Source: an uncultured Actinomycetota bacterium | GTDB taxonomy: Bacteria; Actinomycetota; Actinomycetes; JAFAQI01 | Direction of reading: 5' to 3' | Assembly (NCBI GenBank): GCA_963770565.1 | Contig: CAVYQE010000001.1 | Span: 704,146 to 768,145 of the forward strand | Length of the DNA stretch: 64,000 nt | Shown here: positions 1 through 64,000 of the stretch, in pieces | How positions within the stretch are numbered: the first letter of the stretch is position 1 | Layout: each line of letters starts with the position of its first letter | Position numbers and translations under genes: made by a program | The notes under the pieces: generated by a model | Told to the model about the DNA's origin: nothing | Database searches by the model: none | Seen by the model: the letters and a program-made list of their open reading frames with translations, nothing else

Positions 1-762
1 GACGAGCCGGTCGTGATGTACCTGCGCAAGCAGGGCCCGGGCGCCGTGACGGCCGCCGACATCGCGCCGCCGGCCGGGGTCGAGATCCACAACCCCGACC
101 TGCACATCGCCACCCTCAACGGCAAGGGCAAGCTCGAGATCGAGTTCACCGTCGAGCGCGGCCGGGGCTACGTCTCCGCCGTACAGAACAAGCAGCCCGG
201 CCAGCCGATCGGCGTCATCCCGATCGACTCGATCTACTCCCCGGTGCTCAAGGTCACCTACAAGGTCGAGGCCACCCGGGTCGAGCAGCGCACCGACTTC
301 GACCGGCTCGTCGTCGACGTCGAGACCAAGGCCTCGATGAGCCCGCGTACCGCGCTCGCCTCGGCCGGCCACACCCTGGTCGAGCTGTTCGGCCTGGCCC
401 GCGAGCTCGACGAGAACGCCGAGGGCGTCGAGATCGGCCCGTCGCCGACCGACGCGCAGCTGATGGCCGACCTGGCCCTCCCGATCGAGGAGCTCGACCT
501 CACCGTCCGCTCCTACAACTGCCTCAAGCGTGAGGGCATCCACTCCGTCGGCGAGCTCGTCGCCCGGTCCGAGGCCGACCTCATGGACATCCGCAACTTC
601 GGCCAGAAGTCGATCGACGAGGTCAAGGGCAAGCTGGCCGGGCTCGGGCTCGCACTCAAGGACAGCCCACCAGGCTTCGACCCGACCTCTGTCATCGCCG
701 GGTACGACGAGAACTTCGACGACTCCGGCGATGCCGGGTTCGCCGAGACCGAGCAGTACTAA
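1..762 (+). CDS. rpoA: DNA-directed RNA polymerase alpha subunit, C-terminal part (5'-truncated by window edge)
   Basis: Translation has the RpoA dimerisation/alpha-CTD motifs ([14 protein letters not shown]..., CTD helix-hairpin-helix [21 protein letters not shown]). The frame is open to nt 1. rplQ follows, as in the conserved rpoA-rplQ operon. Confidence 0.9.
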
Positions 763-806
763 GCGACCCTGCAGGGCCCGATCGCCATTGAGCACAGGAG
801 CACGAG

Positions 807-1518
807 ATGCCTACCCCCACCAAGGGACCGAGACTCGGTAGCGGTCCGTCACACGAGCGGCTGATGCTGGCCAACCTGGCCACGTCACTGTTCGAGTACG
901 GCCGGATCACCACGACCGAGACGAAGGCCAAGCGGCTGCGCCCGCTGGCTGAACGGTTGATCACCTTCGCCAAGCGTGGCGACATCCACGCCCGGCGCCG
1001 CGTGCTGACCGTCGTCCGCGACAAGGCCGTCGTGCACACCCTGTTCGCCGAGATCGGGCCCGGATTCGCCGACCGCCAAGGCGGCTACACCAGGATCACA
1101 AAGGTCGGCCCGCGCAAGGGCGACAACGCACCGATGGCGGTCATCGAGCTGGTGGAGTTCCGCACGGTGGCGCAGGAGGCGGTGGCCGAGGCCGAGGCGG
1201 CTCGCGGCACCCGCTTCGCGCGGCGTCGTCGTCCGACCGGTGCGACCGCGGAAGCCGCGGCCGAGCTGGCCGGCGAGTCCGACGTCGCGGCCGGAGTGGC
1301 GGCCGACGCGGAAGCTGCTGACGCGGAAGCCGCTAACGCCGCAGAGGCAGAGGCAGCCGAGGCCGGCGACAGTGACGCCGAGACCGACGTCGCCGACGCT
1401 GACGCAACCGACGAGGTCGATGCTCCCGAGGCAGTTGCCGAGGAGCCGACCGCCGAGGCGGCGGAGTCCGATGGACGCTTCGACCGATGGCGCCGAAGGC
1501 GACACCCCCGCGGAGTGA
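807..1518 (+). CDS. rplQ: 50S ribosomal protein L17 with long acidic Ala/Glu/Asp-rich C-terminal tail; probable +1 frameshift near 1470 (as sequenced the frame reads through to 2393)
   Basis: N-terminal 120 aa are an unmistakable L17 ([43 protein letters not shown]...[21 protein letters not shown]). There is no in-frame stop before truA. The +1 frame carries an acidic continuation ([15 protein letters not shown]) ending in TGA 1516-1518, overlapping the truA GTG in a GTGA motif. Confidence 0.7.
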
Positions 1519-2393
1519 CCACTGCGAACAACGCGACCGAGCCCGCCACCCCGACCGGGGACGGCGGGCTCGTCCGTTTGCGGTTGGACCTGAGTTACGA
1601 CGGTACCGACTTCTCCGGCTGGGCCCGGCAGCCGGGCCGGCGGACCGTCGCCGAGGTCGTCGAGGCCGCGCTCGCGACGGTCCTTCAGCTCGAACCGCCG
1701 CTCCAGCTGACCGTCGCGGGTCGCACCGATGCGGGCGTCCATGCGACCGGCCAGGTAGCGCACGTCGACGTTCCGACCGCGGCAGGTGACGACCCGGTCG
1801 ATGTCGAGCGGCTCGCTCACCGCATCGCAGGCCTGCTGCCCGACGACGTCGCGCTGCGGGCCCTGACGATCGCGCCGGCCGGTTTCGACGCCCGGTTCGC
1901 GGCGATCGGCCGCAGGTACGCCTACCGGGTCACTGACGCCGGTCCGAACCCGCTGCGGCGCCACGACACCCTGGCCTGGCCGCGCCCGCTCGACGTCGAA
2001 GCGATGAACCAGGCTGCCAAGGGCCTGCCGGGCGAGCACGACTTCGCGGCGTACTGCCGGCCAAGGGCCGGCGCCACCACGATCCGCACCCTGCACGAGC
2101 TCAACGCGGCGCGGGATGCCGACGAGGTGGTCGTGATTTCGGCGGGCGCGGATGCGTTCTGCCACAACCAGGTGCGGTCGATGGTCGGAGCGCTCCTCAC
2201 GGTGGGCGAGGGCCGACGGCCACCGGGCTGGCCGGCCGAACTGTTGCGAGCCGGCGTGCGCGATTCGGGCGTCAACGTCGCGCCGGCGCACGGCCTCACC
2301 CTGGTCGCGGTCGACTACCCGCCGGACCGTGAGTTGGCGGCCAGGGTCGCCCAGACCCGCCAGCGGCGTAGCCTGCCCGACCGCTCGCGCTGA
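1515..2393 (+). CDS. truA: tRNA pseudouridine(38-40) synthase TruA
   Basis: [27 protein letters not shown]...[19 protein letters not shown] are TruA catalytic-core motifs, including the catalytic Asp in RTDAGVHA. The GTG start overlaps the putative rplQ stop. rplQ-truA order is conserved in actinobacteria. Confidence 0.8.
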
Positions 2394-2525
2394 GGCCCAC
2401 CCACCCGTTTCAGCCCACAACGCCCCCGATCCGGGCCGAGAAACCCGACATCGCGCTACAAACCGCTCGCCCAGGCGCGCGGTCGTGTGCTGAAACGGGG
2501 AGCTGTGGGCTTTACAACGATCCTT

Positions 2526-2543
2526 TCGATAGATATCTTTCGA
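2526..2543. promoter_or_regulatory. AT-rich imperfect palindrome TCGATAGATATCTTTCGA in MFS-ArsR operon leader (candidate operator)
   Basis: 16/18 self-complementary, centred on GATATC. It is a sharply AT-rich island in a >70% GC genome, 27 nt upstream of the MFS start, and the operon encodes its own wHTH regulator. Confidence 0.35.
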
Positions 2544-2569
2544 ACTCACCTCGAGGGCCGGGAGGCGAG

Positions 2570-3862
2570 ATGCGGCGACTGTGGACCTTGCCCTACGTCC
2601 GGCGCTACCTGACCGGGCAGTCGCTGTCGATCCTTGGCGACACCTCGATGTGGCTCGCGATGGTGATCTGGGTGCGCGAGCTCACCGGTTCCAACGGCAA
2701 GGCCGGGCTGAGTTTCTTCTTCATGGCCGCGCCGTCGATGGCCGGCCCGCTGTGGGGCGCTGCGGTCGACCGGTTCCGCCGCCGGCCGATCCTGATCGGT
2801 GTGAACGCGGCTGCCGGGCTGATGACCTTGTCTCTGCTGTTCGTCCAGGGCCGCGGCCAGGTGTGGCTGATCTGGCTCGTGCTGGTCGGGTACGGCGTGT
2901 CCAACTCGGTGCTCGGCGCCGCCCAGCAGGGCTACCTCGACTTCCTGGTGCCCGACGAGTTCGTGGGTGACGCCCAAGGCGTGCTGTCCACCGTGCGCGA
3001 AGGGCTCCGGCTGGTCTCGCCGCTGATCGGCGCGGGCTTGTTCACCCTCGCCGGCGGCCACGTGGTCGCGATCATCGACGCCGGCACCTTCGCGGTTGCT
3101 TGCGCCTCGGTCGCCAGCATCTCGCTGCCGGAGCCGGCGCCGGTGCGGGTCGTCCAGCGCCTTCGCACCGAGCTCGCGGCCGGTTGGGCACACATCCGCG
3201 ACACCGTGCAGATCCGCCAGGTGGAGACGGCGTTCGTCGCCGTCTGCGCGGTCGTGGGCTTCACCGAGACCGCGATCGTGGCCGTCGTGACCGATGGCCT
3301 CAATCGCTCGGCGAGCTGGCTCGGCCCGCTGGAGGCGGTCATGGGGATTGGCGCCATCGCGGGCGGGCTGACCGTCGCGGCCGCGATGCGCCGGATCGGC
3401 GAGGGCCGGGTGATGGCGATCGGGCTGGCCATTTTCGCCCTTGGCGACTCGGTGTTGGTCGTACCGACGATCGCGACCGCGGTCGCCGGCTCGCTGATCG
3501 CCGGGTTCGCGCTGCCGTGGGCGATCGCGGCCGCGAACACCCTGGTCATGCGGCTCACGCCGTCCAACCTGCAGGGCCGGGTGAGCACGGCTCTCGACGT
3601 GCTCACCGGTACGCCGCAGGCGCTGTCGATCGCGCTGGGCGCGGGTCTCGTCTCGGTGGTGGGTTACCAGGCATTGCTCGGCGCGGTGGGTGCGGTCACA
3701 CTGGTGGCTGGGATCTGGCTGTTCACCCGCCCCGAGCAGCGCGTCGTTCGTACGAGTGATCTCCCTGACCGGGGCCTCACAGCGCTGGAGGCGGCTGCGA
3801 TGTCGGTGCTGGTCACACCGGACGAGCACCTACATCCGTCCCAGGCGGCGGACCGCGAGTGA
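2570..3862 (+). CDS. MFS transporter (12-TM, enterobactin-exporter/DHA3-like)
   Basis: Hydrophobic 430-aa protein with MFS signature regions (GDTSMWLAMVIWV..., DRFRRRPILIG loop motif). A GGGAGG RBS sits upstream of the ATG. Confidence 0.8.
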   Translation: MRRLWTLPYVRRYLTGQSLSILGDTSMWLAMVIWVRELTGSNGKAGLSFFFMAAPSMAGPLWGAAVDRFRRRPILIGVNAAAGLMTLSLLFVQGRGQVWLIWLVLVGYGVSNSVLGAAQQGYLDFLVPDEFVGDAQGVLSTVREGLRLVSPLIGAGLFTLAGGHVVAIIDAGTFAVACASVASISLPEPAPVRVVQRLRTELAAGWAHIRDTVQIRQVETAFVAVCAVVGFTETAIVAVVTDGLNRSASWLGPLEAVMGIGAIAGGLTVAAAMRRIGEGRVMAIGLAIFALGDSVLVVPTIATAVAGSLIAGFALPWAIAAANTLVMRLTPSNLQGRVSTALDVLTGTPQALSIALGAGLVSVVGYQALLGAVGAVTLVAGIWLFTRPEQRVVRTSDLPDRGLTALEAAAMSVLVTPDEHLHPSQAADRE

Positions 3863-4545
3863 CCGAAGGAACCGAGGAGACCGAGCCGACCGGGACCGAA
3901 TCGGATAGCTCGGGGATGGCGGCCGCGGTGGCGGCCGCCGGCTTGCGTGACCTGCGAGATCCGCGCGACATGCGGGCACTCGCGCACCCCACCCGACTGG
4001 CGTTGCTCGAGGCCCTGACGCTGCACGGCGCGCTCACCGCGACGCAGGCCGCGGAGTACGTCGGCGAGAGCCCGTCGTCCTGCTCGTTCCATCTGCGGTC
4101 GCTCGCGAAGCACCAATTCGTGGAGGAGACCGGAGCCGGGCGGGGCCGGGAGCGACCCTGGCGACTGGTGAGCGCCGGGACCGAGATGGGGTATCGGTTC
4201 GACGATCCGAAGACCCAGACTGCGGCGAATGCGCTGTGGCGGCTGTTCCTCGAGCGGCAGTTCGCGCGGCTGGTCGATGCGCAGGCTCGCCGGCCGTCGC
4301 TACCCGAGGAGTGGGCCCGCGAGCAGGCCAACCTCGAGAGCATCATGTGGCTCACGCTGGACGAGCTGCGCGAGGTCAATCGGGTGATCTTCGAGATTGC
4401 GTTGCGCTACTACCCGCGCATGACCGATCCCTCGCTCCGGCCGGAGGGCGCCGAGCCGTTGGAGCTGCTGTACTTCGCCTACAACGTGGACCAAGGTGCC
4501 GTGACAACCGCGCCGGATCCGGACCCGGAGCCCGAGTCGACCTGA
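3859..4545 (+). CDS. winged-helix (ArsR/SmtB-like) transcriptional regulator
   Basis: HTH region LAHPTRLALLEALTLHGALTATQAAEYVGESPSSCSFHLRSLAKHQFVEE is typical ArsR-family. The GTG start overlaps the MFS stop (GTGA), so the two genes are co-transcribed. Confidence 0.6.
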   Translation: MTEGTEETEPTGTESDSSGMAAAVAAAGLRDLRDPRDMRALAHPTRLALLEALTLHGALTATQAAEYVGESPSSCSFHLRSLAKHQFVEETGAGRGRERPWRLVSAGTEMGYRFDDPKTQTAANALWRLFLERQFARLVDAQARRPSLPEEWAREQANLESIMWLTLDELREVNRVIFEIALRYYPRMTDPSLRPEGAEPLELLYFAYNVDQGAVTTAPDPDPEPEST

Positions 4546-4593
4546 GCGAGCGGATCAAGAAAAATCGCTCGCCCACGCTGACACACTGGACGG

Positions 4594-6276
4594 ATGGGCC
4601 ACGTCGACGTGCAGCGGGTCAGCCTTGCGCTGCCCGACGGCCGGATGCTGCTCGACGAGGTCACGTTCCGGGTCGGTGACGGGCAGAAGGCCGCGCTGAT
4701 CGGCCCGAACGGCGCCGGCAAGACCACCCTGCTGAAGATCATCACCGGCGACCTGGCGGCGGACACCGGCGCGGTCACCGGATCGGGCGGGCTTGGCGTG
4801 ATGCGGCAGTTCGTGGGATCCGTGCGCGACGACTCGACCGTCCGGGACCTGCTGCTGTCGGTCGCGCCGCCACGAGTACGCGATGCCGCGGCCGCGGTCG
4901 ATGCGGCCGAGCTGGCGATGATGGAGTCCGACGACGAGCGCACCCAGCTTCGCTACGCGCACGCCCTTGCGGAGTGGTCCGACGCCGGCGGTTGGGACGC
5001 CGAGGTGTTGTGGGACACCTGCACGGTCGCCGCCATCGGCCTCCCGTACGACCGGGCCCGCTGGCGCGAGGTCCGCACGCTGTCCGGTGGCGAGCAGAAA
5101 CGGCTCGTGCTCGAGGCGTTGCTGCGTGGCCCCGACGAGGTGCTGCTGCTCGACGAGCCGGACAACTATCTCGACGTGCCGGGCAAGCGCTGGCTCGAGC
5201 AGTTGCTGGCTGACACTCCCAAGACCGTGCTCTACGTCTCGCACGACCGCGAGCTGCTCGCCCGAACGGCCAGCCGGATCGTCACCCTCGAGCTCGGTGC
5301 GGCCGGCAACACGGTCTGGATCCACGGCGGGGGATTTGCGTCGTACGCCGACGAACGCGCGGACCGTAACAGCCGGTTGGAGGAGCTGCGCCGCCGATGG
5401 GACGAGGAGCACGCCAAGCTCAAGGCGCTGGTCCTGCGGTTGCGGCTCAAGGCCACCTACAACGACGGGATGGCCGGCGCCTACCAGGCTGCCTGTACGA
5501 GGCTCGCGCGGTTCGAGCGCGAAGGCCCGCCGCATGCGGTGCCGCTTCGCCAGGACGTCAAGATGCGGCTGCGCGGTGGGCGGACCGCGAAGCGGGCGGT
5601 CGTGTGCGAGGACCTCGAGCTGACCGGGTTGATGCGTCCGTTCGACCTCGAGGTGTGGTTCGGCGAACGGGTTGCCGTGCTGGGCTCGAACGGCTCGGGC
5701 AAGTCGCACTTCCTGCGGCTGCTGGCTGCCGGTGGGTCGGATCCCGACGCCGAGCATCAGCCGGTGGCTGGCACGCCGATCATCAACGTCGCGCACACCG
5801 GAGTCGCGCGGCTCGGCGCTCGGGTGCGACCGGGCTGGTTCGCCCAGACGCATGAGCACCCCGAGTTGATCGGGCGCACGTTGCTCGACATCCTGTGGCG
5901 TGGGGACGAGCATCGCGACGGCATGGGCCGCGAGCAGGCGGCGCGGGTGCTCGACCGCTACGAGCTCGCGCACGCCGGCGAGCAGCCGTTCGAGACACTG
6001 TCCGGCGGGCAGCAGGCCAGGCTGCAGATCCTGTTGCTCGAGCTGTCGGGCGCGACACTGCTCCTGCTCGACGAGCCGACCGACAACCTCGACATCGTGT
6101 CGGCCGATGCGCTCGAAGCCGGCCTGGCGTCGTTCGAGGGGACCGTCGTCGCGGTCACGCACGATCGTTGGTTCGCCCGGTCGTTCGACCGCTTCGTGAT
6201 CTTCAGGGCCGACGGCACGGTCGACGAGTCGGACGAGCCGGTGTGGGACGAGGGCCGGGTGGAGCGGGTGCGCTGA
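4594..6276 (+). CDS. ABC-F family ATPase (two tandem ABC domains, no TMD)
   Basis: Two Walker A motifs (GPNGAGKTTLLK, GSNGSGKSHFLR), two ABC signatures (LSGGEQKR, LSGGQQAR) and Walker B LLLDEP twice. 560 aa with an inter-domain linker, which is the EttA/Uup/ARE-type architecture. Confidence 0.85.
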   Translation: MGHVDVQRVSLALPDGRMLLDEVTFRVGDGQKAALIGPNGAGKTTLLKIITGDLAADTGAVTGSGGLGVMRQFVGSVRDDSTVRDLLLSVAPPRVRDAAAAVDAAELAMMESDDERTQLRYAHALAEWSDAGGWDAEVLWDTCTVAAIGLPYDRARWREVRTLSGGEQKRLVLEALLRGPDEVLLLDEPDNYLDVPGKRWLEQLLADTPKTVLYVSHDRELLARTASRIVTLELGAAGNTVWIHGGGFASYADERADRNSRLEELRRRWDEEHAKLKALVLRLRLKATYNDGMAGAYQAACTRLARFEREGPPHAVPLRQDVKMRLRGGRTAKRAVVCEDLELTGLMRPFDLEVWFGERVAVLGSNGSGKSHFLRLLAAGGSDPDAEHQPVAGTPIINVAHTGVARLGARVRPGWFAQTHEHPELIGRTLLDILWRGDEHRDGMGREQAARVLDRYELAHAGEQPFETLSGGQQARLQILLLELSGATLLLLDEPTDNLDIVSADALEAGLASFEGTVVAVTHDRWFARSFDRFVIFRADGTVDESDEPVWDEGRVERVR

Positions 6277-6899
6277 TGCTGGTGCACCCGTGGGATGCCG
6301 CGCTCGACACCGATGAGTGGCGCAGTTTCGTTGTGTCCCAAGGGTTTGGGCAGCTGATCGCGCCTGGACGCGAACGCGAGGTGCCGATCGTCGTACCGAC
6401 CCAGTTCGTGCTGGAAGGCGAGGAGTTGCTGCTGCATCTCGCGCGGCCGAACCCGGTCTGGCATGCGATCGACGAGAACGCGACGGTGCTGATGTCGGTG
6501 GCCGGCGACTGGGCGTACGTGCCGTCGGCGTGGAAGGCGATCGGCGACGAGGATCCTTCGCGCGGGATCCCGACGACGTACTACGCCGCCGCCCAGCTGA
6601 CCTGCGACGCAACCGTCATCGATGACGCCGAGGGCAAGCTCGCCATCCTGCGCCGCCAGCTCGCCGAGCTCGAGCCGGAGCTGCCGACCGCGGACCCGGA
6701 GGTGCACACCCGGTCACTGCCCAACATCCGCGGGTTGCGCCTGGCGATCCGCGAGGTGAGGGCAAAGTTCAAGTACGGCGGCAACGTCGATCTCGAGCAC
6801 CGGCTGGCCGTCGCCGACCGGCTGGCAAACCGCGGTGGGCCCGGCGACGAGGCGGCCCGCACGCGGTTGCTCCGGCGCAGCGAGGTTCCCGGTGAGTGA
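6276..6899 (+). CDS. FMN-binding negative transcriptional regulator, PaiB family
   Basis: PaiB-like sequence (HPWDAALDTDEWRSFV...FGQLIAPG...VPIVVPTQFVL). The ATG overlaps the ABC-F stop (ATGA). The six-frame ORF 5895.. is an upstream in-frame extension with Arg-rich junk translation. Confidence 0.7.
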   Translation: MLVHPWDAALDTDEWRSFVVSQGFGQLIAPGREREVPIVVPTQFVLEGEELLLHLARPNPVWHAIDENATVLMSVAGDWAYVPSAWKAIGDEDPSRGIPTTYYAAAQLTCDATVIDDAEGKLAILRRQLAELEPELPTADPEVHTRSLPNIRGLRLAIREVRAKFKYGGNVDLEHRLAVADRLANRGGPGDEAARTRLLRRSEVPGE

Positions 6900-7584
6900 C
6901 GCACCGCTTGCCCGCTTCAAGGACCTTTGCCTGGACGCGATCGACCCCGGCCGGCTCGGGCCATGGTGGGCCGGCGTACTCGGGCTCGCCTGGGACCCGT
7001 GGGAGAGCGGTGCGGGCGGGTCACTGGTCGGCCGGACGCCCGGCCACACGATCTGGGTCGTGGCGGTGCCCGAGCGGAAGGCAGCGAAACAGCGGGTGCA
7101 TCTCGACCTCTACACCCGCTCGCTCGCCGAGCTCGAGGCGGTGGGTGCGACCGTCGTCGAGGCGCAGCACGAGGACTGGCGCTGGACGATCATGGCCGAT
7201 CCGGAAGGCGGGGAGTTCTGTGCGTTCCTCTGCGACGAGCTGCCCGAGGACCTGGTGCACGGGCTGGTGGTCGATTGCGCCGACCCGGCGCGGATCGCGC
7301 GCTGGTGGGCCGAGGTCTACGGTGCCGATCTGGTCGAGCACCCGAGCGGATATTCGACCCTCGAGCACGTGCCCGGAATGCCGATCTTGACCATGGACTT
7401 CGTGCCCGTGCCCGAACCCAAGGCGGTCAAGAACCGGATCCACTGGGACGTCGTCGCGCCCGATATCGAGGCTCTTGTCCGGTATGGCGCGACCGTGCTT
7501 CGCCGGCCGGACGACGAGATCCGCTGGACCGTGCTCGCCGATCCGGAGGGGAACGAGTTCTGCGCGTTCCCGCCGCCTGATTGA
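6892..7584 (+). CDS. VOC (glyoxalase/bleomycin-resistance fold) family protein with internal tandem duplication
   Basis: Two ~110-aa repeats each ending ...ADPEG(G/N)EFCAF, a glyoxalase-like beta-alpha-beta-beta-beta module. The GTG start overlaps the PaiB 3' end. Confidence 0.65.
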   Translation: MSDAPLARFKDLCLDAIDPGRLGPWWAGVLGLAWDPWESGAGGSLVGRTPGHTIWVVAVPERKAAKQRVHLDLYTRSLAELEAVGATVVEAQHEDWRWTIMADPEGGEFCAFLCDELPEDLVHGLVVDCADPARIARWWAEVYGADLVEHPSGYSTLEHVPGMPILTMDFVPVPEPKAVKNRIHWDVVAPDIEALVRYGATVLRRPDDEIRWTVLADPEGNEFCAFPPPD

Positions 7585-7712
7585 GCCGGTCGCGAGCGCT
7601 TTGACCGGCCGAGTGGGGCGCGGGTAGCCTCGAACGGTCGCGTGGGCACCAGCCGGCGCGGCCGGCGGCACCACGGCCGAATCCCGACTGCGAGACATGC
7701 GAAGGCTTCTCT

Positions 7713-8156
7713 GTGCGTACGTTTCAACCCAAGGCCGGCCAGATCACCCGCCAGTGGCTGGTGATCGACGCGACCGACGTCGTGCTCGGCCGGCTCGCCA
7801 GCCAGGCCGCCCGCCTGCTGCGCGGCAAGCACAAGCCGATCTTCGCCCCGCACGTCGACACCGGTGACTTCGTGATCATCGTCAACGCCGCCAAGGTCGC
7901 GCTCACCGGCAACAAGCGCGAGCAGAAGATCGCCTACCGCCACTCCGGCTATCCCGGCGGCCTGAGCGAGACGCCGTACTCCACGTTGCTCGACGAGCGT
8001 CCCGAGCACGTCGTCGAGAAGGCCGTGCGGGGCATGCTGCCGCACACGACGCTCGGCCGTCAGATGGCCGGCAAGCTCAAGGTGTACGCCGGCCCCGAAC
8101 ACCCGCACGAGGCCCAGCGGCCGGTGCCCTACGAGATTTCACAGGTGGCGCAGTAG
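7713..8156 (+). CDS. rplM: 50S ribosomal protein L13
   Basis: [53 protein letters not shown] is the canonical L13 N-terminus. GTG start. Confidence 0.9.
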
Positions 8157-8689
8157 TGAGCGAGACAGTGTCCGAAACCGTCCTCGACCCTGATCTGGCG
8201 GACGAGGAGTTCGCCGACCTCGAAGACGCGGAGGGCGCGAGCGACGAGGCCGACGAGCCGGCGCCCGCTCCCGCGCCCGTGCGCACGCCGCGACCGATCG
8301 CCGGCGGCCCGGTGGCCGCGACCGGTCGCCGCAAGGAGGCCATCGCTCGAGTCCGGCTGATCGCCGGCACCGGCGTCTGGACCATCAACGGACGCACCCT
8401 CGAGGAGTACTTCCCGAACAAGGTCCACCAGCAGATCGTCAACGACCCGTTCGTCACCCTCGACCTCGTCGACCGCTACGACGTGCTCGTCCGGGTCCAG
8501 GGCGGCGGCATCTCGGGCCAGGCCGGGGCAGTCCGCCTCGGCATCGCCCGCTCGCTCTTGCTCACCGACGACGAGGCCCGCCCGCCGTTGAAGAAGGCCG
8601 GCTTCCTCACCCGCGACCCGCGGGCCAAGGAGCGCAAGAAGTACGGACTCAAGAAGGCCCGCAAGGCCCCCCAGTACAGCAAGCGCTGA
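8156..8689 (+). CDS. rpsI: 30S ribosomal protein S9 (with acidic N-terminal extension)
   Basis: C-terminal GGG.SGQAGA.R.GIARAL and the ...[16 protein letters not shown] terminus are diagnostic of S9. The start overlaps the rplM stop by 1 nt. Confidence 0.9.
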
Positions 8690-8694
8690 CGCGA

Positions 8695-9295
8695 ACGCTG
8701 GCGGCGTTCTCGCGCGCTTGCGTGCCTTAAGCCCGCGGCGCTCCCTGCGGCCTTGCCATCCTTCGCCTCAGCGCTTGCTGGCCTCGAAGCGCTGAGGGCG
8801 CGACTGGCTGCGTTCTCGCGCGCTTGCGTGCCTTAAGCACGCGGCGCTTGCTGCGGCCTTGCCATTCGCGCCCTCAGCACTTCGAGTTCGGCCAACGCGA
8901 CTGGCTGCGTTCTCGCTCGCTTGCGGGCTTCAGCACGCGGCGCTTGCTGCGGCCTTGCCATTCGCGCCCTCAGCACATCGAGTGTGGTCAGACGCGACTG
9001 GCTGCGTTCTCGCTCGCTTGCGGGCTTCAGCACGCGGCGCTTGCTGCGGCCTTGCCATTCGCGCCCTCAGCACTTCGAGTTCGGCCAACGCGACTGGCTG
9101 CGTTCTCGCTCGCTTGCGGGCTTAAGCACGCGGCGCTTGCTGCGGCCTTGCCATTCGCGCCCTCAGCACATCGAGTGTGGTCAGACGCGACTGGGCGTTC
9201 TCGCTCTTGCGGCCTTGCCCCTCGCGTCCTCAGCACTTTCGAGTTCGCCGGCGGGTGCGGTTCGACCTGGGCGGGACCGATCAGCGAGAGTTGAC
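8695..9295. repeat. Intergenic tandem repeat array, ~97-bp unit x ~6 (first and last copies degenerate)
   Basis: The motif GACTGG(C/G)TGCGTTCTCGC recurs at 8802, 8899, 8996, 9092 and 9188, giving periods of 97/97/96/96. Units are >90% identical. The period is not a multiple of 3, so the overlapping ORFs (8824..9294 and others) change frame each unit and are non-coding artefacts. Confidence 0.85.
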
Positions 9296-9297
9296 CG

Positions 9298-10632
9298 GTG
9301 ACCACACTGTTCGGCACCGACGGGATCCGTGGTGTCGCGGGCGTCGATCTGACCGCCGACCTTGCGACCTCGGTTGCCGCAGTGGCGGTCGAGGAGCTCG
9401 CTGCCGGACAGGATCGGCCGCTTGTCGTCGTCGGCCGGGATCCGCGCTCGTCCGGCGGATGGCTGCAGGACGCGGTGATCGAGGGCGTGACCGGCGCCGG
9501 CGCCGACGTTGCCTTGCTCGGGGTCATCCCCACGCCGGCCGTGGCGCGCGCGGTCGCCGACGGAGTGCCCGGCATCGACCAGTTGCCCGCCTTCGGCGTC
9601 GTGGTGTCGGCCAGTCACAATCCGGCACCTGACAACGGCATCAAGCTCTTCGGTGCGGGCGGGATGAAGCTCGACGACGACGGCGAGGCAGCGATCGAGG
9701 CCGGCGTCGACCGGCACGCGCCACCGAAGCACGCGGACCGTCGCGGCACGGTGCGCGCCGACCTCAGCCGCGATCATGCGTGGTACGTCGACGCCGTGCT
9801 GTCGACTGCTCCGCAACGCCTCGACGGGCTCCGGGTGGTCGTCGACTGCGCAAACGGGGCTGCCGCGACGGTCGCCCCATTGGTCTATGCGCAGGCCGGC
9901 GCCGACGTCATCGCGATCAACACCGATCTCTCCGGCGAACACATCAACGACAACTGCGGGGCGATGCACCTGAAGTCGCTGCGCGCCGCGATCGAGGAGA
10001 ACCACGCCGACGTTGGCATCGCCCATGACGGCGACGCCGATCGCTGCCTTGCAATGACGGCGAGCGGCGACGTCGTCGACGGGGACGCGATCGTCGCGGT
10101 CTTGGCGCTCGACCTGCAACGGCGCGGCGTGCTGCGCGGCGACGCAGTCGTGGTCACCGTCATGAGCAACCTCGGTCTGACTAAGGCACTTCGGAGTCAT
10201 GGCATCGGTGTCGTCGTCACTCCGGTCGGTGACCGGCACGTCGCGGAGCGAATGCGCGTCGACGACCTGGTGCTCGGCGGCGAGCAGTCGGGTCACATCG
10301 TGCTGCTCGACTATGCGAGCACTGGGGACGGTGTGCTGACCGCACTGCACCTGCTGTGTGCGGTCGCCGCGTCCGGACGGTCTCTCGCCGATCTGGCGGG
10401 CGTCGTCGAACGATTGCCACAGGTCCTCGTCAACGTCACCGTGTCCGACCGCAACACCGCGCTGGCCGCGGCGGCACTCGCGGTCGCCGACGCCGAGGCC
10501 GAGCTCGGCGAGGACGGCCGGATCCTGGTCCGCGCCAGCGGCACCGAGCCGGTGGTCCGGATCATGGTCGAGGCCCCGACCGAGACGGTGGCGAGCGACC
10601 TCGCCGCGCGGATCGCCGCAGTCGTGAGCTGA
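9298..10632 (+). CDS. glmM: phosphoglucosamine mutase
   Basis: LFGTDGIRG start and the active-site phosphoserine loop SASHNP are present. A GAGAG RBS lies 8 nt upstream of the GTG. Conserved rpsI-glmM-glmS order. Confidence 0.9.
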   Translation: MTTLFGTDGIRGVAGVDLTADLATSVAAVAVEELAAGQDRPLVVVGRDPRSSGGWLQDAVIEGVTGAGADVALLGVIPTPAVARAVADGVPGIDQLPAFGVVVSASHNPAPDNGIKLFGAGGMKLDDDGEAAIEAGVDRHAPPKHADRRGTVRADLSRDHAWYVDAVLSTAPQRLDGLRVVVDCANGAAATVAPLVYAQAGADVIAINTDLSGEHINDNCGAMHLKSLRAAIEENHADVGIAHDGDADRCLAMTASGDVVDGDAIVAVLALDLQRRGVLRGDAVVVTVMSNLGLTKALRSHGIGVVVTPVGDRHVAERMRVDDLVLGGEQSGHIVLLDYASTGDGVLTALHLLCAVAASGRSLADLAGVVERLPQVLVNVTVSDRNTALAAAALAVADAEAELGEDGRILVRASGTEPVVRIMVEAPTETVASDLAARIAAVVS

Positions 10633-10667
10633 CCGGGCCCAGGACCGGCGCAGCGTACGCTCATCGC

Positions 10668-12506
10668 ATGTGCGGGATCGTTGGCTATATCGGGACGAAA
10701 CCGGCACTCGACGTCATCATCGGCGGCCTGAGGCGACTCGAATACCGCGGCTACGACTCGGCCGGGATCGCGATCAACGACGGCGCCGGCCACCTCACCG
10801 TGGTGCGCCGGGCCGGCAAGTTGGCCAACCTCCAGCACGCCCTCGACGCCGAGGACCCGCAGTCGTTGCGCGGCAGTCTCGGGATCGGCCACACCCGGTG
10901 GGCCACCCACGGCGCACCCAACGATCGCAACGCCCACCCGCAGACCGACTGCAGTGGCGCGATCGCTGTGGTTCACAACGGCACGCTGGAGAACTTCACC
11001 GAACTGCGTGAGGGCCTCGAGCATCGCGGCCACGTGCTGACCAGCGACACCGACACCGAAGCGGTTGCCCACCTCCTCGAGGAGCGGTACGACGGCGACC
11101 TTGCGGCCGCGGTGCGCAGCGTCGCGGCCGACCTCGACGGCTCCTTCGTCCTGGTCGTCGTCCATCGCGACGAGCCGGAGCTCGTGGTCGGGGCGCGACG
11201 CAATCTGCCGTTGGTGGTCGGCCGGGGCGACGGCGAGAACTTCCTGGCCAGCGACGTCACCGCGTTCATCGCGCACACCCGCGACGCGCGCGCGATCGAC
11301 CAGGACCAGGTGGTCGAGCTGCGCCGCGACGGCGTTGTGGTCACGGACCTCGGCGGCGCTGCTGTCGACGGCGAGGAGTTTCACGTCGACTGGGACGTCG
11401 CCGCCGCTGAGAAGGCCGGCTACGACTACTTCATGCTCAAGGAGATCGACGAGCAACCCGAGGCGGTGCGCGAGACGCTCGGCGGCCGGCTGGACCCGAA
11501 CGGCCGGCTGATCCTCGACGAGCTCGCGATGAGCGACGAAGACATCCAGGGACTCAACCAGGTGATCGTGGTCGGTGCCGGGTCGGCGTACCACTCGGGT
11601 CTGGTCGCGAAGTATGCGATCGAGCGGTGGGCGCGGCTGCCGGTGCACGTCGAGATCTCGAGCGAGTTCCGCTATCGCGACCCCGTGCTCGACCGACACA
11701 CCCTGGTGGTGGCGATCAGTCAGAGCGGCGAAACAGCGGACACACTCGAAGCGGTGCGTCACGCCCGCCGGCAGCGGGCCTGGGTGCTCGCGGTGACCAA
11801 CACAGTCGGGTCGTCGATCGCCCGCGATAGCGACGCCGCGTTCTACACCCGAGGCGGTCCCGAGGTTGCGGTCGCGTCGACCAAGGCGGTCATGACGCAA
11901 CTGGCTGCCGTCTACCTCGTCGGTCTCTACCTTGCGCAGGTTCGCGGCTTCCGCGACACCGACGAGATCCGCTCGCACTTCCGCGACCTGGAGCAGATGC
12001 CTGCGCTGATCAGCGCAGTGCTCGCGCGGATGGATCCGGTCCGCAAGCTGGCGCGCGAGATCGCGTCCTCTGAACGGGTGTTGTTCATCGGCCGGCACGT
12101 CGGCTATCCGATGGCGCTCGAGGGCGCGTTGAAGCTCAAGGAGCTTGCGTACGTGTCCGCCGAAGGTTTCCCGGCCGGGGAGATCAAGCACGGTCCGATC
12201 GCGTTGATCGAGCGCGGGACGCCGGTCGTCGTGATCGCACCACGCCATGCGCTGACCCCGAAGCTGGTGACCAACGTGCAGGAGATCCGCGCCCGCGGGG
12301 CGCGCACGATCGTCATCGCGACCGACGGCGACGACAGCATGGTCAAGCATGCCGACGACCTAATCGTCATCCCGGACACCAAGTCGTTGCTGTCGCCGAT
12401 GTTGATGCTGGTGCCGATGCAGGTGTTGGCGGCGGAGTTTGCGATGTCGCGCGGCCTCGATGTCGATCAGCCGCGCAATCTCGCGAAGAGCGTCACCGTC
12501 GAGTGA
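10668..12506 (+). CDS. glmS: glutamine--fructose-6-phosphate aminotransferase (isomerising)
   Basis: MCGIVGYIG has the N-terminal catalytic Cys2 of class-II amidotransferases. Two SIS domains follow. The six-frame ORF 10356.. is an in-frame upstream extension (Arg-rich) and is rejected. Confidence 0.9.
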
Positions 12507-12859
12507 CGATCGTCGGCATCGGCGTTGACGTCGTCGATCTCGCGCGCTTCGCCACTGCCCTCGAACGCACGCCGCACCTGGGCGACCGGCTCTTCACCGA
12601 CCAGGAGCGCGCGGCTCCGCCGGAGACCGTCGCGGCGACGTTTGCCGCCAAGGAGGCGGTGGCCAAGGTGCTCGGTGCGCCCGGCGGCCTCGGCTGGCAC
12701 GACGTCGAGGTGCGTCGGAACGAGGTCGGCGAGCCGACACTGGTCGTGACCGGGACAGTCGCCGCCGCTGCCGATGCGGCCGGCATCACCCGCTGGCACG
12801 TGTCGCTGTCGCATGATGGCGGCGTCGCGATCGCGATGGTCGTCGCGGAAGGTGCGTGA
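12503..12859 (+). CDS. acpS: holo-[acyl-carrier-protein] synthase
   Basis: [14 protein letters not shown]...FT..E matches the AcpS N-terminus (4'-phosphopantetheinyl transferase). GTGA overlap with the glmS stop. Confidence 0.85.
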
Positions 12860-14331
12860 TGAGAGCGGCATATGACGCGGCGGCGGTTCGGGCCGCGGAG
12901 GCACCGCTGCTCGCCGCCCTGCCTGAGGGCACCGTGATGCAGCGGGCTGCAGCGGCGCTCGCCCGGCGCTGCGCCGCGCTGCTCGACGGCGTGTACGGGT
13001 CGCACGTCGTGGTGCTGGCCGGGCCGGGTGGCAACGGCGGCGACGCGCTGTACGCCGGCGCGCGCCTCGCGCAGCGAGGCGCGCGGGTTGACGCGCTGCT
13101 TCTCACCGAGTCCGTGCTGGCGCCCGCCCTTGCTGCGCTTCGGGACGCGCGTGGCCGAGCGCAGCTCGCCGGCACCGACACCGATGTCGCGCTGCTCGCC
13201 GGCGCCGATCTCGTCGTCGACGGGATGCTCGGCATTGGCGCCACCGGCGCGCTGCGCGCACCGATGGCGCGCCTCGCCGACGTGCTCGGCACCTGCCCCG
13301 CGACGGTCGTCGCGGTCGACGTACCGAGCGGTGTCGACGCCTCGACCGGCGAGATCGCCGGTACCGCCGTGCGCGCCGATGTCACGGTGACGTTCGGCGC
13401 GCTGAAGCTCGGGTTGGTCGTCTCGCCGGGCGCGGCCTGTGCCGGCCAGGTCGAGCTGATCGACATCGGCCTGGTCCTGCCGGACGCCGACGCAACGCTG
13501 CTCGATGCGGCCGATGTCGCGGCGATGTTGCCGCAGCCGCAGGCGGAGAGCGACAAGTATCGGCGCGGCGTGGTTGGCATTGCGGCCGGCAGCGACACCT
13601 ACACCGGCGCGGCGCAGCTCGCCGTCGGCGGCGCGCTCGGACTCGGCGTCGGCATGGTCCGCTTCGCCGGCGTCAGGCACCCGACCGAGCTGGTCCGGCA
13701 GCGCTGGCCTGAAGCCGTGGTGACGGAGGTCGCACCCGGCGATGGCGCGGCCGTGCTCGCGGCCGGCCAGGTCCAGGCCTGGGTGGTCGGGTCGGGTCTC
13801 GGCACTGACGCCGCCGCAGGTGCGGTGATCGAGGCGGTGCTCGGCGCCGAGGTCCCGGTGCTGATCGACGCCGACGCGATCACCTGGCTGGGCGAGCACC
13901 GCGACCTGTTGCGCGATCGCCGCGCGCCCACCCTGTTGACCCCGCACTCGGGCGAGTTCGCCCGGCTGATGGGCGCGGATCGCGACGACGTCGACGCGCA
14001 CCGGCTCGCACAGGTCCGCGCGGCGGCCGCCGACCTCGGAGTCACCGTGCTGCTCAAGGGGTCGACCACCGTGGTCGCCTCACCGACCGGCCAGGTACGG
14101 ATCAACAGCGCGTCGACGCCGTACCTCGCGACCGCGGGAAGCGGAGACGTCCTGTCCGGTGTGTGCGGCGGGTTGCTCGCGGCCGGCCTCGAGCCACTCG
14201 ACGCCGGCGCCGCAGGGGCGTTCCTCCACGGTCTGGCCGGATTGCTCGCAGCCGGCAGCCCGGCCGCGTCGATCACTGCGATGGACATCGTGGACCGGCT
14301 GCCCGATGCGGTCCGTACGGTGCGCGCTTAG
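12856..14331 (+). CDS. nnr: bifunctional NAD(P)H-hydrate repair enzyme Nnr (YjeF-N epimerase + ADP-dependent dehydratase)
   Basis: YjeF-N motif [25 protein letters not shown], and a C-terminal carbohydrate-kinase-like domain with GGALGLG...TPH.GE...G. GTGA overlap with acpS. Confidence 0.8.
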
Positions 14332-14350
14332 CGCACCCGCGATCGGCTAC

Positions 14351-14752
14351 TCACTTGCCCAGTGTCTGGCGCCACATCGCCGTGTCGTGATGGTTGGTCA
14401 GCTTCACGATCTTGCCGTCACGCACGGTGAAGACATGGACGAACGGAGCGTTCATGGTGGTGCCGGTCGCCTTCGCGGTGGCCACGACTCGACCGCGGAC
14501 GATCACCGTGTCGCCGTCGCGGAAGAAGTCCTCGGGCACGAGCTCGAAGGTGTCCCAGTGCTCGGGCACGGCAGCGAACACGTTCTGCGCGATCGCGTCG
14601 TGGCCGACGTGCGTACCGCGACCGGGTACGTGGTCGGCGTCGGTCTCGACCCATTCGGCACTTGGGTCGATCACGCCCAGTACGGCGGGGATGTCGCCGA
14701 CGGCGAAGGCGGCGTATGCGTTCTTGATCAGCTCGATCGGGTCAGTGGACAT
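14351..14752 (-). CDS. SnoaL-like / NTF2-fold (ketosteroid-isomerase-like) protein
   Basis: 133 aa. The N-terminal ELIKNAYAAFAVGDIPAVLGVIDP..EW pattern is typical of the NTF2-like/SnoaL_2 superfamily. Confidence 0.55.
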   Translation of the reverse strand: MSTDPIELIKNAYAAFAVGDIPAVLGVIDPSAEWVETDADHVPGRGTHVGHDAIAQNVFAAVPEHWDTFELVPEDFFRDGDTVIVRGRVVATAKATGTTMNAPFVHVFTVRDGKIVKLTNHHDTAMWRQTLGK

Positions 14753-14803
14753 GGCCCGAATGCTTGCTTAGTCCGAGCCGTTCTGGCAACGGTTCGTGCC
14801 CCA

Positions 14804-15022
14804 TCAGCCGCGGTCGATCCGATCCATCAGCTCGCGCCGCCTCAGCTCGAGCTGGCTGATCAGCGCTTCCTGCTGCTCGGCGCCTTCGATCGCCGCGGTC
14901 TTGTCCGAGGTCTCCTCCAAGTCGCGGCGCGCGTCATCGGCGATTCCCTGCAGCTCGGCGATCTGTGCTTCGAGCGCGGCCAGGTCGGCGCGCAGGGCGT
15001 CGGGGGAGTCAGGCGTGGTCAT
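14804..15022 (-). CDS. small coiled-coil hypothetical protein (72 aa)
   Basis: ATG preceded by an AAGAGG RBS. Strongly helical, charged heptad-like sequence (LRADLAALEAQIAELQGIADDARRDLEE...). The longer six-frame ORF upstream is an in-frame extension without an RBS. Confidence 0.3.
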   Translation of the reverse strand: MTTPDSPDALRADLAALEAQIAELQGIADDARRDLEETSDKTAAIEGAEQQEALISQLELRRRELMDRIDRG

Positions 15023-15095
15023 CAGACCTCTTCGTGGGCTCGGGGCGTGGTCGTGCGGTCCCAGGATTGCACGCCCCACCTGAGACAATGACGGG

Positions 15096-16223
15096 GTGAG
15101 TGTCTCTACGGCGCGAATCGACCTCGATGCGATCCGTGCCAACGTCGCCGAGCTCGACCGCCGTACCGGCGATTCGGCCGTCATGGCGGTGGTGAAGGCC
15201 GACGGCTACGGGCACGGCATGGTGGAGTCCGCGCGCGCCGCCCTCGATGGCGGCGCGACCTGGCTGGGCGTCGCGATGGCGGACGAGGCGCTCACGCTCC
15301 GGGCCGCGGGGATCGAGGCGCCGGCGCTCGCCTGGCTGCTCGGGCCGGCCGACGACTGGACCGCTGTCGCGGCCGTCGACGTCGACCTGGGGGTCAACGC
15401 CCGGTGGGCGCTGGACAAGGCGATCGCGGCCGGCGCGACGACCGGTCGGCCGGCCCGGGTCCACCTCAAGGTCGACACCGGACTCGGGCGCGCGGGCGCG
15501 ACGCCGCACGACTGGCCGGACCTGGTCGAGGCCGCCGCCAAGGCGCAGGCCGACGGAGCGGTCGAGGTGGTCGGGATCTGGTCACATCTCGCGTACGCCG
15601 ACAGCCCGGCGCATCCGACCATCGATAGACAGCGGCTGGTCTTCGACCAGGCGCTGGAGGTGGCGAGTGCGGCCGGGATCCAGCCATCGGTTCGCCATCT
15701 GGCCAACTCCGCGGCCAGCCTGGTGCGGCCCGATACGCACTATGACCTGGTCCGACCGGGGATCGCGGTCTACGGTCTCTCGCCGGGCCCGGAGGTCGGC
15801 ACCGCCGGAGAGCTCGGCCTCCAGCCGGCCATGACCCTGACGAGTCAGGTCGCGCTCGCCAAGCGGGTGCCGGCCGGCCACGGCGTGTCCTATGGGCACC
15901 GCTATACGACCACCAGCGAGACCACGCTGGCGTTGGTCCCGCTCGGCTACGCCGACGGCGTGCCGCGACACCTGACCAACGTCGGCGAGCTGACGATCGA
16001 CGGGCGTCGCTACCGGATCGCGGGCACGGTCTGCATGGACCAGTTCGTCGTCGATGTCGGTGACGATCCGGTCGCCGCCGGCGACGAGGTCGTCCTGTTC
16101 GGCTCCGGAGCAAGCGGTGAGCCGACCGCCGAGGACTGGGCGCAGGCGATCGGCACGATCAACTACGAGATCGTTTCGCGGGTCGGCGCGCGAGTGCCCC
16201 GGACCTATGTGGGGCAACGATGA
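15096..16223 (+). CDS. alr: alanine racemase
   Basis: PLP-binding motif AVVKADGYGHG (the Lys) and the C-terminal domain (...GTVCMDQ..VDV) are present. GTG start. Confidence 0.9.
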   Translation: MSVSTARIDLDAIRANVAELDRRTGDSAVMAVVKADGYGHGMVESARAALDGGATWLGVAMADEALTLRAAGIEAPALAWLLGPADDWTAVAAVDVDLGVNARWALDKAIAAGATTGRPARVHLKVDTGLGRAGATPHDWPDLVEAAAKAQADGAVEVVGIWSHLAYADSPAHPTIDRQRLVFDQALEVASAAGIQPSVRHLANSAASLVRPDTHYDLVRPGIAVYGLSPGPEVGTAGELGLQPAMTLTSQVALAKRVPAGHGVSYGHRYTTTSETTLALVPLGYADGVPRHLTNVGELTIDGRRYRIAGTVCMDQFVVDVGDDPVAAGDEVVLFGSGASGEPTAEDWAQAIGTINYEIVSRVGARVPRTYVGQR

Positions 16224-17284
16224 GCAAGCGGCGGCGGTTCGGGCTGGCGGCCGTGACCGCGGGAGTTGCGGGCGCGGCCCTCGGTGGCGCGATCGCCGCC
16301 GAGCGCCGGGTCGTCGGCCGCGCGCGCAGCCGACCGGACCCGTTCGTCGACGAGCCGTTCGGCTTGTTGCACACCGAAGGGATCGACGTGGTCGCCACCG
16401 ACGGCGTGCCGATCCACGTTGAGGTCGACGGCGATCTGCAGGCTTCGTTGACGATCGTGTTCGTGCACGGCTTCACGCTGTCGATGGACTCCTTCCACTT
16501 CCAGCGCCGCGATCTCGGCGATCTCGGCCGGCTGATCTTCTACGACCAGCGCAGCCACGGCCGCTCCGGTCGATCGGCTCCGGAGCACGCCACGATCGAC
16601 CAGCTCGGACAAGACCTATACGACGTACTGCAGGCGGTCGCCTCCAGCGGGCCGGTGATCCTCGTCGGTCACTCAATGGGTGGCATGACGATCCTTGCGC
16701 TCGCCGACCAGCACCCCGAGCTGTTCGGCGACCGGATCGTCGGGGTGGCGCTGCTGGCGACGTCGACCGGCGATCTCGCGAAGTCGCTACTGGGAATGCC
16801 GGACTGGGCGGCCCGAGTGATCGACCCCGCCGTGCCACAGCTCGCGCGGGTCGTCCGCAGGCGGGCGAACCTGATCGAGAGCAATCGCAAGCTCGGCAGC
16901 GACATCGCCTTCATGGCCACCCGCCGGTTGTCTTTCGGCACCGATGTGCCGCCGTCGCTGGTGGCATTCATGGAGCGGATGTTGAGCAGCACCTCGGTCG
17001 AGGTGATGTCGGAGTTCTTCGACACCTTCCTCTCGCACGAAAAGCTGAGGTCCGTCGACGTGCTGCGCGACATTCCGGTCCTGATCTCCTGCGGCGAGCG
17101 AGATGCACTGACGCCCCTCTCACACAGCGAGGTGATCGCGGCCGCGTTGCCCGATGCGGAGATGCAAGCGATCGCCGGCGCGAGCCACATGGCGTTGATC
17201 GACCGGTATCCGGCGGTCAACCGGGCGCTACGCCGGCTGGTGGCCCGGGCGACCGAGCAGTCGCCGAGCGCCGTCGCTGGATGA
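16220..17284 (+). CDS. alpha/beta-hydrolase fold protein
   Basis: HGFTLSMDSF oxyanion region, nucleophile elbow GHSMGG and a C-terminal His (ASHM). ATGA overlap with alr. Confidence 0.75.
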   Translation: MSKRRRFGLAAVTAGVAGAALGGAIAAERRVVGRARSRPDPFVDEPFGLLHTEGIDVVATDGVPIHVEVDGDLQASLTIVFVHGFTLSMDSFHFQRRDLGDLGRLIFYDQRSHGRSGRSAPEHATIDQLGQDLYDVLQAVASSGPVILVGHSMGGMTILALADQHPELFGDRIVGVALLATSTGDLAKSLLGMPDWAARVIDPAVPQLARVVRRRANLIESNRKLGSDIAFMATRRLSFGTDVPPSLVAFMERMLSSTSVEVMSEFFDTFLSHEKLRSVDVLRDIPVLISCGERDALTPLSHSEVIAAALPDAEMQAIAGASHMALIDRYPAVNRALRRLVARATEQSPSAVAG

Positions 17285-17901
17285 GCCCACGGGTTGCCGA
17301 TCCGCAGATCGCCGCGATCGCCGCGCGGGCCGCGTCCTGCGACGATCTCGACTCGATCGCTGCACTGGTTCGCACCTGCACGGCCTGCCCCGAGCTGGCC
17401 GGCACCCGCACGACCGTCGTGGTCGGCGATACGCCGCCATCGGCGTCGCTCCTGATCGTCGGCGAGGCGCCCGGTGCGACCGAGGATCTGGCCGGCCGCC
17501 CGTTCGTCGGCAAGGGCGGGCAGCTGCTCGACGAGCTGATGGCCGCGGCGGGGCTGTCGCGCCGGTCGACGGCGGTGCTCAACGTGCTGAAGTGCCGCCC
17601 ACCCGCGAACCGTACGCCGACCAGGGCCGAGGCGCTGCGGTGCGCCGGTTGGCTCGATCGCCAGGTCGAGCTGATTGCTCCGTCGCTCGTGTTGACCCTC
17701 GGCCGGACCGCGCTTACTTGGGCGCTCGATGGCCGCTCGACGCTCGAGCAGGTCAGAGGTCGGGTCCATGAGTGGCGGGGTCGAGGGCTGGTGGTGTCCT
17801 ACCACCCGTCGGCGGCGATCCGGTTCGGGCCGAAGGGTGCTCCGCGGGCGGCCCTCGAGGCGGATCTACGACTGGTTGCGCAGGCGCTGAAATGCAGCTG
17901 A
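17281..17901 (+). CDS. uracil-DNA glycosylase, family 4 type
   Basis: Family-4 UDG motifs GEAPG..ED..GRPFVGKGGQLL, with N-terminal Cys residues (CTACPEL) for the [4Fe-4S] cluster. Confidence 0.8.
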   Translation: MSPRVADPQIAAIAARAASCDDLDSIAALVRTCTACPELAGTRTTVVVGDTPPSASLLIVGEAPGATEDLAGRPFVGKGGQLLDELMAAAGLSRRSTAVLNVLKCRPPANRTPTRAEALRCAGWLDRQVELIAPSLVLTLGRTALTWALDGRSTLEQVRGRVHEWRGRGLVVSYHPSAAIRFGPKGAPRAALEADLRLVAQALKCS

Positions 17902-18344
17902 GCGTCGAGACACCCGAGGCGATGCGCGAGCTGGGGGAGCGCCTCGCCACGCACCTGCAGCCGGGGGACCTGGTTGTCCTCAGCGGCCGGCTCGGCGCGG
18001 GCAAGACCACCTTGGCGCAGGGAATCGGCACCGGCCTCGGGGTGTCGTCAGCGGTGTTGTCCCCGACCTTCGTGATCGCGCGGGTGCATCGGGACGGGCG
18101 GCTGCCGCTCGTGCACGTCGATGCCTACCGGTTGGCGACGATCGCCGAGGTCGACGACCTCGACCTCGATGCCTCGCTCGACGAGTCGGTGACCGTGGTC
18201 GAGTGGGGTGACGGGCTGGTCGAAGGACTGTCGGCGGATCGCCTGCTGGTCCGGATCGAACGGCCGGCGGAGGACTCCGATGAGACCCGGACCGTCGACC
18301 TGACCGGGGTCGGGCCGAGGTGGGCCGGGGTCAGCCTGCCGTGA
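17892..18344 (+). CDS. tsaE: tRNA threonylcarbamoyladenosine biosynthesis protein TsaE
   Basis: P-loop GRLGAGKTTLAQG(I)... with the conserved TsaE/YjeE fold. It overlaps the UDG 3' end by 10 nt. The tsaE-tsaB-rimI-tsaD cluster is conserved. Confidence 0.85.
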   Translation: MQLSVETPEAMRELGERLATHLQPGDLVVLSGRLGAGKTTLAQGIGTGLGVSSAVLSPTFVIARVHRDGRLPLVHVDAYRLATIAEVDDLDLDASLDESVTVVEWGDGLVEGLSADRLLVRIERPAEDSDETRTVDLTGVGPRWAGVSLP

Positions 18345-19632
18345 CCCGCTGGCGCGCGACTCGCGCCAGGTCGGGAAGGGTGTCGATCAGCGCCTGGGCC
18401 TGATCCTGGTCCCGGTAACGCGCGGTCGCGGTGAAGCGGTGGCCCGCGGTGTCGAGGAAGACGTTCGCGAGCCGGAGCCGGCGTACCCAAGGTCCTTGCG
18501 ACCACCGGATGCTCTGCACCTTCTCCAGCGGGACGATGACGGTGTCGGGCCGGAAGCGGCCGGTGCAGCAGGAGACATAGCGCTCGTCGTGGTGGATCCG
18601 GGCGTAGCGGCGGGCGAGCGGCGCCCGCCAGAACGATCGCGCCGGTGTGCCGGCCGGTGCTGGTAGCTCGGCGATCGCGCCGGGCAGCACCCGGCTCAGC
18701 AGCCACCGCGCCTCCTCGCGCGAGCCGAGCGGGAGCAAGGCCCGTGAGGTCATCCCGGACTGCCGGTCGCCGCGTTCGGCATTGCGGCGGCGAGCCACGT
18801 CGAACTCCAGCCGCACCCAGCCGAACGCCCGCCACGGCAGCGGCTCCACCCAGCGGACGGCCTGCACCCGGCCGTGCGGGATCGTCTCGGCCCGGGTCTG
18901 CAGAAGCCCGCTGCGCAACCGGATGCCGTCGGGTGCCTCCGCGATGTGGAACTCCCATTCGGCGGCGATCTGCCGCCAGGTGACGAGCAGGTCGCCGAAC
19001 ACGATCGGCACCGCCCCGGCGAGGATCCCGCCGGCGGCGTGCGGGAACGACACCGCCGCGACGATGACCCCGACGACCAGCAGTACGCCGAAGGCAAAGC
19101 GCAGGCTCAGCAGATTGGCGATCAGGATCTGGCTGCCGCGGACGGCGAGGATCTGCCGCTCCGGCGGCTCCGGGGTGTCGTCGGCGAGGCCGTGCGCCAA
19201 GGCGAGAAGCTGGGCCCGGACCGCGATCGCGCGCTCCTCGTTGAGGTAGGCGAGCCGGGCCCGGCCGGTGTCGTGCCCGGCGAGGACGAGCCGGAGCTCA
19301 GTGACGCCGAGGATTCGCGCGAGCAGCGGACGAACCAGGTCGATCCCCTGGATCCGGGTGACCGGCACCCGGACCTGCTGCCGCCGGATCAGGCCGGTGT
19401 CGATCTGCAGCTCGCCGCGGTGCACCCGCCATCTGGTCACCCGCCAGTACACGACCCCGGCGCCCGCCGCGAGCACGACCGCGACGAGATCGAAGACCGA
19501 CGGTCGGTGCTCGGCCGCGCCGTTCGCCGCGACGATGGTGAACAGCCCCGCCGCGGCTCCGCCGGCCCGCACGATGGGCGACAGCGGATGTAACCGCGAC
19601 CATGCTTCCGGAAGCGGGGCGTCCTCGCTCAC
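18331..19632 (-). CDS. membrane-anchored bacterial PH-domain protein (YdbT-like, bPH_2 repeats)
   Basis: N-terminal TM hairpin, then repeated bPH_2 modules (…VTRIQGIDLVRPLLARILGVTELRLV…). Paired with an upstream YdbS-like gene, the classical ydbS/ydbT arrangement. Confidence 0.7.
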   Translation of the reverse strand: MSEDAPLPEAWSRLHPLSPIVRAGGAAAGLFTIVAANGAAEHRPSVFDLVAVVLAAGAGVVYWRVTRWRVHRGELQIDTGLIRRQQVRVPVTRIQGIDLVRPLLARILGVTELRLVLAGHDTGRARLAYLNEERAIAVRAQLLALAHGLADDTPEPPERQILAVRGSQILIANLLSLRFAFGVLLVVGVIVAAVSFPHAAGGILAGAVPIVFGDLLVTWRQIAAEWEFHIAEAPDGIRLRSGLLQTRAETIPHGRVQAVRWVEPLPWRAFGWVRLEFDVARRRNAERGDRQSGMTSRALLPLGSREEARWLLSRVLPGAIAELPAPAGTPARSFWRAPLARRYARIHHDERYVSCCTGRFRPDTVIVPLEKVQSIRWSQGPWVRRLRLANVFLDTAGHRFTATARYRDQDQAQALIDTLPDLARVARQRVTAG

Positions 19633-20096
19633 AGCCCGGCGGCCTTGGCCTCGCCGAGGGCAGCGAGCCGATCACGCAGCCGGGCTGCCTCTGCGCTGTC
19701 GAGGCCGGGGATCCGGGCGTCGGTTGCCGACGCAGCGGTGTGCAGCTGCACCGTCGCCAGCCCGAACACCCGGTCGACCGGGCCGGCGGTGACGTCGACG
19801 AACTGCATCCGGCCGTACGGGACGACCGTCAGCCGGCGGATCATCACGCCACGACGCACGAGAAGGTCGTCGGCTCGTTCGGCGTACCCCCAGGCGCGAT
19901 AGCGCCGCCAGCTCAGTAGCGCGAAACCGGCCGAGCCAGCCAGCACGGCCGCTGCCGCGATCAGTCCGGCGGCCGCTCCGAACGGGATCCCGATCGCCAG
20001 GCCGAGCCCGATCAGCAGCAGCCCGCCGACCAGGCCGACCTGCGCCTGCCGAGCCCGCCACATCCGTGGCGAGGGGGACAGCCAGATCGGATCCAC
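19629..20096 (-). CDS. membrane-anchored bacterial PH-domain protein (YdbS-like, bPH_2)
   Basis: Two TM helices followed by a single bPH_2 domain (RLTVVPYGRMQFVDVTAGPVDRVFGLATVQLHTAS). Its stop overlaps the start of the downstream ydbT-like gene. Confidence 0.65.
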   Translation of the reverse strand: MDPIWLSPSPRMWRARQAQVGLVGGLLLIGLGLAIGIPFGAAAGLIAAAAVLAGSAGFALLSWRRYRAWGYAERADDLLVRRGVMIRRLTVVPYGRMQFVDVTAGPVDRVFGLATVQLHTAASATDARIPGLDSAEAARLRDRLAALGEAKAAGL

Positions 20097-20113
20097 GCGT
20101 CCTTCCTACCCCA

Positions 20114-20285
20114 CAGCGCTAGCGCCCCATCAACCAACGTCTGGCCTGTTGCGCGACGTCCAGGTGGCGACCGGCGGCGTTCTCGTCGGCCCCGATGGCG
20201 CTGCCATCGCGACCTTCTCGGCCTTGCCGCTCATCCACCTGGACGCTGCTCACGACGGCCAACGTTGATTGATGGGGCGCTAGCG
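20114..20285. repeat. ~170-bp element bounded by 25-bp terminal inverted repeats (CGCTAGCGCCCCATCAA(C/T)CAACGT), with nested internal palindromes
   Basis: The left arm at ~20114-20140 and the right arm at ~20258-20285 are reverse complements (24/25 match). Internal inverted pairs are GACGTCCAGGTGG/CCACCTGGACGC, plus a central palindrome GATGGCGCTGCCATC. It lies in the divergent ydbS/tsaB intergenic region. Confidence 0.6.
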
Positions 20286-20292
20286 TCGATGG

Positions 20293-20964
20293 ATGCTCGT
20301 GCTCGCCTTCGACACGTCGACGCCGGCCGTCACGGTCGCGGTGGCCTCGGTCGATCCGGCGTCGGGCGGTGTCTCGACGCTTGCGGCCGCGGTCGAGATC
20401 GCGGCGAACCACCACGGCGAGCTGCTCGCGCCCTTGATCGAGACCGTGCTCGCGGCGGCCGGGGTGGTCGGGTCCGACCTCGACGCGGTCGGGGTCGGGC
20501 TCGGCCCCGGCCCGTTCACCGGGCTGCGGGTCGGCATCGTGACCGCGCGCGCAATGTCCGACGCGCTCGGTGTTCCGGCGTACGGCGAGTCGTCGCTGCG
20601 CCTGTTCGCGCGGGGCCGAGCCGGTGTTGCGACCGACGCGCGCCGAAAGCAGGTGTATTGGGCGATCACCAGTGCGGCCGGATTCGAGGCGGGTCCGGAC
20701 CTCGCGACGCCGGCCGAGGCGGCGGCGCGCTTTGCCGGGGCCGGGATCCGCGCGGTGGCCGGCGCGGGTCCCTTGCTGTACCCCGACGCCTTTGCCGGGC
20801 TCATCGCGGCGCCGGACGCGACCTATCCGCGGGCCACGTTGCTGATCGAGCGGATCGCCGATCGGGTCCGCACCAAGGCGCCGGCCGATCCGCTCGCGCC
20901 GATGTACCTGCGGCGCCCCGACGCGCAGCCGCCGGGCCGGCCGAAGCAGGTGACGCCGGCATGA
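20293..20964 (+). CDS. tsaB: tRNA threonylcarbamoyladenosine biosynthesis protein TsaB (inactive Kae1 paralog)
   Basis: [17 protein letters not shown]...[12 protein letters not shown] matches the YeaZ/TsaB N-terminal ASKHA fold motifs. Confidence 0.85.
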
Positions 20965-21404
20965 GACCGATGCGCTGGTGGGACATCGAGCCGGTGATGG
21001 AGCTCGAACGCGAGCTGTTCGGCGACGAGGCCTGGACCGACGCGATGTACTGGTCGGAGCTCGCCGAACGCGACTCGCGCTACTACCTGGTCGACGAGGA
21101 CGCCGGCCGGATCATGGCGTGGGCCGGCCTGTGCACGTATGCACCACACGAGGCCTACATCCAGACCATCGGAGTGGCCCCGGCCGGGCAGGGTCAGGGT
21201 CGCGGGACGACGCTGCTCGTCACCCTCCTCGACGAAGCGCGTCGCCGCGGGGTCGCCCACGTCGACCTCGAAGTGCGGGCGGACAACGACGCGGCCAAGC
21301 GGCTCTACGAGCATCACGGCTTCGCCCAGATCGCGGTCCGCCGCAAGTACTACCAGCCGAGTGGCACCGACGCGATCGTGATGCGACGGGAGCTGCACGA
21401 GTGA
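20961..21404 (+). CDS. rimI: ribosomal-protein-alanine N-acetyltransferase
   Basis: GNAT motifs (…[21 protein letters not shown]…, RLYEHHGF). ATGA overlap with tsaB. The six-frame ORF 20265.. is an upstream Arg-rich extension and is rejected. Confidence 0.85.
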
Positions 21405-22426
21405 ATACGGCAGCGGCGCCGATCGTGCTGGGGATCGAGACCTCATGCGACGAGACCGGCGTCGGCATCGTGCGCGGCCGCGAGCTGCTCGCCGACGCGA
21501 TCGCCTCCAGCGTTGAGGAACACGCGCGATTCGGCGGCGTCGTACCGGAGGTGGCCAGCCGCGCGCACCTCGAGGCGATGGTGCCCACGATGCACCTCGC
21601 GCTCGACCAGGCGCAGCTGAGCCTCGACCAGGTCGACGCGATCGCGGTCACCGCCGGTCCGGGACTTGCGGGTGCGTTGCTGGTCGGCGTCGCGGCGGCG
21701 AAGGCGTACGCGATGTCGTTGGGCAAACCGTTGTACGGCGTCAACCACCTGACCGCGCATGTCGCGGTGGACCGGCTCGTGCACGGCGACCTGCCGCAAC
21801 CGTGCGTGGCGTTGCTCGTGTCGGGTGGCCACTCGTCGTTGCTGCTGGTGCCGGACGTTGCGGGTCCGGTCGAGTCGCTCGGCGCGACCGTGGACGACGC
21901 GGCCGGCGAGGCCTTCGACAAGGTGGCGCGGGTGCTCGGCCTGCCGTTCCCGGGCGGGCCGCAGATCGACCGGGTCGCCCGCGACGGTGACGCGGTTGCA
22001 ATCGACTTCCCGCGCGGCGTCGTGCGCGATGCGGCATACTCGTTCACCTTCTCGGGGTTGAAGACCGCGGTCGCGCGCTGGGTCGAAGCGCGGCAGCGAG
22101 CCGGTGAGACAGTGCCGGTCGCGGATGTCGCGGCGTCGTTCCAGGAGGCGGTCGCCGACGTGCTGAGTGGGCGCGCGATTGCGGCCTGCCGGGACCGCGG
22201 GGTTGACACCTTGGTGATCGGCGGCGGGGTGGCCGCGAACTCGCGGCTGCGCGCACTCGCCGAAACTCGTTGTGAAAGCGCGGGCATCCGACTCCGGATC
22301 CCGCCGCCGAAGCTGTGCACCGACAACGGCGCCATGGTGGCCGCGCTCGGCTCCCTGCTCATCGAGCGCGACGTCGAGCCGTCGTCACTCGACCTTGCGA
22401 CCGACTCGTCGATGGCGCTGGCTTGA
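21401..22426 (+). CDS. tsaD: tRNA N6-adenosine threonylcarbamoyltransferase TsaD (Kae1/Gcp)
   Basis: [16 protein letters not shown], two metal-binding His in ...VNHLTAHV..., and the GGV..N..LR C-terminal motif. GTGA overlap with rimI. Confidence 0.9.
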
Positions 22427-22626
22427 CCACCCCGTCGCCGACTCCCCGCCTGCGGCGCGGCCCCGAGCCCGACCCGAGAAACGGCCGGCGGGTGCTGATC
22501 GGCGTCCTCGTCTTCTTCTTGCTGTTGGTGACGTTCGTCGTCGTATTGGTGGTGACGATCGGGCTCCACAACCACGGCGTGAAGATCCCGCCCGGCCCGG
22601 CGCCGCACGCCACCCAACCGTCCTGA
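22423..22626 (+). CDS. putative small single-pass membrane protein (start TTG 22423 or GTG 22492)
   Basis: Strongly hydrophobic core [24 protein letters not shown]. The candidate TTG start overlaps the tsaD stop (TTGA), the same coupling pattern as the three upstream genes. No homology was recognised. Confidence 0.3.
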
Positions 22627-22669
22627 CCCAGGGTGGCTGGTAGTTAGCAGGCGCAATAAAGTTCGCGGC

Positions 22670-23413
22670 ATGACATATGACGCGATTCTTGCCGAGACCG
22701 TGATGATCACCGGTCACGACGGCGACCCGCTGCAGGCCTACTCGGCCCGCCCTCTCGACGGTGGCTCGCGCGGCGGCATGGTGGTCATCCACCACATGCC
22801 CGGCTACGACTCCGCCACCAAGGAGATCACCCGCACCTTCGCGGTGCACGGCTACAACGCGATCTGCCCCAACCTCTACTGGCGCGAGGCGCCTGGCGCC
22901 GCGCCGGACGACGCGGCCGCGACGGCGCGGGCGGCCGGCGGTGTGCCGGACGAGCGGTTGGTCGGCGACGTGCACGGCGCGATGCTGTGGCTCGACAACC
23001 TCGGCAACAGCAACGGCAAGGTCGCGACGATCGGCTACTGCTCCGGCGGGCGGCACTCGTGGCTGGCCAACGGCAGTCTCTCGCTCGCGGCGGCGGTGGT
23101 GTGTTACGGCGCATTCATCGTGGGTGACGTGCCGGAGGGCATGCCGGCCCGACCGCCCCTGGGCCACCTCGCTGCCACCCAGTCCGGCCCGGTGCTGGGC
23201 CTGTTCGGAAACGACGACAAGTACCCGACCCCAGAGCAGGTCGACGAGATCGAAGCGTTGCTCAAGGACGCCGGCAAGCCGTACGAGTTCCACCGCTATG
23301 ACGGCGCCGGGCATGCCTTCTTCTCGGTCGACCGGCCGTCGTACCGGCCCGAGGCAGCCGTGGACGGGTGGGACAAGATCTGGGCGTTCCTCGACAAGCA
23401 TCTGGCCGGCTGA
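22670..23413 (+). CDS. dienelactone hydrolase family protein
   Basis: 247 aa with the DLH nucleophile elbow GYCSGG, Asp and His (YDGAGHAF) catalytic residues in the expected order, and the N-terminal ...MVVIHHMPGYD... segment. Confidence 0.75.
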   Translation: MTYDAILAETVMITGHDGDPLQAYSARPLDGGSRGGMVVIHHMPGYDSATKEITRTFAVHGYNAICPNLYWREAPGAAPDDAAATARAAGGVPDERLVGDVHGAMLWLDNLGNSNGKVATIGYCSGGRHSWLANGSLSLAAAVVCYGAFIVGDVPEGMPARPPLGHLAATQSGPVLGLFGNDDKYPTPEQVDEIEALLKDAGKPYEFHRYDGAGHAFFSVDRPSYRPEAAVDGWDKIWAFLDKHLAG

Positions 23414-23414
23414 G

Positions 23415-23684
23415 GTGTGCACCTATCAGACCGAGTTGCTCGAGGTCGCCGGGAGCGGCAAGGGTCCGGCCGGGTGGCTGCGGGTCACTGATGCGAGCGT
23501 GTACGTCGACCACCCGGTGCACGCGATGGCCGGCCACACGCTCAACATCGACCTGCGCAACCCCGCGGAGGGCCCGGCCGCCCGGGTCGCGCTCGAGCTG
23601 CACCCGGACGCCGCGCGCTCGCTCGCGGAGGCGATCCTGCGCTCGCTCGACGCCGTACCCGAAGCCGTCCTGGCCGCCGGCTGA
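23415..23684 (+). CDS. hypothetical small protein (89 aa; alternative ATG at 23526)
   Basis: An ORF with its GTG 2 nt after the DLH stop. Codon usage is consistent with coding (third-position GC bias), but no family was recognised. Confidence 0.3.
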   Translation: MCTYQTELLEVAGSGKGPAGWLRVTDASVYVDHPVHAMAGHTLNIDLRNPAEGPAARVALELHPDAARSLAEAILRSLDAVPEAVLAAG

Positions 23685-23690
23685 GCAACC

Positions 23691-23775
23691 CGCATGGCCC
23701 ATGCGTGGGCCAATAGCCCCACCAATGGGCCATGCGTGGGCCGATAGCCCCACCAATGGGCCATGCGTGTGGGTC
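23691..23775. repeat. 31-bp direct repeat x ~2.7, each with a short GC hairpin (GGCCCATGCGTGGGCC), upstream of the groES promoter
   Basis: TGG(G)CCATGCGTGGGCC(A/G)ATAGCCCCACCAA is repeated at ~23695, ~23726 and ~23757 (the last partial). Each copy contains the inverted repeat GGCCCA-tgcg-TGGGCC. Confidence 0.7.
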
Positions 23776-23778
23776 AGA

Positions 23779-23808
23779 TTGACTCGGTCTCGGTCGCTGA
23801 CGTAACTT
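23779..23808 (+). promoter_or_regulatory. putative sigma-A-type promoter of groES-groEL (TTGACT -35 / TAACTT -10)
   Basis: TTGACT, an 18-nt spacer, then TAACTT immediately 5' of and overlapping the first CIRCE half-site. This is the typical heat-shock operon arrangement. Confidence 0.4.
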
Positions 23809-23833
23809 GGCACTCGGCACGGCAGAGTGCCAG
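23807..23833. promoter_or_regulatory. CIRCE element (HrcA operator) upstream of groES
   Basis: TTGGCACTC-N9-GAGTGCCAG versus the consensus TTAGCACTC-N9-GAGTGCTAA: a 9-bp inverted repeat with a 9-nt spacer, 30 nt upstream of the groES start. Confidence 0.7.
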
Positions 23834-23863
23834 CCGTCCACTTCTTCCGCAGGAGGTCAGGCC

Positions 23864-24175
23864 GTGGCCACCGCCACCAAGACGAAAACACACATCAAGC
23901 CGCTCGAGGACCGCATCGTGGTCTCGGTGCAGGACAGCGAGCAGACCACCGCGTCCGGCATCGTGATCCCGGACACTGCCAAGGAGAAGCCGCAGGAGGG
24001 CCTCGTGCTCGCGGTCGGCCCGGGCCGGTTCGAGGACGGCGCCCGCGTGCCGCTCGACATCTCCGAAGGCGACACGATCATCTTCTCCAAGTACGGCGGC
24101 ACCGAGGTCAAGTTCGGCTCGGATGAGTACCTCATCCTGTCGGCGCGCGACGTGCTCGCGATCGTCCAGAAGTAG
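23864..24175 (+). CDS. groES: co-chaperonin GroES (10 kDa)
   Basis: …[10 protein letters not shown]…[30 protein letters not shown]...[18 protein letters not shown]…, with an AGGAGG RBS 7 nt upstream of the GTG. 103 aa. Confidence 0.9.
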
Positions 24176-24202
24176 CCAGCCGTACCCCAACGCACGTTGG
24201 AA

Positions 24203-24228
24203 GGGCCCGCAGCTGATGCTGCGGGCCC
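24203..24228 (+). terminator. perfect GC hairpin (GGGCCCGCAGC-tgat-GCTGCGGGCCC) + TTTC between groES and groEL: partial terminator/processing site
   Basis: 11-bp perfect stem, 4-nt loop, followed by TTTC. It lies 28 nt downstream of the groES stop. Intercistronic hairpins of this kind are known in actinobacterial groESL1 operons. Confidence 0.4.
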
Positions 24229-24274
24229 TTTCGCTCTCCCGGCCCCTGATCGGCCCATCGCCGGGCCGGTTTGA

Positions 24275-25945
<1,671 letters not shown>

Positions 25946-25979
25946 GCCGCAACGTCAGGCTGACCGACACGGCTTCGGT

Positions 25980-26000
25980 CCCGCGCGCGCAGCGCGCGGG
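25980..26000 (+). terminator. GC-rich hairpin (CCCGCGCGC-gca-GCGCGCGGG) downstream of groEL
   Basis: 9-bp perfect stem 35 nt after the groEL stop. There is no U-tract, as is common for actinobacterial intrinsic terminators. Confidence 0.35.
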
Positions 26001-26017
26001 TCGCTAGCCTTCGGCGA

Positions 26018-26941
26018 GTGGAACCCGATCTTGCGACCCTGCTCGCCGCCGGCGAGCGGGCCACGTTCCACGGACCGCCCGGCTCGGCCGTCGGCGATCT
26101 CGAGCGTGCTGTCGGGGTCGCCCAGCGTGACGGCCGTCGAGCCGAGGTAGCCGCGGCCGCCTGGCTGCTCGGCGTCGCGTTGTCGGCCTCCGGACGGTAC
26201 GGCGGGGCGCTGCGCGTGCTGGTGCCGCTGATCGAGGCCGGCGAGGGCGCCGGATCCGACGATCTCGCCCCCGAGTTGCGGTTGTTCGGCTCGCTGGCCG
26301 CGTCAACCGCCGCGAGCGTCCATCGAGGGCTTGGCCGCCACGACGCCGCGCGTGAGCTCGATCTGCGCGGCCTCGCGCTCAGCGACGACTCCGACGAAGC
26401 GGTCTTCGACAGCGTCGTCGGGCTCGCGGCGGACGCGGTGGGCTCCGGCGACCTGGCTGAGGCGCAGGTTCGGTTCGAGCGGGCCGAGGCGATTGTCGAC
26501 GCGCACGGCGGTGACTGGTGGCGGCAGCGGGTCAGGCTGGACTGGGCCAGGGCCGACATCGCGATGCTCGCCGAGAAGCCGCACGAGGCGATCCTCGCCG
26601 CGGGCGGGGCGGTCAGCGGCGCGGAGGCGGCCCGAGCGCCGCGCCACGTCGCAAAGGGACTGCTGTTCCAGGGCGTCGCCGAGCTGCATGCGGGCTCGGA
26701 CGACGCAATCGCCACCCTGCGGCGGGCCGCCGGCCTGGCCGAGGGCCTCGCAGCGCTGCCGCTGGTCTGGCAGGCCAGGGCGCTGGTCGGCGCCCTGCTC
26801 GCCGGCGACGAGTCCTCGGAGGGCGCCCGCTCGCTCGCGACCGCCCGCTCGGCTGTGCTCACGATCGCCGCAGATCTTCCCGATGATCTACGCGACGAGT
26901 GGCTGGCCCGACCCAATGTGAGTGCGTTGCTCGAGGGCTGA
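26018..26941 (+). CDS. hypothetical Ala/Leu-rich helical protein (307 aa)
   Basis: An ORF with strong third-position GC bias. The helical-repeat character is TPR-like, and no catalytic motif was seen. It occupies the position held by whiB-family genes in related genomes, but it has no Cys4 WhiB motif. Confidence 0.5.
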   Translation: MEPDLATLLAAGERATFHGPPGSAVGDLERAVGVAQRDGRRAEVAAAAWLLGVALSASGRYGGALRVLVPLIEAGEGAGSDDLAPELRLFGSLAASTAASVHRGLGRHDAARELDLRGLALSDDSDEAVFDSVVGLAADAVGSGDLAEAQVRFERAEAIVDAHGGDWWRQRVRLDWARADIAMLAEKPHEAILAAGGAVSGAEAARAPRHVAKGLLFQGVAELHAGSDDAIATLRRAAGLAEGLAALPLVWQARALVGALLAGDESSEGARSLATARSAVLTIAADLPDDLRDEWLARPNVSALLEG

Positions 26942-27012
26942 GCGTACGAGCGTCGTCGTACACGCTCAGGCAACTCCCCGCACAGCGGTGAAGTCGGTGA
27001 GGGTTTCTGCCG

Positions 27013-27642
27013 ATGTACTCGGTTGTGACAAGCGTGCTGATCTGTGACGACCTGCGCGCGGTGCGCGACGGACTGCGCCGCGCCGTGGAGTCCTTGCCTG
27101 GAATCGACCGGGTGGACACTGCCGGAACCGGCGAGGAAGTGCTCGCACGCTGGCCCAAGGAACGGCACGATCTCGTGCTGATGGACGTCCAAATGCCCGG
27201 TTTGGGCGGAGTTGAGGCGACCCGGCGCTTGGTTCGCGACCACCCCGAGGCCAACATCGTCATGCTGACCGTTGCCTCGGACCGCGAGGCCGCGGCCGCC
27301 GCGATCGCCGGTGGCGCGCGTGGCTTCCTGCACAAGGACGTCTCCCGCGAGGAGCTCTGCGCGACGCTCGCCAACGTGCTGACCGTGACCGCCCTGTCGC
27401 CAGGTGTCGCTCCGACCCACCCCGCTCGCCCCTTCGACGCGGACGCGCCGGTGCTCACCGAACGTGAGCGCCAGGTTCTCAACGGGATGGCCGGCGGCAA
27501 GAGCAACGCCCAGATCGGCCGCGAGCTCTACCTGTCCGAGGACACGATCAAGACCCACGCGCGGCGGTTGTTCCGCAAGCTCGACGTCGGCGACCGCGCG
27601 CATGCGGTGGCGGCCGGCTTCCGCTACGGCCTGGTCAACTAA
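27013..27642 (+). CDS. NarL/FixJ-family orphan response regulator (BldM-like)
   Basis: REC domain (LICDD...DLVLMDVQMPGLGG...K) plus a C-terminal LuxR HTH (ERERQVLNGMAGGKSNAQIGRELYLSEDTIKTHARRLFRKLDV). No adjacent histidine kinase. Its position next to the DUF5319 gene and guaB mirrors Streptomyces bldM. Confidence 0.8.
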   Translation: MYSVVTSVLICDDLRAVRDGLRRAVESLPGIDRVDTAGTGEEVLARWPKERHDLVLMDVQMPGLGGVEATRRLVRDHPEANIVMLTVASDREAAAAAIAGGARGFLHKDVSREELCATLANVLTVTALSPGVAPTHPARPFDADAPVLTERERQVLNGMAGGKSNAQIGRELYLSEDTIKTHARRLFRKLDVGDRAHAVAAGFRYGLVN

Positions 27643-27657
27643 CCGCCGTACGCCCGG

Positions 27658-28035
27658 CTAGTCCTCTTCGTCCGCGGTCAGGATGCCGTCGACGAATCCC
27701 CGCGCGTAGTCCCAGCTGACGTAGTCGGCCGGATCCGGGCTGTAGGCGGGCTCGTGCACGTGCGGGGCGCCGGCATCGAGCAGGCTGCGCAGGTTGCCCC
27801 GAAGAAGCTCCCAGGCGAAGAAGTGCGGCTCCTGGCAGTCGTCGCAGTCGACCACGAGGCCGCGGACGCCGCGCGGCTCGAGCACGGCCTGGAAGGCGTC
27901 GAGGTCCTGCATGTCTTCGAGCAGGTCCTCGCGTTCCTGGTCGGACAGCGGCTCCTCGGGTTCGTCGTCGCCGAGGGCGGCCGCCGGATCCGATGGGTCA
28001 CCCGCGAACGGGTCGGGAGGGGCATCGTCGCGCAC
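27658..28035 (-). CDS. DUF5319-family acidic protein (conserved guaB neighbour in actinobacteria)
   Basis: 125-aa acidic protein with C..C (DCDDCQEPHFFAWELLRGNL) and a conserved C-terminal WDYARGFVDG. It is divergent from guaB, as in Streptomyces and mycobacteria. Confidence 0.6.
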   Translation of the reverse strand: MRDDAPPDPFAGDPSDPAAALGDDEPEEPLSDQEREDLLEDMQDLDAFQAVLEPRGVRGLVVDCDDCQEPHFFAWELLRGNLRSLLDAGAPHVHEPAYSPDPADYVSWDYARGFVDGILTADEED

Positions 28036-28066
28036 GCGACCACGCTAATGCCTCACCCGCCGCTAA

Positions 28067-30726
<2,660 letters not shown>

Positions 30727-30741
30727 CTTTGGTGAGCCGGG

Positions 30742-31935
30742 TCAGAGCTTTGAGGGCTCGCCCGTGCACGAGCGAGCACTGCATGACTCGAAGAACGTCT
30801 TGGACGGCAGGCCGCTGCCAGGGGCGTCGTAGTACCCAACTGCGCTGGCCCGGGCCGTGGAGCCGGCGCTGATCGCAAACAGTCGGTAGTCCTCGCCTGG
30901 TGAGTTCTCAGCTTTCCAGCCGCGGCCCGCGGAGTACAGGATCTCCGGTCGCGTCGCCGTCACGCCGATCACCCAGGCCGACGTGCCGTGCACCGTGACG
31001 GCCAGGAGATCGGCGTGGCCGAGACTCTTGGCCAACTGAACGGTCGACCACTTCGTGCCGTTGAACGTCATCAGCACCGACCGATACCCCCCGCCGGTGG
31101 TGGTGCTGAACCCGGTGGCGTACGCCAGCTTGGCCGAGCTCGTCGCGACCGAGGTCAGCGTCACCCCGGCGGGCGCAGCGGTGCTGAGCGTCCAGGCCTT
31201 GCCGTTCCAATGAACCAGGGTGCTCTGGCTCAGGGCGTAGTCAGACCTCAGCGCCCATGCGTTGTTCGGACCGGAGGTGCTCACGTCGTACAGCGTCTGC
31301 GAGTAGCCCGAGGGCACCGTCACGGCGGACCACTTCTTGCCGTTCCAGTGGAAGGCAACCTGCGCGGCGGTCTGACCTGGGTAGAAGCCTCCGACCGCCC
31401 ACGCGTTCGTGGCCGAGCTTGCGGAGATCGAGCTCACCGAATCGGAGAGGTCGGTCAGCGCGGGGAGCTTCTGGGCGACGAACTTCTTGCCCGCCAAGCG
31501 CCAGATCGCCGGCATGGTCTGGGGGCCCGCCTTCTGTTGCTTTGCTCCGCCCAGCCAGATCGTTCGTGCGGACCCCGCTGCGACGGTGGTGAGCGAGCCG
31601 TACCTTCCCCCGAGTGCGGGTGCCTTTACCGCCCGCCACTGCCCGTGGTGGCGTTGTCCGACGAAGAAGCGCGCGTTGTCGACCGTGCCGTTGGAGCCGA
31701 CCGCCCAGACGTCGGAGGAATGCGGCACCGCGGTCACCGCGGTCAGCTCTCCTGCGCTCGCGGCTGGGGGCTTGGCCGTGGCCGCCATCCCAGCGGGCGC
31801 CCCACGTGCCAACGAGCCGCCTGCGACGAGAACGCCCAGCGCCGCCATCGCAACCGATCCGATCGCCAGCGTGGGTCGTCCGCGGTGGTGGGCTCGTGCG
31901 GGTGCAGTCACGGCCTGCAACTCAGCCATCAACAT
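30742..31935 (-). CDS. secreted repeat (beta-propeller-like) protein, hypothetical
   Basis: N-terminal signal-like hydrophobic segment (IGSVAMAALGVLVAGGSLA), then ~6 repeats of a ~45-aa module (…AWAVG…HWNGKKW…) rich in Trp, Gly, Ser and Thr. A GAGAGG RBS precedes the ATG. The start may be 31929 or 31935. Confidence 0.55.
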   Translation of the reverse strand: MLMAELQAVTAPARAHHRGRPTLAIGSVAMAALGVLVAGGSLARGAPAGMAATAKPPAASAGELTAVTAVPHSSDVWAVGSNGTVDNARFFVGQRHHGQWRAVKAPALGGRYGSLTTVAAGSARTIWLGGAKQQKAGPQTMPAIWRLAGKKFVAQKLPALTDLSDSVSSISASSATNAWAVGGFYPGQTAAQVAFHWNGKKWSAVTVPSGYSQTLYDVSTSGPNNAWALRSDYALSQSTLVHWNGKAWTLSTAAPAGVTLTSVATSSAKLAYATGFSTTTGGGYRSVLMTFNGTKWSTVQLAKSLGHADLLAVTVHGTSAWVIGVTATRPEILYSAGRGWKAENSPGEDYRLFAISAGSTARASAVGYYDAPGSGLPSKTFFESCSARSCTGEPSKL

Positions 31936-32053
31936 TGCCTCTCTAGGGCGCGCTCGTCCGGCGGAGGACGGCGACTGATTGGGGACTCTCAACCACGAAA
32001 CGTATCCGCAGTCTCGCATTGCGCCGCCGGCGGTCGCAGTCGATCGAGCGTGG

Positions 32054-32626
32054 TCAGCCGATCAGGGTCTGGTAGTCCTCCCAGGTGTTGACGTCGAGCG
32101 GGACCGGCCCGTCGATCTCGACGTCGGTCACCGGGTAACGGCCGGACTCCAGCAGCTTCCATACCGCCTTGTCACCGTGGAGCACGAGCAGGTCGTCGAA
32201 CACATCGCGATGGAACCAGAACGGATGCCCGCGACCGTTCGAATAGCGGCAGACCCCGAGTGGGGCGTCCGCCGCTTGCTCAATCAGATCGTGTACGACG
32301 ACCGGCGAGACGCCCGGCTGGTCGCCGAGCATCAGCACGAGACCGGTGGCCCGCTCGTCGACCTCGGCGATCGCGGCGCTGATCGACGACGAGCAGCCGG
32401 CGGTGAAGTTCAGGTTCTCGACCACCTGAATGCCGCTGAAGTCGACGGTCTGCCGCACTTGTTCGGATGCCCCGCCGATCGTGACGAGCAGCTGGTCGAA
32501 GCCGCACTGTCGCGCGACCGCGAGGGATGCGTCGAGCAACGTCGTGCCGCGATACGGCAGGAGTTGTTTCGGCTGCCCGAGCCGGGAGGACGATCCGGCG
32601 GCAAGTACCAAGCCGGTGACGAACAA
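32054..32626 (-). CDS. mocA: molybdenum cofactor cytidylyltransferase (MocA-like, NTP_transf_3)
   Basis: GLVLAAGSSSRLGQPKQLL (nucleotide-binding N-terminus of the MobA/MocA family), then ...LVLMLGDQP. TTG start 2 nt after the upstream XdhC stop. Confidence 0.7.
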   Translation of the reverse strand: MFVTGLVLAAGSSSRLGQPKQLLPYRGTTLLDASLAVARQCGFDQLLVTIGGASEQVRQTVDFSGIQVVENLNFTAGCSSSISAAIAEVDERATGLVLMLGDQPGVSPVVVHDLIEQAADAPLGVCRYSNGRGHPFWFHRDVFDDLLVLHGDKAVWKLLESGRYPVTDVEIDGPVPLDVNTWEDYQTLIG

Positions 32627-32628
32627 CG

Positions 32629-33609
32629 TCAGCGCGCGGTCTGCTCGGCGTAGCGCTCGCGGCAGCCCGGGTTGCAGAACCAGTAGTCGATGCCCTCGAC
32701 CCGTAGGTGCGGCGTGTCCGGGCGTACGACGACGGTCATGCCGCAGATCGGATCGATCGCCTGCTTGTTGAGGGCGGGCATCTCGGGACCCTGCGCCCTG
32801 AGACCGTCGACCCGCATCGCCTGAATGATCTGGGCGAGGATCGACAGCGCGATCTCGGCCGGGGTGTGCGCGCCGATGTCGATGCCGGCCGGGGTCTTGA
32901 TCCGGGCTCGCTCGGCCGGACCGAGGCCCATGGCTTCGAGCAGCGCGTCGCCGCGGCGGTGGCTCGCCACGACCTCGATCAGCCCGATCTGGGCATCGAG
33001 CGCCGCCCTGATCGCCTTCTCTTCGTCGTGGCCGAGGCTGCAGATGACGCTTGCGATCGCGCCTTGCGGCGACTCGTCGGGACCAGGGCGCACGACCATG
33101 AAGCTCAGCGGCCCGGCAAGCTCGGCGACCGCTTCGGCGATCGGCGTCGCACCGACGATGCTGAGGACGTCAGGCGGGAACTGAGGCTCCAAGAAGATCT
33201 CCAATGCGCCGCCGGACAGGCAGGGGTTCACGGTGACATAGGCACCGGGCGCCTCAGGGAAGGACGCCTCGCCGCCGGGCAGGACCCGAAGAAGCACGGC
33301 CTCGCCGCGGTCGAGCGCATTGAGCGCGGCCGTGCGCACTGACTCCTCGGCGCACTGGCCGCCGACGAAGCCCTCCATCGTGCCGTCGGGCAGGATCACC
33401 GCGTCGTCACCCGGTCGGGCTGACGTGGGTTGCTCAGCGCGGACGACGGTGGCGTGCACGAACGGCACGCGGAGCGCCGCCAACTCGGTCATCCGAACCG
33501 TCATCCGTTGAGCCACGATCGCGCTCCTGCTCAGGTCGACGGCCTTGGGGTAGGCATTGATCGCACCCCACGCCGCAACAGGTGTCAACGCCGGGTCGAA
33601 GCGAGCCAT
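32629..33609 (-). CDS. XdhC/CoxI-family Moco-maturation protein fused to a C-terminal YHS (TRASH-like) metal-binding domain
   Basis: XdhC_CoxI N-domain (…ATVVRAEQPTSARPGDDAVILPDGTMEGFVGGQCAEES…), XdhC Rossmann-like C-domain (IVGATPIAEAVAELA), then DPICGMTVVVRPDTPHLRVEGIDYWFCNPGCRERY, the YHS motif (DP.CGM...Y.FCS..C). The true start may be the internal ATG ~33504. Confidence 0.7.
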   Translation of the reverse strand: MARFDPALTPVAAWGAINAYPKAVDLSRSAIVAQRMTVRMTELAALRVPFVHATVVRAEQPTSARPGDDAVILPDGTMEGFVGGQCAEESVRTAALNALDRGEAVLLRVLPGGEASFPEAPGAYVTVNPCLSGGALEIFLEPQFPPDVLSIVGATPIAEAVAELAGPLSFMVVRPGPDESPQGAIASVICSLGHDEEKAIRAALDAQIGLIEVVASHRRGDALLEAMGLGPAERARIKTPAGIDIGAHTPAEIALSILAQIIQAMRVDGLRAQGPEMPALNKQAIDPICGMTVVVRPDTPHLRVEGIDYWFCNPGCRERYAEQTAR

Positions 33610-33714
33610 TCCTTACCACGCTCACGCCCCGCTGGCGGTTCGGTCGATGGGGCTCAGCGTGATGATCACCGGGCTACCCTGGAATGGAGCCAGAGTCGGC
33701 GAGAGGAGTCGGTT

Positions 33715-34029
33715 GTGCGCGAGCTGATCGACGATCTCGACCGCTGGCGGCGGCAGGGAAAGCGGGTCGCGATCGCGCGGGTCGTCGACATCGAAGGCTC
33801 CGGGCCGCGCGAGCCCGGCGCCGCGATGGCCGTGACCGAGGACGGCGTCGTTGCCGGCTCGGTCTCAGGCGGCTGCGTCGAGGGCGCGGTGGTCGAGGCG
33901 GCACTCGAGTCGTTGACGACCGGATTGCGCCGGGTCCACACCTTCGGCTACTCGGACGACGACGCGTTTGCGGTCGGCCTGACCTGTGGTGGCACGATCC
34001 ACGTTTTCGTCGAGCCGCTCGACTGGTAA
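33715..34029 (+). CDS. stand-alone XdhC_CoxI N-terminal domain protein
   Basis: …RVAIARVVDIEGSGPREPGAAMAVTEDGVVAGSVSGGCVEGAVV… is the conserved XdhC N-domain, including the SGGC motif. GAGAGGAG RBS 6 nt upstream of the GTG. 104 aa. Confidence 0.55.
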   Translation: MRELIDDLDRWRRQGKRVAIARVVDIEGSGPREPGAAMAVTEDGVVAGSVSGGCVEGAVVEAALESLTTGLRRVHTFGYSDDDAFAVGLTCGGTIHVFVEPLDW

Positions 34030-34032
34030 CGC

Positions 34033-34824
34033 GTGGCGCTTTACGACGACGTTGCCGCAGCGATGCGGGCCGAGCAGCCGGTTGCCCTTGCCACCGTGAT
34101 CGAGGGCCCCGGCGCCGGCGCGAAGCTGCTGGTCTCACCCGACAACCTGCCGGTCGGATCACTCGGTGACCCCGATCTCGACCGGGTCGTCGCGCGTGAC
34201 GCCGAGGGCGAGCTGGCTGCCGGTCTGAGCCGGGTACGCCGGTACGGTCCGCACGGCGAAGCGCGACAGGACGACGTCTCGGTGTTCATCGAGTCGTTCG
34301 TGCCGTCGCCGCAGATGATCATCTTCGGCGCGGTCGATTTCACCGCGGCACTCGTGCGGATCGCAAAGGTGCTCGGATACCGGGTGACGGTCTGCGATGC
34401 CCGCCCGGTGTTCGCGACCCGTGCACGTTTCCCGCTCGCGGACGAGATCGTCGTCGACTGGCCGAACCGGCTGCTCGAGCGAATCGGCCCGTCGTTGACC
34501 GCGCGTGATGCGATCTGCGTGCTGACCCACGACATCAAGTTCGACGTACCAGCGATTGTGGCCGGCCTTGCCACCGAGGCCGGCTACATCGGCGCGATGG
34601 GAAGCCGGCGTACCCATCAAGAGCGGATGGCGCGGCTGCGCGAGGCCGGCGTCGACGAGGCCGCGTTGTCGCGGCTGCACGCGCCGGTCGGGCTCGACCT
34701 CGGCGCGCGAACGCCGGAGGAGACGGCGGTCTCGGTGTGCGCGGAGATCATCGCGCTGCGCAACGGGCTGACCGATGTGCGTCCACTCGGCGAGACCGAA
34801 GGACCGATCCACCGCCGCGACTAG
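34033..34824 (+). CDS. XdhC/CoxI family protein (full length: N-domain + Rossmann-like C-domain)
   Basis: …VALATVIEGPGAGAKLLVSPD…, then …MIIFGAVDFTAALVRIAKVLGYRVTVCDARPVFA… GTG 3 nt after the upstream stop. Confidence 0.75.
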   Translation: MALYDDVAAAMRAEQPVALATVIEGPGAGAKLLVSPDNLPVGSLGDPDLDRVVARDAEGELAAGLSRVRRYGPHGEARQDDVSVFIESFVPSPQMIIFGAVDFTAALVRIAKVLGYRVTVCDARPVFATRARFPLADEIVVDWPNRLLERIGPSLTARDAICVLTHDIKFDVPAIVAGLATEAGYIGAMGSRRTHQERMARLREAGVDEAALSRLHAPVGLDLGARTPEETAVSVCAEIIALRNGLTDVRPLGETEGPIHRRD

Positions 34825-34832
34825 CGCGGCGC

Positions 34833-35432
34833 CTACAGCATCGTGAGCAGCATGTAGCCCATCGTCAGGTTCATCGCGACCTGGCAACACGCGACGCTGC
34901 GCGGCGCGATGATCTGCTCGGTGGTGTGCGGCTCGCTTGCCCTCCGGGAGGTTCGGTCGGTGACCATGACGGTGTAGCCGACCATGAAAGCGACCAGCAG
35001 CAGCGCGACCGTGGGGAAGCGCACGTCCGGCCCGCCGACCGAACCCATCTGGCTCATCGCAGCAGTGGTTGATGGGCCGGCCATCGCCGTGGTAGGTGCC
35101 GCGACCAGCATGTAGACCATCGCGCCGCTGGTCACGAGGTGCCGCAGATGTGGGCCGACTGCGCCACCGGGTACGCCGACCAGGCCGCGCACCATCCGGT
35201 AGCCGAACCATCCGGCCGCCATGGCGAACACGACGACCCAGGGCGCCGGGCTGACCAGCCGCGCGGTCAACATGCCGGCCATCGCGATGCCCATCGCGGT
35301 GTGGACGGCGTCGATCGAGTAGTTGGTCGATCGGTGCATGAGGCGCGCGACGATCAACCGGCTCGCGCAGTAGGCGGCCACGGTGAGCATGGCCACGGCC
35401 AAGCCGTCGCTCAGCCAGGTTGGCATCACCAT
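34833..35432 (-). CDS. DUF5134-like polytopic membrane protein
   Basis: ~199 aa and highly hydrophobic (…LAVAMLTVAAYCASRLIVARL…, …ALLLVAFMVGYTVMV…). ATG within CAATGGTGATG overlapping the upstream gene stop. Only the 3' third of the 719-aa six-frame ORF 34833..36992 is coding. Confidence 0.55.
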   Translation of the reverse strand: MVMPTWLSDGLAVAMLTVAAYCASRLIVARLMHRSTNYSIDAVHTAMGIAMAGMLTARLVSPAPWVVVFAMAAGWFGYRMVRGLVGVPGGAVGPHLRHLVTSGAMVYMLVAAPTTAMAGPSTTAAMSQMGSVGGPDVRFPTVALLLVAFMVGYTVMVTDRTSRRASEPHTTEQIIAPRSVACCQVAMNLTMGYMLLTML

Positions 35433-36418
35433 TGGCTGCCGCCCTCGTGGTGTGCGTCGCCCTTGGCCGAGAGCGGCCAGTAAGTGATGGCGATCAGGAT
35501 CAGCAGCGGGCCGGAGCCGGGGTCCGTGCTCTGCCCGCCGGCAATGCCGCCGAAGGCCTGCGCGACGACCCAGATGGCGGCGGCGAGCATCGCTGCCGCG
35601 ACCACTCCGGCGCGAACGACTGTGCGCGACCCGAAGGCCGAGATCGCGATGCCGGCGCAGGTGGTCGCGAGCGCGACTGCAATCGCGAGGCCGTGATCTG
35701 CGGCAAGGGCGGCCGCCCGGTCGTCGATCGCCGCGAGCCACGAGGGCGCGCCGCTGGCCATGCCCACCAGCAGGTCGTGGACGCCCTGTGCGGACCGGCT
35801 CGAGCCGGTGAGGGCGAGGCCGGCCAGCGCCGCCCACAACCCCAGCCAGGTCAACCGAGCGGCCGGGACGCCGATCCGCCAGGCACCGATGAAGGCCCGG
35901 TCGGCGACGTTCGAGGGCTCCTCGGCCGGGCGTAACGGCCAGACCAGGACCGCGAGGACGGCGTACAGCAGGGCCGGGCCGGGCCCGCCGGCGAGCGGTC
36001 CCGCGGTTCCGACCAGTACGCCGCCGAGCCCTTCGCCGAGCCACCAGAGTGCGAGAGCCCAGACGATCGACGCAGCGAGTGCTGCCTTGACGGTCGGCCG
36101 CCAAGCGATCGCGAGACCTAGCCCGACCTGGATCGCGGCGAAGCCGGCGTTTGCCGGCACCGGATGCTGCGCCACCAACCGGGCGACCGCGGACATCGGC
36201 GCGGCGATGGCCGACGGGTTGCCGGCCGCGGCCGGGGCGAGGACCTGGCGGGCGAGTCCGGTGGTGAACATGAACGGCTGGAGCTGCAAGATGCCGTCGA
36301 AGAGCCAAAGGCCGGCCAAGGCAAGCTGCAGGACGCGGCGCAGCTCGGCGGCCGGCAACGCGATCGCGGTGAGCCGAGCTCCTCGCGCGCGCAGTCTCGG
36401 GGACGCGGCCATGCTCAC
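35426..36418 (-). CDS. hypothetical polytopic membrane protein (330 aa)
   Basis: Many predicted TM helices (…LQLALAGLWLFDGILQL…, …AASIVWALALWWLGEGLGGVLVG…). Translationally coupled to the downstream DUF5134-like gene. Divergent from choD. Confidence 0.55.
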   Translation of the reverse strand: MSMAASPRLRARGARLTAIALPAAELRRVLQLALAGLWLFDGILQLQPFMFTTGLARQVLAPAAAGNPSAIAAPMSAVARLVAQHPVPANAGFAAIQVGLGLAIAWRPTVKAALAASIVWALALWWLGEGLGGVLVGTAGPLAGGPGPALLYAVLAVLVWPLRPAEEPSNVADRAFIGAWRIGVPAARLTWLGLWAALAGLALTGSSRSAQGVHDLLVGMASGAPSWLAAIDDRAAALAADHGLAIAVALATTCAGIAISAFGSRTVVRAGVVAAAMLAAAIWVVAQAFGGIAGGQSTDPGSGPLLILIAITYWPLSAKGDAHHEGGSQW

Positions 36419-36518
36419 GCAGAGATCTTCGCAGCCAAAACGGCTCTTGCGGCCGCTCGGCCGGATTTAGTCGGGAGCGCGCGGATCTGCGAGTGCTACC
36501 GGTGAGTAGCCTTCGGGT

Positions 36519-38210
36519 GTGGCGGACCTGGATTTCGACGTCATCGTGATCGGCAGCGGCTTCGGTGGCAGCGTTGCGGCGCTCCGGGGCGCGGAGAAGG
36601 GCTACCGGGTCGGCGTACTCGAGGCGGGCCGACGGTTCAGCAACGACACGCTGCCCGAGACGAGCTGGGCGCTCAAGGACTTCCTGTGGGCGCCGGCGCT
36701 CGGCTGGATGGGCATCCAACGGATCACCCCGCTGACCGATGTCGTCTGCCTCTCCGGGGCCGGAGTCGGCGGCGGCTCGCTGGTCTACGCGAACACCCTC
36801 TACACCCCGCTCGACGACTTCTTCGCCGACAAGCAGTGGGCGCACATCACGGACTGGAAGAGCGAGCTCGCGCCGTACTACGACCAGGCGTCGCGGATGC
36901 TCGGCGTCACCGAGAACCCGACCGAGACCGCCGCGGATGTCGAGATGCGCGCGGTCGCGGAGGAGATGGGGGTCGGCGACACCTACCACCACACGCCGGT
37001 CGGCGTCTTCTTCGGCGAGCCGGGCAAGACCGTCGACGACCCGTTCTTCGGCGGCGCCGGCCCGCAGCGGACCGGATGCATCCAGTGCGGCAACTGCATG
37101 ATCGGCTGCCGCAACAACGCGAAGAACCGGCTGGACCTCAACTACCTACACCTCGCCGAAGGTCTCGGGGCCCGAATCGTGCCGGAGACCACGGCCCAGA
37201 CCGTGCGCCCGCTCGCCTCCGGCGGGTACGCCGTCGACACCCGCCACACGACCCGACGTCGCAATCGGCAGACGTTCACGGCCGGCCAGGTGGTGTTCGC
37301 AGCCGGCACGCTCGGCACCCAAAAGCTGCTGCACCGGATGCGGGACCAGGACGTGCTGCCCAAGCTGTCGGGCCGGCTCGGCGAGCTGACCCGCACCAAC
37401 TCGGAGTCGATCCTCGGCGCCCGCAGTCGCGACCGCGACGCCGACTTCTCGACCGGGGTGGCGATCACGTCGTCGTTCCATCCGGACCCGCACACCCACA
37501 TCGAGCCGGTTCGCTACGGCAAGGGCTCGAACTCGATGGGCTTGCTGCAGTCGGTGCTCACTGACGGCGGCGAAGGTGGGCAGCGGTGGCGCAAGGCGTT
37601 GAAGGAGATCGCGAGCAACCCACGTGACTTCCTCAGGCTGATGTGGCTGCGGCACTGGTCGGAGCAGACCATCATCGTGCTCGTCATGCAGTCGCTCGAC
37701 AACTCGCTGACCGTCTCGAGGCGCCGGGGCCGCTTCGGCGAGCGGTTGGTGTCACGGCACGGCGAGGGCGAGCCGAACCCGACCTGGATCCCCGCAGGCA
37801 ACGAGGTGGCTCGCCGGTTGGCGGCTCGGATCAACGGCATCCCCGGCGGCGCGGTCGGCGACCTGGGGAACATCCCGATGACCGCGCACATCATCGGTGG
37901 TGCGCCGATCGGGATCACCGCGGAAGACGGTGTCGTCGACCCATGGCAACGGCTACATGGATACGACGGCCTGCATGTGATCGACGGCGCGGCGGTGACC
38001 GCGAACCTTGGCGTGAACCCGTCGCTGACGATCACGGCTCAGGCCGAGCGGGCGATGGCCTTCTGGCCCAATCGCGGCGACGCCGACCCTCGGCCCCCAC
38101 TCGGTTCGTCGTACGCCGAGCTCACCCCCGTGGCGCCGCACACTCCCGCCGTGCCCGACGACGCCCCCGCCGCCCTGCGCCTGCCGCTCCAGCGCACAGC
38201 GGTCTCGTAG
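36519..38210 (+). CDS. choD: GMC-family FAD oxidoreductase, cholesterol-oxidase (ChoD)-like
   Basis: FAD fingerprint DVIVIGSGFGGSVAALR..EKGYRVGVLEAGRRF and the whole N-terminal 150 aa match the ChoD pattern. C-terminal GMC motifs. The chromosomal position, between the guaB2-guaB3 pair and guaA, matches mycobacterial choD. Confidence 0.75.
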   Translation: MADLDFDVIVIGSGFGGSVAALRGAEKGYRVGVLEAGRRFSNDTLPETSWALKDFLWAPALGWMGIQRITPLTDVVCLSGAGVGGGSLVYANTLYTPLDDFFADKQWAHITDWKSELAPYYDQASRMLGVTENPTETAADVEMRAVAEEMGVGDTYHHTPVGVFFGEPGKTVDDPFFGGAGPQRTGCIQCGNCMIGCRNNAKNRLDLNYLHLAEGLGARIVPETTAQTVRPLASGGYAVDTRHTTRRRNRQTFTAGQVVFAAGTLGTQKLLHRMRDQDVLPKLSGRLGELTRTNSESILGARSRDRDADFSTGVAITSSFHPDPHTHIEPVRYGKGSNSMGLLQSVLTDGGEGGQRWRKALKEIASNPRDFLRLMWLRHWSEQTIIVLVMQSLDNSLTVSRRRGRFGERLVSRHGEGEPNPTWIPAGNEVARRLAARINGIPGGAVGDLGNIPMTAHIIGGAPIGITAEDGVVDPWQRLHGYDGLHVIDGAAVTANLGVNPSLTITAQAERAMAFWPNRGDADPRPPLGSSYAELTPVAPHTPAVPDDAPAALRLPLQRTAVS

Positions 38211-38214
38211 CACG

Positions 38215-39318
38215 TCAGGTGCGGGGGCCGAGCAGGCGGTCGAGCCAGCCCGACTTGCGGCGCGCGTCGTTGGCGCGGCCGCGGATGCCGTCGGGGAGCC
38301 GGTGGCCCGCTCGCGCGATCCGGTGCTGGAGCAGCGCGCGGAGCGTGACGTCGTCGAGCGACGGCGGCTGGCGGCGTCGGCGCGGCAGTGGCGGCTTCAT
38401 CTGGCGGTCGGCGAAGCCGGGCTTTGGGCGATCGTTCCAGTCGATTCCGGCGCCGTGCGTCGTACGCCGCTCGCGGAGCGCGGTGCCGGTCATTAGCGGC
38501 GAGCCGGTCGCGCCGAAGTCGCCGAGCGGCAAGGTGCGCTCGCAGTCGTAGGCGAAGAACGCGGCCACGGCGCGGGTCGGGGCGAGCACCCGCTGGCGTT
38601 CGGCGCCGCGGAGGTAGCCCTCCCACTCGCTGACCTGCGCGTCGTCGATCGGCCGGTCGATCTCGGTGAAACCCTCGGCCCTGGCCGGCCCACCCGAGCG
38701 GGGCTGGATCTCGTGATGGTCGAGGACCGCGTCCGACCACGGTTCGTCGAGCCAGTCGAGCAACGCCCGTGCGACCTTCTCCGGCTCTGCGACGAGGTCC
38801 TCGTAACGAAGCACGACGCATTGGTCGCCGAGGTCCATCGCCTCGAACATCAACTGGCTCGTGGAGCGAATCCAGCTCCGGCTGGCCTGGGCGTAGGTGC
38901 GCCGGAACCGGCGCCGCTGCGAGGAGATCACCGCGCCCGGATGCCGCACGATGCCGACCACCTGGCAGTCCGGGAACAGCCGCCTGGCCAGCTCGAGGTG
39001 CCAGACGTGGAACGGCGTCTTGTCGCCCCATCGCTGCTTGCCGCGCGACTCCGCGTACGACGAGAACAGCCCGCCGTAGAACTCGGCGAGGGCGGCCATC
39101 AGCGCATCGTCGGAAAGGGCCAGGTTGGCGTTCCACTGACCGCCGAGCGGCCAGAACGGCACCCAGGTGTGGGCGAGCGCGAGGCGCAGGAACCCGGTCT
39201 CGCCCGGGATCGCGATCCGCTCGTGGCTGTCGAGCATGAGCCGGAGCAACGTGCTGCCCGTTCCGTTCGCCCCGACGATGAAGATCGGGCGGTCGGATCC
39301 CGCGGCTGGCGCCGGCAT
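38215..39318 (-). CDS. sulfotransferase-family protein (PAPS-dependent, Stf-like)
   Basis: 5'-phosphosulfate-binding loop IFIVGANGTGSTLL at the N-terminus and a central 3'-phosphate-binding region (…RYEDLV…) are the sulfotransferase-fold signatures. Confidence 0.65.
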   Translation of the reverse strand: MPAPAAGSDRPIFIVGANGTGSTLLRLMLDSHERIAIPGETGFLRLALAHTWVPFWPLGGQWNANLALSDDALMAALAEFYGGLFSSYAESRGKQRWGDKTPFHVWHLELARRLFPDCQVVGIVRHPGAVISSQRRRFRRTYAQASRSWIRSTSQLMFEAMDLGDQCVVLRYEDLVAEPEKVARALLDWLDEPWSDAVLDHHEIQPRSGGPARAEGFTEIDRPIDDAQVSEWEGYLRGAERQRVLAPTRAVAAFFAYDCERTLPLGDFGATGSPLMTGTALRERRTTHGAGIDWNDRPKPGFADRQMKPPLPRRRRQPPSLDDVTLRALLQHRIARAGHRLPDGIRGRANDARRKSGWLDRLLGPRT

Positions 39319-39398
39319 CGTGCTCCCTTCGCGTCGCCTCGCATCATCCTGGACCCGGCCTCACGGCGAGGCGGCAACCGTCACATTAGGCTTGGCCG

Positions 39399-40976
<1,578 letters not shown>

Positions 40977-40999
40977 CGCCGAGCGCTCGACCTGCGATT

Positions 41000-41533
41000 T
41001 CAAGGCTGATCGGACGGGCGGCGCGGCGGTGGAAGCTCGTGGCCGAGATGGGCGTTGGCAAGGGCGCTTGCCGCCTTGCGATCCGACTCGTAGATCCGGA
41101 TGCCATGGCCAGTCTGCTTGGCCTTGCCCGGGCCGTAGACGGCGAACGGGGTCGAGACATGGATGCTCCGGGAGCCACCTTTCCAACTGCGGCTGTTCAC
41201 GACCGCAGTGACGTCGGCGAACGCGAACGCTCCAGAGCCTCGGTGGCTGGTGAAGGCCAACTGAGTGGGCGAAATGATCACCTGGTACCGACGCGTCGAG
41301 GAGACTCGTAGGACCGCGACAAATCCCAGCGCACAACAGCCGCCGAGGATGATCGCGAGCGACCACGACCGTGTGGCCGCGTGGAGCAGGACGAGCTCGA
41401 CGAGGAGTAATGGTGGCAGCAGGACACAAGAGATTCGGGCGAGAAACACGTTGCTACGACTGAATGTTTCGCGCACCAGCCCGCATTGGGCGCAGGCGCC
41501 TCCGGTCTCGACCGCTGCATCTCTTTCGCTCAT
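41000..41533 (-). CDS. small membrane protein with N-terminal Cys-x2-Cys pair and C-terminal PH-like beta-rich domain (hypothetical)
   Basis: CAQCG near the N-terminus, then a TM segment (ISCVLLPPLLLVELVLLHAA…IILGGCCALGFVAVL), then a ~90-aa soluble domain. The start is taken at the ATG giving MSERD; the ORF is open further upstream to 41638. It lies 16 nt downstream of the RNB gene. Confidence 0.4.
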   Translation of the reverse strand: MSERDAAVETGGACAQCGLVRETFSRSNVFLARISCVLLPPLLLVELVLLHAATRSWSLAIILGGCCALGFVAVLRVSSTRRYQVIISPTQLAFTSHRGSGAFAFADVTAVVNSRSWKGGSRSIHVSTPFAVYGPGKAKQTGHGIRIYESDRKAASALANAHLGHELPPPRRPSDQP

Positions 41534-41654
41534 GTCGGCCACGACCCCAAGTATTCCTGGGCTTCGCCAACCGGCAAAGTGCATCAGCATTAGGCCGCCA
41601 AGCGAACTGTTCAGCGGCTCGTACCGCGGGCGGTACATAGCGCTGCACGGTCCA

Positions 41655-43055
41655 TCAAGCGGGAGTGAAGATGATCGTGCGGGCGGCGACGTCGGCCCTC
41701 GCCAGGCGGGCGCGGATCTCCTGACCTAGTGGCAGGTTCGGGCCGTCGATCCGGGTGCGCACCGGCGGGTCGCGGAGCTGGATCTCGCCGTGGTCGTCCT
41801 CGACCTCGACCACTACTCCCTCGAAGACCTCGCCGACCCGGTCCTGCAGCAGCACGGCCTCGGCCAGGTTGACCACGGCGTGATCGACCGCGTGCGCGTG
41901 CTGGTCGGCGGTCGCCATGAGGTGCGGCAGCTCGGGCAGCCCGGCCCGGGCCCATTCCGGCACCTCGCTGCCGGCGCAGATCGCCAGGCACACCTCGGAC
42001 ACATACCGGTCGGCCAGGCGGCGCAGCGGAGCGGTTGCATGCGCGTACGGCGCTGCGACCGCGGCATGGCGGATCTGCTGTGGCCGTTCGCCGTCGAAGG
42101 CGACGTACCCGGCGCCGCGGAGCAACGACCCGGCCAGCCGCAGTAGCGCCGCCTGCGGGGGCTTGGCCGGATTGAGGCCTCGGATGAAATCGGGGTACGA
42201 CACCCCCTTTCGCCAGGTCACGCCGAGGGCCGCGGCACTGCGATGGAACGACGCAACCTTGCGATGCCACGGACGCGGCATGGTTCGAAGCAGGCCGACC
42301 TTTGCCTCCACCATCAGCTTCGCCGCCGCCATCCCGGTGAGCAGCGAGAGTTGTGCGTTCCACCCCTCAGCGGGCACCGGCGTCCGGTACTCCAGCGTCC
42401 ATCCGTCGCCGTCCCGCGCCACGTATTGCTCGGGTGCGTTCAACGAGACGCCACCGCGCTCGCGCTCGCGACGTTCCCGCAGGTCGCCAACCACGGCGAG
42501 CAGTTCGGTGGACTCTGAGTGCGTGGTCAGCAACGAGTCATAGTCCAGCTGCGCCCGGCTGCGCACGACCGCGCGTCGTACCTCGATCGACGTCGGCTCC
42601 CCCTCTCCGTCGAGGTCCAGCTGCCACAGCACGGCCGGTCGATCGCCGTCCGGTAGCAGGCTGGCCGCGCCTTCGGACAGCGAGACCGGATACAGCGGCG
42701 CGCGAGCGTCGGGCAGGTAGTCGGTCTCGCCGCGAACGCGAGCCTCGGCGGCAAGCGGCCCGTCCGGCGCGACGAAAGCTCCGACGTCGGCGATCGCGTA
42801 GTGGAAGCAATACCCGGCTCCGCGCCGGGCCAGCGCGAAGGCCTGATCCAGATCGCGCGACCCCTTCGGGTCGAGAGTGACGAGCGGTACGTCGGTGGCG
42901 TCGACCCGGCCGTCGCGCGTCCACGAGTCGCGCGCAGCGTCAGCGGCGGCGAGCACGTCCGGCGCGAACTCGACCGGCACCTTCAGCTCGGTCCGCAGCG
43001 CGCGGAGCGGCTCGGCCAGGTCCGCGCCGCGGATGTAGGTACGACGACCCATCAC
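41655..43055 (-). CDS. RNB-domain exoribonuclease (RNase II/R superfamily, short form without S1/CSD domains)
   Basis: RNB motif I (…VTLDPKGSRDLDQAFAL…) with the catalytic Asp cluster, and motif …YAHATAPLRRLADRYV… (cf. YTHFTSPIRRY.D). 466 aa. Confidence 0.75.
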   Translation of the reverse strand: MMGRRTYIRGADLAEPLRALRTELKVPVEFAPDVLAAADAARDSWTRDGRVDATDVPLVTLDPKGSRDLDQAFALARRGAGYCFHYAIADVGAFVAPDGPLAAEARVRGETDYLPDARAPLYPVSLSEGAASLLPDGDRPAVLWQLDLDGEGEPTSIEVRRAVVRSRAQLDYDSLLTTHSESTELLAVVGDLRERRERERGGVSLNAPEQYVARDGDGWTLEYRTPVPAEGWNAQLSLLTGMAAAKLMVEAKVGLLRTMPRPWHRKVASFHRSAAALGVTWRKGVSYPDFIRGLNPAKPPQAALLRLAGSLLRGAGYVAFDGERPQQIRHAAVAAPYAHATAPLRRLADRYVSEVCLAICAGSEVPEWARAGLPELPHLMATADQHAHAVDHAVVNLAEAVLLQDRVGEVFEGVVVEVEDDHGEIQLRDPPVRTRIDGPNLPLGQEIRARLARADVAARTIIFTPA

Positions 43056-43115
43056 CCGGCCCCGCCACCCAGCATCGCGTCGTGCCCTTCAACTCGGAGC
43101 CGGACGCGATCGACG

Positions 43116-43571
43116 TTAGCGCCGCCGGTTCGGCGCGGCCAGCTCCTTGACCGCCGCGACCAGCTCATGTGAGTCGAACGGCTTGCGCAAGCAGGCATCG
43201 ACGCCCGCGGGCAGCGACATGACGCCGGCCCGCCGCGGCGACTGGGTGGTGAGCACAATCGTCCGAATCGCCGTAGTCGCCGGATTCGTCCGCAAGGCGT
43301 CAGCCACCTCCCAGCCGCTCATCAAGGGCATGTCGGAGTCGAGCACGGCGACGTCGGGATGAGTGGACGTCACCATGTCGAGCGCCGCGCCGCCGCCGTC
43401 GGCCTCGAAGACCTCCAGGCCCTCGCCGGACAGCGTCGTGGCGATCACGGCGCGGATCGCCGCATCGTCATCGACGACGAGCACCCGCACCCGCCGGATC
43501 GGCTGGCCGGCGGCTACCGGCCCGGCCAACCGATCCAGCAGCCGATGGCTGCGCGGCCCTCCGGAGCGCAC
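43116..43571 (-). CDS. stand-alone response-regulator receiver (REC) domain protein
   Basis: …VRVLVVDDDAAIRAVIATTLSGEGLEVFEADGG…DVAVLDSDMP…K: the acidic pocket DD, phospho-acceptor Asp and conserved Lys are present. No output domain. GTG start. Confidence 0.7.
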   Translation of the reverse strand: MRSGGPRSHRLLDRLAGPVAAGQPIRRVRVLVVDDDAAIRAVIATTLSGEGLEVFEADGGGAALDMVTSTHPDVAVLDSDMPLMSGWEVADALRTNPATTAIRTIVLTTQSPRRAGVMSLPAGVDACLRKPFDSHELVAAVKELAAPNRRR

Positions 43572-43652
43572 GATCGTCTCAATCCTCTCGGACCCGACCG
43601 CCTGGGGCCAGCGGCGTGCTCGCCAGTGTTCGCAACCCGCGTCACACCAACG

Positions 43653-46649
43653 TCACACCCGGCGAACCAGCCGGTCGAGGTCGAGGAGGGCGGCCGGCGG
43701 CGCCAGGTTGAGCTCCTCGAGGACGCTGCGAGCCCGATCGACGTACGACCGCGCTGCCCCCCGCCGACCTTGGCTGAGCAGGTGTTGCGCCACCTCGAGG
43801 TATCGCTCCTCTTCGTACGGCGCGATGTCCGTGGCCCGCACGAGGCAGCGGACTGCCTCGTCGACGTCGCCGACTCCGGCAGCGGAGTCGGCGCACAGGT
43901 CGAGCAGGGACAGCGCGTGCCGGCGAAGGCGTTCCCGCGGCATGATCGTCCACTGCTCGTAGGCGTCGTCCGGGAGCAGATCGCCGCGGTAGACCGCGAG
44001 CGCGCTTCGTGCCACCGACAACGCCTCGGGGGAGCGGGTCGCCGCCAACGCCTCGGCCCGACGGGCGTCGGTCTCGAACCGGTGGGCGTCGGTGTGCACG
44101 TGCGGCGCCAGCCGCAGCGCCCGCTCGTCGCGGACCACGAGCTCCGACGCCGACTCGCGCAACCGGTTCAGCACGGTTCGCAGCCGGTTTGCGCCGACGT
44201 CCGGATCGATCTCCGGCCATAGGTGCTCGATCACCTGCTCGGCGAGCATCGTGCCGCCGGCGCTCGCGATCAGCTTGAGCAGCTGCCGTCCTTGCCCGGC
44301 CGGAATGTCGATCACATGGCCGGCCTGGGTGATCTCGAACCGGCCGAGCATCGACACCACCACCGGGAACGCGCTCAGGTCGAGATCGATCGCGGTGAGC
44401 CCGCCGTTGCTCGCGCTCAGCGCCAACAGGTGCTCGGCGATCGTGCGTTCCTGGATCAGCGGCAGGTGCGGATGTCCGAGCCGCGCGGCCTGCGCAAACG
44501 CCTCGGCGGCAAGGACCGCCGCGTTCGAGTCGCCGCGCCGGGACGCAGCCATCGCCCGGAGCAGCGTGGCGTGCCAGAGCTCGCGGGGCTCGAACCACGG
44601 CTTGCCCTGCAGCGCCAGTAGATGCCGCTCCGCCTCCTCGGGATCTCCACTCCGGGCCGCCAACGCGGCCTCCGCCCGGGTGAGCGCGGGCTCGTCGGGC
44701 GGCATCTCCTTCGCGCGGGCCAGATAGTCATGCGCCAGCTCGGTGAGTCCGACCCGGTCGAGGAAGTTCGCAGCGTCAGAAAGGAACCAGCACCCCGACT
44801 GGTCGAACCAGTCCGTTGCATCCGCTTCGACCGCCTTGATCGCGGCCAGGGTCGCGTCGGGGTCGCCCTGCTGTGAGGCCCGCCGGGCGTAGTTCCACTG
44901 GACGTATGCCCGCAGTCGCAGATCGCGAGTCGTGTCCGCGATCGCCTGGGCCTCCACCTGGTTGTCCGCGGACTCCTCGTAGCGCCCGATCGTGTCGAGG
45001 ACCTCGGAACGGAAGGTGAGGATGGTGCCGCGCGTGTAACGGTTGTGGACCGCGAGGGTCAGCGCCTCGTCCATGCAGCGGATCGACTCGTCGTACGCGC
45101 CACGGGCCGCGTGCACCCACATCGCGAGCGGGATCATCAGGTGGGCCAGCCAGGTCCACTGCTCGTGCGCACGGTAGGTACGGGCGGCGAGCAGGATCCG
45201 CTCCTCGGCGTACCCGAGATGGACGTCGTCCTTCTGCATCGTCGTCGCCCACCCGAGCACCTCCAGGAACCGGGCCCGGGTGAGGTCCTCACCGAGCCCG
45301 GTCTGGGCGAGCAACTCACCGGCGACCGCGTCCGCCTCGTTGTGCCGCTCGGCCCAGAACAGGTCGCGGGCCTCCTCGGCCTTGAGTTCGCGGAAGAGCT
45401 TCGGCTCGCGGGTCGGGTCGATGAGGCGCCCGGCTCGCTCGCTCGTCGTCGCGCGCAACCGGGTGACCGCGCCGGGCTCGCAGGCCCGGACCAGGTGGAT
45501 GAGCAGGCGAGGGTGTTTGGCGACGATGTCGTCCGGCAGCCGGTCGGCCAGACCGGCGAACTCGGCCAGGTCCAGCGCCTCCGACTGTTGAGGGGTCAGG
45601 CCGGCAAGCAGCTCCGCGGCGGCCTCGCCCTGGTCGTGGCCGATCAACAGCTCGCAGCCGAGCGCGATCTCGCCACGTGCCACGTAGGCGTTGGCGCCGC
45701 GCCGCAATGTCTCGATCTCGACCGGAGCGCTGGCCATCAGCAGGTCGCGGACCGGGCCGATCAGCGCCGACCAGCCGCCGGGCGCGTTCGACAACGGCAG
45801 CCCGGCCGACCGGGCGGACACCAGCAGGTCGTCCAGGCCGGTCGCCGCGGCGACCAGATCGTCGTCCAGCAATGGCAGGTGGGAGGCCTGCCGAAGTGCG
45901 TTCTGCTCCTGGTCCGACAGGCGATTCAGGATGTCGTCGACCAGTGCCGAGAGCACCGCCGGTCCCGATCGTGCGTCGCGTCCCGACACGGTCAGCTCGG
46001 TGTCGTCGGTGTCCGAGCCGGTGGCGAAGAGCACGACCGCAGCAAGCCAACCGCCGGTCGACTTACCGAGCTCACCCAACTGGTCGGGCGACAGGCTCAG
46101 GCCGAAGCCGCTCGTACACAGCTGGGCCAGCTCGTCGTCGGTGAGCGCGAGCTCGGCGGTGCCGAGTACGACGGTCCGGTCGGCCTCCACCAAGGCATCC
46201 AGGCCGGCCGGCACGTGCCGCCCGATCAACAGCAGGCGCTGCGCGTCGCCGAGCCGGTCAGCGGTCGCGACGAGAAGATCGACGGCATCCGGACGGACGT
46301 TGTGGACCTCGTCCACCACCAGCAAAACCGGCTGGCCTTCGAGGGCCGCGAACATCGCGTCGAGCCGCCGGGCCGGTTCGTATCGCGCCGCCTGCTCCAT
46401 CCGGGCGGCGACATCGGACAGGCCGAGCATCGCGACCGCCGACCGCAGGCGGACCAGCAACAGGTCGGCCGACACGTCGAGCTGATCGAGCACCGCGGTG
46501 ATCGTCGGCACCCCGAGTACGTCGCTCAGCTCGGTCGAGAGCAGGGACTTGCCGTATCCGCCCCCACCCGCGATCACGCCGACCGACGCACCGCGCAAGG
46601 CGTCGGTGAGTCTGGGCCTCGGCACGTGGTACCGAGGAAGCTGGCTCAC
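43653..46649 (-). CDS. STAND-class regulator: N-terminal P-loop NTPase, central TPR-like repeats, C-terminal OmpR-type wHTH + BTAD (SARP-like) module
   Basis: Walker A GGGGYGKS and Walker B LLVVDEVH near the N-terminus. Long helical-repeat middle. C-terminal …LGRFEITQAGHVIDIPAGQGRQLLKLIASAGGTMLAEQVIEHLWPE…ANRLRTVLNRLR (trans_reg_C), followed by a BTAD-type helical domain (…LAVYRGDLLPD…). A GGAGG RBS precedes the GTG. Confidence 0.75.
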   Translation of the reverse strand: MSQLPRYHVPRPRLTDALRGASVGVIAGGGGYGKSLLSTELSDVLGVPTITAVLDQLDVSADLLLVRLRSAVAMLGLSDVAARMEQAARYEPARRLDAMFAALEGQPVLLVVDEVHNVRPDAVDLLVATADRLGDAQRLLLIGRHVPAGLDALVEADRTVVLGTAELALTDDELAQLCTSGFGLSLSPDQLGELGKSTGGWLAAVVLFATGSDTDDTELTVSGRDARSGPAVLSALVDDILNRLSDQEQNALRQASHLPLLDDDLVAAATGLDDLLVSARSAGLPLSNAPGGWSALIGPVRDLLMASAPVEIETLRRGANAYVARGEIALGCELLIGHDQGEAAAELLAGLTPQQSEALDLAEFAGLADRLPDDIVAKHPRLLIHLVRACEPGAVTRLRATTSERAGRLIDPTREPKLFRELKAEEARDLFWAERHNEADAVAGELLAQTGLGEDLTRARFLEVLGWATTMQKDDVHLGYAEERILLAARTYRAHEQWTWLAHLMIPLAMWVHAARGAYDESIRCMDEALTLAVHNRYTRGTILTFRSEVLDTIGRYEESADNQVEAQAIADTTRDLRLRAYVQWNYARRASQQGDPDATLAAIKAVEADATDWFDQSGCWFLSDAANFLDRVGLTELAHDYLARAKEMPPDEPALTRAEAALAARSGDPEEAERHLLALQGKPWFEPRELWHATLLRAMAASRRGDSNAAVLAAEAFAQAARLGHPHLPLIQERTIAEHLLALSASNGGLTAIDLDLSAFPVVVSMLGRFEITQAGHVIDIPAGQGRQLLKLIASAGGTMLAEQVIEHLWPEIDPDVGANRLRTVLNRLRESASELVVRDERALRLAPHVHTDAHRFETDARRAEALAATRSPEALSVARSALAVYRGDLLPDDAYEQWTIMPRERLRRHALSLLDLCADSAAGVGDVDEAVRCLVRATDIAPYEEERYLEVAQHLLSQGRRGAARSYVDRARSVLEELNLAPPAALLDLDRLVRRV

Positions 46650-46773
46650 TACCCCTCCAACGCCGTCAGTGAACGCCCCGTCACATCATCGCGAATCGAC
46701 GAAGCCGGTGTCAGGCCGGCTGGCGAACCGAGCAGAGCCTCGACCCGGGGCACTAGTCCGGCGGGGTGCGACG

Positions 46774-47301
46774 ATGGAGGCCGGTCCGACTCGAGGAGTG
46801 CTGGCTGTGTCCGTCTACGAGATCCCTCTCACCACGATCGACGGCAAGCCGGCGACGCTGGCCGAGCACGCCGGCGAGGTCCTGCTCGCGGTCAATGTGG
46901 CGTCGAAATGCGGCTTCACCCCGCAGTACGCCGCGTTGCAGCAGCTGCACGAGACCTACGCGGATCGTGGCTTCTCGGTGCTCGGCTTTCCCTGCAACCA
47001 GTTCCTGTTCCAGGAGAGCGGCTCGGAGTCGCAGATCGCGCAGTTCTGCAGCGTCACGTACGGGGTGTCGTTCCCGATGTTCGCCAAGGTCAAGGTTCGC
47101 GGCCGCGGCCAGCATCCGCTGTTCGGTGAGTTGACCAAGGCGGCCGACCCGAGTGGATCGGCCGGCGGTGTCAAGTGGAACTTCGAGAAGTTCCTGATCA
47201 ACCGGCAGGGCGAGGTCGTCGGCCGGTTCCGGTCGAAGGTGACGCCGGACGACCCGGCCGTGGTCAGCGCGATCGAAGCCGCGCTGGACGCGCCCGCTTA
47301 G
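46774..47301 (+). CDS. glutathione peroxidase / thiol peroxidase (Gpx/BtuE family)
   Basis: …LLAVNVASKCGFTPQY…LGFPCNQF…WNFEKFL…: the catalytic Cys (as in VASKCG) and the Gpx signature motifs. Confidence 0.85.
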   Translation: MEAGPTRGVLAVSVYEIPLTTIDGKPATLAEHAGEVLLAVNVASKCGFTPQYAALQQLHETYADRGFSVLGFPCNQFLFQESGSESQIAQFCSVTYGVSFPMFAKVKVRGRGQHPLFGELTKAADPSGSAGGVKWNFEKFLINRQGEVVGRFRSKVTPDDPAVVSAIEAALDAPA

Positions 47302-48146
47302 AGGTCGCTGCGCCGGAACGCCCAGACCGCGAGCGCTGCACAGCCGCATAGGTAGAACAGCGTGTAGATCCAGAGCCCGATGCCGCCCCCTTGTGCCCCG
47401 CCGAGCGGTCCGAGCTGCACGAGCTGGCCCAACGACCCGCCCGGCGAAAGCCGTTGGAGAGCATCGCGGTAGAGCGCCTCGAACGGCAGCAGGTAGGACA
47501 CCGTGTTCGCGATGTCACTCAGAGTGTTTGCCGAGAACGCCCGAGCGATTTCGCCGAGCAGACCCGCGATCAGACCCGCGCCGTACGCCATGAGCACGCT
47601 GATCCCGGTCGCGACCGTGGACAGCAGCGACGACACGAGCAGGGTGAGCATCGTCACGACGAGGACCGCGACGATCAGCGGCGGGATCACGGTCCAGGCT
47701 TTGGGCGGCAGGCTCGAGAACAGCGCCCGGGTGGTGAGCGTGGCCGCCCCGGAGACCACCAGCACGAAGCCGCCCGAGACCGTCATCGCGGCAAGTGCGC
47801 GCCCGGCCAGGTAGACGCCGCGACCGACCGGCCGCACCACAAGTGGCTGCACGAGCCCTCGATCGACGTCGCCCTTGACCGCACCGGCGGCCAGGAAGAC
47901 TGCCAGCACACTGCCGAGGAACAACGTGCCGAACGACGCGAGGCCTAGCAGGGTGGCCGGCACGAGCGGCTCGAGCTGCCCACCTCGCTTGAACTGCGCC
48001 AGACCCTCGAGGTGGTGGCGCAGGGTGATGCAGCCGACCAGGTAAAGGGCGCCGCTCGCGATGGTCAGGACGCCGACGACGGTGAGCACCCGTCGACGGA
48101 CCGCCTCCTGCAGCGCGAGTCGGGCAATCACCAGGGTGTCGTTCAT
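47298..48146 (-). CDS. ABC-2 type transporter permease (6 TM)
   Basis: 282-aa hydrophobic protein. Its start overlaps the stop of the upstream ABC ATPase. Confidence 0.7.
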   Translation of the reverse strand: MNDTLVIARLALQEAVRRRVLTVVGVLTIASGALYLVGCITLRHHLEGLAQFKRGGQLEPLVPATLLGLASFGTLFLGSVLAVFLAAGAVKGDVDRGLVQPLVVRPVGRGVYLAGRALAAMTVSGGFVLVVSGAATLTTRALFSSLPPKAWTVIPPLIVAVLVVTMLTLLVSSLLSTVATGISVLMAYGAGLIAGLLGEIARAFSANTLSDIANTVSYLLPFEALYRDALQRLSPGGSLGQLVQLGPLGGAQGGGIGLWIYTLFYLCGCAALAVWAFRRSDL

Positions 48147-49018
48147 CGGTGCGACTCCCGGTCGCCGACCAGCTCGAGGTAGAGGTCCTCCAACGTCGAG
48201 CGGTGCGGGATCACGGCGTACACCCGCCGTCCATCGGCCACCAGACCGGAGACGAGAGCCGGAATCGTGTCGCGCGGGACGTGGGGATGCTCGACCCGGC
48301 CCTGATCGGTCTCGATCGTCACGCCGTGGCCGGCGGTCAGGTCCGAGATCGCGCCGGCCGCGACGACCCGGCCGGCGTCGATGAGGACGACCCGGTCGGC
48401 CAGCTGCTCGACCTCGCCGAGCAGGTGCGTGTTGAGAAGTACGGCGGTCCCGCGGTCCCGTGCGCGGGCGAGCACCTCACGCACGGTGTGCCGCCCGGCC
48501 GGGTCGAGCGCAGACGTCGGCTCGTCGAGAAGCAGAACCTCGGGATCGCCGACCATCGCCTGCGCGAGGCCCAGGCGCTGTTGCATGCCCTTGCTCATCG
48601 CCTCGACCCGGGTCGAACCGGCCTGCGACAGCCCGACCTCGGCGAGCAGCCGGCTCCGCTCATCGGCGTCGCCACCCGCGGTCGGCCGCCGGGCCAGCCG
48701 CTGGTGGGTGACCAGCACCTCCTGGGCGGTCGCCCAGCCGGGGAACCGGAAGAGCTCGGCGAGGTAGCCGACCTTCGACCGGGCCACGCTCGATCCGGCC
48801 GGTGCGCCCGCGATCGACGCGGACCCGCCGTCGGCCCGCACCAGCCCGCACAGCACCTTGGTCAACGTGGACTTGCCCGCGCCGTTGGGGCCGAGCAGGC
48901 CGACCACCTCGCCGGCTGCCACGTCGATGTCGACGCCCCTGAGCGCGACCGATCGTTTGTACGACTTGGTCAACCCGGCCGCGTGCACCACCGGCCCGGC
49001 GAAAGCTGGTGCGGTCAC
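48143..49018 (-). CDS. ABC transporter ATP-binding protein
   Basis: Walker A GPNGAGKST, signature MSKGMQQRL and Walker B LLLDEPTSALD. Directly abuts the UPF0182 stop. Confidence 0.85.
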   Translation of the reverse strand: MTAPAFAGPVVHAAGLTKSYKRSVALRGVDIDVAAGEVVGLLGPNGAGKSTLTKVLCGLVRADGGSASIAGAPAGSSVARSKVGYLAELFRFPGWATAQEVLVTHQRLARRPTAGGDADERSRLLAEVGLSQAGSTRVEAMSKGMQQRLGLAQAMVGDPEVLLLDEPTSALDPAGRHTVREVLARARDRGTAVLLNTHLLGEVEQLADRVVLIDAGRVVAAGAISDLTAGHGVTIETDQGRVEHPHVPRDTIPALVSGLVADGRRVYAVIPHRSTLEDLYLELVGDRESHR

Positions 49019-51739
49019 CTAGGAAACCGGTACGCCGAGGGCTTGGCTCAAGGCGGCCGACAGGGACGACTTGAACGCCGGTGTGCCATTGCCGTAGACC
49101 GCGATGACGTGCCGCAGGATCGGGAAGTTGTTGCTCCCACTGGCCTGGGTGTAGACCGGCTCGACGTACAGCATCTGACCACCGAGCGGGATGGTCATCA
49201 GGTTGCCCAGCACGACCTTCGAGTTTCCGCCGCGCTCCAAGGTGAGGGCCCGGGTGATGTCGGGCGTCGACTCGATGTCGTTCTGGATCTGCGACGGGCT
49301 CTCGACCGGGACGCCGGTGGTGGGCAGTTCGAGCAGGGTCATGGTGCCGTAACCGGGTCCGGGTTGGGAGTTCACGGTCAACACCGCCGCGAGGTTGCGG
49401 CTGTTCAACGTCACCATCGGTGTGGAGAGCGAAAACACCGGCGCGGAGTCGCCGTCCGGCGACATCGTCATGTACGTCGACGCGATCGACGGCGCGCTGA
49501 CCGTGACCTTCTTGCCGATCGAGTTGAGCCGGCTGGTCGCGGCGACGGTCGGGTCGTTCGGGATCGTCCAGAAGTCGCTTCCGGCGTAGAACGCGCTTGC
49601 GTTGGTCACGTGATAGCGGGTCAGCAGACTGCGCTGCACGTTGAACAGGTCCTGCGGATACCGGAGGTGCGGCACCAGTGCGGCCGGGAGCTGCGACTGC
49701 GGTTGGATCAGACCGGGGAACGCCTTCTCCCAGGTCGTCAGGACGGGGTCCGGAGTCTTCGTCGGGTCCCAGGCGTACAGCGTCACCTTGCCGCTGTACG
49801 CGTCGACCGTTGCCTTGACCGAGTTGCGCATGTAGTTGATCGACGTACTCGGTTGCGTGACCGTCGAACCGTTCTGGCTCAGCGTGCTTGTCGTTGCGCT
49901 GCGCAGGCTGATCTGCTGGGAGTTGGGATAGTTGTTCGACGTCGTGTAGCCGTCGACAACCCAGAGGATCCGGCCGTTGACGACGGTCGGGTAGACGTCG
50001 CCGTCGAGGGTCAGCCAGGGCGCGACCGCGGCGACTCGCGAGCGCGGGTTGCGGATCGTCAGCAGCTGCGAGGCGCGGTTGATCTCGCTGGAGAACAGCA
50101 GGCTGGGACTGCGGTACTTGTAGGCGTAGACGAACCGATTGAGCAACCCTCCGATCGGGATCCCGCCACCGCCGGTGTGGGTGTAGTCGACCTGCTGACC
50201 CGAACCGCTCGAACCCGGCCGGTCGAACTCGAGGTTCTTCGTGCTGCCGGCCGGTTGCCCGACGATGGAGTACGTCGGAGACATCTGGCCGTAGTAGATC
50301 CGGGGCTGAGCGATCGGGATCGGGCCTTGCGGCGGGAGGTTGCTCTCCACGAAGGTCGGCAGCCCACTCTTGGTGAAGGTGTCGGTCGGCGCGGCCACCA
50401 CGCCGTACCCGTGGGTGTAGACGAGGTGGGTGTTGGTCCAGGTCGACCGCGAACTCGGCAACCCGCTGAGGGTGAGCTCACGGACGGCGAGCGCGAGATC
50501 CTGCGTCGAGCCGTCGATCGGGTAGCGATCGATGTCCAGCGTCGACTTGAAGCCGTAGTAGCTCTGCACCTGCTGCTTGACGTTGAAGGTCGGCGACAGC
50601 TGGTTGGGATCGAGCACCCGGATCTGCGCGTCGTCCTGCGCCTGGGCCTGCAGCGCCTCGCCGGTCAACGGCGCCTGCGCGCCCGGATACTGCGTGTCGT
50701 CGACCGAGGTCGACAGACCGAACGCCGCCCGGGTGCTCACCAGGTTGCGGGCGATGTAGGGGAGCTCAAGGGTCGAGGCGCTCGGCTTCTCCCGGAACTG
50801 CTGCACGATCGCAGGCCAGGCGAATCCGAAGACCAGCGCGCCGAACGCCATCAGCCCGACGCTGTAGAGCATCAGTCGCGGCGTGCGGACGAAGACGTTC
50901 GCGAACATGATCGCCGCGCAGATCAGCGCGAGGATCACCAGGACGAACTTCCCCGGGATTGCGGCATGCACATCGGTGTACGCCGGCCCAGTAACCACGC
51001 CGCGGTTCGACGTCACGAGGGCGTAGCGGTCGAGCCAGTATGCGAAGGCCTTCAGGACGAGGTACGCGCCCAACAGCAGCGAGAGCTGTGCCCGCACGGC
51101 ACGCGTCATCCGCGGGCCGGTGCCGCGCAGCCGCACCCCGCCGTACATGTAGGCGGTGATCAAGACGACGACGATCGAGGTCGCGACGATCCTGAAGAGC
51201 AGGGTCAGCACGACGCGGTGCATCGGATAGACGAACAGGTAGTAGGAGACATCGCGATGGAACTGGGGATCCCGCTGGCCGAATGACGTCGCGTATCGCC
51301 ACTGCAGCCACAGCTGCCAGTTGCTCGCCGCCCGCGCGCCCATCTTGACGGCGAAGTAGGCGACGACGATGGCGAACAACCACCATCGGAGCCGGCGCTC
51401 CGAGCGCATGAAGAGGAAGCGCCAGCGCTGCTTCGCCGGGTCCGGGCGGTAGGCCTTCGGGCGGTGCCGGAAGAACAGGATCAGGTTGCCGGCGATCGCA
51501 CCGGCCATCAGGACCCCGAAGATCGCGAACAGCAACGCCTCGGTCCAGAACGTCCGGGTATAAACCGACTCGTGCTGGACGGCGCGAAACCACAGCAGGT
51601 TGGCGTCGATGCCGACGAATGCACCCAGCAGGTAACGCAGCACGTAGAGGACGCCGAGCGCGATGACTAGCGCAAGAAGTGCCCGTCGCACTCGTGGGAA
51701 CGCGCGCCCCCGTGGAGCGTCAGCCGTCGGCGAGGACAC
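49019..51739 (-). CDS. UPF0182-family large membrane protein (~906 aa)
   Basis: N-terminal block of ~7 TM helices (…LLALVIALGVLYVLRYLLGAFVG…), then a large Ser/Thr/Tyr/Gly-rich extracytoplasmic region. The size and architecture match the actinobacterial UPF0182 proteins (e.g. the Rv3193c type). Confidence 0.7.
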   Translation of the reverse strand: MSSPTADAPRGRAFPRVRRALLALVIALGVLYVLRYLLGAFVGIDANLLWFRAVQHESVYTRTFWTEALLFAIFGVLMAGAIAGNLILFFRHRPKAYRPDPAKQRWRFLFMRSERRLRWWLFAIVVAYFAVKMGARAASNWQLWLQWRYATSFGQRDPQFHRDVSYYLFVYPMHRVVLTLLFRIVATSIVVVLITAYMYGGVRLRGTGPRMTRAVRAQLSLLLGAYLVLKAFAYWLDRYALVTSNRGVVTGPAYTDVHAAIPGKFVLVILALICAAIMFANVFVRTPRLMLYSVGLMAFGALVFGFAWPAIVQQFREKPSASTLELPYIARNLVSTRAAFGLSTSVDDTQYPGAQAPLTGEALQAQAQDDAQIRVLDPNQLSPTFNVKQQVQSYYGFKSTLDIDRYPIDGSTQDLALAVRELTLSGLPSSRSTWTNTHLVYTHGYGVVAAPTDTFTKSGLPTFVESNLPPQGPIPIAQPRIYYGQMSPTYSIVGQPAGSTKNLEFDRPGSSGSGQQVDYTHTGGGGIPIGGLLNRFVYAYKYRSPSLLFSSEINRASQLLTIRNPRSRVAAVAPWLTLDGDVYPTVVNGRILWVVDGYTTSNNYPNSQQISLRSATTSTLSQNGSTVTQPSTSINYMRNSVKATVDAYSGKVTLYAWDPTKTPDPVLTTWEKAFPGLIQPQSQLPAALVPHLRYPQDLFNVQRSLLTRYHVTNASAFYAGSDFWTIPNDPTVAATSRLNSIGKKVTVSAPSIASTYMTMSPDGDSAPVFSLSTPMVTLNSRNLAAVLTVNSQPGPGYGTMTLLELPTTGVPVESPSQIQNDIESTPDITRALTLERGGNSKVVLGNLMTIPLGGQMLYVEPVYTQASGSNNFPILRHVIAVYGNGTPAFKSSLSAALSQALGVPVS

Positions 51740-51798
51740 CGGCCAACGTTATCAACGCCTTGCTAGTGGTGCGTTTGACGCTCCACGGGTCGCTGACT

Positions 51799-54669
51799 TC
51801 AGGCCGGTCGACGGGCGGGGAACTGGATTACCTGCTGGAAGGTGGGCCGGTTCTGCCAGTCGATCAGCGGCTGCGTGATCAAGCCGAACGGGGTGAAGTT
51901 GATCGCGTCGAACTGCGGCATGGTCTCCTTTGCGTTGCCGCTCGACTTCTCGTCCGCGATCAGCGCGCTGTCCTTCCTCCACTTGCTGACCTTGGCGGTG
52001 CCGTTCTCCTTCTTCAAGGTCCGGTACGTCCTCAGCAGCGCCGCGTTGATCGCCGCCCGGCAGCTACCCGGCCCGCTCGTGCACCACTTCTTGGTGATCA
52101 CGGACGTAAACGGGTCGGCTGGGTGCTTGCCACTCAGCTGTTCGAGGACCTTCTCCATGTAGCCCTCCCAGCCGCCGTCGTACGAGCTGCCATGGCGCGA
52201 TCCGTTGCCGTTCGGCGTATCAACGAAGCCCATCGGCAGGATGCTGTATCCGCCCGACGTCGGGTTGTAGCCGCCGCTCGTGGACCCGGGGCCGTTCAGG
52301 CCCGGACCCGCCAGCAGCCGGTTGAACACCGACTCGATCAGGGTCGGCTCCAGCTGATCCATGATCGCGATCGCGGCATGTTGTTGGTATTGCTTGGCCT
52401 TCGGCGACGCCTTGAGCCGATGCGTGCCGTCGGCATTCCACGCCGCGAGGGTCTTCAGCATCGATGCGACACCACTCGGTTCGTGCTGCCCCTTGACGTA
52501 TCTGAGCAGCTTCGGCAACACGGTCAGCCCGGTCAGGTCCTGACTCGCTGCGGTCTCCATCGCCTTGACCACGTCGGCGCGGGTGAGCTTGTCGTGCGTG
52601 ATCTTCATCTCGTGCTTGAGCTGCGCAACGAGCATCTGAGACCGGTACGACGGGCCATAGCCGTACTGGTCGTCGGCGGCCGAGAAACCGGGCGCCGGCT
52701 TGTTGTTCCAGCTGACGAAGAAGCCCTGCTTGGGGTCGGTCTCGTGGACGTGCTTCGAGGCAGCCAGGTAGCCACGCCACTCGGCGTTGCCGGTGCCCCA
52801 GGTCGGCAGGTTCGGGTTGGCGCCCTTGGCGCGGATCGGGTCCTTGCCACTGACGTAGTAGCCGATGTGCTTGCTGTCGACGTAGAACCAGTTGAACGTG
52901 TAGCCGATGTCCTTGGCGCCGTGCTCCCAGCTCTTCACGCTGTGCGTCAGCTTGGGCTCGCCCCACTGAAGGAAGCCGACCACTGAATCGACGTCGTGGT
53001 TGAACGTCGAGCGCTGGTTGACGACCGCCACCGGCTTGCCGCCGGAGGTGGTCCAGCCCTGGACCACGCCGTGGCGGGTCAGGTAGATGTCGTGGTTGAT
53101 CGGGACCGCGGTGCCGCCGCCGAGCGGCTTGGTGTGCCCGGTCTCGTCAAAGGTCTCGTGCTTCATCGCGATGCACTTGCCCTTGTAGCGGTAGAACTTC
53201 TCGGTCGCCGTGGGCTTCTTGCCGTCGGGGTCGCAGATCAGCTCGAGCCGCTGGTCGATCAGGTCGGAGCCGGCCGAGGTGGCCGACCAGGCGTAGTCCT
53301 CGCCGCGGCCGAGCTCGACCAGCCCGGTGCCCGGGAACGATGCGCCTTCGGCGTGGTAGTTCGGGGTGCTGATCTCCTCCTGGGTGAGGATCTGGGGCGA
53401 GTAGTAGGACACCTGCGGTCCGAAGACCGCGATCGGGTGGTGCGCCTTGGTGTCCTTGGCGTCGACCACCAGCGCGTTGCTCATGTCCGACGGGGTCCGC
53501 TCGAGCGAGGCGATGTCCTTGAGAACCGCAACGTTGGCACCGGCGCCGCCGCAGGCCGCCGTGGTGTCGACCGGGCCGCCCTTCAACGGGTTGCGCGGGT
53601 GGTCGGGGATCGCGGTCAGCTTGGCGTTGATGTGCGTGGGCATCGTCTCGTACGGGAACGACTTGCCGACCACGGTGGTCGGCGTACTCGGGTCGTTCTG
53701 CTCCTTGAACTCGGCGAACGCCTTGGCGCCGGCCTTCTTGCCGAGCTTGTGCTGCAGGTAGGTGTAGAGCGCGGAGTTGGCGACCTCGATGCCGCCGCCG
53801 CGGCCGAAGATGCCGCCGATCAGCCCGCCGACCGACACCACGTCAGCCGGAGTCCACAGCGCCGGGGTCGGTGCGGACACGCCTTGGTAGTCGCCGTCCA
53901 GCTCGCTCGGGTGCTTCTGGGTCTGCGCGATCCAGGCGTTGATGCCATCGACGTAGGCGTCGATCATGTTCTTCGCGAGCAGACCCTGCTTGCCGTACTC
54001 GGCCGGCAGCGCGTTGACCTGGGCATCGCCCTGGGCCTGGGAGTAAGGCGCGAGCAGGAGCTGGTCGTGGTCCATCTGCTCATCCGAGCAGGAGGGGCCG
54101 GCGAACGAGCTGAGGTCGCCCGCGCCGAAGTGCCGCAGGACATCCATGAGGAACAACCGGTCCTGGGCCTGCGCATAGCCGGCGCCGAACGCCCCGGCCT
54201 CGTCGGTCGCGCCGTAGATGTGCGGGACGTCATTGGGCCCGCGGACGATCTCGACCGTGCCGGCGGGGTACTTGGTGCTCGAGGGCATCTCGGTGCGCAG
54301 GATGTCCTTCTTCGGTACGCCGAAGGACTCGTCGTCGTAGTACTTGCCGAGCTTCCTGTCGGTCAGCTTCGAGTATCCGTACAGCAGGTTCTCGTACTTG
54401 CCGAGCTGATCCTGGCTGTGCGCCGGCCGGGTGCCGAAGAAGCCGTAGGCCACCAGGTCGGCCTCCGTCGCGCTGCCGTTCTCGCCCGGCGGCAGGATGC
54501 TCATCGCCTGGCCGTGGGCGTAGTCGTGGGCCCGGTAGGCCAGGCTCGGGAGCTTCGGCTTGCCCGCCGCAGTGGCGGAGCTGGCCGGCGCGCTCATCGC
54601 CGCGGTGAGGGCGAGGGTGCTGACGGCGAGGGCGGCGGTTGCGGTACGGATGACGGCGGTTCGGCGCAT
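51799..54669 (-). CDS. secreted penicillin-acylase-family Ntn-hydrolase (S45; penicillin/aculeacin/AHL acylase-like)
   Basis: Signal peptide (MRRTAVIRTATAALAVSTLALTAA), then the alpha subunit and a beta subunit bearing the Ntn-hydrolase signatures. 956 aa. GC content is visibly lower (~62%) than the surrounding sequence. Confidence 0.75.
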   Translation of the reverse strand: MRRTAVIRTATAALAVSTLALTAAMSAPASSATAAGKPKLPSLAYRAHDYAHGQAMSILPPGENGSATEADLVAYGFFGTRPAHSQDQLGKYENLLYGYSKLTDRKLGKYYDDESFGVPKKDILRTEMPSSTKYPAGTVEIVRGPNDVPHIYGATDEAGAFGAGYAQAQDRLFLMDVLRHFGAGDLSSFAGPSCSDEQMDHDQLLLAPYSQAQGDAQVNALPAEYGKQGLLAKNMIDAYVDGINAWIAQTQKHPSELDGDYQGVSAPTPALWTPADVVSVGGLIGGIFGRGGGIEVANSALYTYLQHKLGKKAGAKAFAEFKEQNDPSTPTTVVGKSFPYETMPTHINAKLTAIPDHPRNPLKGGPVDTTAACGGAGANVAVLKDIASLERTPSDMSNALVVDAKDTKAHHPIAVFGPQVSYYSPQILTQEEISTPNYHAEGASFPGTGLVELGRGEDYAWSATSAGSDLIDQRLELICDPDGKKPTATEKFYRYKGKCIAMKHETFDETGHTKPLGGGTAVPINHDIYLTRHGVVQGWTTSGGKPVAVVNQRSTFNHDVDSVVGFLQWGEPKLTHSVKSWEHGAKDIGYTFNWFYVDSKHIGYYVSGKDPIRAKGANPNLPTWGTGNAEWRGYLAASKHVHETDPKQGFFVSWNNKPAPGFSAADDQYGYGPSYRSQMLVAQLKHEMKITHDKLTRADVVKAMETAASQDLTGLTVLPKLLRYVKGQHEPSGVASMLKTLAAWNADGTHRLKASPKAKQYQQHAAIAIMDQLEPTLIESVFNRLLAGPGLNGPGSTSGGYNPTSGGYSILPMGFVDTPNGNGSRHGSSYDGGWEGYMEKVLEQLSGKHPADPFTSVITKKWCTSGPGSCRAAINAALLRTYRTLKKENGTAKVSKWRKDSALIADEKSSGNAKETMPQFDAINFTPFGLITQPLIDWQNRPTFQQVIQFPARRPA

Positions 54670-54701
54670 GCGCGGATCGTACTCACAGGTAACGGAGCCG
54701 C

Positions 54702-55430
54702 TCAGTGGGCAGTAGCGCGCCAGGTCTCGCAGACGAAGGAGATCGTGAACCGGTCGGGCGGCACTGCCGAGCGCAGGTCGTCGACGAGCTTCTGCCGGTC
54801 CTCGGGATCGAGGAGGATGGCCTGGCTGCGCGACAACCCGTAGGCCACGATCCGATCAGGGTCGTAGCGCTGTTGATGGTGGACTACCAGCCGCTCAGGG
54901 ACGCTGAAACGCTGCGGATCGTCGTACGGCGCCTCGGCCCCATCGTCGTCGGGCATGTCGTCGCTGCGTTCCTCGGCACCGATGATGTCGGCGACCGTGC
55001 GGGACAGCTCGTCGGTGGTGTCGATCAGGTTCCAGGTCACCACCAGGTGGCCGGCCGGGCGCAGCACCCGGTGGACCTCCACGACTGCCTGCGGGATGTC
55101 GAACCAGTGCCAGGCCTGCCCGACGAAGACCGCGTCGACGGCGTCATCGGCCAGCGGGATGGCCTCGGCGGTGCCGTCGAGGGCGCTGGCCGGGCTCGGG
55201 ATCAACGCGCGCATCTCGGCGAGCGGCTCGACCGAGGTCACCTTGAGGCCGAGTTCGAGCAGGCCGGCGGTCAGGATCCCGGTGCCGGCGGCAAGGTCGA
55301 GCGCTGCGGTGGCGCCGGGCGGGCCACCCCATTGCAGCGCCTCGAGCGGGTAGCTCGGCCGGCCGGTGGCATAAGCAACGGCGGCGGCCCCGAACGAGGA
55401 CCGCCGCCGTTCCCAGATCTCGTCACTCAC
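54702..55430 (-). CDS. class I SAM-dependent methyltransferase
   Basis: SAM-binding motif I LDLAAGTG, with motif post-I/II spacing (…VDAVFVGQAWHWF…). Confidence 0.75.
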   Translation of the reverse strand: MSDEIWERRRSSFGAAAVAYATGRPSYPLEALQWGGPPGATAALDLAAGTGILTAGLLELGLKVTSVEPLAEMRALIPSPASALDGTAEAIPLADDAVDAVFVGQAWHWFDIPQAVVEVHRVLRPAGHLVVTWNLIDTTDELSRTVADIIGAEERSDDMPDDDGAEAPYDDPQRFSVPERLVVHHQQRYDPDRIVAYGLSRSQAILLDPEDRQKLVDDLRSAVPPDRFTISFVCETWRATAH

Positions 55431-55476
55431 GCCTCCAGCCTGCCACCCACCCGGTGTCGAGCAGGCTCGCGGACGG

Positions 55477-56034
55477 TTAGCGGCGGACGGCTGCGATGTC
55501 GAACTCGAGCTTGATCTTCTCGCTGATCACCAGGCCGCCGGTGCCCAGCGGTGCGTTGAAGCTGACGCCCCAGTCGCTCCGGTTGATCGTGGCGGAGCCT
55601 TCGAAGCCGACCCGGAAGTTGCCCCACGGGTCCTGCGCGGCACCGGTCTTCTCGAACGTCACCGCGACCGGCTTGGTGATGTCGCGGATGGTCAGGTCGC
55701 CGTGCAGGACGAACTCGTCGTCGGTCACCCGCTCGGCCGAAGTACTGACAAAAGTGATCTTCGGGTACTTCTCGACCTCGAAGAAGTCCGCGCCGCGGAC
55801 GTGGTCGTCACGCTGGGGGTTGCCGGTGTAGATGCTCGCGGCGTCGATCTCGACCCGGGCCGTGCTGTTCGCGACGTTGTCCTCGTCGAGGTGAACCTCG
55901 GCGGTGTAGTCGGCGAACTGCCCGCGGACGGTAGTGACCATGGCGTGCTTAGCGGCGAAGCCGAGCCGGCTGTGGGTCGGGTCGACGTCGTAGTCACCGG
56001 TGAGGGTCTGCGGAGCGAGGGTGGTGGTGGTCAT
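55477..56034 (-). CDS. YceI-family protein
   Basis: …YDVDPTHSRLGFAAKHAMVTTVRGQF… and …L.GDLTIRDITKPV… are typical YceI lipid-binding beta-barrel motifs. GAAGGAG RBS before the second ATG (56034). Confidence 0.8.
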   Translation of the reverse strand: MTTTTLAPQTLTGDYDVDPTHSRLGFAAKHAMVTTVRGQFADYTAEVHLDEDNVANSTARVEIDAASIYTGNPQRDDHVRGADFFEVEKYPKITFVSTSAERVTDDEFVLHGDLTIRDITKPVAVTFEKTGAAQDPWGNFRVGFEGSATINRSDWGVSFNAPLGTGGLVISEKIKLEFDIAAVRR

Positions 56035-56055
56035 GGGGTGCTCCTTCAAGTAGTT

Positions 56056-56113
56056 GTTATCGCAAGTAACGTGCCCACCCTACGCGCTATTCCTTGCACT
56101 CGCAAATAATTGC
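56056..56113. promoter_or_regulatory. AT-rich palindromes (GTTATCGCAAGTAAC; TTGCACTCGCAAATAATTGC) in yceI/marR divergent region: candidate MarR operators
   Basis: The perfect palindrome GCAAataaTTGC and the TTGCactcGCAA motif occur in a locally AT-rich 100-bp divergent promoter region between a MarR gene and its likely target. Confidence 0.35.
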
Positions 56114-56135
56114 CGATCCCCGTATTCTGTTGGGC

Positions 56136-56651
56136 ATGACGACGCCGAGCCCGTGCTCGACCCGGCCGCTCGATTCGGCCGAGATGAGCGCCTGGCATGC
56201 CCTGATCCGGGCTCACAGCCGGGTCGTTCGGCGGCTGGAGGCGGAGTTGGAGGCCGAGCACGCCCTGTCGCTGCCGGCCTACGAAGTGCTCGCTCATCTG
56301 TCCGAGGCCCCGGAGCAACGGCTGCGGATGACCGAGCTCGCCCGGCACGCGGTCCTCACCCCGAGCGGGCTGACCCGGCTGGTCGACAAGCTGGCCCGTG
56401 ACGGCCTGGTCGAGCGCCAGCGCTGCGGCGCCGACGCCCGGGTGGTCTATGCGGTGCTCACCGAGGAGGGGATGGCCCGGCTGGTGGCCGCGTATCCCAC
56501 CCACGTGCGAGGTGTTCGCGAGCACTACCTCGACTGGCTGACCGAGGCCCAGAAGGACGCGGTCTCGGACGCGCTCGGCGATCTGGCCGGCGCCTGCCGG
56601 CACGAGGCCTGCCTCAACGAGTTGGCGGTCGACGTCCCCACCCAGTCGTGA
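56136..56651 (+). CDS. MarR-family transcriptional regulator
   Basis: wHTH (…LSLPAYEVLAHLSEAPEQRLRMTELARHAVLTPSGLTRLVDKLARDGLVERQ…). Divergent from the YceI gene. Confidence 0.75.
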   Translation: MTTPSPCSTRPLDSAEMSAWHALIRAHSRVVRRLEAELEAEHALSLPAYEVLAHLSEAPEQRLRMTELARHAVLTPSGLTRLVDKLARDGLVERQRCGADARVVYAVLTEEGMARLVAAYPTHVRGVREHYLDWLTEAQKDAVSDALGDLAGACRHEACLNELAVDVPTQS

Positions 56652-57163
56652 CCGTCGTACTCCGGCCGGCCCGCACGTCCGATGTCGCGCTGATCCGCCG
56701 GCTGATCGACCTCTATGCCGACAAGGGGATCCTGCTCGACAAGCCGACGGTCACCTTGTACGAGGACGTCCAGGAGTTCGTGATCGCCGAGGTCGACGGC
56801 GAGCCGGTCGGGTGCGGTGCATTGCACGTCCTCTGGTCGGATCTCGCCGAGGTCCGGACCCTCGCGGTCGACCCGGTCTGCCGGCGCAACGGGGTCGGGC
56901 ACGCCTTGTTGGCGGAGCTGCTCGAGCGAGCGCGGGCGGTCGGGGTCAGCCGGGTGTTCTGCTTGACCTTCGAGGTGGCCTTCTTCGAGGCGCATGGCTT
57001 CACGCCGTTCACCGCCCAGGCAGTCGAGCCAGGGGTCTATGAGGAGCTGCTGCGCTCGTACGACGAGGGCGTCGCGGAGTTCCTCGGGCTGGAGCACGTG
57101 AAGCCGAACATCCTCGGCAACACCCGGATGCTGCTCGAGCTCGGCCCGCCCGAGCCGACCTGA
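56648..57163 (+). CDS. GNAT N-acetyltransferase (ArgA/N-acetylglutamate-synthase-like short form)
   Basis: …RPA.TSDV..I..LI...A..G.LL…, then acetyl-CoA motif A (…VDPVCRRNGVGHALL). GTG overlaps the marR stop. Confidence 0.6.
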   Translation: MTVVLRPARTSDVALIRRLIDLYADKGILLDKPTVTLYEDVQEFVIAEVDGEPVGCGALHVLWSDLAEVRTLAVDPVCRRNGVGHALLAELLERARAVGVSRVFCLTFEVAFFEAHGFTPFTAQAVEPGVYEELLRSYDEGVAEFLGLEHVKPNILGNTRMLLELGPPEPT

Positions 57164-57181
57164 TTCACCCCCGTTCGGGGA

Positions 57182-57895
57182 TCAGGCGGTGTCGATCACC
57201 CAGAACGCCTCGGCCAGCCGGCCCTCCGGCAGGCCGGCGGCCTGCGCGTTGGACCCCAGCCACCAGCGCAGCAGCCGGTCGATGTCGTCGGCGCTCTTGA
57301 TCTGGCTCTTGTGGTGCAGCAGCGCCGCCTTCTTGCGCTCGAAGACGTCGGTGACGTCGACATAGTGGTTGACCCGCTCCATCGCGGTGACCCACGTCTC
57401 GGGGACCGACCACGCCTCCAGGTGGCCGAGGCTGTCGGGGAACGCGAACTCGTTGCGCGCGTCGGGATACAGCGCCGACAGCGTGGCCTCGCCGACCGCA
57501 GTGTGATCGGGATGCGCGGCCGGCAGCCGCGACATGTGCCGCTCGGGTGACTGGGCGACCAGCCGATGTGGCCGGACCTCGCGGATGACCCGGGCGATGT
57601 CGCGGCGCAGATCCAGGCTGACCTCGACCTGGCCGTCCGGATAGCCGAGGAAACGTACGTCGGTGACCCCGACCGCCTTGGCGGCCGCACGCTGCTCGGC
57701 CTGGCGGATGCCGGCGATGTCGCCGCGCGGGACGCTCGGGTCGAAGCCGCCGGCGTCGCCACTCGTCACGATGCAATAGCTGACCTCGATCCCGGCGTCG
57801 GTCCACGTCGCGACCGTGCCCGCGAGGGCGAAGTCGACGTCGTCGGGATGCGCCATGACGGCCAGGATCCGTTCGATGCTGCTGTCCTCGATCAC
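57182..57895 (-). CDS. PIG-L/LmbE-family N-deacetylase (MshB/Mca-like)
   Basis: ILAVMAHPDDV zinc-binding motif near the N-terminus, with HxxH-type residues further on. The start is taken at GTG 57895 to leave a promoter gap to divergent pcrA. Confidence 0.65.
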   Translation of the reverse strand: MIEDSSIERILAVMAHPDDVDFALAGTVATWTDAGIEVSYCIVTSGDAGGFDPSVPRGDIAGIRQAEQRAAAKAVGVTDVRFLGYPDGQVEVSLDLRRDIARVIREVRPHRLVAQSPERHMSRLPAAHPDHTAVGEATLSALYPDARNEFAFPDSLGHLEAWSVPETWVTAMERVNHYVDVTDVFERKKAALLHHKSQIKSADDIDRLLRWWLGSNAQAAGLPEGRLAEAFWVIDTA

Positions 57896-57965
57896 CCGCG
57901 AGAGGCTACGTGAGCCGTCCGACGCGCTCCGATGACGGCACCGCGACATAGGCTCGGTCGCGCCG

Positions 57966-60242
57966 ATGACGATGCCTGTTGACACCCGCGGCGAGCCCGC
58001 CGAGCCCGCCGACGCAGCCCCCGAGCGCGCCCGTCCGCACGCGCTGGTCGAGCCCGAGGTCCTGCTCGAAGGCCTCAACCCGCAGCAGCGCGCCGCGGTA
58101 GTCCACGAGGGTGGTCCGCTGCTGATCGTCGCCGGCGCGGGCTCGGGGAAGACCCGGGTCCTCACCCACCGGATCGCCTGGCTGCTCGGCGAGCGCGGGG
58201 TGCAGCCCGGTCAGGTCCTGGCCATCACCTTCACCAACAAGGCCGCCGGCGAGATGAAGGACCGGGTCGCGCGGCTGGTCGGCAACCGGGCCCGGGCGAT
58301 GTGGGTGTCGACCTTCCACTCGGCGTGCGTCCGGATCCTGCGCGCGGAGGGCAAGCGGCTCGGGTTCACCAGCTCGTTCTCGATCTACGACGCGGACGAT
58401 GCGCGGCGGTTGATGACGACGGTCTGCCGCGACCTCGACTTCGATCCGAAGCGGCTGTCCGCGCGGTCGGTGAGCGCCCAGGTCTCCAATCTCAAGAACG
58501 ATCTCGTCGACTTCGAGGATGCCAAAGCCCGCGCGACCAGCCATCTCGAGCGGATGGTGGCCGATGCCTACGAGCTCTACCAGCGCCGGCTCGGGCAGTC
58601 CAACGCGCTCGATTTCGACGACCTGATCATGACGACCGTGACTGTGCTGCAGTTGTTCCCCGACGTCGCCGAGCACTATCGCCGACGGTTCCGGCACGTG
58701 CTGGTCGATGAATACCAGGACACCAACCACGCCCAGTACGTCCTGGTGCGCGAGCTCGTTGGCTCCGGCCCCGATGCGGCCGAGCTCTGCGTGGTCGGTG
58801 ACGCCGACCAGTCGGTCTATGCGTTTCGTGGCGCGACGATCCGCAACATCCTGCAGTTCGAGGCGGACTACCCCGACGCGAAGGTGATCCTGCTCGAGCA
58901 GAACTACCGGTCGACCCAGACCATCCTCAACGCTGCCAATGCGGTGATCTCCCGCAACCCCGACCGCAAGCCCAAGCGACTGTGGTCCGATGCAGGCGAC
59001 GGCGAGAAGATCGTCGGGTACGTCGCGGACAACGAGCACGACGAGGCGGCTTGGATCGCCGGCGAGATCGACCGGCTGGCCGACGAGGCCGGCGTGCGTG
59101 CCTGTGACGTCGCGGTTTTCTACCGGACCAACGCGCAGAGCCGGGTCTTCGAAGAGGTCTTCATCCGGGTCGGCCTGCCTTACAAGGTGGTCGGCGGGGT
59201 TCGGTTCTACGAGCGACGCGAGATCCGCGACGCGCTGGCCTACCTCAGGGTGCTGTTCAACCCGGCCGACTCGGTGTCGCTGCGACGGATCCTCAACGTG
59301 CCGAAGCGCGGGATCGGCGACACGTCGGAGGCGACGATCGCCGCGATGGCCGAGCGCGACCGGGTGACCTTCTGGGAGGCCCTGCACAAGGCGGCGGAGG
59401 ACGGCACCCTCGCGACCCGTTCGCACAACGCCGTGCAGTCCTTCGTGACCCTCATCGACGGGCTGACCGAGCTGGCCGGGGCCGCGCCCGGCGACGTGCT
59501 CGAGGCGGTGCTCGACCGCACCGGCTACCTGGCCGAGCTGCGGGCGAGCTCCGATCCGCAGGACGAAGGCCGGGTCGAGAACCTCGAGGAGCTCGTGTCG
59601 GTCGCGCGGGAGTTCGAGCAGACCCGGCCCGAGGGCACTCTCGGCGACTTCCTGGAGCAGGTGTCCCTGATCGCCGACGCCGACCAGGTGCCGAGCCCCG
59701 ACGGCTCGGACGGCGTGGTCACCCTGATGACGCTGCACACCGCGAAGGGCCTCGAGTTCCCGGTGGTGTTCCTTTCAGGGATGGAGGACGGCGTCTTCCC
59801 GCACCTGCGCTCGATGGGCAACTCCGCCGAGCTCGAGGAGGAGCGCCGGCTCGCCTACGTCGGGATCACCAGGGCGGAGAAGCGGCTGTACGTGAGCCGC
59901 GCCAACATCCGCTCGGCCTGGGGGTCGCCGGCGTACAACCCGCCGTCCCGGTTCCTCGACGATCTGCCGCCCGAGCTGATCGAGTGGCAGGGCGCCACCG
60001 AGGTCAGCGCGTCGCAGCTCGCGATCGAGCGGGCGAATCGGCGGGGCCGATCGGCGGGCACCGGGCTGCGCCCGATCCCGTCGCTGTCGCCCGGGGACCG
60101 GGTGACGCATGACGCATTCGGGATGGGCCGGGTGGTCGCGGTGCGCGGAGTGGACAGCTCCGCCGAGGCGGAGGTCGATTTCGGCGACGAGGTGGGCCGA
60201 AAGCGGCTCCTGCTTCGTTACGCACCGATCGTGAAGCTCTGA
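57966..60242 (+). CDS. pcrA: ATP-dependent DNA helicase PcrA/UvrD
   Basis: LLEGLNPQQRAAV, Walker A AGAGSGKT, and helicase motifs II (DEYQDTN), III, IV, V and VI (…VGITRAEKRLY…). C-terminal Tudor-like extension. Confidence 0.9.
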   Translation: MTMPVDTRGEPAEPADAAPERARPHALVEPEVLLEGLNPQQRAAVVHEGGPLLIVAGAGSGKTRVLTHRIAWLLGERGVQPGQVLAITFTNKAAGEMKDRVARLVGNRARAMWVSTFHSACVRILRAEGKRLGFTSSFSIYDADDARRLMTTVCRDLDFDPKRLSARSVSAQVSNLKNDLVDFEDAKARATSHLERMVADAYELYQRRLGQSNALDFDDLIMTTVTVLQLFPDVAEHYRRRFRHVLVDEYQDTNHAQYVLVRELVGSGPDAAELCVVGDADQSVYAFRGATIRNILQFEADYPDAKVILLEQNYRSTQTILNAANAVISRNPDRKPKRLWSDAGDGEKIVGYVADNEHDEAAWIAGEIDRLADEAGVRACDVAVFYRTNAQSRVFEEVFIRVGLPYKVVGGVRFYERREIRDALAYLRVLFNPADSVSLRRILNVPKRGIGDTSEATIAAMAERDRVTFWEALHKAAEDGTLATRSHNAVQSFVTLIDGLTELAGAAPGDVLEAVLDRTGYLAELRASSDPQDEGRVENLEELVSVAREFEQTRPEGTLGDFLEQVSLIADADQVPSPDGSDGVVTLMTLHTAKGLEFPVVFLSGMEDGVFPHLRSMGNSAELEEERRLAYVGITRAEKRLYVSRANIRSAWGSPAYNPPSRFLDDLPPELIEWQGATEVSASQLAIERANRRGRSAGTGLRPIPSLSPGDRVTHDAFGMGRVVAVRGVDSSAEAEVDFGDEVGRKRLLLRYAPIVKL

Positions 60243-60332
60243 AACTCCTGTTCGCGTTCTCTGAACGGCTCCTCAGGTTTGGCCCGTATACCCGGTTAGG
60301 CTGGAGTTTCCGCTGATCACGAAAGGGCTCTC

Positions 60333-61202
60333 GTGGGACGCAAGACGAACAAGCAGCGCCGTCAGGAGCAAGCGGTCACCGCTCGCGAGAAGGCGGCTCA
60401 GGCGCGCGTGGAGCATCAGCGGGTCGCCCAACGCCGCCGCGCCATGACGATCTTGAGCACGGTCGCCGTGCTCGCGGTAGCCATCGCGCTGGTCGCGGTC
60501 ATCGCGATTCAGGCGCACCACACGAGCAAGAACGATCGGTCGAACGCGGCCGGCTCGGTGGTTGACAGCGTGACGTCGGTGACTCCCGCGTCGCTCGCGA
60601 CGATCGGCAAGGGCTCGGCGACGCTGCTGGCGCAGCCGACCAAGGGCGATCCGCCGCTGACGCTCAATGGCAAGCCCGAGTTCCTGTTCATCGGCGCCGA
60701 GTTCTGCCCGTACTGTGCGGCCGAGCGGTGGTCGATCGTCCAGGCGCTGTCGAGATTCGGCACGTTCTCGGGCCTGTCGGAGATCCGGTCCGCGGTCGAC
60801 GACGGCAATATCGCGACGTTCAGCTTCTACAAGTCGAGCTACACCAGCAAGTACATCTCGTTCGTGCCGGTCGAGAACGAGGACCGCGCTTCGAAGCTGC
60901 TGCAGCCGCTGACGTCCGCACAGGGAAAGATCTTCAAGAAGTACACGAACGGTTTCCCATTCCTGTATTTCGGCGGGAAGTACTACCAGACCAACGCCGG
61001 CTACAACCCGGACGACCTCAGCGGGCTCGATCAACAGCAGATCGCCACTCAGCTGAAGGACCCGACCAGCAAGGTTGCAACCGACATCCTCGGTGAGGCC
61101 AACAACCTGACCGCGACTCTTTGCAAGCTCACCAATAATCAGCCGGCGAGCGTCTGTCTCACCCCGACGATCACCGACCTGCAGAGCCAACTCGGTGTCT
61201 GA
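60333..61202 (+). CDS. DUF929-family membrane-anchored thioredoxin-like protein (CPYC active site)
   Basis: Basic N-terminus, one TM helix, then a thioredoxin-like domain with FIGAEFCPYCAAERWS (CxxC). GTG start. Confidence 0.7.
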   Translation: MGRKTNKQRRQEQAVTAREKAAQARVEHQRVAQRRRAMTILSTVAVLAVAIALVAVIAIQAHHTSKNDRSNAAGSVVDSVTSVTPASLATIGKGSATLLAQPTKGDPPLTLNGKPEFLFIGAEFCPYCAAERWSIVQALSRFGTFSGLSEIRSAVDDGNIATFSFYKSSYTSKYISFVPVENEDRASKLLQPLTSAQGKIFKKYTNGFPFLYFGGKYYQTNAGYNPDDLSGLDQQQIATQLKDPTSKVATDILGEANNLTATLCKLTNNQPASVCLTPTITDLQSQLGV

Positions 61203-61659
61203 GTCGCAGAACGTCCGCTGGGCCTGGCCGGCGACCTTGCCGCTCGCGGTTATCGGATTGGGCGTCTCGGCGTACCTGACCTATGCCCACTTCAACACCT
61301 CGGTCGTGCTGTCCTGCCCAGAGACCGGCCATATCAACTGCACGAAGGTCACCACGAGCGCTCAGTCGGAGATCTTCGGTCACATCCCCGTGGCGTTGGC
61401 GGGGTTGCTCTACTACGTCATCATGGTCGCGCTCGTCACGCCGTGGGCCTGGCGGGCCGCCAACCCGTGGATCGGCCGGCTGCGGATGGCCGGCGCGATC
61501 GCCGGCCTCGGAATGGTCTGCTATCTCGTGTTCGTCGAAGCCGTGCAGTTGAAAGCGATCTGCCTCTACTGCACCGCGGTGCACATCATCACTTTCTTGC
61601 TCTTCATGGTTGTCCTAGCGGCGTACCTGTTGCGGCCGCTCGATCCGAACAAAGGGTGA
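61195..61659 (+). CDS. vitamin K epoxide reductase (VKOR) family protein
   Basis: 4-TM protein with a loop Cys pair (…VLSCPETGHINC…) and an active-site CxxC in a TM helix (AICLYCTAVH). It overlaps the upstream DUF929 stop. Confidence 0.75.
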   Translation: MSESQNVRWAWPATLPLAVIGLGVSAYLTYAHFNTSVVLSCPETGHINCTKVTTSAQSEIFGHIPVALAGLLYYVIMVALVTPWAWRAANPWIGRLRMAGAIAGLGMVCYLVFVEAVQLKAICLYCTAVHIITFLLFMVVLAAYLLRPLDPNKG

Positions 61660-61668
61660 GTTGGCGAG

Positions 61669-62547
61669 ATGGGCCGCGAGAGCAACAAGAAGCGACGGCA
61701 GTCGAACGCCGCGACGGCGCGGGAGAAGGCAGCGGCCGCCCGGGAGCTCCAGCAGCGGGCTGAGCAGCGCCGTCGCGCCCTGACGGTCCTGACCGCCGTG
61801 GTCGTGGTCGTCGTCGTCCTTGCCGTGATTGCGGTCGTTGCGCTGACCCACAAGAAGAAGAGCAGCAACGACCGCAACACCGCATCAGCGAGCGTGGTCA
61901 CAGCCGTGACCAAGATGCCGGACGCGAGCCTGACCACGATCGGAGAGGGCAACGTCGTTACGCTGCCGGCTCCGGTCAGCGGTGAGCCGGCGCTCACCTC
62001 CGGTGGAAAGCCTGAGTTGTTGTACATCGGTGCCGAGTTCTGCCCGTACTGCGCGATCGAGCGCTGGTCCTTGGCCGTTGCGCTGTCGAAGTTCGGCACG
62101 TTGTCGGGCATCGGTGAAGTGCGATCCGGGGTGGACGACGGCAACTTCGCGTCGCTGGACTTCAACAAGACCTCGTTTACCAGCAAGTACCTCGTGTTCA
62201 CCCCGATCGAAGCTCAGGACCGCAACCGCAACCCGCTGGAGAAGGTCCCGAGCGCGGACAACGTGCTATGGAACAAGCTCACCAACAATCGACCCGGGTT
62301 TCCCTTTGTCGACTTCGGCAACAAGTCCGCGCTGACGGTGAAGGTCCCGCTCGACCCGACGGTGCTCGGGACGCTGAACCAACAGCAGGTCGCGGCGCAG
62401 CTCAGCAATCTGAGCGGCAAGATCGCGCAGACCATCGGCGGCGGTGCGAATGACGACATCGCCGCGATCTGCATGATGACCAACAATCAGCCGTCATCGG
62501 TCTGCAGCTCCTCGGTGATCCAAGGGCTCGAATCGAAGATCGGCTAG
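61669..62547 (+). CDS. DUF929-family thioredoxin-like protein, paralog 2 (CPYC)
   Basis: ~45% identical to 60333..61202 over its full length. YIGAEFCPYCAIERWS. Confidence 0.7.
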   Translation: MGRESNKKRRQSNAATAREKAAAARELQQRAEQRRRALTVLTAVVVVVVVLAVIAVVALTHKKKSSNDRNTASASVVTAVTKMPDASLTTIGEGNVVTLPAPVSGEPALTSGGKPELLYIGAEFCPYCAIERWSLAVALSKFGTLSGIGEVRSGVDDGNFASLDFNKTSFTSKYLVFTPIEAQDRNRNPLEKVPSADNVLWNKLTNNRPGFPFVDFGNKSALTVKVPLDPTVLGTLNQQQVAAQLSNLSGKIAQTIGGGANDDIAAICMMTNNQPSSVCSSSVIQGLESKIG

Positions 62548-63446
62548 CTCCCCGCGCTGGTCTGGCTGCGCCGTGGCCGGCTCCGCTCGGGTGCGGCCGG
62601 CGGCACCGGTGTCTGCTGTTCGATTCGGGTGACTCCGGCTGTGACGGTTGCGCCGTGGGTGTTGAGGTGCGCGAGAGTGGCCACGATCTCCCGGACGATC
62701 CGGCGGTCGATCGGCAGTGACATGTGGCCGACGCCGCGCACCAGGATGTTGCGGGCCGACAGGTCGGGGTGGTCGACGATCGCGGCCTGCTTGGGCGAGA
62801 TCATCGCGTCGATGTCGCTCCAGAACGACACGAACCGCGTCTGGCATCCCTCGGCTGGCGCGTTGAGCTCCTCGACCACCTCGCTTCCCGGCGTCAGTTG
62901 CCGGCACACGCCGCGCGGAAACAGCTTCGCGTTGCGGGTGCCCTGATGCGGCGTGCCAAGGGTGACCAGGGTGTGCACCCGCGAGTCGCCGCCGAGCCGC
63001 TGTACGTAGTAGCGCGCAACCAAGCCGCCCATCGAGTGCCCGACGACGTGGATCCGGTCGTACCCGGACTGCTCGCAGATCGCCTCGACCGCCGAGGCAA
63101 GCCGGCGCGCGGCATCGCGCAGGTCGGCGGTCCAGACCCGGTAGTTCATCGTCGACACCCGGCCGAACCCGCGCCGGCGCAAGTGACGCCGCAGCAGGGT
63201 GAAGATCGAGCGGTTGTCGACCATGCCGTGGATCAGCAGGATCGGGGTGCCGGCCGCTTCGACGTCGCCGATCAGCAGGCCGCGGCGGATCGGTGAGAGC
63301 TTGCCGAGGGAGAACCGGTCGGCTTCGGGCCGGATCCGCTCCTGGGCGACACCGAACGGATAGCTGACCAGGTGGGTGGCGATCCAGGCCACCTCGACCG
63401 CGGCGCCCTTGATCGTGCGCCGGCTCAGCATTGCCCCCCGCTGCAT
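62544..63446 (-). CDS. alpha/beta-hydrolase (lipase/esterase-like, GHSMGG)
   Basis: …PILLIHGM…(HG oxyanion), nucleophile elbow VVGHSMGG, and a C-terminal His (…GVGHMSL…). The start is uncertain (ATG 63446 or 63431; the ORF is open to 63584). Confidence 0.55.
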   Translation of the reverse strand: MQRGAMLSRRTIKGAAVEVAWIATHLVSYPFGVAQERIRPEADRFSLGKLSPIRRGLLIGDVEAAGTPILLIHGMVDNRSIFTLLRRHLRRRGFGRVSTMNYRVWTADLRDAARRLASAVEAICEQSGYDRIHVVGHSMGGLVARYYVQRLGGDSRVHTLVTLGTPHQGTRNAKLFPRGVCRQLTPGSEVVEELNAPAEGCQTRFVSFWSDIDAMISPKQAAIVDHPDLSARNILVRGVGHMSLPIDRRIVREIVATLAHLNTHGATVTAGVTRIEQQTPVPPAAPERSRPRRSQTSAGS

Positions 63447-63558
63447 GGGCGAGACTTTACCTGACGACCCGTCAGAGAACCGGTGATCGGCCGATCCGGC
63501 CGGCCCACTATTCTTCGGGGTCTGCGACCGTGGGGCCGCGGGCCGAGGAGGTGGCGTC

Positions 63559-63960
63559 GTGCCGATCCGGGTCGTCGTCGCCAAGCCTGGCCTCGATGGT
63601 CACGACCGCGGCGCCAAAGTGGTGGCTCGCGCGCTGCGCGACGCGGGCATGGAGGTCATCTACACCGGCTTGCATCAGACCCCCGAGCAGATCGTCGCCA
63701 CCGCGCTCCAGGAGGATGCCCACGCGATCGGGCTGTCGGTACTGTCGGGCGCGCACATGACGTTGTTCGCCCGGGTGCTGCAGCTGCTCGAGGAGAGCGA
63801 CTCGCGCGACATCATCGTTTTCGGCGGCGGCATCATCCCGGATGCGGACATTGCGCCGCTGAAGGAGCTCGGCGTCGCCGAGGTCTTCACTCCAGGGACT
63901 CCGACCACCGCGATCGTGGAGTGGGTCACCAGCCACGTGACGGCCAGCAGCGGCACCTGA
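63559..63960 (+). CDS. cobalamin (B12)-binding domain protein (methylmalonyl-CoA-mutase small-subunit-like)
   Basis: …[35 protein letters not shown]… has the DxHxxG B12-binding motif (GLDGHDRG) and a Rossmann-like fold. 133 aa, GTG start. Confidence 0.7.
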
Positions 63961-64000
63961 CGGAGGGTGTCAGCAGCAAGTCAGCCGGCCGATACGGTGT

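Follow-up and report, generated by a model that had tools for sequence, protein, structure and literature searches.

A tandem array between rpsI and glmM that probably arose by local amplification of a dispersed bulged-hairpin element

Introduction

The 64,000-nt window analysed here, by which we mean the whole stretch of DNA to which all coordinates below refer, comes from a high-GC actinobacterium and contains the genes rplM, rpsI, glmM and glmS in this order on one strand. Two members of this core operon, rpsI and glmM, are separated by 608 bp that at first sight appear empty. What fills this spacer, how the filling came about, whether it is peculiar to this locus, and what it might do in a transcript shared by ribosomal-protein and glm genes are the questions that this locus raises. 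The original prediction, made from the sequence alone, saw in the spacer a MIRU/VNTR-like array of six tandem units. Here we describe the array copy by copy, compare the orthologous junction in relatives, and trace the unit to a family of hairpins that is found at many other genes.

Results

The rpsI-glmM spacer contains six tandem units

The spacer was found to consist of six head-to-tail units of 96-97 bp (c0 to c5; Table 1) with an additional higher-order period of 193 bp, in agreement with the predicted filling of the 608 bp by about six units of some 97 bp. Tandem Repeats Finder called positions 8799-9206 with a period of 96 (4.2 copies, 93% matches, score 695) and, in a second call, a 193-bp period spanning 8698-9206. 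Pattern searches located the unit start GCGACTGG at 8800, 8897, 8994, 9090 and 9187, and the unit 3' motif at 8852, 8948, 9045, 9141 and 9208; exact and near-exact motif searches found five to six copies of the unit, all at this site, against zero expected from shuffled sequences. The tails of the units alternate between two variants, ..CACTTCGAGTTCGGCCAAC and ..CACATCGAGTGTGGTCAGAC, and positions 8832-9001 are 99% identical to 9025-9194 (direct repeat D1), which gives rise to the 193-bp unit. As had also been proposed, the array is non-coding, because its period (96/97, 193) is not a multiple of three and the ORFs crossing it, which were checked for a conserved protein, matched no Pfam family.

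The assignment of the flanking genes was supported by their relatives. GlmM matched proteins named phosphoglucosamine mutase at 100% and 94% identity, S9 at the orthologous loci is 88-98% identical, and PF00380 was called 5' of glmM in relatives. Exact-protein look-ups with the RpsI and GlmM of the window returned no record, and a homology search retrieved a 1.4-kb contig whose GlmM is 100% identical. An unrelated tandem repeat lies elsewhere in the window, at 23694-23769 (period 31, 2.5 copies, 95% matches; ATGGGCCATGCGTGGGCCAATAGCCCCACCA).

Table 1. Positions of the genes, array copies and hairpins in the window
Feature	Position	Strand	Description
rplM	7713-8156	+	Upstream of rpsI in the same-strand gene order rplM-rpsI-glmM-glmS
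rpsI (ribosomal protein S9)	8156-8689	+	From the ORF list; last codons and TGA (..AAG CGC TGA) are the 5' outer arm of c0
c0	8677-8782	+	Intact, diverged hairpin; arms 8677-8702 and 8755-8780; sits on the rpsI stop codon
rpsI-glmM spacer	8690-9297		608 bp; rpsI ends at 8689, GTG start of glmM at 9298
9-bp-stem hairpin	8766-8797	+	CCTCAGCGC (8766-8774) pairs with GCGCTGAGG (8789-8797); no U-tract after it
c1	8783-8886	+	Best-preserved complete element: left arm, bulged core, central hairpin, right arm
c2	8897-8993	+	Putative truncated duplicate: inner element and 3' flank
c3	8994-9089	+	Putative truncated duplicate: inner element and 3' flank
c4	9090-9186	+	Putative truncated duplicate: inner element and 3' flank
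c5	9187 to about 9250	+	Internal deletion between two short CTTGCGG-like direct repeats
Unique glmM leader	9246-9297	+	Shine-Dalgarno-like GAGAG; conserved with L034, identical to the start of contig L188
glmM (phosphoglucosamine mutase)	9298-10632	+	From the ORF list; followed by glmS
Second, diverged superfamily member	20116-20286	+	About 170 nt; 5' core GGCGGCGTTCTCG, variant 3' core TCTCGGCCTTGCC

Only the first two copies retain the complete hairpin

The first and the last copy had been singled out as the only degenerate ones. This holds for their sequence, but structurally the situation is the reverse, as c0 and c1 are the sole intact elements. The minimum free energy of c1 was -70.0 kcal/mol (z = -9.1); this copy contains an inverted repeat of 38 nt (I1) and, with 114.1 bits, was the top match among all loci to the covariance model R1 described below. 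The diverged c0, which is 82% identical to c1, reached -59.1 kcal/mol (z = -4.4 against shuffles) and 90.3 bits, and its inverted repeat (I3) is 26 nt long and 88% complementary. The string AAGCGCTGA, comprising the last two rpsI codons and the stop, occurs at 8681 and is found again at 8787 (repeat family D3). A 9-bp-stem hairpin previously assigned to the first copy does exist, but it joins two copies, being formed by the right arm of c0 and the left arm of c1. Similarly, the expectation of a highly structured array transcript was borne out for the first ~210 nt (c0 and c1) but not for c2-c4, which lack the left outer arm, carry a G.A mismatch in the central stem and end alternately in the two tail variants. 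Folding of c2-c5 was no better than that of shuffled sequence (z from -1.2 to +0.6, and from -1.1 to +0.6 for c2-c4).

The edges of the copies suggest an order of events. Anchored on the rpsI stop codon, c0 is the ancestral copy; c5 would be the ancestral 3'-most copy, given that its tail runs into the same 3' flank as that of the single copy in the relative L034 (alignment A4), and c2-c4 appear to be recent truncated duplicates. The tails of c1-c4 match the L034 3' flank only as far as ..CAACG and resume at CGACTGG, a string that comes after ..GAACG in L034. This switch suggests that the recent 96-nt unit arose between two AACG microhomologies, and per-unit folding supports that it comprises the inner element and the 3' flank without the left arm. 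The array could thus have been built in four steps: a single complete element between rpsI and glmM would represent the ancestral state, its full duplication in the lineage of the window would have produced c0 and c1, the 96-nt segment would have been duplicated by recombination or slippage between the AACG microhomologies, and unequal exchange would have duplicated the 193-bp double unit.

Copy number differs at the orthologous junction of relatives

The relatives compared at this junction, ranked by the identity of their GlmM to that of the window, are different species or lineages and not strains, the nearest being Frankiaceae and Mycobacteriales MAGs. One element was present in a 146-nt spacer in L034/L092 (GlmM 94%), and one each in L088, L023 and L197 (73%, 64% and 59%); the outer arm of L197 has a different sequence that is still complementary, and the stop codon is TAA. 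Three copies with a period of about 102 were found in L026 (66%), and the contig of L190 (75%) begins within an array of at least 2.2 copies with a period of 102, like c0 of the window. Only the 5' half of the element persists in L196 (67%). No recognisable element was detected in the 107-nt spacer of L189 (74%), and none in L191-193 (71%) or L194/195 (67%; the latter Frankiaceae, GCA_019239875.1), where the spacer measures 0-2 nt. Hence the variability of copy number that had been predicted was encountered, here among lineages and not strains, the junction holding no copy, a decayed remnant, one, three, at least two or, in the window, six copies.

It follows that the element at the rpsI-glmM junction is old or recurrent and decaying in some lineages, and that it has been amplified independently at least three times. 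The close relatives with a spacer of 0-2 nt indicate that the element is dispensable. In L190, a 193-aa ORF with no Pfam match lies between the array and glmM, in the region of contig positions 1-916 that includes the array.

A dispersed family of bulged hairpins includes the array unit

Scanning of one genome per species with the pattern TGCGGCCTTGCC-N9-CTCAGC yielded whole-unit homologues in MAGs of Frankiaceae, Mycobacteriales and Micromonosporaceae, with several in each MAG. The array unit is thus a member of a dispersed, structurally conserved family of bulged hairpins, not a minisatellite specific to this locus. The outer arms of the family in actinobacteria read GCTGAG...CTCAGC; they are followed by a second stem, CGCTGGC/GCCAGCG, and then by a nearly invariant core. 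This core is a continuous helix with two conserved bulges, given here in brackets (5' GGC-K-GC[GTTCT]CGC ... GCGGC[CTT]GCC 3'), and the central hairpin covaries (GCGTGC/GCACGC, GTGTGC/GCACAC and GCGGGC/GCCCGC).

Several measures agreed with this structure. With an explicit structure, 81.6% of the alignment cells were paired, versus 26-42% with the partners slid. The covariance model R1, built from the structure alignment, recovered 64 matches; the 61 distinct sequences matched by the model were 83% paired and showed compensatory double changes in 27 of the 34 pairs. Their covariation score was 0.353 against 0.108 in shuffles, in an alignment that is fitted to the model and hence leans toward the structure.

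Besides the form seen in the array, a metagenome scan with two core motifs revealed, among the matches listed, loci of a long form, in which a centre of 52-55 nt is enclosed by lineage-specific complementary arms of 25-45 nt, on contigs of a GC content down to 42%. As these variable arms misalign, per-sequence folds and arm-versus-arm alignments were used for them. The long form occurs in at least one contig of Nitrospirota, whose CarA shares 88% identity with a protein of a Nitrospirae MAG and 82% with the CarA of Ca. Nitronereus thalassa; the element was not found in the 21 kb of Ca. Nitronereus thalassa that were examined. An extra self-complementary module (..GGCGCGTCTCGGCGCGCC..) is inserted in one or both arms of four long-form loci, L094, L115, L117 and L143, and their branched or chimeric hairpins show that the family is modular.

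A second, diverged member of the superfamily is present in the window at 20116-20286. It has long perfect outer arms (CGCTAGCGCCCCATCAA.CAACGT), matched R1 at 20157-20257 (39.4 bits, E = 1.7e-7) and folded to -112 kcal/mol on the plus and -126 kcal/mol on the minus strand. It occupies the intergenic region from which a minus-strand membrane-protein gene (19629-20096) and a TsaB-like gene (20293-20964) diverge, both labels being read from the translations, so that this copy is not at the 3' end of any gene.

The family was not recognised in the collections that we searched. Rfam 15 gave no match at gathering score in the window and, at permissive settings, only chance matches to miRNAs and snoRNAs (E up to 10); on 20 family loci its sole match was an unrelated tRNA, with nothing on the element. 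Neither the short nor the long form matched any PLSDB plasmid by blastn, and a full-text literature search for the core sequence strings led to unrelated primers only. Matches on viral contigs looked like coding sequence or chance, and a partial HMM match in L039 (Comamonadaceae) was treated as chance on account of its apparent coding region.

Family members lie at stop codons, in the sense orientation

Actinobacterial copies adjoin unrelated genes, such as those for an amine oxidase, sigma-70, a PALP/CBS enzyme, Mce, acetyl-CoA synthetase and RidA; further neighbours, read from C-terminal sequences, look like L28, L33, the C-terminus of RpoB, WhiB and AhcY. The position relative to genes was surveyed in 93 instances, among the matches listed, that had enough room on both sides, by recording long ORFs that end no more than 70 nt upstream of the core. 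Such an ORF end was found on the same strand in 60 of the 93 and on the opposite strand in 24, and the count for ORFs of at least 150 aa at loci below 62% GC was 18 versus 2. The distances from stop codon to core cluster at 13-15, 23-27 and 33-41 nt, with actinobacterial copies peaking at 13-15 nt, which places the stop codon at or inside the 5' arm; members of the family usually start on the stop codon of the same-strand upstream gene or within about 40 nt after it. A conserved read-through peptide after the stop was considered and rejected, since these distances fall in all three frames.

No transposase, RAYT, integrase or other family was recurrent among 341 ORFs neighbouring 120 loci (among the matches listed), and aligned flanks of two subfamilies, read by eye, revealed no target-site duplication. 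Tandem doublets or longer runs were common (L008, L026, L041, L050, L077, L083, L085, L090, L157, L162, L177 and L190). The copies in L041 (3337-3474) and L050 (7671-7808) are head-to-tail doublets spaced by 64 nt that overlap rather than abut, the 3' stem GCCAGCG of the first copy running straight into GCGTTCTC of the second.

The two strands are not equivalent

The element points the same way as the upstream gene, yet C.A mismatches, which correspond to G.U on the opposite strand, outnumber G.U in its outer arms three- to fivefold (arm-to-arm alignments, 149 versus 29; model alignment, 68 versus 25); many of these counts are inherited within subfamilies, and four unrelated arm subfamilies, compared by eye, agree in direction. 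Established strand-specific deamination biases predict the opposite of this pattern. The complementary strand also folds more stably in 101 of 122 elements (among the matches listed), by 9 kcal/mol on average. Together, the excess of C.A mismatches and the better fold of the opposite strand speak against the sense mRNA as the main level of selection on the outer stem. In the core and central helices the bias is inverted, with 52 G.U versus 18 A.C.

Discussion

Our preferred explanation is that the array originated by local head-to-tail amplification of a dispersed, REP/MITE-like bulged hairpin that in this actinobacterial clade lies right on the rpsI stop codon, and thus constitutes a REP-like intercistronic element with a VNTR-type expansion; we put its probability at roughly 60%. 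It is based on what was observed of the anatomy of the array, the family membership of its unit, the covariation and the variation in copy number. A role of the element at the RNA level can be inferred by analogy with the REPs of E. coli. The hairpins of c0 and c1, which abut the stop codon, would form an intercistronic structure in the rplM-rpsI-glmM-glmS transcript, between the highly expressed rplM-rpsI and glmM-glmS, and this structure would shield the upstream ribosomal-protein mRNA from 3' exonucleases and/or slow terminating ribosomes, lessening read-through into glmM. The truncated units c2-c5 would add length without structure, and most likely represent neutral VNTR filler.

Several observations count against this explanation: the strand bias of the outer arms and the better fold of the opposite strand, the close relatives that do without the element, and its difference in size from classical REPs. 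The conservation of a 20-nt core across phyla, which implies a specific partner, is a further one. A broader reading, which we put forward only tentatively, is that the unit belongs to an uncatalogued, cross-phylum superfamily of bulged hairpins (5' GGC-K-GC[GUUCU(C)]CGC ... GCGGC[CUU]GCC 3') that are sense-oriented at stop codons and whose outer arms wobble-pair on the opposite strand, a combination that would point to a trans-acting partner and to strand-specific insertion or action. The partner might be a nuclease or recombinase of single-stranded DNA, or else a factor that binds RNA when translation terminates, and tandem amplification would be a recurrent side effect.

The main rival to our preferred explanation regards the family as a selfish or recombination element that acts as single-stranded DNA, like REP/RAYT, the ends of IS200/IS605 or integron attC, with the array as a by-product. 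A conserved nuclease or recombinase would use the invariant bulges to recognise the hairpin that forms on the strand complementary to the upstream gene, and the position at stop codons would reflect target choice and the survival of harmless insertions. On balance we find this unlikely. The wobble asymmetry of the outer arms favours the antisense strand, but the inner helices are biased in the opposite direction, and the antisense strand of co-oriented genes is, by established replication geometry, not normally the one exposed as lagging-strand template or in the transcription bubble. Presence/absence polymorphism at the orthologous site would fit a mobile element, yet one site has been kept across a GlmM divergence of 59-94% identity. 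The dispersal at unrelated genes in two phyla, the modular or branched variants and the invariant unpaired bulges within variable, covarying stems also agree with this rival, but the enzymes that it calls for did not recur among the neighbouring ORFs, and the flanks, inspected by eye, were free of target-site duplications.

It is improbable, in our opinion, that we are dealing with a cis-acting regulatory RNA specific to glmM/glmS, whether riboswitch-like or a translational-coupling switch. In such a switch the right arm, CUCAGC, would have two alternative partners, GCUGAG in the stop-codon arm and a downstream GCUGAGG overlapping the Shine-Dalgarno sequence of glmM. Several lineages have kept the element between rpsI and glmM, but relatives with an identical operon order do without it, and since dispersed copies flank many unrelated genes we reject a glm-specific riboswitch; no riboswitch or ribozyme of Rfam was matched either. 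A second GCTGAG/GCTGAA does follow the right arm CTCAGC just before glmM in L023 (826-840), L026 (4211-4235) and L190 (107-125), and in L023 it overlaps the Shine-Dalgarno-like GAGG of glmM, so one may imagine, if speculatively, an alternative pairing that is linked to the termination of ribosomes at the rpsI stop; in the window, however, the array puts about 400 nt between the intact hairpins and the ribosome-binding site of glmM.

Still less probable is an assembly artefact, affecting either the copy number or the array as a whole. Double units of 193 bp that are nearly identical are hard to assemble, and an independent short-read metagenome contains a contig (L188, from JGI 3300080930; 1448 nt, equal to window 9246-10690, with a 100% identical GlmM) that starts at window 9246, exactly at the end of the array, which its assembler failed to cross. 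This contig end is likely a repeat-induced assembly break, consistent with a real repeat at that place, and so argues against the artefact that it might seem to favour. Furthermore, the units of the window are ordered, distinct variants (c0, c1, alternating tails, a deleted c5) and not collapsed identical copies, and independent arrays occupy the same junction in L026 and L190.

Finally, the suggestion that the first hairpin may terminate rpsI, or that the whole element is an intrinsic (Rho-independent) terminator of the rplM-rpsI operon, has next to no likelihood, for although stable GC-rich hairpins directly follow the stop codon and the TRITs, conserved palindromes over stop codons, provide a mycobacterial precedent (PMC3152330), U-tract and terminator-like sites are both absent from 8500-9500, mycobacterial RNA polymerase needs a U-tract at intrinsic terminators according to the title of PMC3993855, predicted TRITs overlap few mapped 3' ends (bioRxiv 10.1101/2022.06.01.494293), and glmM of L023 begins no more than 10 nt after the element, which leaves no room for a promoter.

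The array as such is ordinary, and the repeat family of its unit is the more notable result. Reading the unit as a dispersed repeat explains a 608-bp spacer within a core operon that would otherwise seem empty. It also predicts a length polymorphism at the strain level between rpsI and glmM, usable for typing, and short-read assemblies are expected to break at the array, as that of L188 did. The family stands out by a core unusually conserved in Actinomycetota and Nitrospirota, its placement at stop codons and its absence from Rfam. If a dedicated partner does exist, the family would be a new class among structured DNA or RNA repeats of the REP/attC/IS200 type. It might likewise help to explain the TRIT-like conserved palindromes at 3' ends in actinobacteria, which to our knowledge have no canonical terminators.

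How, then, does the element relate to known repeats? Integron attC sites were discarded as a counterpart, as the core is internal and, by eye, off the R''/R' box consensus (RYYYAAC ... GTTRRRY), and the copies are solitary and next to housekeeping genes. The element resembles MITEs in its size of 100-170 nt, long complementary arms, multiple copies and lineage-specific arm sequences. However, its arms vary and its interior is conserved, the reverse of an element defined by terminal inverted repeats; no parent insertion sequence is known for it, and target-site duplications were not seen by eye.

The likeness to REPs and BIMEs goes further. REPs lie downstream of ORFs, may supply stop codons, have conserved unpaired nucleotides and are reiterated in tandem with flanking DNA (PMC3733652); those within 15 nt of a stop codon lower the translation of the upstream gene, as cited in PMC12306157. 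Correspondingly, the element described here is a dispersed, extragenic, imperfect palindrome, mostly 3' of ORFs and near the stop codon, which it sometimes supplies; it is often clustered, in tandem with flanking DNA, and has conserved unpaired nucleotides. In contrast to REPs of 20-40 nt, it measures 80-170 nt, three to five times as much, and its conserved nucleotides are those of short helices and of the unpaired internal bulges GTTCT and CTT. No terminal GTAG or CGTC tag was evident on reading the alignments by eye, and GTAG appears in the central hairpin of some long-form copies. A survey of REPs reported GTAG and CGTC repeats in other phyla and made no mention of Actinobacteria (PMC3733652), whereas here the same 20-nt core is common to contigs of Actinomycetota and Nitrospirota, and the ORFs neighbouring the listed loci did not include a RAYT gene.

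The MIRU/VNTR-like architecture of the original prediction was partly upheld. The array shares with MIRUs the tandem arrangement of 40-100-bp units within an operon spacer (here 96-97 bp, rpsI-glmM), the overlap of the unit with the upstream stop codon, the presence of the family at several loci and a copy number that differs between relatives. MIRU units, as Supply and colleagues reportedly described in 1997, carry short in-frame ORFs coupled to the flanking genes. This part of the likeness does not apply, because the alternating 96/97-nt period shifts the frame in each unit and excludes in-frame mini-ORFs. The unit of the window is, moreover, a long covarying hairpin of a dispersed family in a Frankiaceae-like host, the comparison with MIRUs being one by description.

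The closest actinobacterial precedent, again set beside the element by description, is TRIT, the Tuberculosis Rho-independent terminator motif of Gardner et al. (2011), a conserved palindromic motif of which 147 copies are present in M. tuberculosis and which starts about 8 nt before the stop, inside the coding sequence (PMC3152330). Its placement is the same as that of the arm GCGCTGAG, which contains the rpsI stop codon. TRIT was reported as restricted to Mycobacterium (PMC3152330), whereas the family described here reaches other families and another phylum.

Follow-up and report, generated by a model that had tools for sequence, protein, structure and literature searches.

Putative maturation genes of a form-I CO dehydrogenase set apart from the structural genes in an uncultured actinomycetal lineage

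Introduction

The locus described in this work raises the question of why four genes for the maturation of molybdenum enzymes should be kept together in a chromosomal region that carries none of the enzymes they would serve. Aerobic CO dehydrogenase (CODH) removes atmospheric CO; the part of its assembly that is least well understood is, to our knowledge, how copper is inserted. CODH uses the MCD cofactor. CoxF is the factor genetically tied to Cu insertion, and in Oligotropha carboxidovorans, the one species with such genetic evidence, CoxF mutants produced CODH without Cu; its copper site has been discussed so far in terms of a short internal motif, MCPSHG, and of a speculative phytase idea (PMC4240915). 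The genes studied here lie in a 64-kb stretch of DNA from an uncultured Actinomycetota bacterium (the whole stretch is referred to below as the window).

Results

The module (32054-34824; Table 1) comprises mocA, an XdhC gene whose product ends in a Cys-rich tail, an ORF for an XdhC N-domain of 104 aa and an XdhC gene of 263 aa. These four ORFs were all present where the initial annotation had placed them. Mechanical ORF calling gave 32629-33609 (minus strand) for the tailed XdhC and 33430-34029 (plus strand) for the N-domain ORF. Translation of the tailed XdhC most likely begins at GTG 33516, which gives a protein beginning with VAQRMTVRM, because AGGAG precedes this codon, the N-termini of homologs agree with it and the longer ORF overruns a conserved promoter-like element; the start at ATG 33609 (326-aa ORF) was dropped in its favor. 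For the N-domain gene, the most likely start is GTG 33715, downstream of GAGAGGAG. A gap of 2 nt separates the tailed XdhC stop codon from the TTG codon at which mocA begins, so that translational coupling of these two genes, as first proposed, is plausible.

Table 1. Predicted features of the module and of the genes next to it (window coordinates).
Feature	Coordinates	Strand	Details
mocA-like molybdenum-cofactor cytidylyltransferase	32054..32626	-	190 aa, TTG start; PF12804
CoxF-type XdhC with C-terminal TRASH/YHS-like domain	32629..33516	-	295 aa; PF02625 + PF13478
TRASH/YHS-like tail	32632..32775	-	last 48 aa, ending AIDPICGMTVVVRPDTPHLRVEGIDYWFCNPGCRERYAEQTAR
Divergent intergenic region	33517..33714		198 bp; promoter-like motifs
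XdhC N-domain protein	33715..34029	+	104 aa, part one of split CoxI/Rv0376c-type XdhC; PF02625
XdhC, second N-like domain + Rossmann domain	34033..34824	+	263 aa, part two of split CoxI-type XdhC
DUF5134 membrane protein	34833..35432	-	PF17197, E = 6e-18
330-aa membrane protein	35426..36418	-	overlaps DUF5134 start

The MocA-like protein matched NTP_transf_3 in Pfam (PF12804, E = 2e-35, 122.6 bits), and its top NCBIfam model was TIGR03310 (MocA/YgfJ; 124.3 bits, under the equivalog cut-off of 186.45 bits). In the tailed XdhC, both XdhC_CoxI (PF02625, 58.9 bits) and XdhC_C (PF13478, 63.9 bits) were above the Pfam cut-offs, and its AF2 model (pLDDT 89) gave the XdhC-family structures 2WE7, 2WE8, and 3ON5 as top fold matches in the PDB. 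We assign this protein to the CoxF type by its best match among the two XdhC proteins of pHCG3, CoxF and CoxI (33% identity and E = 1e-30 to CoxF of O. carboxidovorans vs. E = 6e-7 to CoxI). When the sequences were compared by eye, the Cys of the MCPSHG motif of CoxF appeared to match an invariant Cys in NPCLSGG.

The genomic context of tailed-XdhC orthologs (54-63% identity) was surveyed in 80 species-representative GTDB genomes. The ortholog was located directly 3' of coxM-coxS-coxL in 78 of them; the coxL upstream carried the form-I motif AYACSFR in 76 of these 78 clusters, the other two having only part of coxL, located where the contig ends. The connection of the XdhC-YHS/TRASH fusion with Mo-Cu CODH that the initial annotation had put forward is therefore strong. 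In 49 of the 78 cox clusters, the tailed XdhC had an ortholog of mocA as its immediate 3' neighbor, coxD and coxE were present in 76 and 69 of the surveyed ortholog loci, respectively, and the pair formed by the N-domain and XdhC genes was often placed just upstream of coxM. We use type-A form-I cox cluster as a working name for this actinobacterial/acidimicrobial arrangement, [xdhCN-xdhC2] coxM-coxS-coxL(AYACSFR)-xdhC-TRASH-(mocA)-coxD-(coxG)-coxE. The same architecture was seen again in a second type of form-I cluster (type B, AYRCSFR) and in other phyla and archaea. Judged by gene content and order, the module is the accessory-gene set of an actinobacterial form-I (Mo-Cu) CODH cluster. It was first described as an orphan molybdenum-cofactor (Moco) maturation module; rather than a novel unit, it corresponds to the accessory portion of a cox cluster minus coxMSL and coxD/G/E, made of genes of known kinds, and only its stand-alone layout is unusual. 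The dehydrogenase subunit genes, already reported as lacking within 8 kb of the module, were missing from the full 64 kb: no tblastn match to CoxM, CoxS, CoxL, CoxD, CoxE, or CoxG was obtained at E ≤ 0.01 in the whole window, and Pfam detected no Mo-hydroxylase domain in its large ORFs or in the ORFs flanking the module.

The 104-aa protein matched PF02625 only (E = 1e-23, 83.1 bits) and was 42% identical to the N-terminus of CoxI, and the 263-aa XdhC matched PF13478 (E = 3e-43, 147.9 bits) together with a weaker PF02625 hit (41.7 bits). Concatenation of the two proteins gave an alignment to CoxI over 341 columns (E = 7e-33). The pair was a single ORF in 14 loci, with fused orthologs upstream of coxM in Nocardia, Rhodococcus, Mycobacterium, and Streptomyces, and two ORFs in 10 loci, the two-gene form being common to the whole clade of the window and to several Acidimicrobiia. 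The stand-alone N-domain reported initially is real, and its interpretation has to be revised: the pair results from gene fission of a CoxI/Rv0376c-type XdhC with three domains, which other genera encode as one fused protein. Since both ORFs share one frame with only TAA and CGC between them, and fused versions exist in those 14 loci, the pair could also be read as a pseudogene, a single gene interrupted at TAA 34027-34029 through a nonsense mutation or an error of sequencing. This is extremely improbable, as L001, L003, and L004 have the gene divided at the same point but in other frames and by a TAG or TGA stop, split loci occur in Acidimicrobiia as well, gene calls of 104 and 263 aa recur in the relatives L001, L083, and L095, and dN/dS was 0.10-0.20 in both halves (0.10-0.12 for the N-domain gene); the pseudogene reading was ruled out by these comparative splits and by dN/dS. 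Selenocysteine insertion or read-through at the in-frame stop was also rejected, because the codon concerned is TAA and the split in relatives falls in other frames.

The detached layout was restricted to the lineage of the window and was found in eight contigs (the window, L001, L003, L004, L083, L085, L095, and L096). The four module genes were intact in most of them; in L095, the closest relative on a long contig (86% identity), mocA was gone from the site, which hints at erosion. Values of dN/dS, approximate because dS was nearly saturated, ranged from 0.10 to 0.36 for the four module genes vs. 0.11 to 0.20 for guaB3 and choD, indicating that the module genes are maintained under purifying selection. 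In two other members of the clade, L084 and L097, the CoxF-mocA pair was located immediately upstream of form-I coxMSL. The coxL of L084 carried the motif AYRCSFR and no second XdhC-YHS was present between coxL and coxG. In L097, a form-II cluster (AYRGAGR) lay near the module and had a mocA, a coxD, and a coxE of its own. Some cox clusters had guaB (L059) or a ChoD-like gene (L074) nearby, with differing junctions, and this proximity is only suggestive of a common chromosomal site for the module and the cox clusters. The two membrane proteins encoded beside the module are possibly associated with it. The DUF5134 gene adjoined the module in every detached locus, and its homologs were located at 10 kb or less from ten type-A cox clusters; the 330-aa protein, which gave no Pfam match, was encoded next to DUF5134 in L001, L003, L004, and L085, and as a fragment in L027.

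Within the divergent intergenic region, GTTGACA (33583-33589, minus strand) and GGAATG (33607-33612, minus strand) were kept in five aligned detached loci. A scan of positions 31900-35000 for consensus sigma-70 promoters returned no promoter-like site, one terminator-like site in the same region was not above shuffled controls, and an Rfam scan of the whole window, which would also have covered a Moco riboswitch in the divergent intergenic region, gave no match. The palindrome TTAAG-N-CTTAGG, typical of coxM promoters, was missing from the intergenic region of the module. Homology of the module promoter with the coxM promoter was considered and rejected, as the two had in common no more than a generic GTTGACA, similarly spaced; with the cox palindrome absent, deletion in place is plausible rather than demonstrated.

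Such a deletion, removing coxMSL and coxD/G/E, could have cost this lineage its CODH and left genes that are either decaying or serving other MCD-dependent Mo-hydroxylases, for example in the maturation of form-II CoxL-like enzymes, with a Cys-rich tail no longer used for copper. Gene order in the module, which equals that of a type-A cluster without the structural and coxD/G/E genes, is consistent with this possibility, and so are the missing cox-type operator palindrome, the loss of mocA in L095 and the form-II cluster near the L097 module, which places enzymes of this kind in the clade. We nevertheless consider it unlikely: most detached contigs keep the genes intact with dN/dS similar to that of housekeeping neighbors, the detached copies all retain the Asp/Cys3 signature of the tail without change, and the tailed XdhC of L097 adjoins the form-I genes, in the same direction, and not the form-II cluster.

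Residues D251, C254, G255, M256, W275, C277, and C281 of the tail were invariant in 41 homologs, giving the signature D...C-x22-C-x3-C (C254-x22-C277-x3-C281). The Cys signature of TRASH domains covers the range C-x(19-22)-C-x3-C, with a conserved Asp ahead of the first Cys. The tail alone scored under the Pfam gathering thresholds (15.7 vs. 30.3 bits for YHS, PF04945; 19.0 vs. 27 bits for TRASH_HVO_1752_C, PF24273), and just 7 of the 41 family members matched the YHS model at E ≤ 0.01; Pfam matches did occur for the tail in type-B homologs and in relatives with several copies, some orthologs having two to three copies in tandem. Against the PDB, a profile of the tail matched L24e at E = 0.0095 and, at E = 0.06, the YHS region of phenol hydroxylase, and the single sequence gave nothing significant (L24e, E = 0.29). 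A model of the tail only had a pLDDT of 94.4, and its top 50 PDB fold matches were all eL24/L24e (TM 0.51-0.64, rmsd about 2.2-4.1 Å), with E-values of just 0.17-1.3 for this short domain. Accordingly, the YHS/TRASH label that the tail had received is backed by the conserved motif, the profile and the fold, but not by scores above the gathering thresholds of PF04945 and TRASH, models whose failure the initial annotation had itself named as evidence against its reading. A Cys3 treble clef might hold structural Zn in place of Cu.

One Asp and three Cys make up the ligand set proposed for Cu in YHS domains (PMC4626032). Tailed XdhCs filled the CoxF position in form-I clusters of Thermomicrobium, Paraburkholderia, and Natronorubrum. 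CoxF of O. carboxidovorans has no tail and a Deinococcus homolog is missing the first tail Cys, so the tail is not required universally. Instead of donating copper, the tail could act as a zinc ribbon with a structural role, or as a module for docking or sensing, for instance one docking to CoxD/CoxE or to the apo-enzyme, or one regulating XdhC activity in response to copper. The nearest solved folds, those of the zinc-ribbon-like domain of L24e, point in this direction, as do the one biochemical YHS example cited here, which is a sensor and not a donor (PMC4626032), and the function of the tailless CoxF in O. carboxidovorans. A strict association of the tail with the Cu-containing form-I enzyme, together with its absence from the adjacent form-II cluster in L097, makes a role other than copper donor rather improbable, and a tail in two to three tandem copies is easier to reconcile with a higher capacity for metal than with one site for docking.

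Discussion

The region probably contains the genes for maturation of an aerobic form-I [MoCu] CODH, detached from the structural genes, maintained and most likely acting in trans. This interpretation builds on demonstrated gene identities, orthology and context, purifying selection and motif conservation. The mocA product would make the cytosine-dinucleotide form of Moco and the body of the CoxF-type XdhC would handle the sulfurated Mo site, whilst the tail, through its Asp and three Cys, may bind copper and pass Cu(I) to the Mo-SH center; the 104- and 263-aa proteins, as halves of a CoxI/Rv0376c-type XdhC, would function as a complex. In most Actinomycetota the maturation genes flank coxMSL, and in the lineage of the window the putative CoxF-mocA operon lies directly behind the divergent promoter. 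The module would act in trans on a form-I CODH that is likely encoded elsewhere in this genome, and the client enzyme may well be a coxMSL-coxG cluster without its own XdhC-YHS, as in two relatives of the clade. A more specific version is possible, and we offer it tentatively: the TRASH-tailed CoxF would be the actual Cu(I) donor, and CoxF, mocA and the split CoxI would form a trans-acting cassette able to serve a non-cognate type-B form-I CODH (AYRCSFR). If true, accessory genes would have been displaced between two CODH lineages, the type-B CODH having given up its own XdhC-YHS.

The conserved Asp/Cys3 TRASH-like tail was present in most of the CoxF-position proteins examined (from Actinomycetota, Thermomicrobiota, Burkholderiales, and a haloarchaeon) and therefore provides a concrete, mutable candidate copper site; our literature search found no paper joining a TRASH-like tail with XdhC or CoxF. 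A detached module under selection suggests that the maturation factors are able to work in trans, which bears on heterologous expression of CODH. As regards genome-based calls of CO oxidation, accessory genes without coxL nearby neither prove nor disprove this capacity.

With respect to known systems, the window protein shares with MocA (TIGR03310) a full-length MobA-like NTP-transferase domain and the occurrence of its gene in cox clusters, but it scores below the equivalog level and its MocA activity is a prediction. The tailed XdhC has the XdhC_CoxI plus XdhC Rossmann body of CoxF from Oligotropha (Afipia) carboxidovorans OM5 (pHCG3), and its orthologs sit in form-I cox clusters beside coxD and coxE. 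In contrast, CoxF has 280 aa and no TRASH/YHS tail, the RHGxRxS 'phytase' motif is missing from the window protein, and the window gene is not beside coxMSL or coxD/E. The concatenated pair aligns with CoxI of O. carboxidovorans, which is grouped here with the three-domain XdhC of the Rv0376c type (2WE7/2WE8), whereas in the window a TAA divides the three domains into two polypeptides of 104 and 263 aa. YHS/TRASH domains (PF04945, PF24273) resemble the tail in being C-terminal modules of about 45 aa with one Asp and three Cys (DPxCGM...FCxxxC), and the tail is predicted to have the beta-hairpins-plus-helix fold of such domains, as in the Cu-responsive YHS of the Mycobacterium phlei adenylyl cyclase; it differs from them by a conserved TPHL and by a Trp ahead of the second Cys, and its metal binding is predicted. 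Finally, unlike the type-A cox cluster, the window has no coxMSL between the divergent genes, no coxD/G/E after mocA and no promoter palindrome, whereas orthologs of all four window genes are found in these clusters with order and orientation kept (L005, L007, L027, L062, and L081).

Genes of the module and their boundaries

The G+C content of the window was 66-73%, and real genes were told from shadow ORFs by codon-position G+C. Domain searches (Pfam, and best match in NCBIfam) bore out the domains named in the initial annotation for the four ORFs of the module: the mocA product was a MobA-like NTP transferase with MocA as top NCBIfam model, the tailed XdhC carried both XdhC domains plus a tail of 45-50 aa, and the N-domain ORF comprised the XdhC N-domain alone, with a second complete XdhC next to it. 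That no structural subunit genes lie near the module held for the entire stretch: neither large, medium or small subunits of the xanthine-oxidase family nor CoxD, CoxE or CoxG were detectable across the whole 64 kb.

Module and neighbouring genes, in order along the window
Feature	Position	Strand	Remarks
groEL, TPR protein, LuxR-type response regulator, DUF5319			in this order ahead of guaB, before the module
guaB	28103-29599		
guaB3-like gene	29596-30726		
425-aa protein	30742-32019	minus	no Pfam family; last gene ahead of the module
Module	32054-34824	minus, minus, plus, plus	mocA, tailed XdhC, 104-aa N-domain ORF, 263-aa XdhC
DUF5134 membrane protein	34833-35432	minus	first gene past the module
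330-aa membrane protein	35426-36418	minus	no Pfam family; overlaps the DUF5134 gene
ChoD-like GMC oxidoreductase, sulfotransferase, guaA			in this order beyond the 330-aa protein gene

The most likely start of the tailed XdhC was GTG 33516 (295 aa), since AGGAG is placed 8 nt upstream, homologs have N-termini of the form M-x-x-R-M-x-x-R-M-x-E-L, and the 35 additional codons of the mechanical ORF overlie an intergenic element that is also conserved among related loci. For the N-domain gene, GTG 33715, preceded by GAGAGGAG, is the most likely start and TAA 34027-34029 the stop; the 263-aa XdhC begins three bases on, in the same frame. Automatic ORF calls (199 aa for the N-domain protein and 326 aa for the tailed XdhC) overstate both proteins, and the spurious 5' extensions (33430-33714, plus strand; 33517-33609, minus strand) overlap each other and also cover the common promoter region. 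The 425-aa protein presented a hydrophobic N-terminal segment and repeated WAVG/WALR-type motifs; its gene separates guaB3 from mocA in the window alone; at this site relatives have nothing or other genes (e.g., DUF559).

Genomic context of the tailed XdhC

We regard genomic context as the decisive result. Orthologs of the tailed XdhC were sought in one genome per prokaryotic species, and for the 80 closest (54-76% identity) the flanks were classified by tblastn, with the proteins of the window itself and CoxM/S/L/D/G/E of one relative's locus, L002, as queries. The ortholog started at most ~215 bp past the end of coxL, after coxM-coxS-coxL, in 78 of these 80 loci; CoxL carried AYACSFR, the form-I, Mo-Cu active-site signature, in 76 of the 78, and in the remaining two just a piece of coxL was left where the contig ends. 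Among the cox-linked loci, mocA directly followed the tailed XdhC in 49; 76 contained coxD, 69 coxE and 41 coxG, and the N-domain/XdhC pair was located immediately upstream of coxM, divergent or co-directional, in 21. Loci such as L005, L007, L027, L062, and L081 displayed the order xdhC2(-) xdhCN(-) / coxM S L xdhC-tail mocA coxD G E; without coxMSL and coxD/G/E, this is the order of the window. Linkage to coxL was lacking only in the two closest relatives, L003 (76%, uncultured Actinomycetota MAG) and L004 (64%, Mycobacteriales MAG), both with the layout of the window (hereafter detached) between guaB3 and DUF5134-choD. A copper-related role of the tailed XdhC for a Mo-Cu enzyme, the central inference of the initial annotation, is well supported by this comparative context.

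Complete clusters of this actinobacterial and acidimicrobial kind (type A, CoxL AYACSFR) were followed by guaB-guaB3 in L059 (Dermatophilaceae MAG) and by a ChoD-like gene after coxE in L074 (Nocardia); although the junctions are unlike that of the window, these placements hint at the guaB-choD neighbourhood as a recurrent home of cox genes.

CoxF- and CoxI-type proteins

Plasmid pHCG3 of O. carboxidovorans harbours two XdhC-family genes, coxF (after coxD-coxE) and coxI. Its CoxF matched the tailed XdhC of the window (33% identity, E = 1e-30) and that of Thermomicrobium roseum (E = 1e-51), and its CoxI matched the concatenated 104-aa and 263-aa pair (E = 7e-33), with 42% identity to the 104-aa protein taken by itself; by these similarities, the module consists of mocA, a coxF-type gene and a split coxI-type gene. 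Mutants in coxE and coxF produced a CO dehydrogenase with a sulfurated Mo site but without copper, and it was proposed that CoxF escorts copper, with MCPSHGTM as a putative internal site (Pelzmann et al.; PMC4240915). From a reading of the sequences, the Cys of this site would be the counterpart of the invariant Cys in NPCLSGG of the window.

The N-domain/XdhC pair formed one ORF in 14 of 24 distinct relatives' loci (Nocardia, Rhodococcus, Mycobacterium, Streptomyces, and an Acidothermaceae MAG) and two ORFs in 10 (the window's clade and Acidimicrobiia). Since the halves are in different frames, with TAG or TGA stops, in the related loci L001, L003, and L004, the in-frame TAA of the window is a coincidence and the fission of the CoxI-type gene is old and maintained. 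The simplest reading is a two-subunit CoxI-type protein. The heteromeric assembly suggested in the initial annotation is reasonable, although it amounts to a gene fission and not to a new component.

The TRASH/YHS-like tail

Assignment of the tail to YHS/TRASH did not reach the Pfam cut-offs: the tail alone scored 15.7 bits with PF04945 (cut-off 30.3) and 19.0 bits with PF24273 (cut-off 27), and YHS appeared at E ≤ 0.01 in only 7 of 41 close homologs. Four lines of evidence nonetheless argue for a TRASH/YHS-class module. Across the 41 homologs D251, C254, G255, M256, W275, C277, and C281 were invariant, with near-invariance of P252, H266, and F276, and the Cys spacing was C-x22-C-x3-C. Orthologs P0045, P0042, P0051, and P0024 contained two or three tandem copies of the tail, with Pfam YHS/TRASH matches in P0024 and P0051. 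Searching the PDB with a profile of the tails brought up L24e (E = 0.0095) and, at E = 0.06, the YHS region at the C-terminus of phenol hydroxylase. AlphaFold models were confident, with a pLDDT of 89 for the full-length protein (~90 in the tail blocks) and 94.4 for the tail alone, modelled as four short strands and a helix; its top 50 PDB fold matches were all eL24/L24e (TM 0.51-0.64; E 0.17-1.3, non-significant for a domain so short). Duplication or triplication of the tail occurred in some Streptosporangiales-type orthologs, such as Thermopolyspora.

Tailed XdhC in other CO dehydrogenase clusters

The tailed architecture is general beyond the window and widespread in sequence databases. Form-I clusters of another kind, also actinobacterial (type B, CoxL AYRCSFR; L086, L087, and L093), had their own XdhC-YHS immediately past coxL, with 34% identity to the tailed XdhC of the window and clear Pfam YHS matches. 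Tailed proteins were also encoded inside the form-I clusters of T. roseum, Paraburkholderia aromaticivorans and the haloarchaeon Natronorubrum bangense, whereas the tail was degenerate in a Deinococcus homolog (first Cys missing) and absent from O. carboxidovorans CoxF. In contig L097, a form-II cluster (AYRGAGR; coxS-coxL-coxM-coxD-coxE-mocA-coxG, 165-7312) had its own mocA and no tailed XdhC; it was 2.7 kb from the form-I module, whose tailed XdhC was co-directional with the adjoining form-I genes. In the literature searched, no paper mentioned YHS or TRASH in connection with XdhC or CoxF.

Type-B clusters also showed a conserved ~89-aa ORF ahead of coxM (L084, L086, L087, and L093) and five small ORFs directly past coxG (~84, 75, 63-91, 89-101, and 99-124 aa; L084 16325-17983, L086 13968-15407, L087 14002-15465, L093 13921-15318). 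At least some of these were hydrophobic, and the only Pfam match was a weak one to DUF1059 in L084.

Maintenance of the detached layout

The detached layout was present in eight contigs (window, L001, L003, L004, L083, L085, L095, and L096; 64-86% identity). Values of dN/dS, rough because dS was near saturation (0.6-1.0), were, for the window against L003 and L004, respectively, 0.17 and 0.24 for mocA, 0.18 and 0.36 for the tailed XdhC, 0.10 and 0.12 for the N-domain ORF, and 0.13 and 0.20 for the 263-aa XdhC, with 0.11 and 0.14 for guaB3 and 0.13 and 0.20 for choD in the flanks. The four module genes are clearly under purifying selection, and the predicted ligand residues of the tail were intact in all detached copies. 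One sign of erosion was found in L095, which is the closest (86% identity) among relatives with a long contig: a DUF559-like gene replaced mocA there after the tailed XdhC (10886-11988).

In L084 and L097, of the same clade (~69% identity), the CoxF-mocA pair lay directly upstream of orf~90-coxM-coxS-coxL. CoxL of L084 carried AYRCSFR and was directly followed by coxG, with no second XdhC-YHS between the two. These arrangements show that the module of this clade can accompany a type-B form-I enzyme, which it presumably serves; from this pairing with form-I coxMSL, we infer that a CO dehydrogenase encoded elsewhere is served in trans by the detached copies.

Intergenic region and flanking membrane proteins

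In the divergent intergenic region (198 bp), GTTGACA stood ~70 nt ahead of the GTG start, with GGAATG farther upstream, both kept in five aligned detached loci; a simple promoter scan and an Rfam scan of the whole window found nothing. In many type-A coxM promoters GTTGACA was located at -59 to -67, directly preceded by a TTAAG-N6/7-CTTAGG palindrome. Since the palindrome was absent from the detached loci, the detached operon may have escaped cox-specific control.

The palindrome, a candidate operator for a cox regulator, was placed 5' of the GTTGACA -35-like hexamer, ~60-90 nt upstream of coxM, in Actinomycetes and Acidimicrobiia (L002, L007, L012, L014-L016, L020, L022, L025, L026, L028, L029, L031, L035, L036, L045, L048, L054, L071, L072, and L079). 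The genes for DUF5134 and the overlapping 330-aa membrane protein adjoined the module in detached loci, and DUF5134 homologs occurred within 10 kb of ten type-A clusters (L005, L016, L023, L027, L031, L035, L038, L047, L063, and L081). Largely conserved D-x3-H-x2-MG, H...AM.YM and Met-rich segments would, speculatively, point to metal handling. In the literature searched, a single paper mentioned DUF5134.

Comparison with described systems

Taken as a whole, the observation made in the initial annotation was correct. It yields a concrete hypothesis on how copper is inserted and a natural example of maturation genes that probably act in trans. The components of the module are members of known families and do not constitute a new kind of system; the departures from described systems are three, namely a TRASH-like tail on a CoxF-type factor, which is uncharacterised and undiscussed, a split CoxI-type protein, and a lineage-specific detachment from the structural genes.

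Follow-up and report, generated by a model that had tools for sequence, protein, structure and literature searches.

A MalT-type STAND regulator with a C-terminal SARP module and a predicted operator beside a housekeeping-type RNase gene in an uncultured actinobacterium

Overview of the locus

The locus described here is best read, with a probability of roughly 0.7, as a two-part regulatory module lying beside a housekeeping RNase gene and not as a four-gene system. Comparison of related loci suggests that a conserved box following the regulator gene, the predicted operator, probably switches on the next gene. The locus lies in a 64-kb stretch of DNA from an uncultured actinobacterium (hereafter the window) and consists of four co-directional minus-strand ORFs, first called as encoding proteins of 998 aa (the regulator), 151 aa (a receiver, REC), 466 aa (an RNB exoribonuclease) and 212 aa (ORF4), with spacers of 81 nt (regulator-REC), 60 nt (REC-RNB) and 16 nt (RNB-ORF4) (Table 1). 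The genes around it are of the housekeeping kind (groEL, guaB, guaA, gpx, UPF0182 and pcrA); core metabolism and translation genes surround the locus, and the composition is without anomaly. No intrinsic terminators were detected between the four genes, in a weak scan by which actinobacterial terminators are often missed. The promoter candidate for the regulator gene sits in the divergent spacer between this gene and gpx, in a stretch which is near-identical in one related locus (L014) and partially kept in another (L001).

Table 1. Features of the locus (window coordinates; all nucleotide features on the minus strand)
Feature	Position	Strand	Residues	Basis or remark
ORF4, strain-variable small membrane protein, probably 177 aa	41000..41533	-		one homologue, dN/dS
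Short RNase II/R-family exoribonuclease, RNB + C-terminal S1	41655..43055	-		Pfam
Stand-alone receiver, first gene past the predicted SARP-dependent promoter	43116..43571	-		Response_reg, 81 bits
-10-like hexamer AACACT	43625..43630	-		exactly 8 nt 3' of box
Predicted SARP box GTGTGACGt-tg-GTGTGACGC, tandem direct repeat, 11-nt period	43639..43658	-		sequence and loci comparison
MalT-type STAND regulator with C-terminal SARP module, 998 aa	43653..46649	-		Pfam, NCBIfam, profile, AF2/Foldseek
Regulator NOD	45492-46631	-	~7-386	
Regulator TPR-like sensor			~387-745	
Regulator SARP module (wHTH+BTAD)	43656-44381	-	~757-998	
Sigma-70-like promoter candidate CTGACA-18-GATGAT	46685..46714	-		for regulator gene; consensus scan only

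Domain organization of the regulator

In a profile search, residues 7-386 of the regulator matched the NOD of Escherichia coli MalT (8bob; E 2e-31 over 380 residues), and the NCBIfam MalT model covers residues 8-274. AAA_22/AAA_16 was matched by Pfam at residues 17-143, the P-loop (GGGGYGKS) is intact, and G31, G33, K34 and D113 do not vary among 40 homologues. A weak TPR match is found near residues 512-571. At the C-terminus, BTAD is recognized at residues 853-993 (47-51 bits) and Trans_reg_C only below the threshold (13.9 bits). The AF2 model of residues 745-998 has a pLDDT of 95, and its best PDB matches in Foldseek are the SARP modules of AfsR (8k60, 8hvr) and EmbR (2ff4), with a TM of 0.71 over 244-252 columns. 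Neither NB-ARC (Pfam/NCBIfam) nor GerE (the LuxR-type HTH) gave a match in the protein.

HMM searches and structure prediction thus agree on the domain order P-loop, TPR and C-terminal wHTH+BTAD that an earlier sequence-only reading had given, and the order is kept in approximately 60 full-length homologues. That reading had further described the protein as a reversed AfsR/SARP regulator. The reversal itself holds, since AfsR of Streptomyces coelicolor is built as SARP, NB-ARC-clade NOD and TPR, whereas here the NOD is of the MalT clade and the SARP module comes last. Because the NOD matches MalT and there is no NB-ARC, however, the regulator is better described as a MalT/LAL-type protein in which the LuxR output has been swapped for a SARP module. 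MalT, which activates the E. coli maltose regulon, has the same layout of NOD, helical-repeat sensor and C-terminal DNA-binding output, and differs in that its output is a LuxR/GerE HTH. AfsR resembles the regulator in its SARP fold and in that a STAND NOD and TPR modulate the SARP module. The SARP-LAL proteins of Streptomyces (PimR, FilR, SanG) likewise join a SARP module to a LAL/MalT-type ATPase region, but with the SARP module N-terminal and the ATPase C-terminal; the regulator has them in the opposite order, separated by a long TPR-like sensor.

Reviews place the SARP module at the N-terminus in all described classes, that is small, medium, large and SARP-LAL (PMC10972967; 2026 preprint). 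The SARP module of the regulator occupies the last part of the protein (~757-998 of 998) and therefore lacks this N-terminal position. In the literature we came across no SARP module at the C-terminus; our coverage was incomplete, and this is no proof of absence. The regulator gene is split in one related locus (L090), where guaA on the same contig is frameshifted too; decay of the gene was considered, and the split was put down to assembly errors and not to pseudogenization.

A conserved repeat and promoter next to the regulator genes

Directly 3' of the regulator stop codon lies a tandem direct repeat of period 11 nt, GTGTGACG(C)-NN-GTGTGACGC; in the window its first copy overlaps the TGA. 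It is the single match in the window at up to 4 mismatches. Of the 81 loci of the regulator family, at least 29 have the box next to the regulator gene; the family loci are related, so that the counts are not independent events, although the box occurs in at least about ten neighbourhoods that differ clearly from one another. Only about one third of the family loci have a match when up to 4 mismatches are allowed, and the others have variants of the box (GTGGGACGC, GTTGGACGC) or none that was found. In all 30 nearby cases the box points away from the regulator gene and toward the neighbouring gene. It is situated 3' of the regulator stop codon in 13 loci (L014, L001, L009, L012, L029, L045, L013, L010, L011, L073, L090, L091 and L092), the regulators of which range from 97% down to 47% identity, and in the divergent upstream position in approximately 14 further ones. 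With up to 2 mismatches there are 26 sites in the family loci, 21 of which are within 400 nt of a regulator gene, a zone that makes up approximately 5% of the 1.31 Mb scanned; one of the five remaining sites lies in front of the second XA gene in L012.

Could the adjacency be pure coincidence, with the repeat being the site of another factor or a remnant of module mobility? The overlap with the stop codon in the clade of the window lends some weight to this, as conservation there could reflect coding constraint. Elsewhere, however, the box is found 12-157 nt past the regulator stop codon or in the divergent upstream spacer, and it is therefore independent of the coding sequence. It also co-occurs with the regulator and was not found in the STAND-less loci L002, L093 and L004, and its tandem direct form, 11-nt period and -10 element at +8 fit a SARP dimer. 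We regard the coincidental explanation as unlikely.

The operator reading is further consistent with the hexamer downstream of the box. Of the 26 boxes having no more than 2 mismatches, 25 have NANNNT at offset 8 and none has it at offsets 3-7. In SARP-dependent promoters the direct repeats are 11 or 22 bp apart and the 3' repeat is 8 bp from the -10 element (PMC10936776), and the box and hexamer of the window (43658-43639 and 43630-43625) agree with this geometry. Going by their sequence and spacing, they have the classic arrangement of a SARP-activated promoter, and the transcription start is predicted near position 43618. In L014/L092 and L090 the start codon of the receiver gene is 6-7 nt past the hexamer, as for a leaderless mRNA. 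SARP-LAL proteins also bind tandem direct repeats with a spacing of approximately 11 bp at their target promoters (PMC10972967, PMC5930380). The operator of AfsR, like the one predicted here, is a pair of direct repeats that covers the -35 region and is in phase with a weak -10. The gene that AfsR targets, afsS, is small and adjacent, like the box-adjacent targets of this family; the box GTGTGACGC was derived from the loci described here, independently of the afs box.

Taken together, the regulator may be pictured as a STAND NOD and a TPR-like sensor with the SARP DNA-binding and activation module as C-terminal output. On the model of MalT and AfsR, oligomerization would be driven by ATP and by a ligand or partner that the repeat domain senses; in MalT, ATP and inducer drive multimerization on repeated sites, and a comparable mechanism is expected here. 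Two SARP modules would thereby come to lie next to each other on the DNA. The putative operator is the tandem direct repeat of 9 of 11 nt at 43658-43639, directly 3' of the regulator's own stop codon; it would overlap the -35 region, with AACACT 8 nt downstream, and binding and activation are suggested by comparative sequence analysis. The activated transcript would begin with the receiver gene and probably continue into the RNB gene, because the latter follows after no more than 60 nt and no terminator was detected between them. In the other family members the box would drive whichever gene is next, and the conserved unit would therefore be the regulator, the box and the adjacent target.

The receiver and the RNB exoribonuclease

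The 151-aa protein, which had been taken for a receiver with no output domain, is indeed an intact receiver, with Response_reg at residues 30-142 as its only domain and D34, D35, D78, T108 and K130 in place when read from the sequence. An SD-like GAGAGGA is located 11 nt before its GTG start codon. No histidine kinase was found in the window by tblastn with two kinase cores and among the Pfam-scanned ORFs, which is a weak test. Likely orthologs directly follow the regulator gene in L014/L092, L001, L009, L090, L091, L029 and L012; in the latter two, where RNB is absent, the receivers are 44-48% identical.

The third protein has an RNB domain (PF00773, 134 bits), which is preceded by 49 residues, and RNase_II_C_S1 (PF18614, 66 bits) at residues 409-466. 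Of the proposal that it lacks both CSD and S1, only the first half is borne out: N-terminal CSDs were not found by Pfam, but the S1 domain is present. Its best solved relative is RNase R (5xgu, E 1e-27). An RNase II-family protein of Deinococcus radiodurans (PDB 2R7D) is of nearly the same length (469 versus 466 aa) and has both RNB and the PF18614 S1, with moderate similarity (E 6e-16 over residues 47-221). RNB motif I reads DPKGSRDLDQA, with Gln replacing the fourth Asp, in 120 of 120 close family members; the actinobacterial RNB family thus has DLDQA where D-x-D-D-A is usual. The usual chromosomal place of the gene is between gpx and guaA, and the protein is an ordinary housekeeping-type short RNB+S1 enzyme of this bacterial group. 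According to the sequence-only reading the cluster would be coincidental if the four genes were syntenic in no relative and the RNB protein were a ubiquitous housekeeping ortholog with varying neighbours, and this is largely what was found: the family has at least 8000 homologs with varying neighbours, and two relatives with the same backbone lack the regulator and the receiver. A metagenome scan with RNB gave two loci only and has little statistical power.

The spacer between REC and RNB has no terminator and no unusual fold. In all six loci of the clade this spacer is short (approximately 9-63 nt), as would be expected of a real operon. Transcription from the promoter of REC may run on into RNB, as the spacing suggests, and RNB may be a genuine, if recent, member of the regulon and not a bystander.

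Distribution of the gene neighbourhood

The four proteins were compared by tblastn with 88 and later 93 loci, and the neighbouring genes were clustered; a conserved four-gene operon was ruled out by this comparison. The regulator family occurs only in uncultured lineages and is spread through Actinomycetota, Chloroflexota and Dormibacterota. Among its 81 loci RNB adjoins the regulator gene only in one narrow Frankiaceae-like clade (the window, L014/L092, L001, L091, L009 and L090), always in the gpx...guaA backbone. L002 and L093 have the same backbone and RNB without the regulator and receiver, and RNB is absent nearby in approximately 75 more distant regulator loci. Elsewhere in the family the product of the box-adjacent gene is mostly a small secreted protein (XA or XB) and in some cases a receiver. 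The cluster therefore does not represent an undescribed operon type, as had been suggested: linkage of REC, RNB and STAND genes is confined to the one clade, and what is conserved is the regulator with the box and its adjacent target.

Regulator, REC and RNB, or all four genes, might still form one dedicated system in which a STAND signal induces the receiver and the exoribonuclease for stress-triggered RNA decay. Co-directionality and tight spacing, also between REC and RNB throughout the clade, the absence of a detected terminator and the SARP-box promoter upstream of REC-RNB are all in agreement with such a system. It is nevertheless improbable, given that the linkage is restricted to one narrow clade with a single chromosomal backbone, that RNB is retained without the regulator or REC (L002, L093) and REC without RNB (L029, L012), and that most regulator loci have no RNB. 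In addition, RNB has a promoter-like site of its own in L002, TAGGGT is kept before it in L009, and ORF4 is missing even in the strain with a 97%-identical regulator. The two-part module accommodates what was right in an earlier suggestion, that of a transcriptional circuit with the RNase as a possible regulon member; the direction was correct, and a SARP-type operator and promoter are now predicted between the regulator and REC-RNB.

ORF4 and the question of phage defence

All four ORFs of the sequence-only reading, with spacers given as 16-81 nt, exist, but the last spacer needs revision. ORF4 was called at 41000-41638 on the minus strand (212 aa); as its sole real homolog begins at the residue matching M36, translation probably starts there, giving a protein of 177 aa that begins 121 nt, not 16 nt, after RNB. 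This homolog (P0201) is 84% identical and occupies the same position on L089; a second match (P0202), a repetitive protein of 818 aa, is taken as spurious. The coding signal of ORF4 is weaker than that of its neighbours (GC3 of 0.74 versus 0.85-0.92). A spurious ORF was considered on account of the low GC3 and the lack of matches in relatives, and was rejected in view of the syntenic homolog and a dN/dS of 0.34 against it. The CxxC pair and two hydrophobic helices are seen, in line with the small membrane protein originally proposed. For the PH-like domain that had also been proposed, there is no Pfam match even at E 10, and AF2, from a two-sequence alignment, reached a pLDDT of 41. ORF4 is absent from L014, L001, L009 and L002, and outside the window a single close relative has it; it is a young, strain-specific gene in a variable spacer and lies outside the conserved module.

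The mixture of a STAND ATPase, a nuclease and a membrane protein had also brought to mind a signal-activated effector system, Avs-like or another STAND anti-phage system, in which the RNase and the membrane protein would be the effectors. The resemblance is only superficial, although one distant homolog of the regulator (L006/L011) has TIR-AAA-TPR and CHAT genes in its vicinity. The regulator, RNB and ORF4 gave no PADLOC match and the SduA match of the receiver (14.8 bits) is noise, the effector domain of the regulator is a SARP DNA-binding module, and the RNB family is ubiquitous and chromosomal. With the PADLOC scan and the housekeeping surroundings, this explanation was dropped as highly improbable.

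Implications for the SARP regulators

SARP regulators have mostly been studied as switches of antibiotic production. Members of the SARP-LAL group control antibiotic gene clusters, whereas this family adjoins genes for small secreted proteins or receivers. Sequence comparisons indicate a regulator family with a SARP module working behind a MalT-like ATPase. Its operator and promoter can be predicted purely from sequence in dozens of uncultured bacteria, which provides a ready regulator-operator pair and hints at small secreted proteins as the usual targets. The RNase and the membrane protein turn out to be a false lead toward a new system of defence or RNA decay. More tentatively, and with considerable doubt, we suggest that the family is an undescribed class of SARP activators (MalT-type NOD, sensor and C-terminal SARP) with its own conserved operator, the promoter of which has captured a receiver and an RNase II-family enzyme in the Frankiaceae-like clade. 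If this is true, 3'-5' RNA decay would there have come under an ATP-dependent ligand sensor.

Architecture of the regulator

The four minus-strand ORFs of the sequence-only reading were confirmed at their positions, with spacers of 81, 60 and 16 nt. The first three are strongly backed by codon-position G+C (GC3 0.85-0.89); for the small membrane protein gene (ORF4) this support is weak (GC3 0.74), yet its frame is still the best at that spot. The G+C content of the window is approximately 70%, with no local composition break.

In the regulator, Pfam places a P-loop ATPase (AAA_22/AAA_16) at residues 17-143, a weak TPR match near residues 512-571 and BTAD at residues 853-993, and NCBIfam recognizes a MalT N-terminal region. 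The OmpR-type wHTH scores 13.9 bits, which is under the Pfam threshold. Residues 745-998 were modeled by AlphaFold with very high confidence (pLDDT 95); in the PDB this model comes closest to the SARP modules of AfsR (8k60, 8hvr) and EmbR (2ff4), with a TM score of 0.71 across 244-252 aligned columns. These fold matches, together with the domain matches, therefore bear out the proposed order of P-loop, TPR and wHTH+BTAD. The protein had been taken for a reversed AfsR/SARP regulator; the reversed order holds, but the ATPase is of the MalT clade and gave no NB-ARC match in Pfam or NCBIfam. For this reason the regulator is best described as a MalT/LAL-type protein with the LuxR output swapped for a SARP module. 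A profile of 40 homologues, none of which departs from the Walker A motif GGGGYGKS or from D113, matched the homologous NOD of Escherichia coli MalT (8bob; E 2e-31, regulator residues 7-386).

About 60 full-length homologues, each ~1000 aa long and 30-97% identical, retain the domain order; databases label them 'BTAD domain-containing putative transcriptional regulator'. Nearly all of them originate from uncultured Actinomycetota (Frankiaceae, Trebonia, Streptosporangiaceae, Acidimicrobiales, Solirubrobacterales), Dormibacterota and Chloroflexota. In locus L090, a long-read metagenome contig, the regulator gene and guaA are both broken across several frames, most likely by assembly frameshifts rather than as pseudogenes. 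The first ~88 codons of the long glutathione peroxidase (gpx) ORF in the window are an antisense reading of the regulator 5' end; the true gpx start lies near 46790, leaving a divergent spacer of ~140 bp to the regulator.

A predicted operator trailing the regulator gene

The window sequence directly 3' of the regulator stop codon, GGGTGTGACGTTGGTGTGACGCGGGTTGCGAACACT, contains a predicted SARP box followed by a -10-like hexamer. It is the single box in the whole 64-kb window. The same box trails the regulator gene where the regulators are only 47-66% identical, whichever gene comes next: the receiver gene (REC), the genes of the small secreted proteins XA or XB, or that of an unknown protein. 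When 1.31 Mb of loci were scanned with up to four mismatches allowed, 30 sites in 29 loci lay no more than 400 nt from the regulator gene. Downstream boxes are on the regulator strand and upstream ones on the opposite strand; each therefore points at the neighboring gene and none at the regulator. With up to two mismatches, 21 of the 26 locus sites fall in this zone, which makes up ~5% of the scanned sequence; of the remaining five, one precedes the second XA gene of locus L012. Perfect copies are found in L090 and L091, and the scan gave no box in L002, L093 and L004, loci devoid of the STAND gene.

NANNNT is located exactly 8 nt past the box in 25 of 26 sites (up to two mismatches; same loci and the window) and at offsets 3-7 in none of them. 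SARP-dependent promoters have direct repeats at a distance of 11 or 22 bp, with 8 bp between the 3' repeat and the -10 element; the SARP dimer sits side by side across the -35 region (PMC10936776). Judged by sequence, the arrangement of the predicted box and -10 element is this published signature. The REC start codon, 6-7 nt past the hexamer in L014/L092 and L090, is where a leaderless mRNA would have it. Some loci have variants that keep the 11-nt phasing, GTTGGACGC for Solirubrobacterales and GTGGGACGC for a Chloroflexota (L049) and a Thermoleophilia (L075) locus, which suggests that operator and recognition helix co-evolve.

Coordinates of the features in the window and in homologous loci
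Feature	Locus	Position	Strand	Remark
Regulator	window	43653-46649	-	998 aa
REC	window	43116-43571	-	151 aa
RNB	window	41655-43055	-	466 aa
ORF4	window	41000-41533	-	probably 177 aa, from M36 of a 212-aa ORF
Predicted SARP box	window	43658-43639	-	9-nt core repeated, 11-nt period
-10-like AACACT	window	43630-43625	-	8 nt past box
Start region of the long gpx ORF	window	46498-46790		
446-aa protein	window	18331-19671	-	
RNB-guaA spacer	window	40977-41595		
RNB-guaA spacer	L014	6227-8638		
Box variants	L042	12076, 16510		
Box variant	L053	13371		
Box variants	L049	7917, 12040		
Box variants	L075	14380, 17223		
XA/XB gene	L001	9015-9428		
XA/XB gene	L009	11094-11513		
XA/XB genes	L012	11128-11616, 12295-12831		
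XA/XB gene	L010	11199-11762		
XA/XB gene	L013	5842-6402		
XA/XB gene	L045	11085-11666		
XA/XB genes	L022, L027, L055, L058, L061	near 7250-7830	-	
Regulator homologue amid TIR-AAA-TPR and CHAT-TPR genes	L006/L011	1384-4248, 14351-17113		51% identical
Signaling protein	L013	7929-12568		
Signaling protein	L045	13492-17769		
Broken regulator gene	L090	3949-6954		
Broken guaA	L090	11704-13282		

Conservation of the gene neighborhood

Eighty regulator loci were fetched from species-representative genomes and searched with all four proteins. The exoribonuclease gene (RNB) was near the regulator only in a clade with a gpx...guaA backbone (the window, L014/L092, L001, L091, L009 and L090) and in none of the remaining ~75 loci, and ORF4 was detected in no fetched regulator locus. 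The gene order in L001 (RNB 77% identical) is gpx, regulator, a 137-aa secreted protein, REC, RNB and guaA. L002 and L093 (RNB 72 and 73%) have the backbone and RNB without regulator or REC, and in L004 (63%) RNB is in another context. Within this clade regulator, REC and RNB stay linked, but RNB neighbors vary and ORF4 is absent from the fetched regulator loci. By the criterion set in the sequence-only reading, the grouping would therefore be largely coincidental for ORF4 and the widespread RNB. The four genes are not a new operon type as such.

The commonest neighbors of the regulator family, in 12 loci, are XA (137-162 aa) and XB (186-193 aa), neither of which is present in the window. Both have signal peptides, directly follow the SARP box and share the motif G-K-[FY]-A-G-A-x-G; no Pfam match was obtained for the one XB and two XA members scanned. 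In L013 and L045 a signaling protein of 1417-1425 aa is encoded 2.2-2.5 kb downstream of the regulator; that of L013 is GAF-HisKA-HATPase-REC-PAS-SpoIIE-HATPase_c_2, with a STAS protein next to it.

A signal-activated defense or RNA-decay system had been considered for the cluster. In the window, one flank carries core genes (rplQ/truA, glmM, glmS, alr, groEL, guaB and a guaB paralogue) as well as XdhC-like genes, a GMC oxidoreductase, a sulfotransferase and guaA; the opposite one has gpx, an ABC-2 exporter, UPF0182, a penicillin-amidase-like protein, YceI, MarR and PcrA/UvrD. Nothing resembling a defense island was found among these genes. The idea of a defense or RNA-decay system drops out. 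The regulator homologue of L006/L011 lies amid TIR-AAA-TPR and CHAT-TPR genes, which looks like a conflict system; nothing of the kind is seen in the window. The cluster is a regulator module that, within a single narrow lineage, neighbors a strain-specific gene and a housekeeping RNase.

Receiver, exoribonuclease and ORF4

The 151-aa protein is, as proposed, a receiver domain without an output domain; D34, D35, D78, T108 and K130 are in place by sequence inspection. No kinase gene was detected within the 64-kb window, which is a weak test. In L029 and L012, which lack RNB nearby, the regulator gene is followed by a likely REC orthologue (44-48% identical); the receiver is a somewhat deeper-rooted companion of the regulator.

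RNB had been described as a short form lacking CSD and S1. The N-terminal cold-shock domains are indeed missing, but the protein comprises RNB and RNase_II_C_S1 (66 bits), and the claim of a missing S1 is therefore wrong. At least 8000 proteins share this length and architecture; of the solved relatives, RNase R and a 469-aa Deinococcus RNase II-family protein come closest. While RNase II/R enzymes have D-x-D-D-A in motif I, the short family has DLDQA (window residues 61-72): all 120 closest members (P0001-P0120) carry Gln in place of the fourth catalytic-site Asp.

An exhaustive HMMER search against 1.8 billion representatives gave one real homologue of ORF4 (84% identical, 177 aa, starting at the residue matching M36), located as in the window between the RNB 3' end and guaA on a 1.3-kb contig (L089). 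ORF4 is a real but fast-evolving gene, because its dN/dS on this contig is 0.34, while the RNB C-terminus has 0.10 and guaA has 0. The loci L001, L009, L002 and L014 lack ORF4; the L014 regulator is 97% identical, yet 2.4 kb of unrelated DNA occupies the ORF4 position. This DNA of L014/L092 holds a fragment weakly similar to an integrase SAM-like N-terminal domain. The RNB-guaA spacer is variable: ORF4 occupies it in the window and L089, a Methyltransf_4 gene does so in L002, and in L001 it is only 7 nt long. ORF4 gave no bPH_2 match; two clear bPH_2 domains are present in a 446-aa protein elsewhere in the window.

Proposed mechanism and significance

Given the architecture, box, box orientation and promoter geometry established here, the repeat-domain sensor and ATP may drive the regulator to oligomerize in the manner of MalT, after which a pair of C-terminal SARP modules would occupy the tandem repeats and bring in RNA polymerase. 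The transcript from the predicted promoter would begin with the receiver gene and probably run on into RNB: only 60 nt separate REC from RNB in the window and some 9-63 nt in the clade as a whole, and neither a terminator nor unusual structure was found in this spacer by terminator scan and folding. The transcription start is predicted near 43618 in the window and, for the L014/L092 strain, at the start codon of REC. RNB may keep its own transcription start; a promoter-like site precedes it in L002, and TAGGGT is kept ahead of it in L009. Folding of the RNB-ORF4 spacer (121 nt) is stronger than that of shuffled sequence (z = -2.3), and the transcript could end there.

According to SARP reviews and a 2026 preprint, the described classes have only an N-terminal SARP module, whereas here it is C-terminal. 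SARP-LAL regulators have the same modules in reverse order, MalT has a LuxR instead of a SARP output, and AfsR, the SARP fold of which is matched by the regulator C-terminus, has the NB-ARC NOD feature that is missing here. The regulator would resemble SARP and MalT proteins in its working, yet it misses one defining feature of each described class. What is new is a variant architecture of a known regulator type with a predicted operator. The result, modest but real and open to testing, is a SARP family of reversed order whose operator can be predicted from sequence and which occurs in three phyla of uncultured bacteria.
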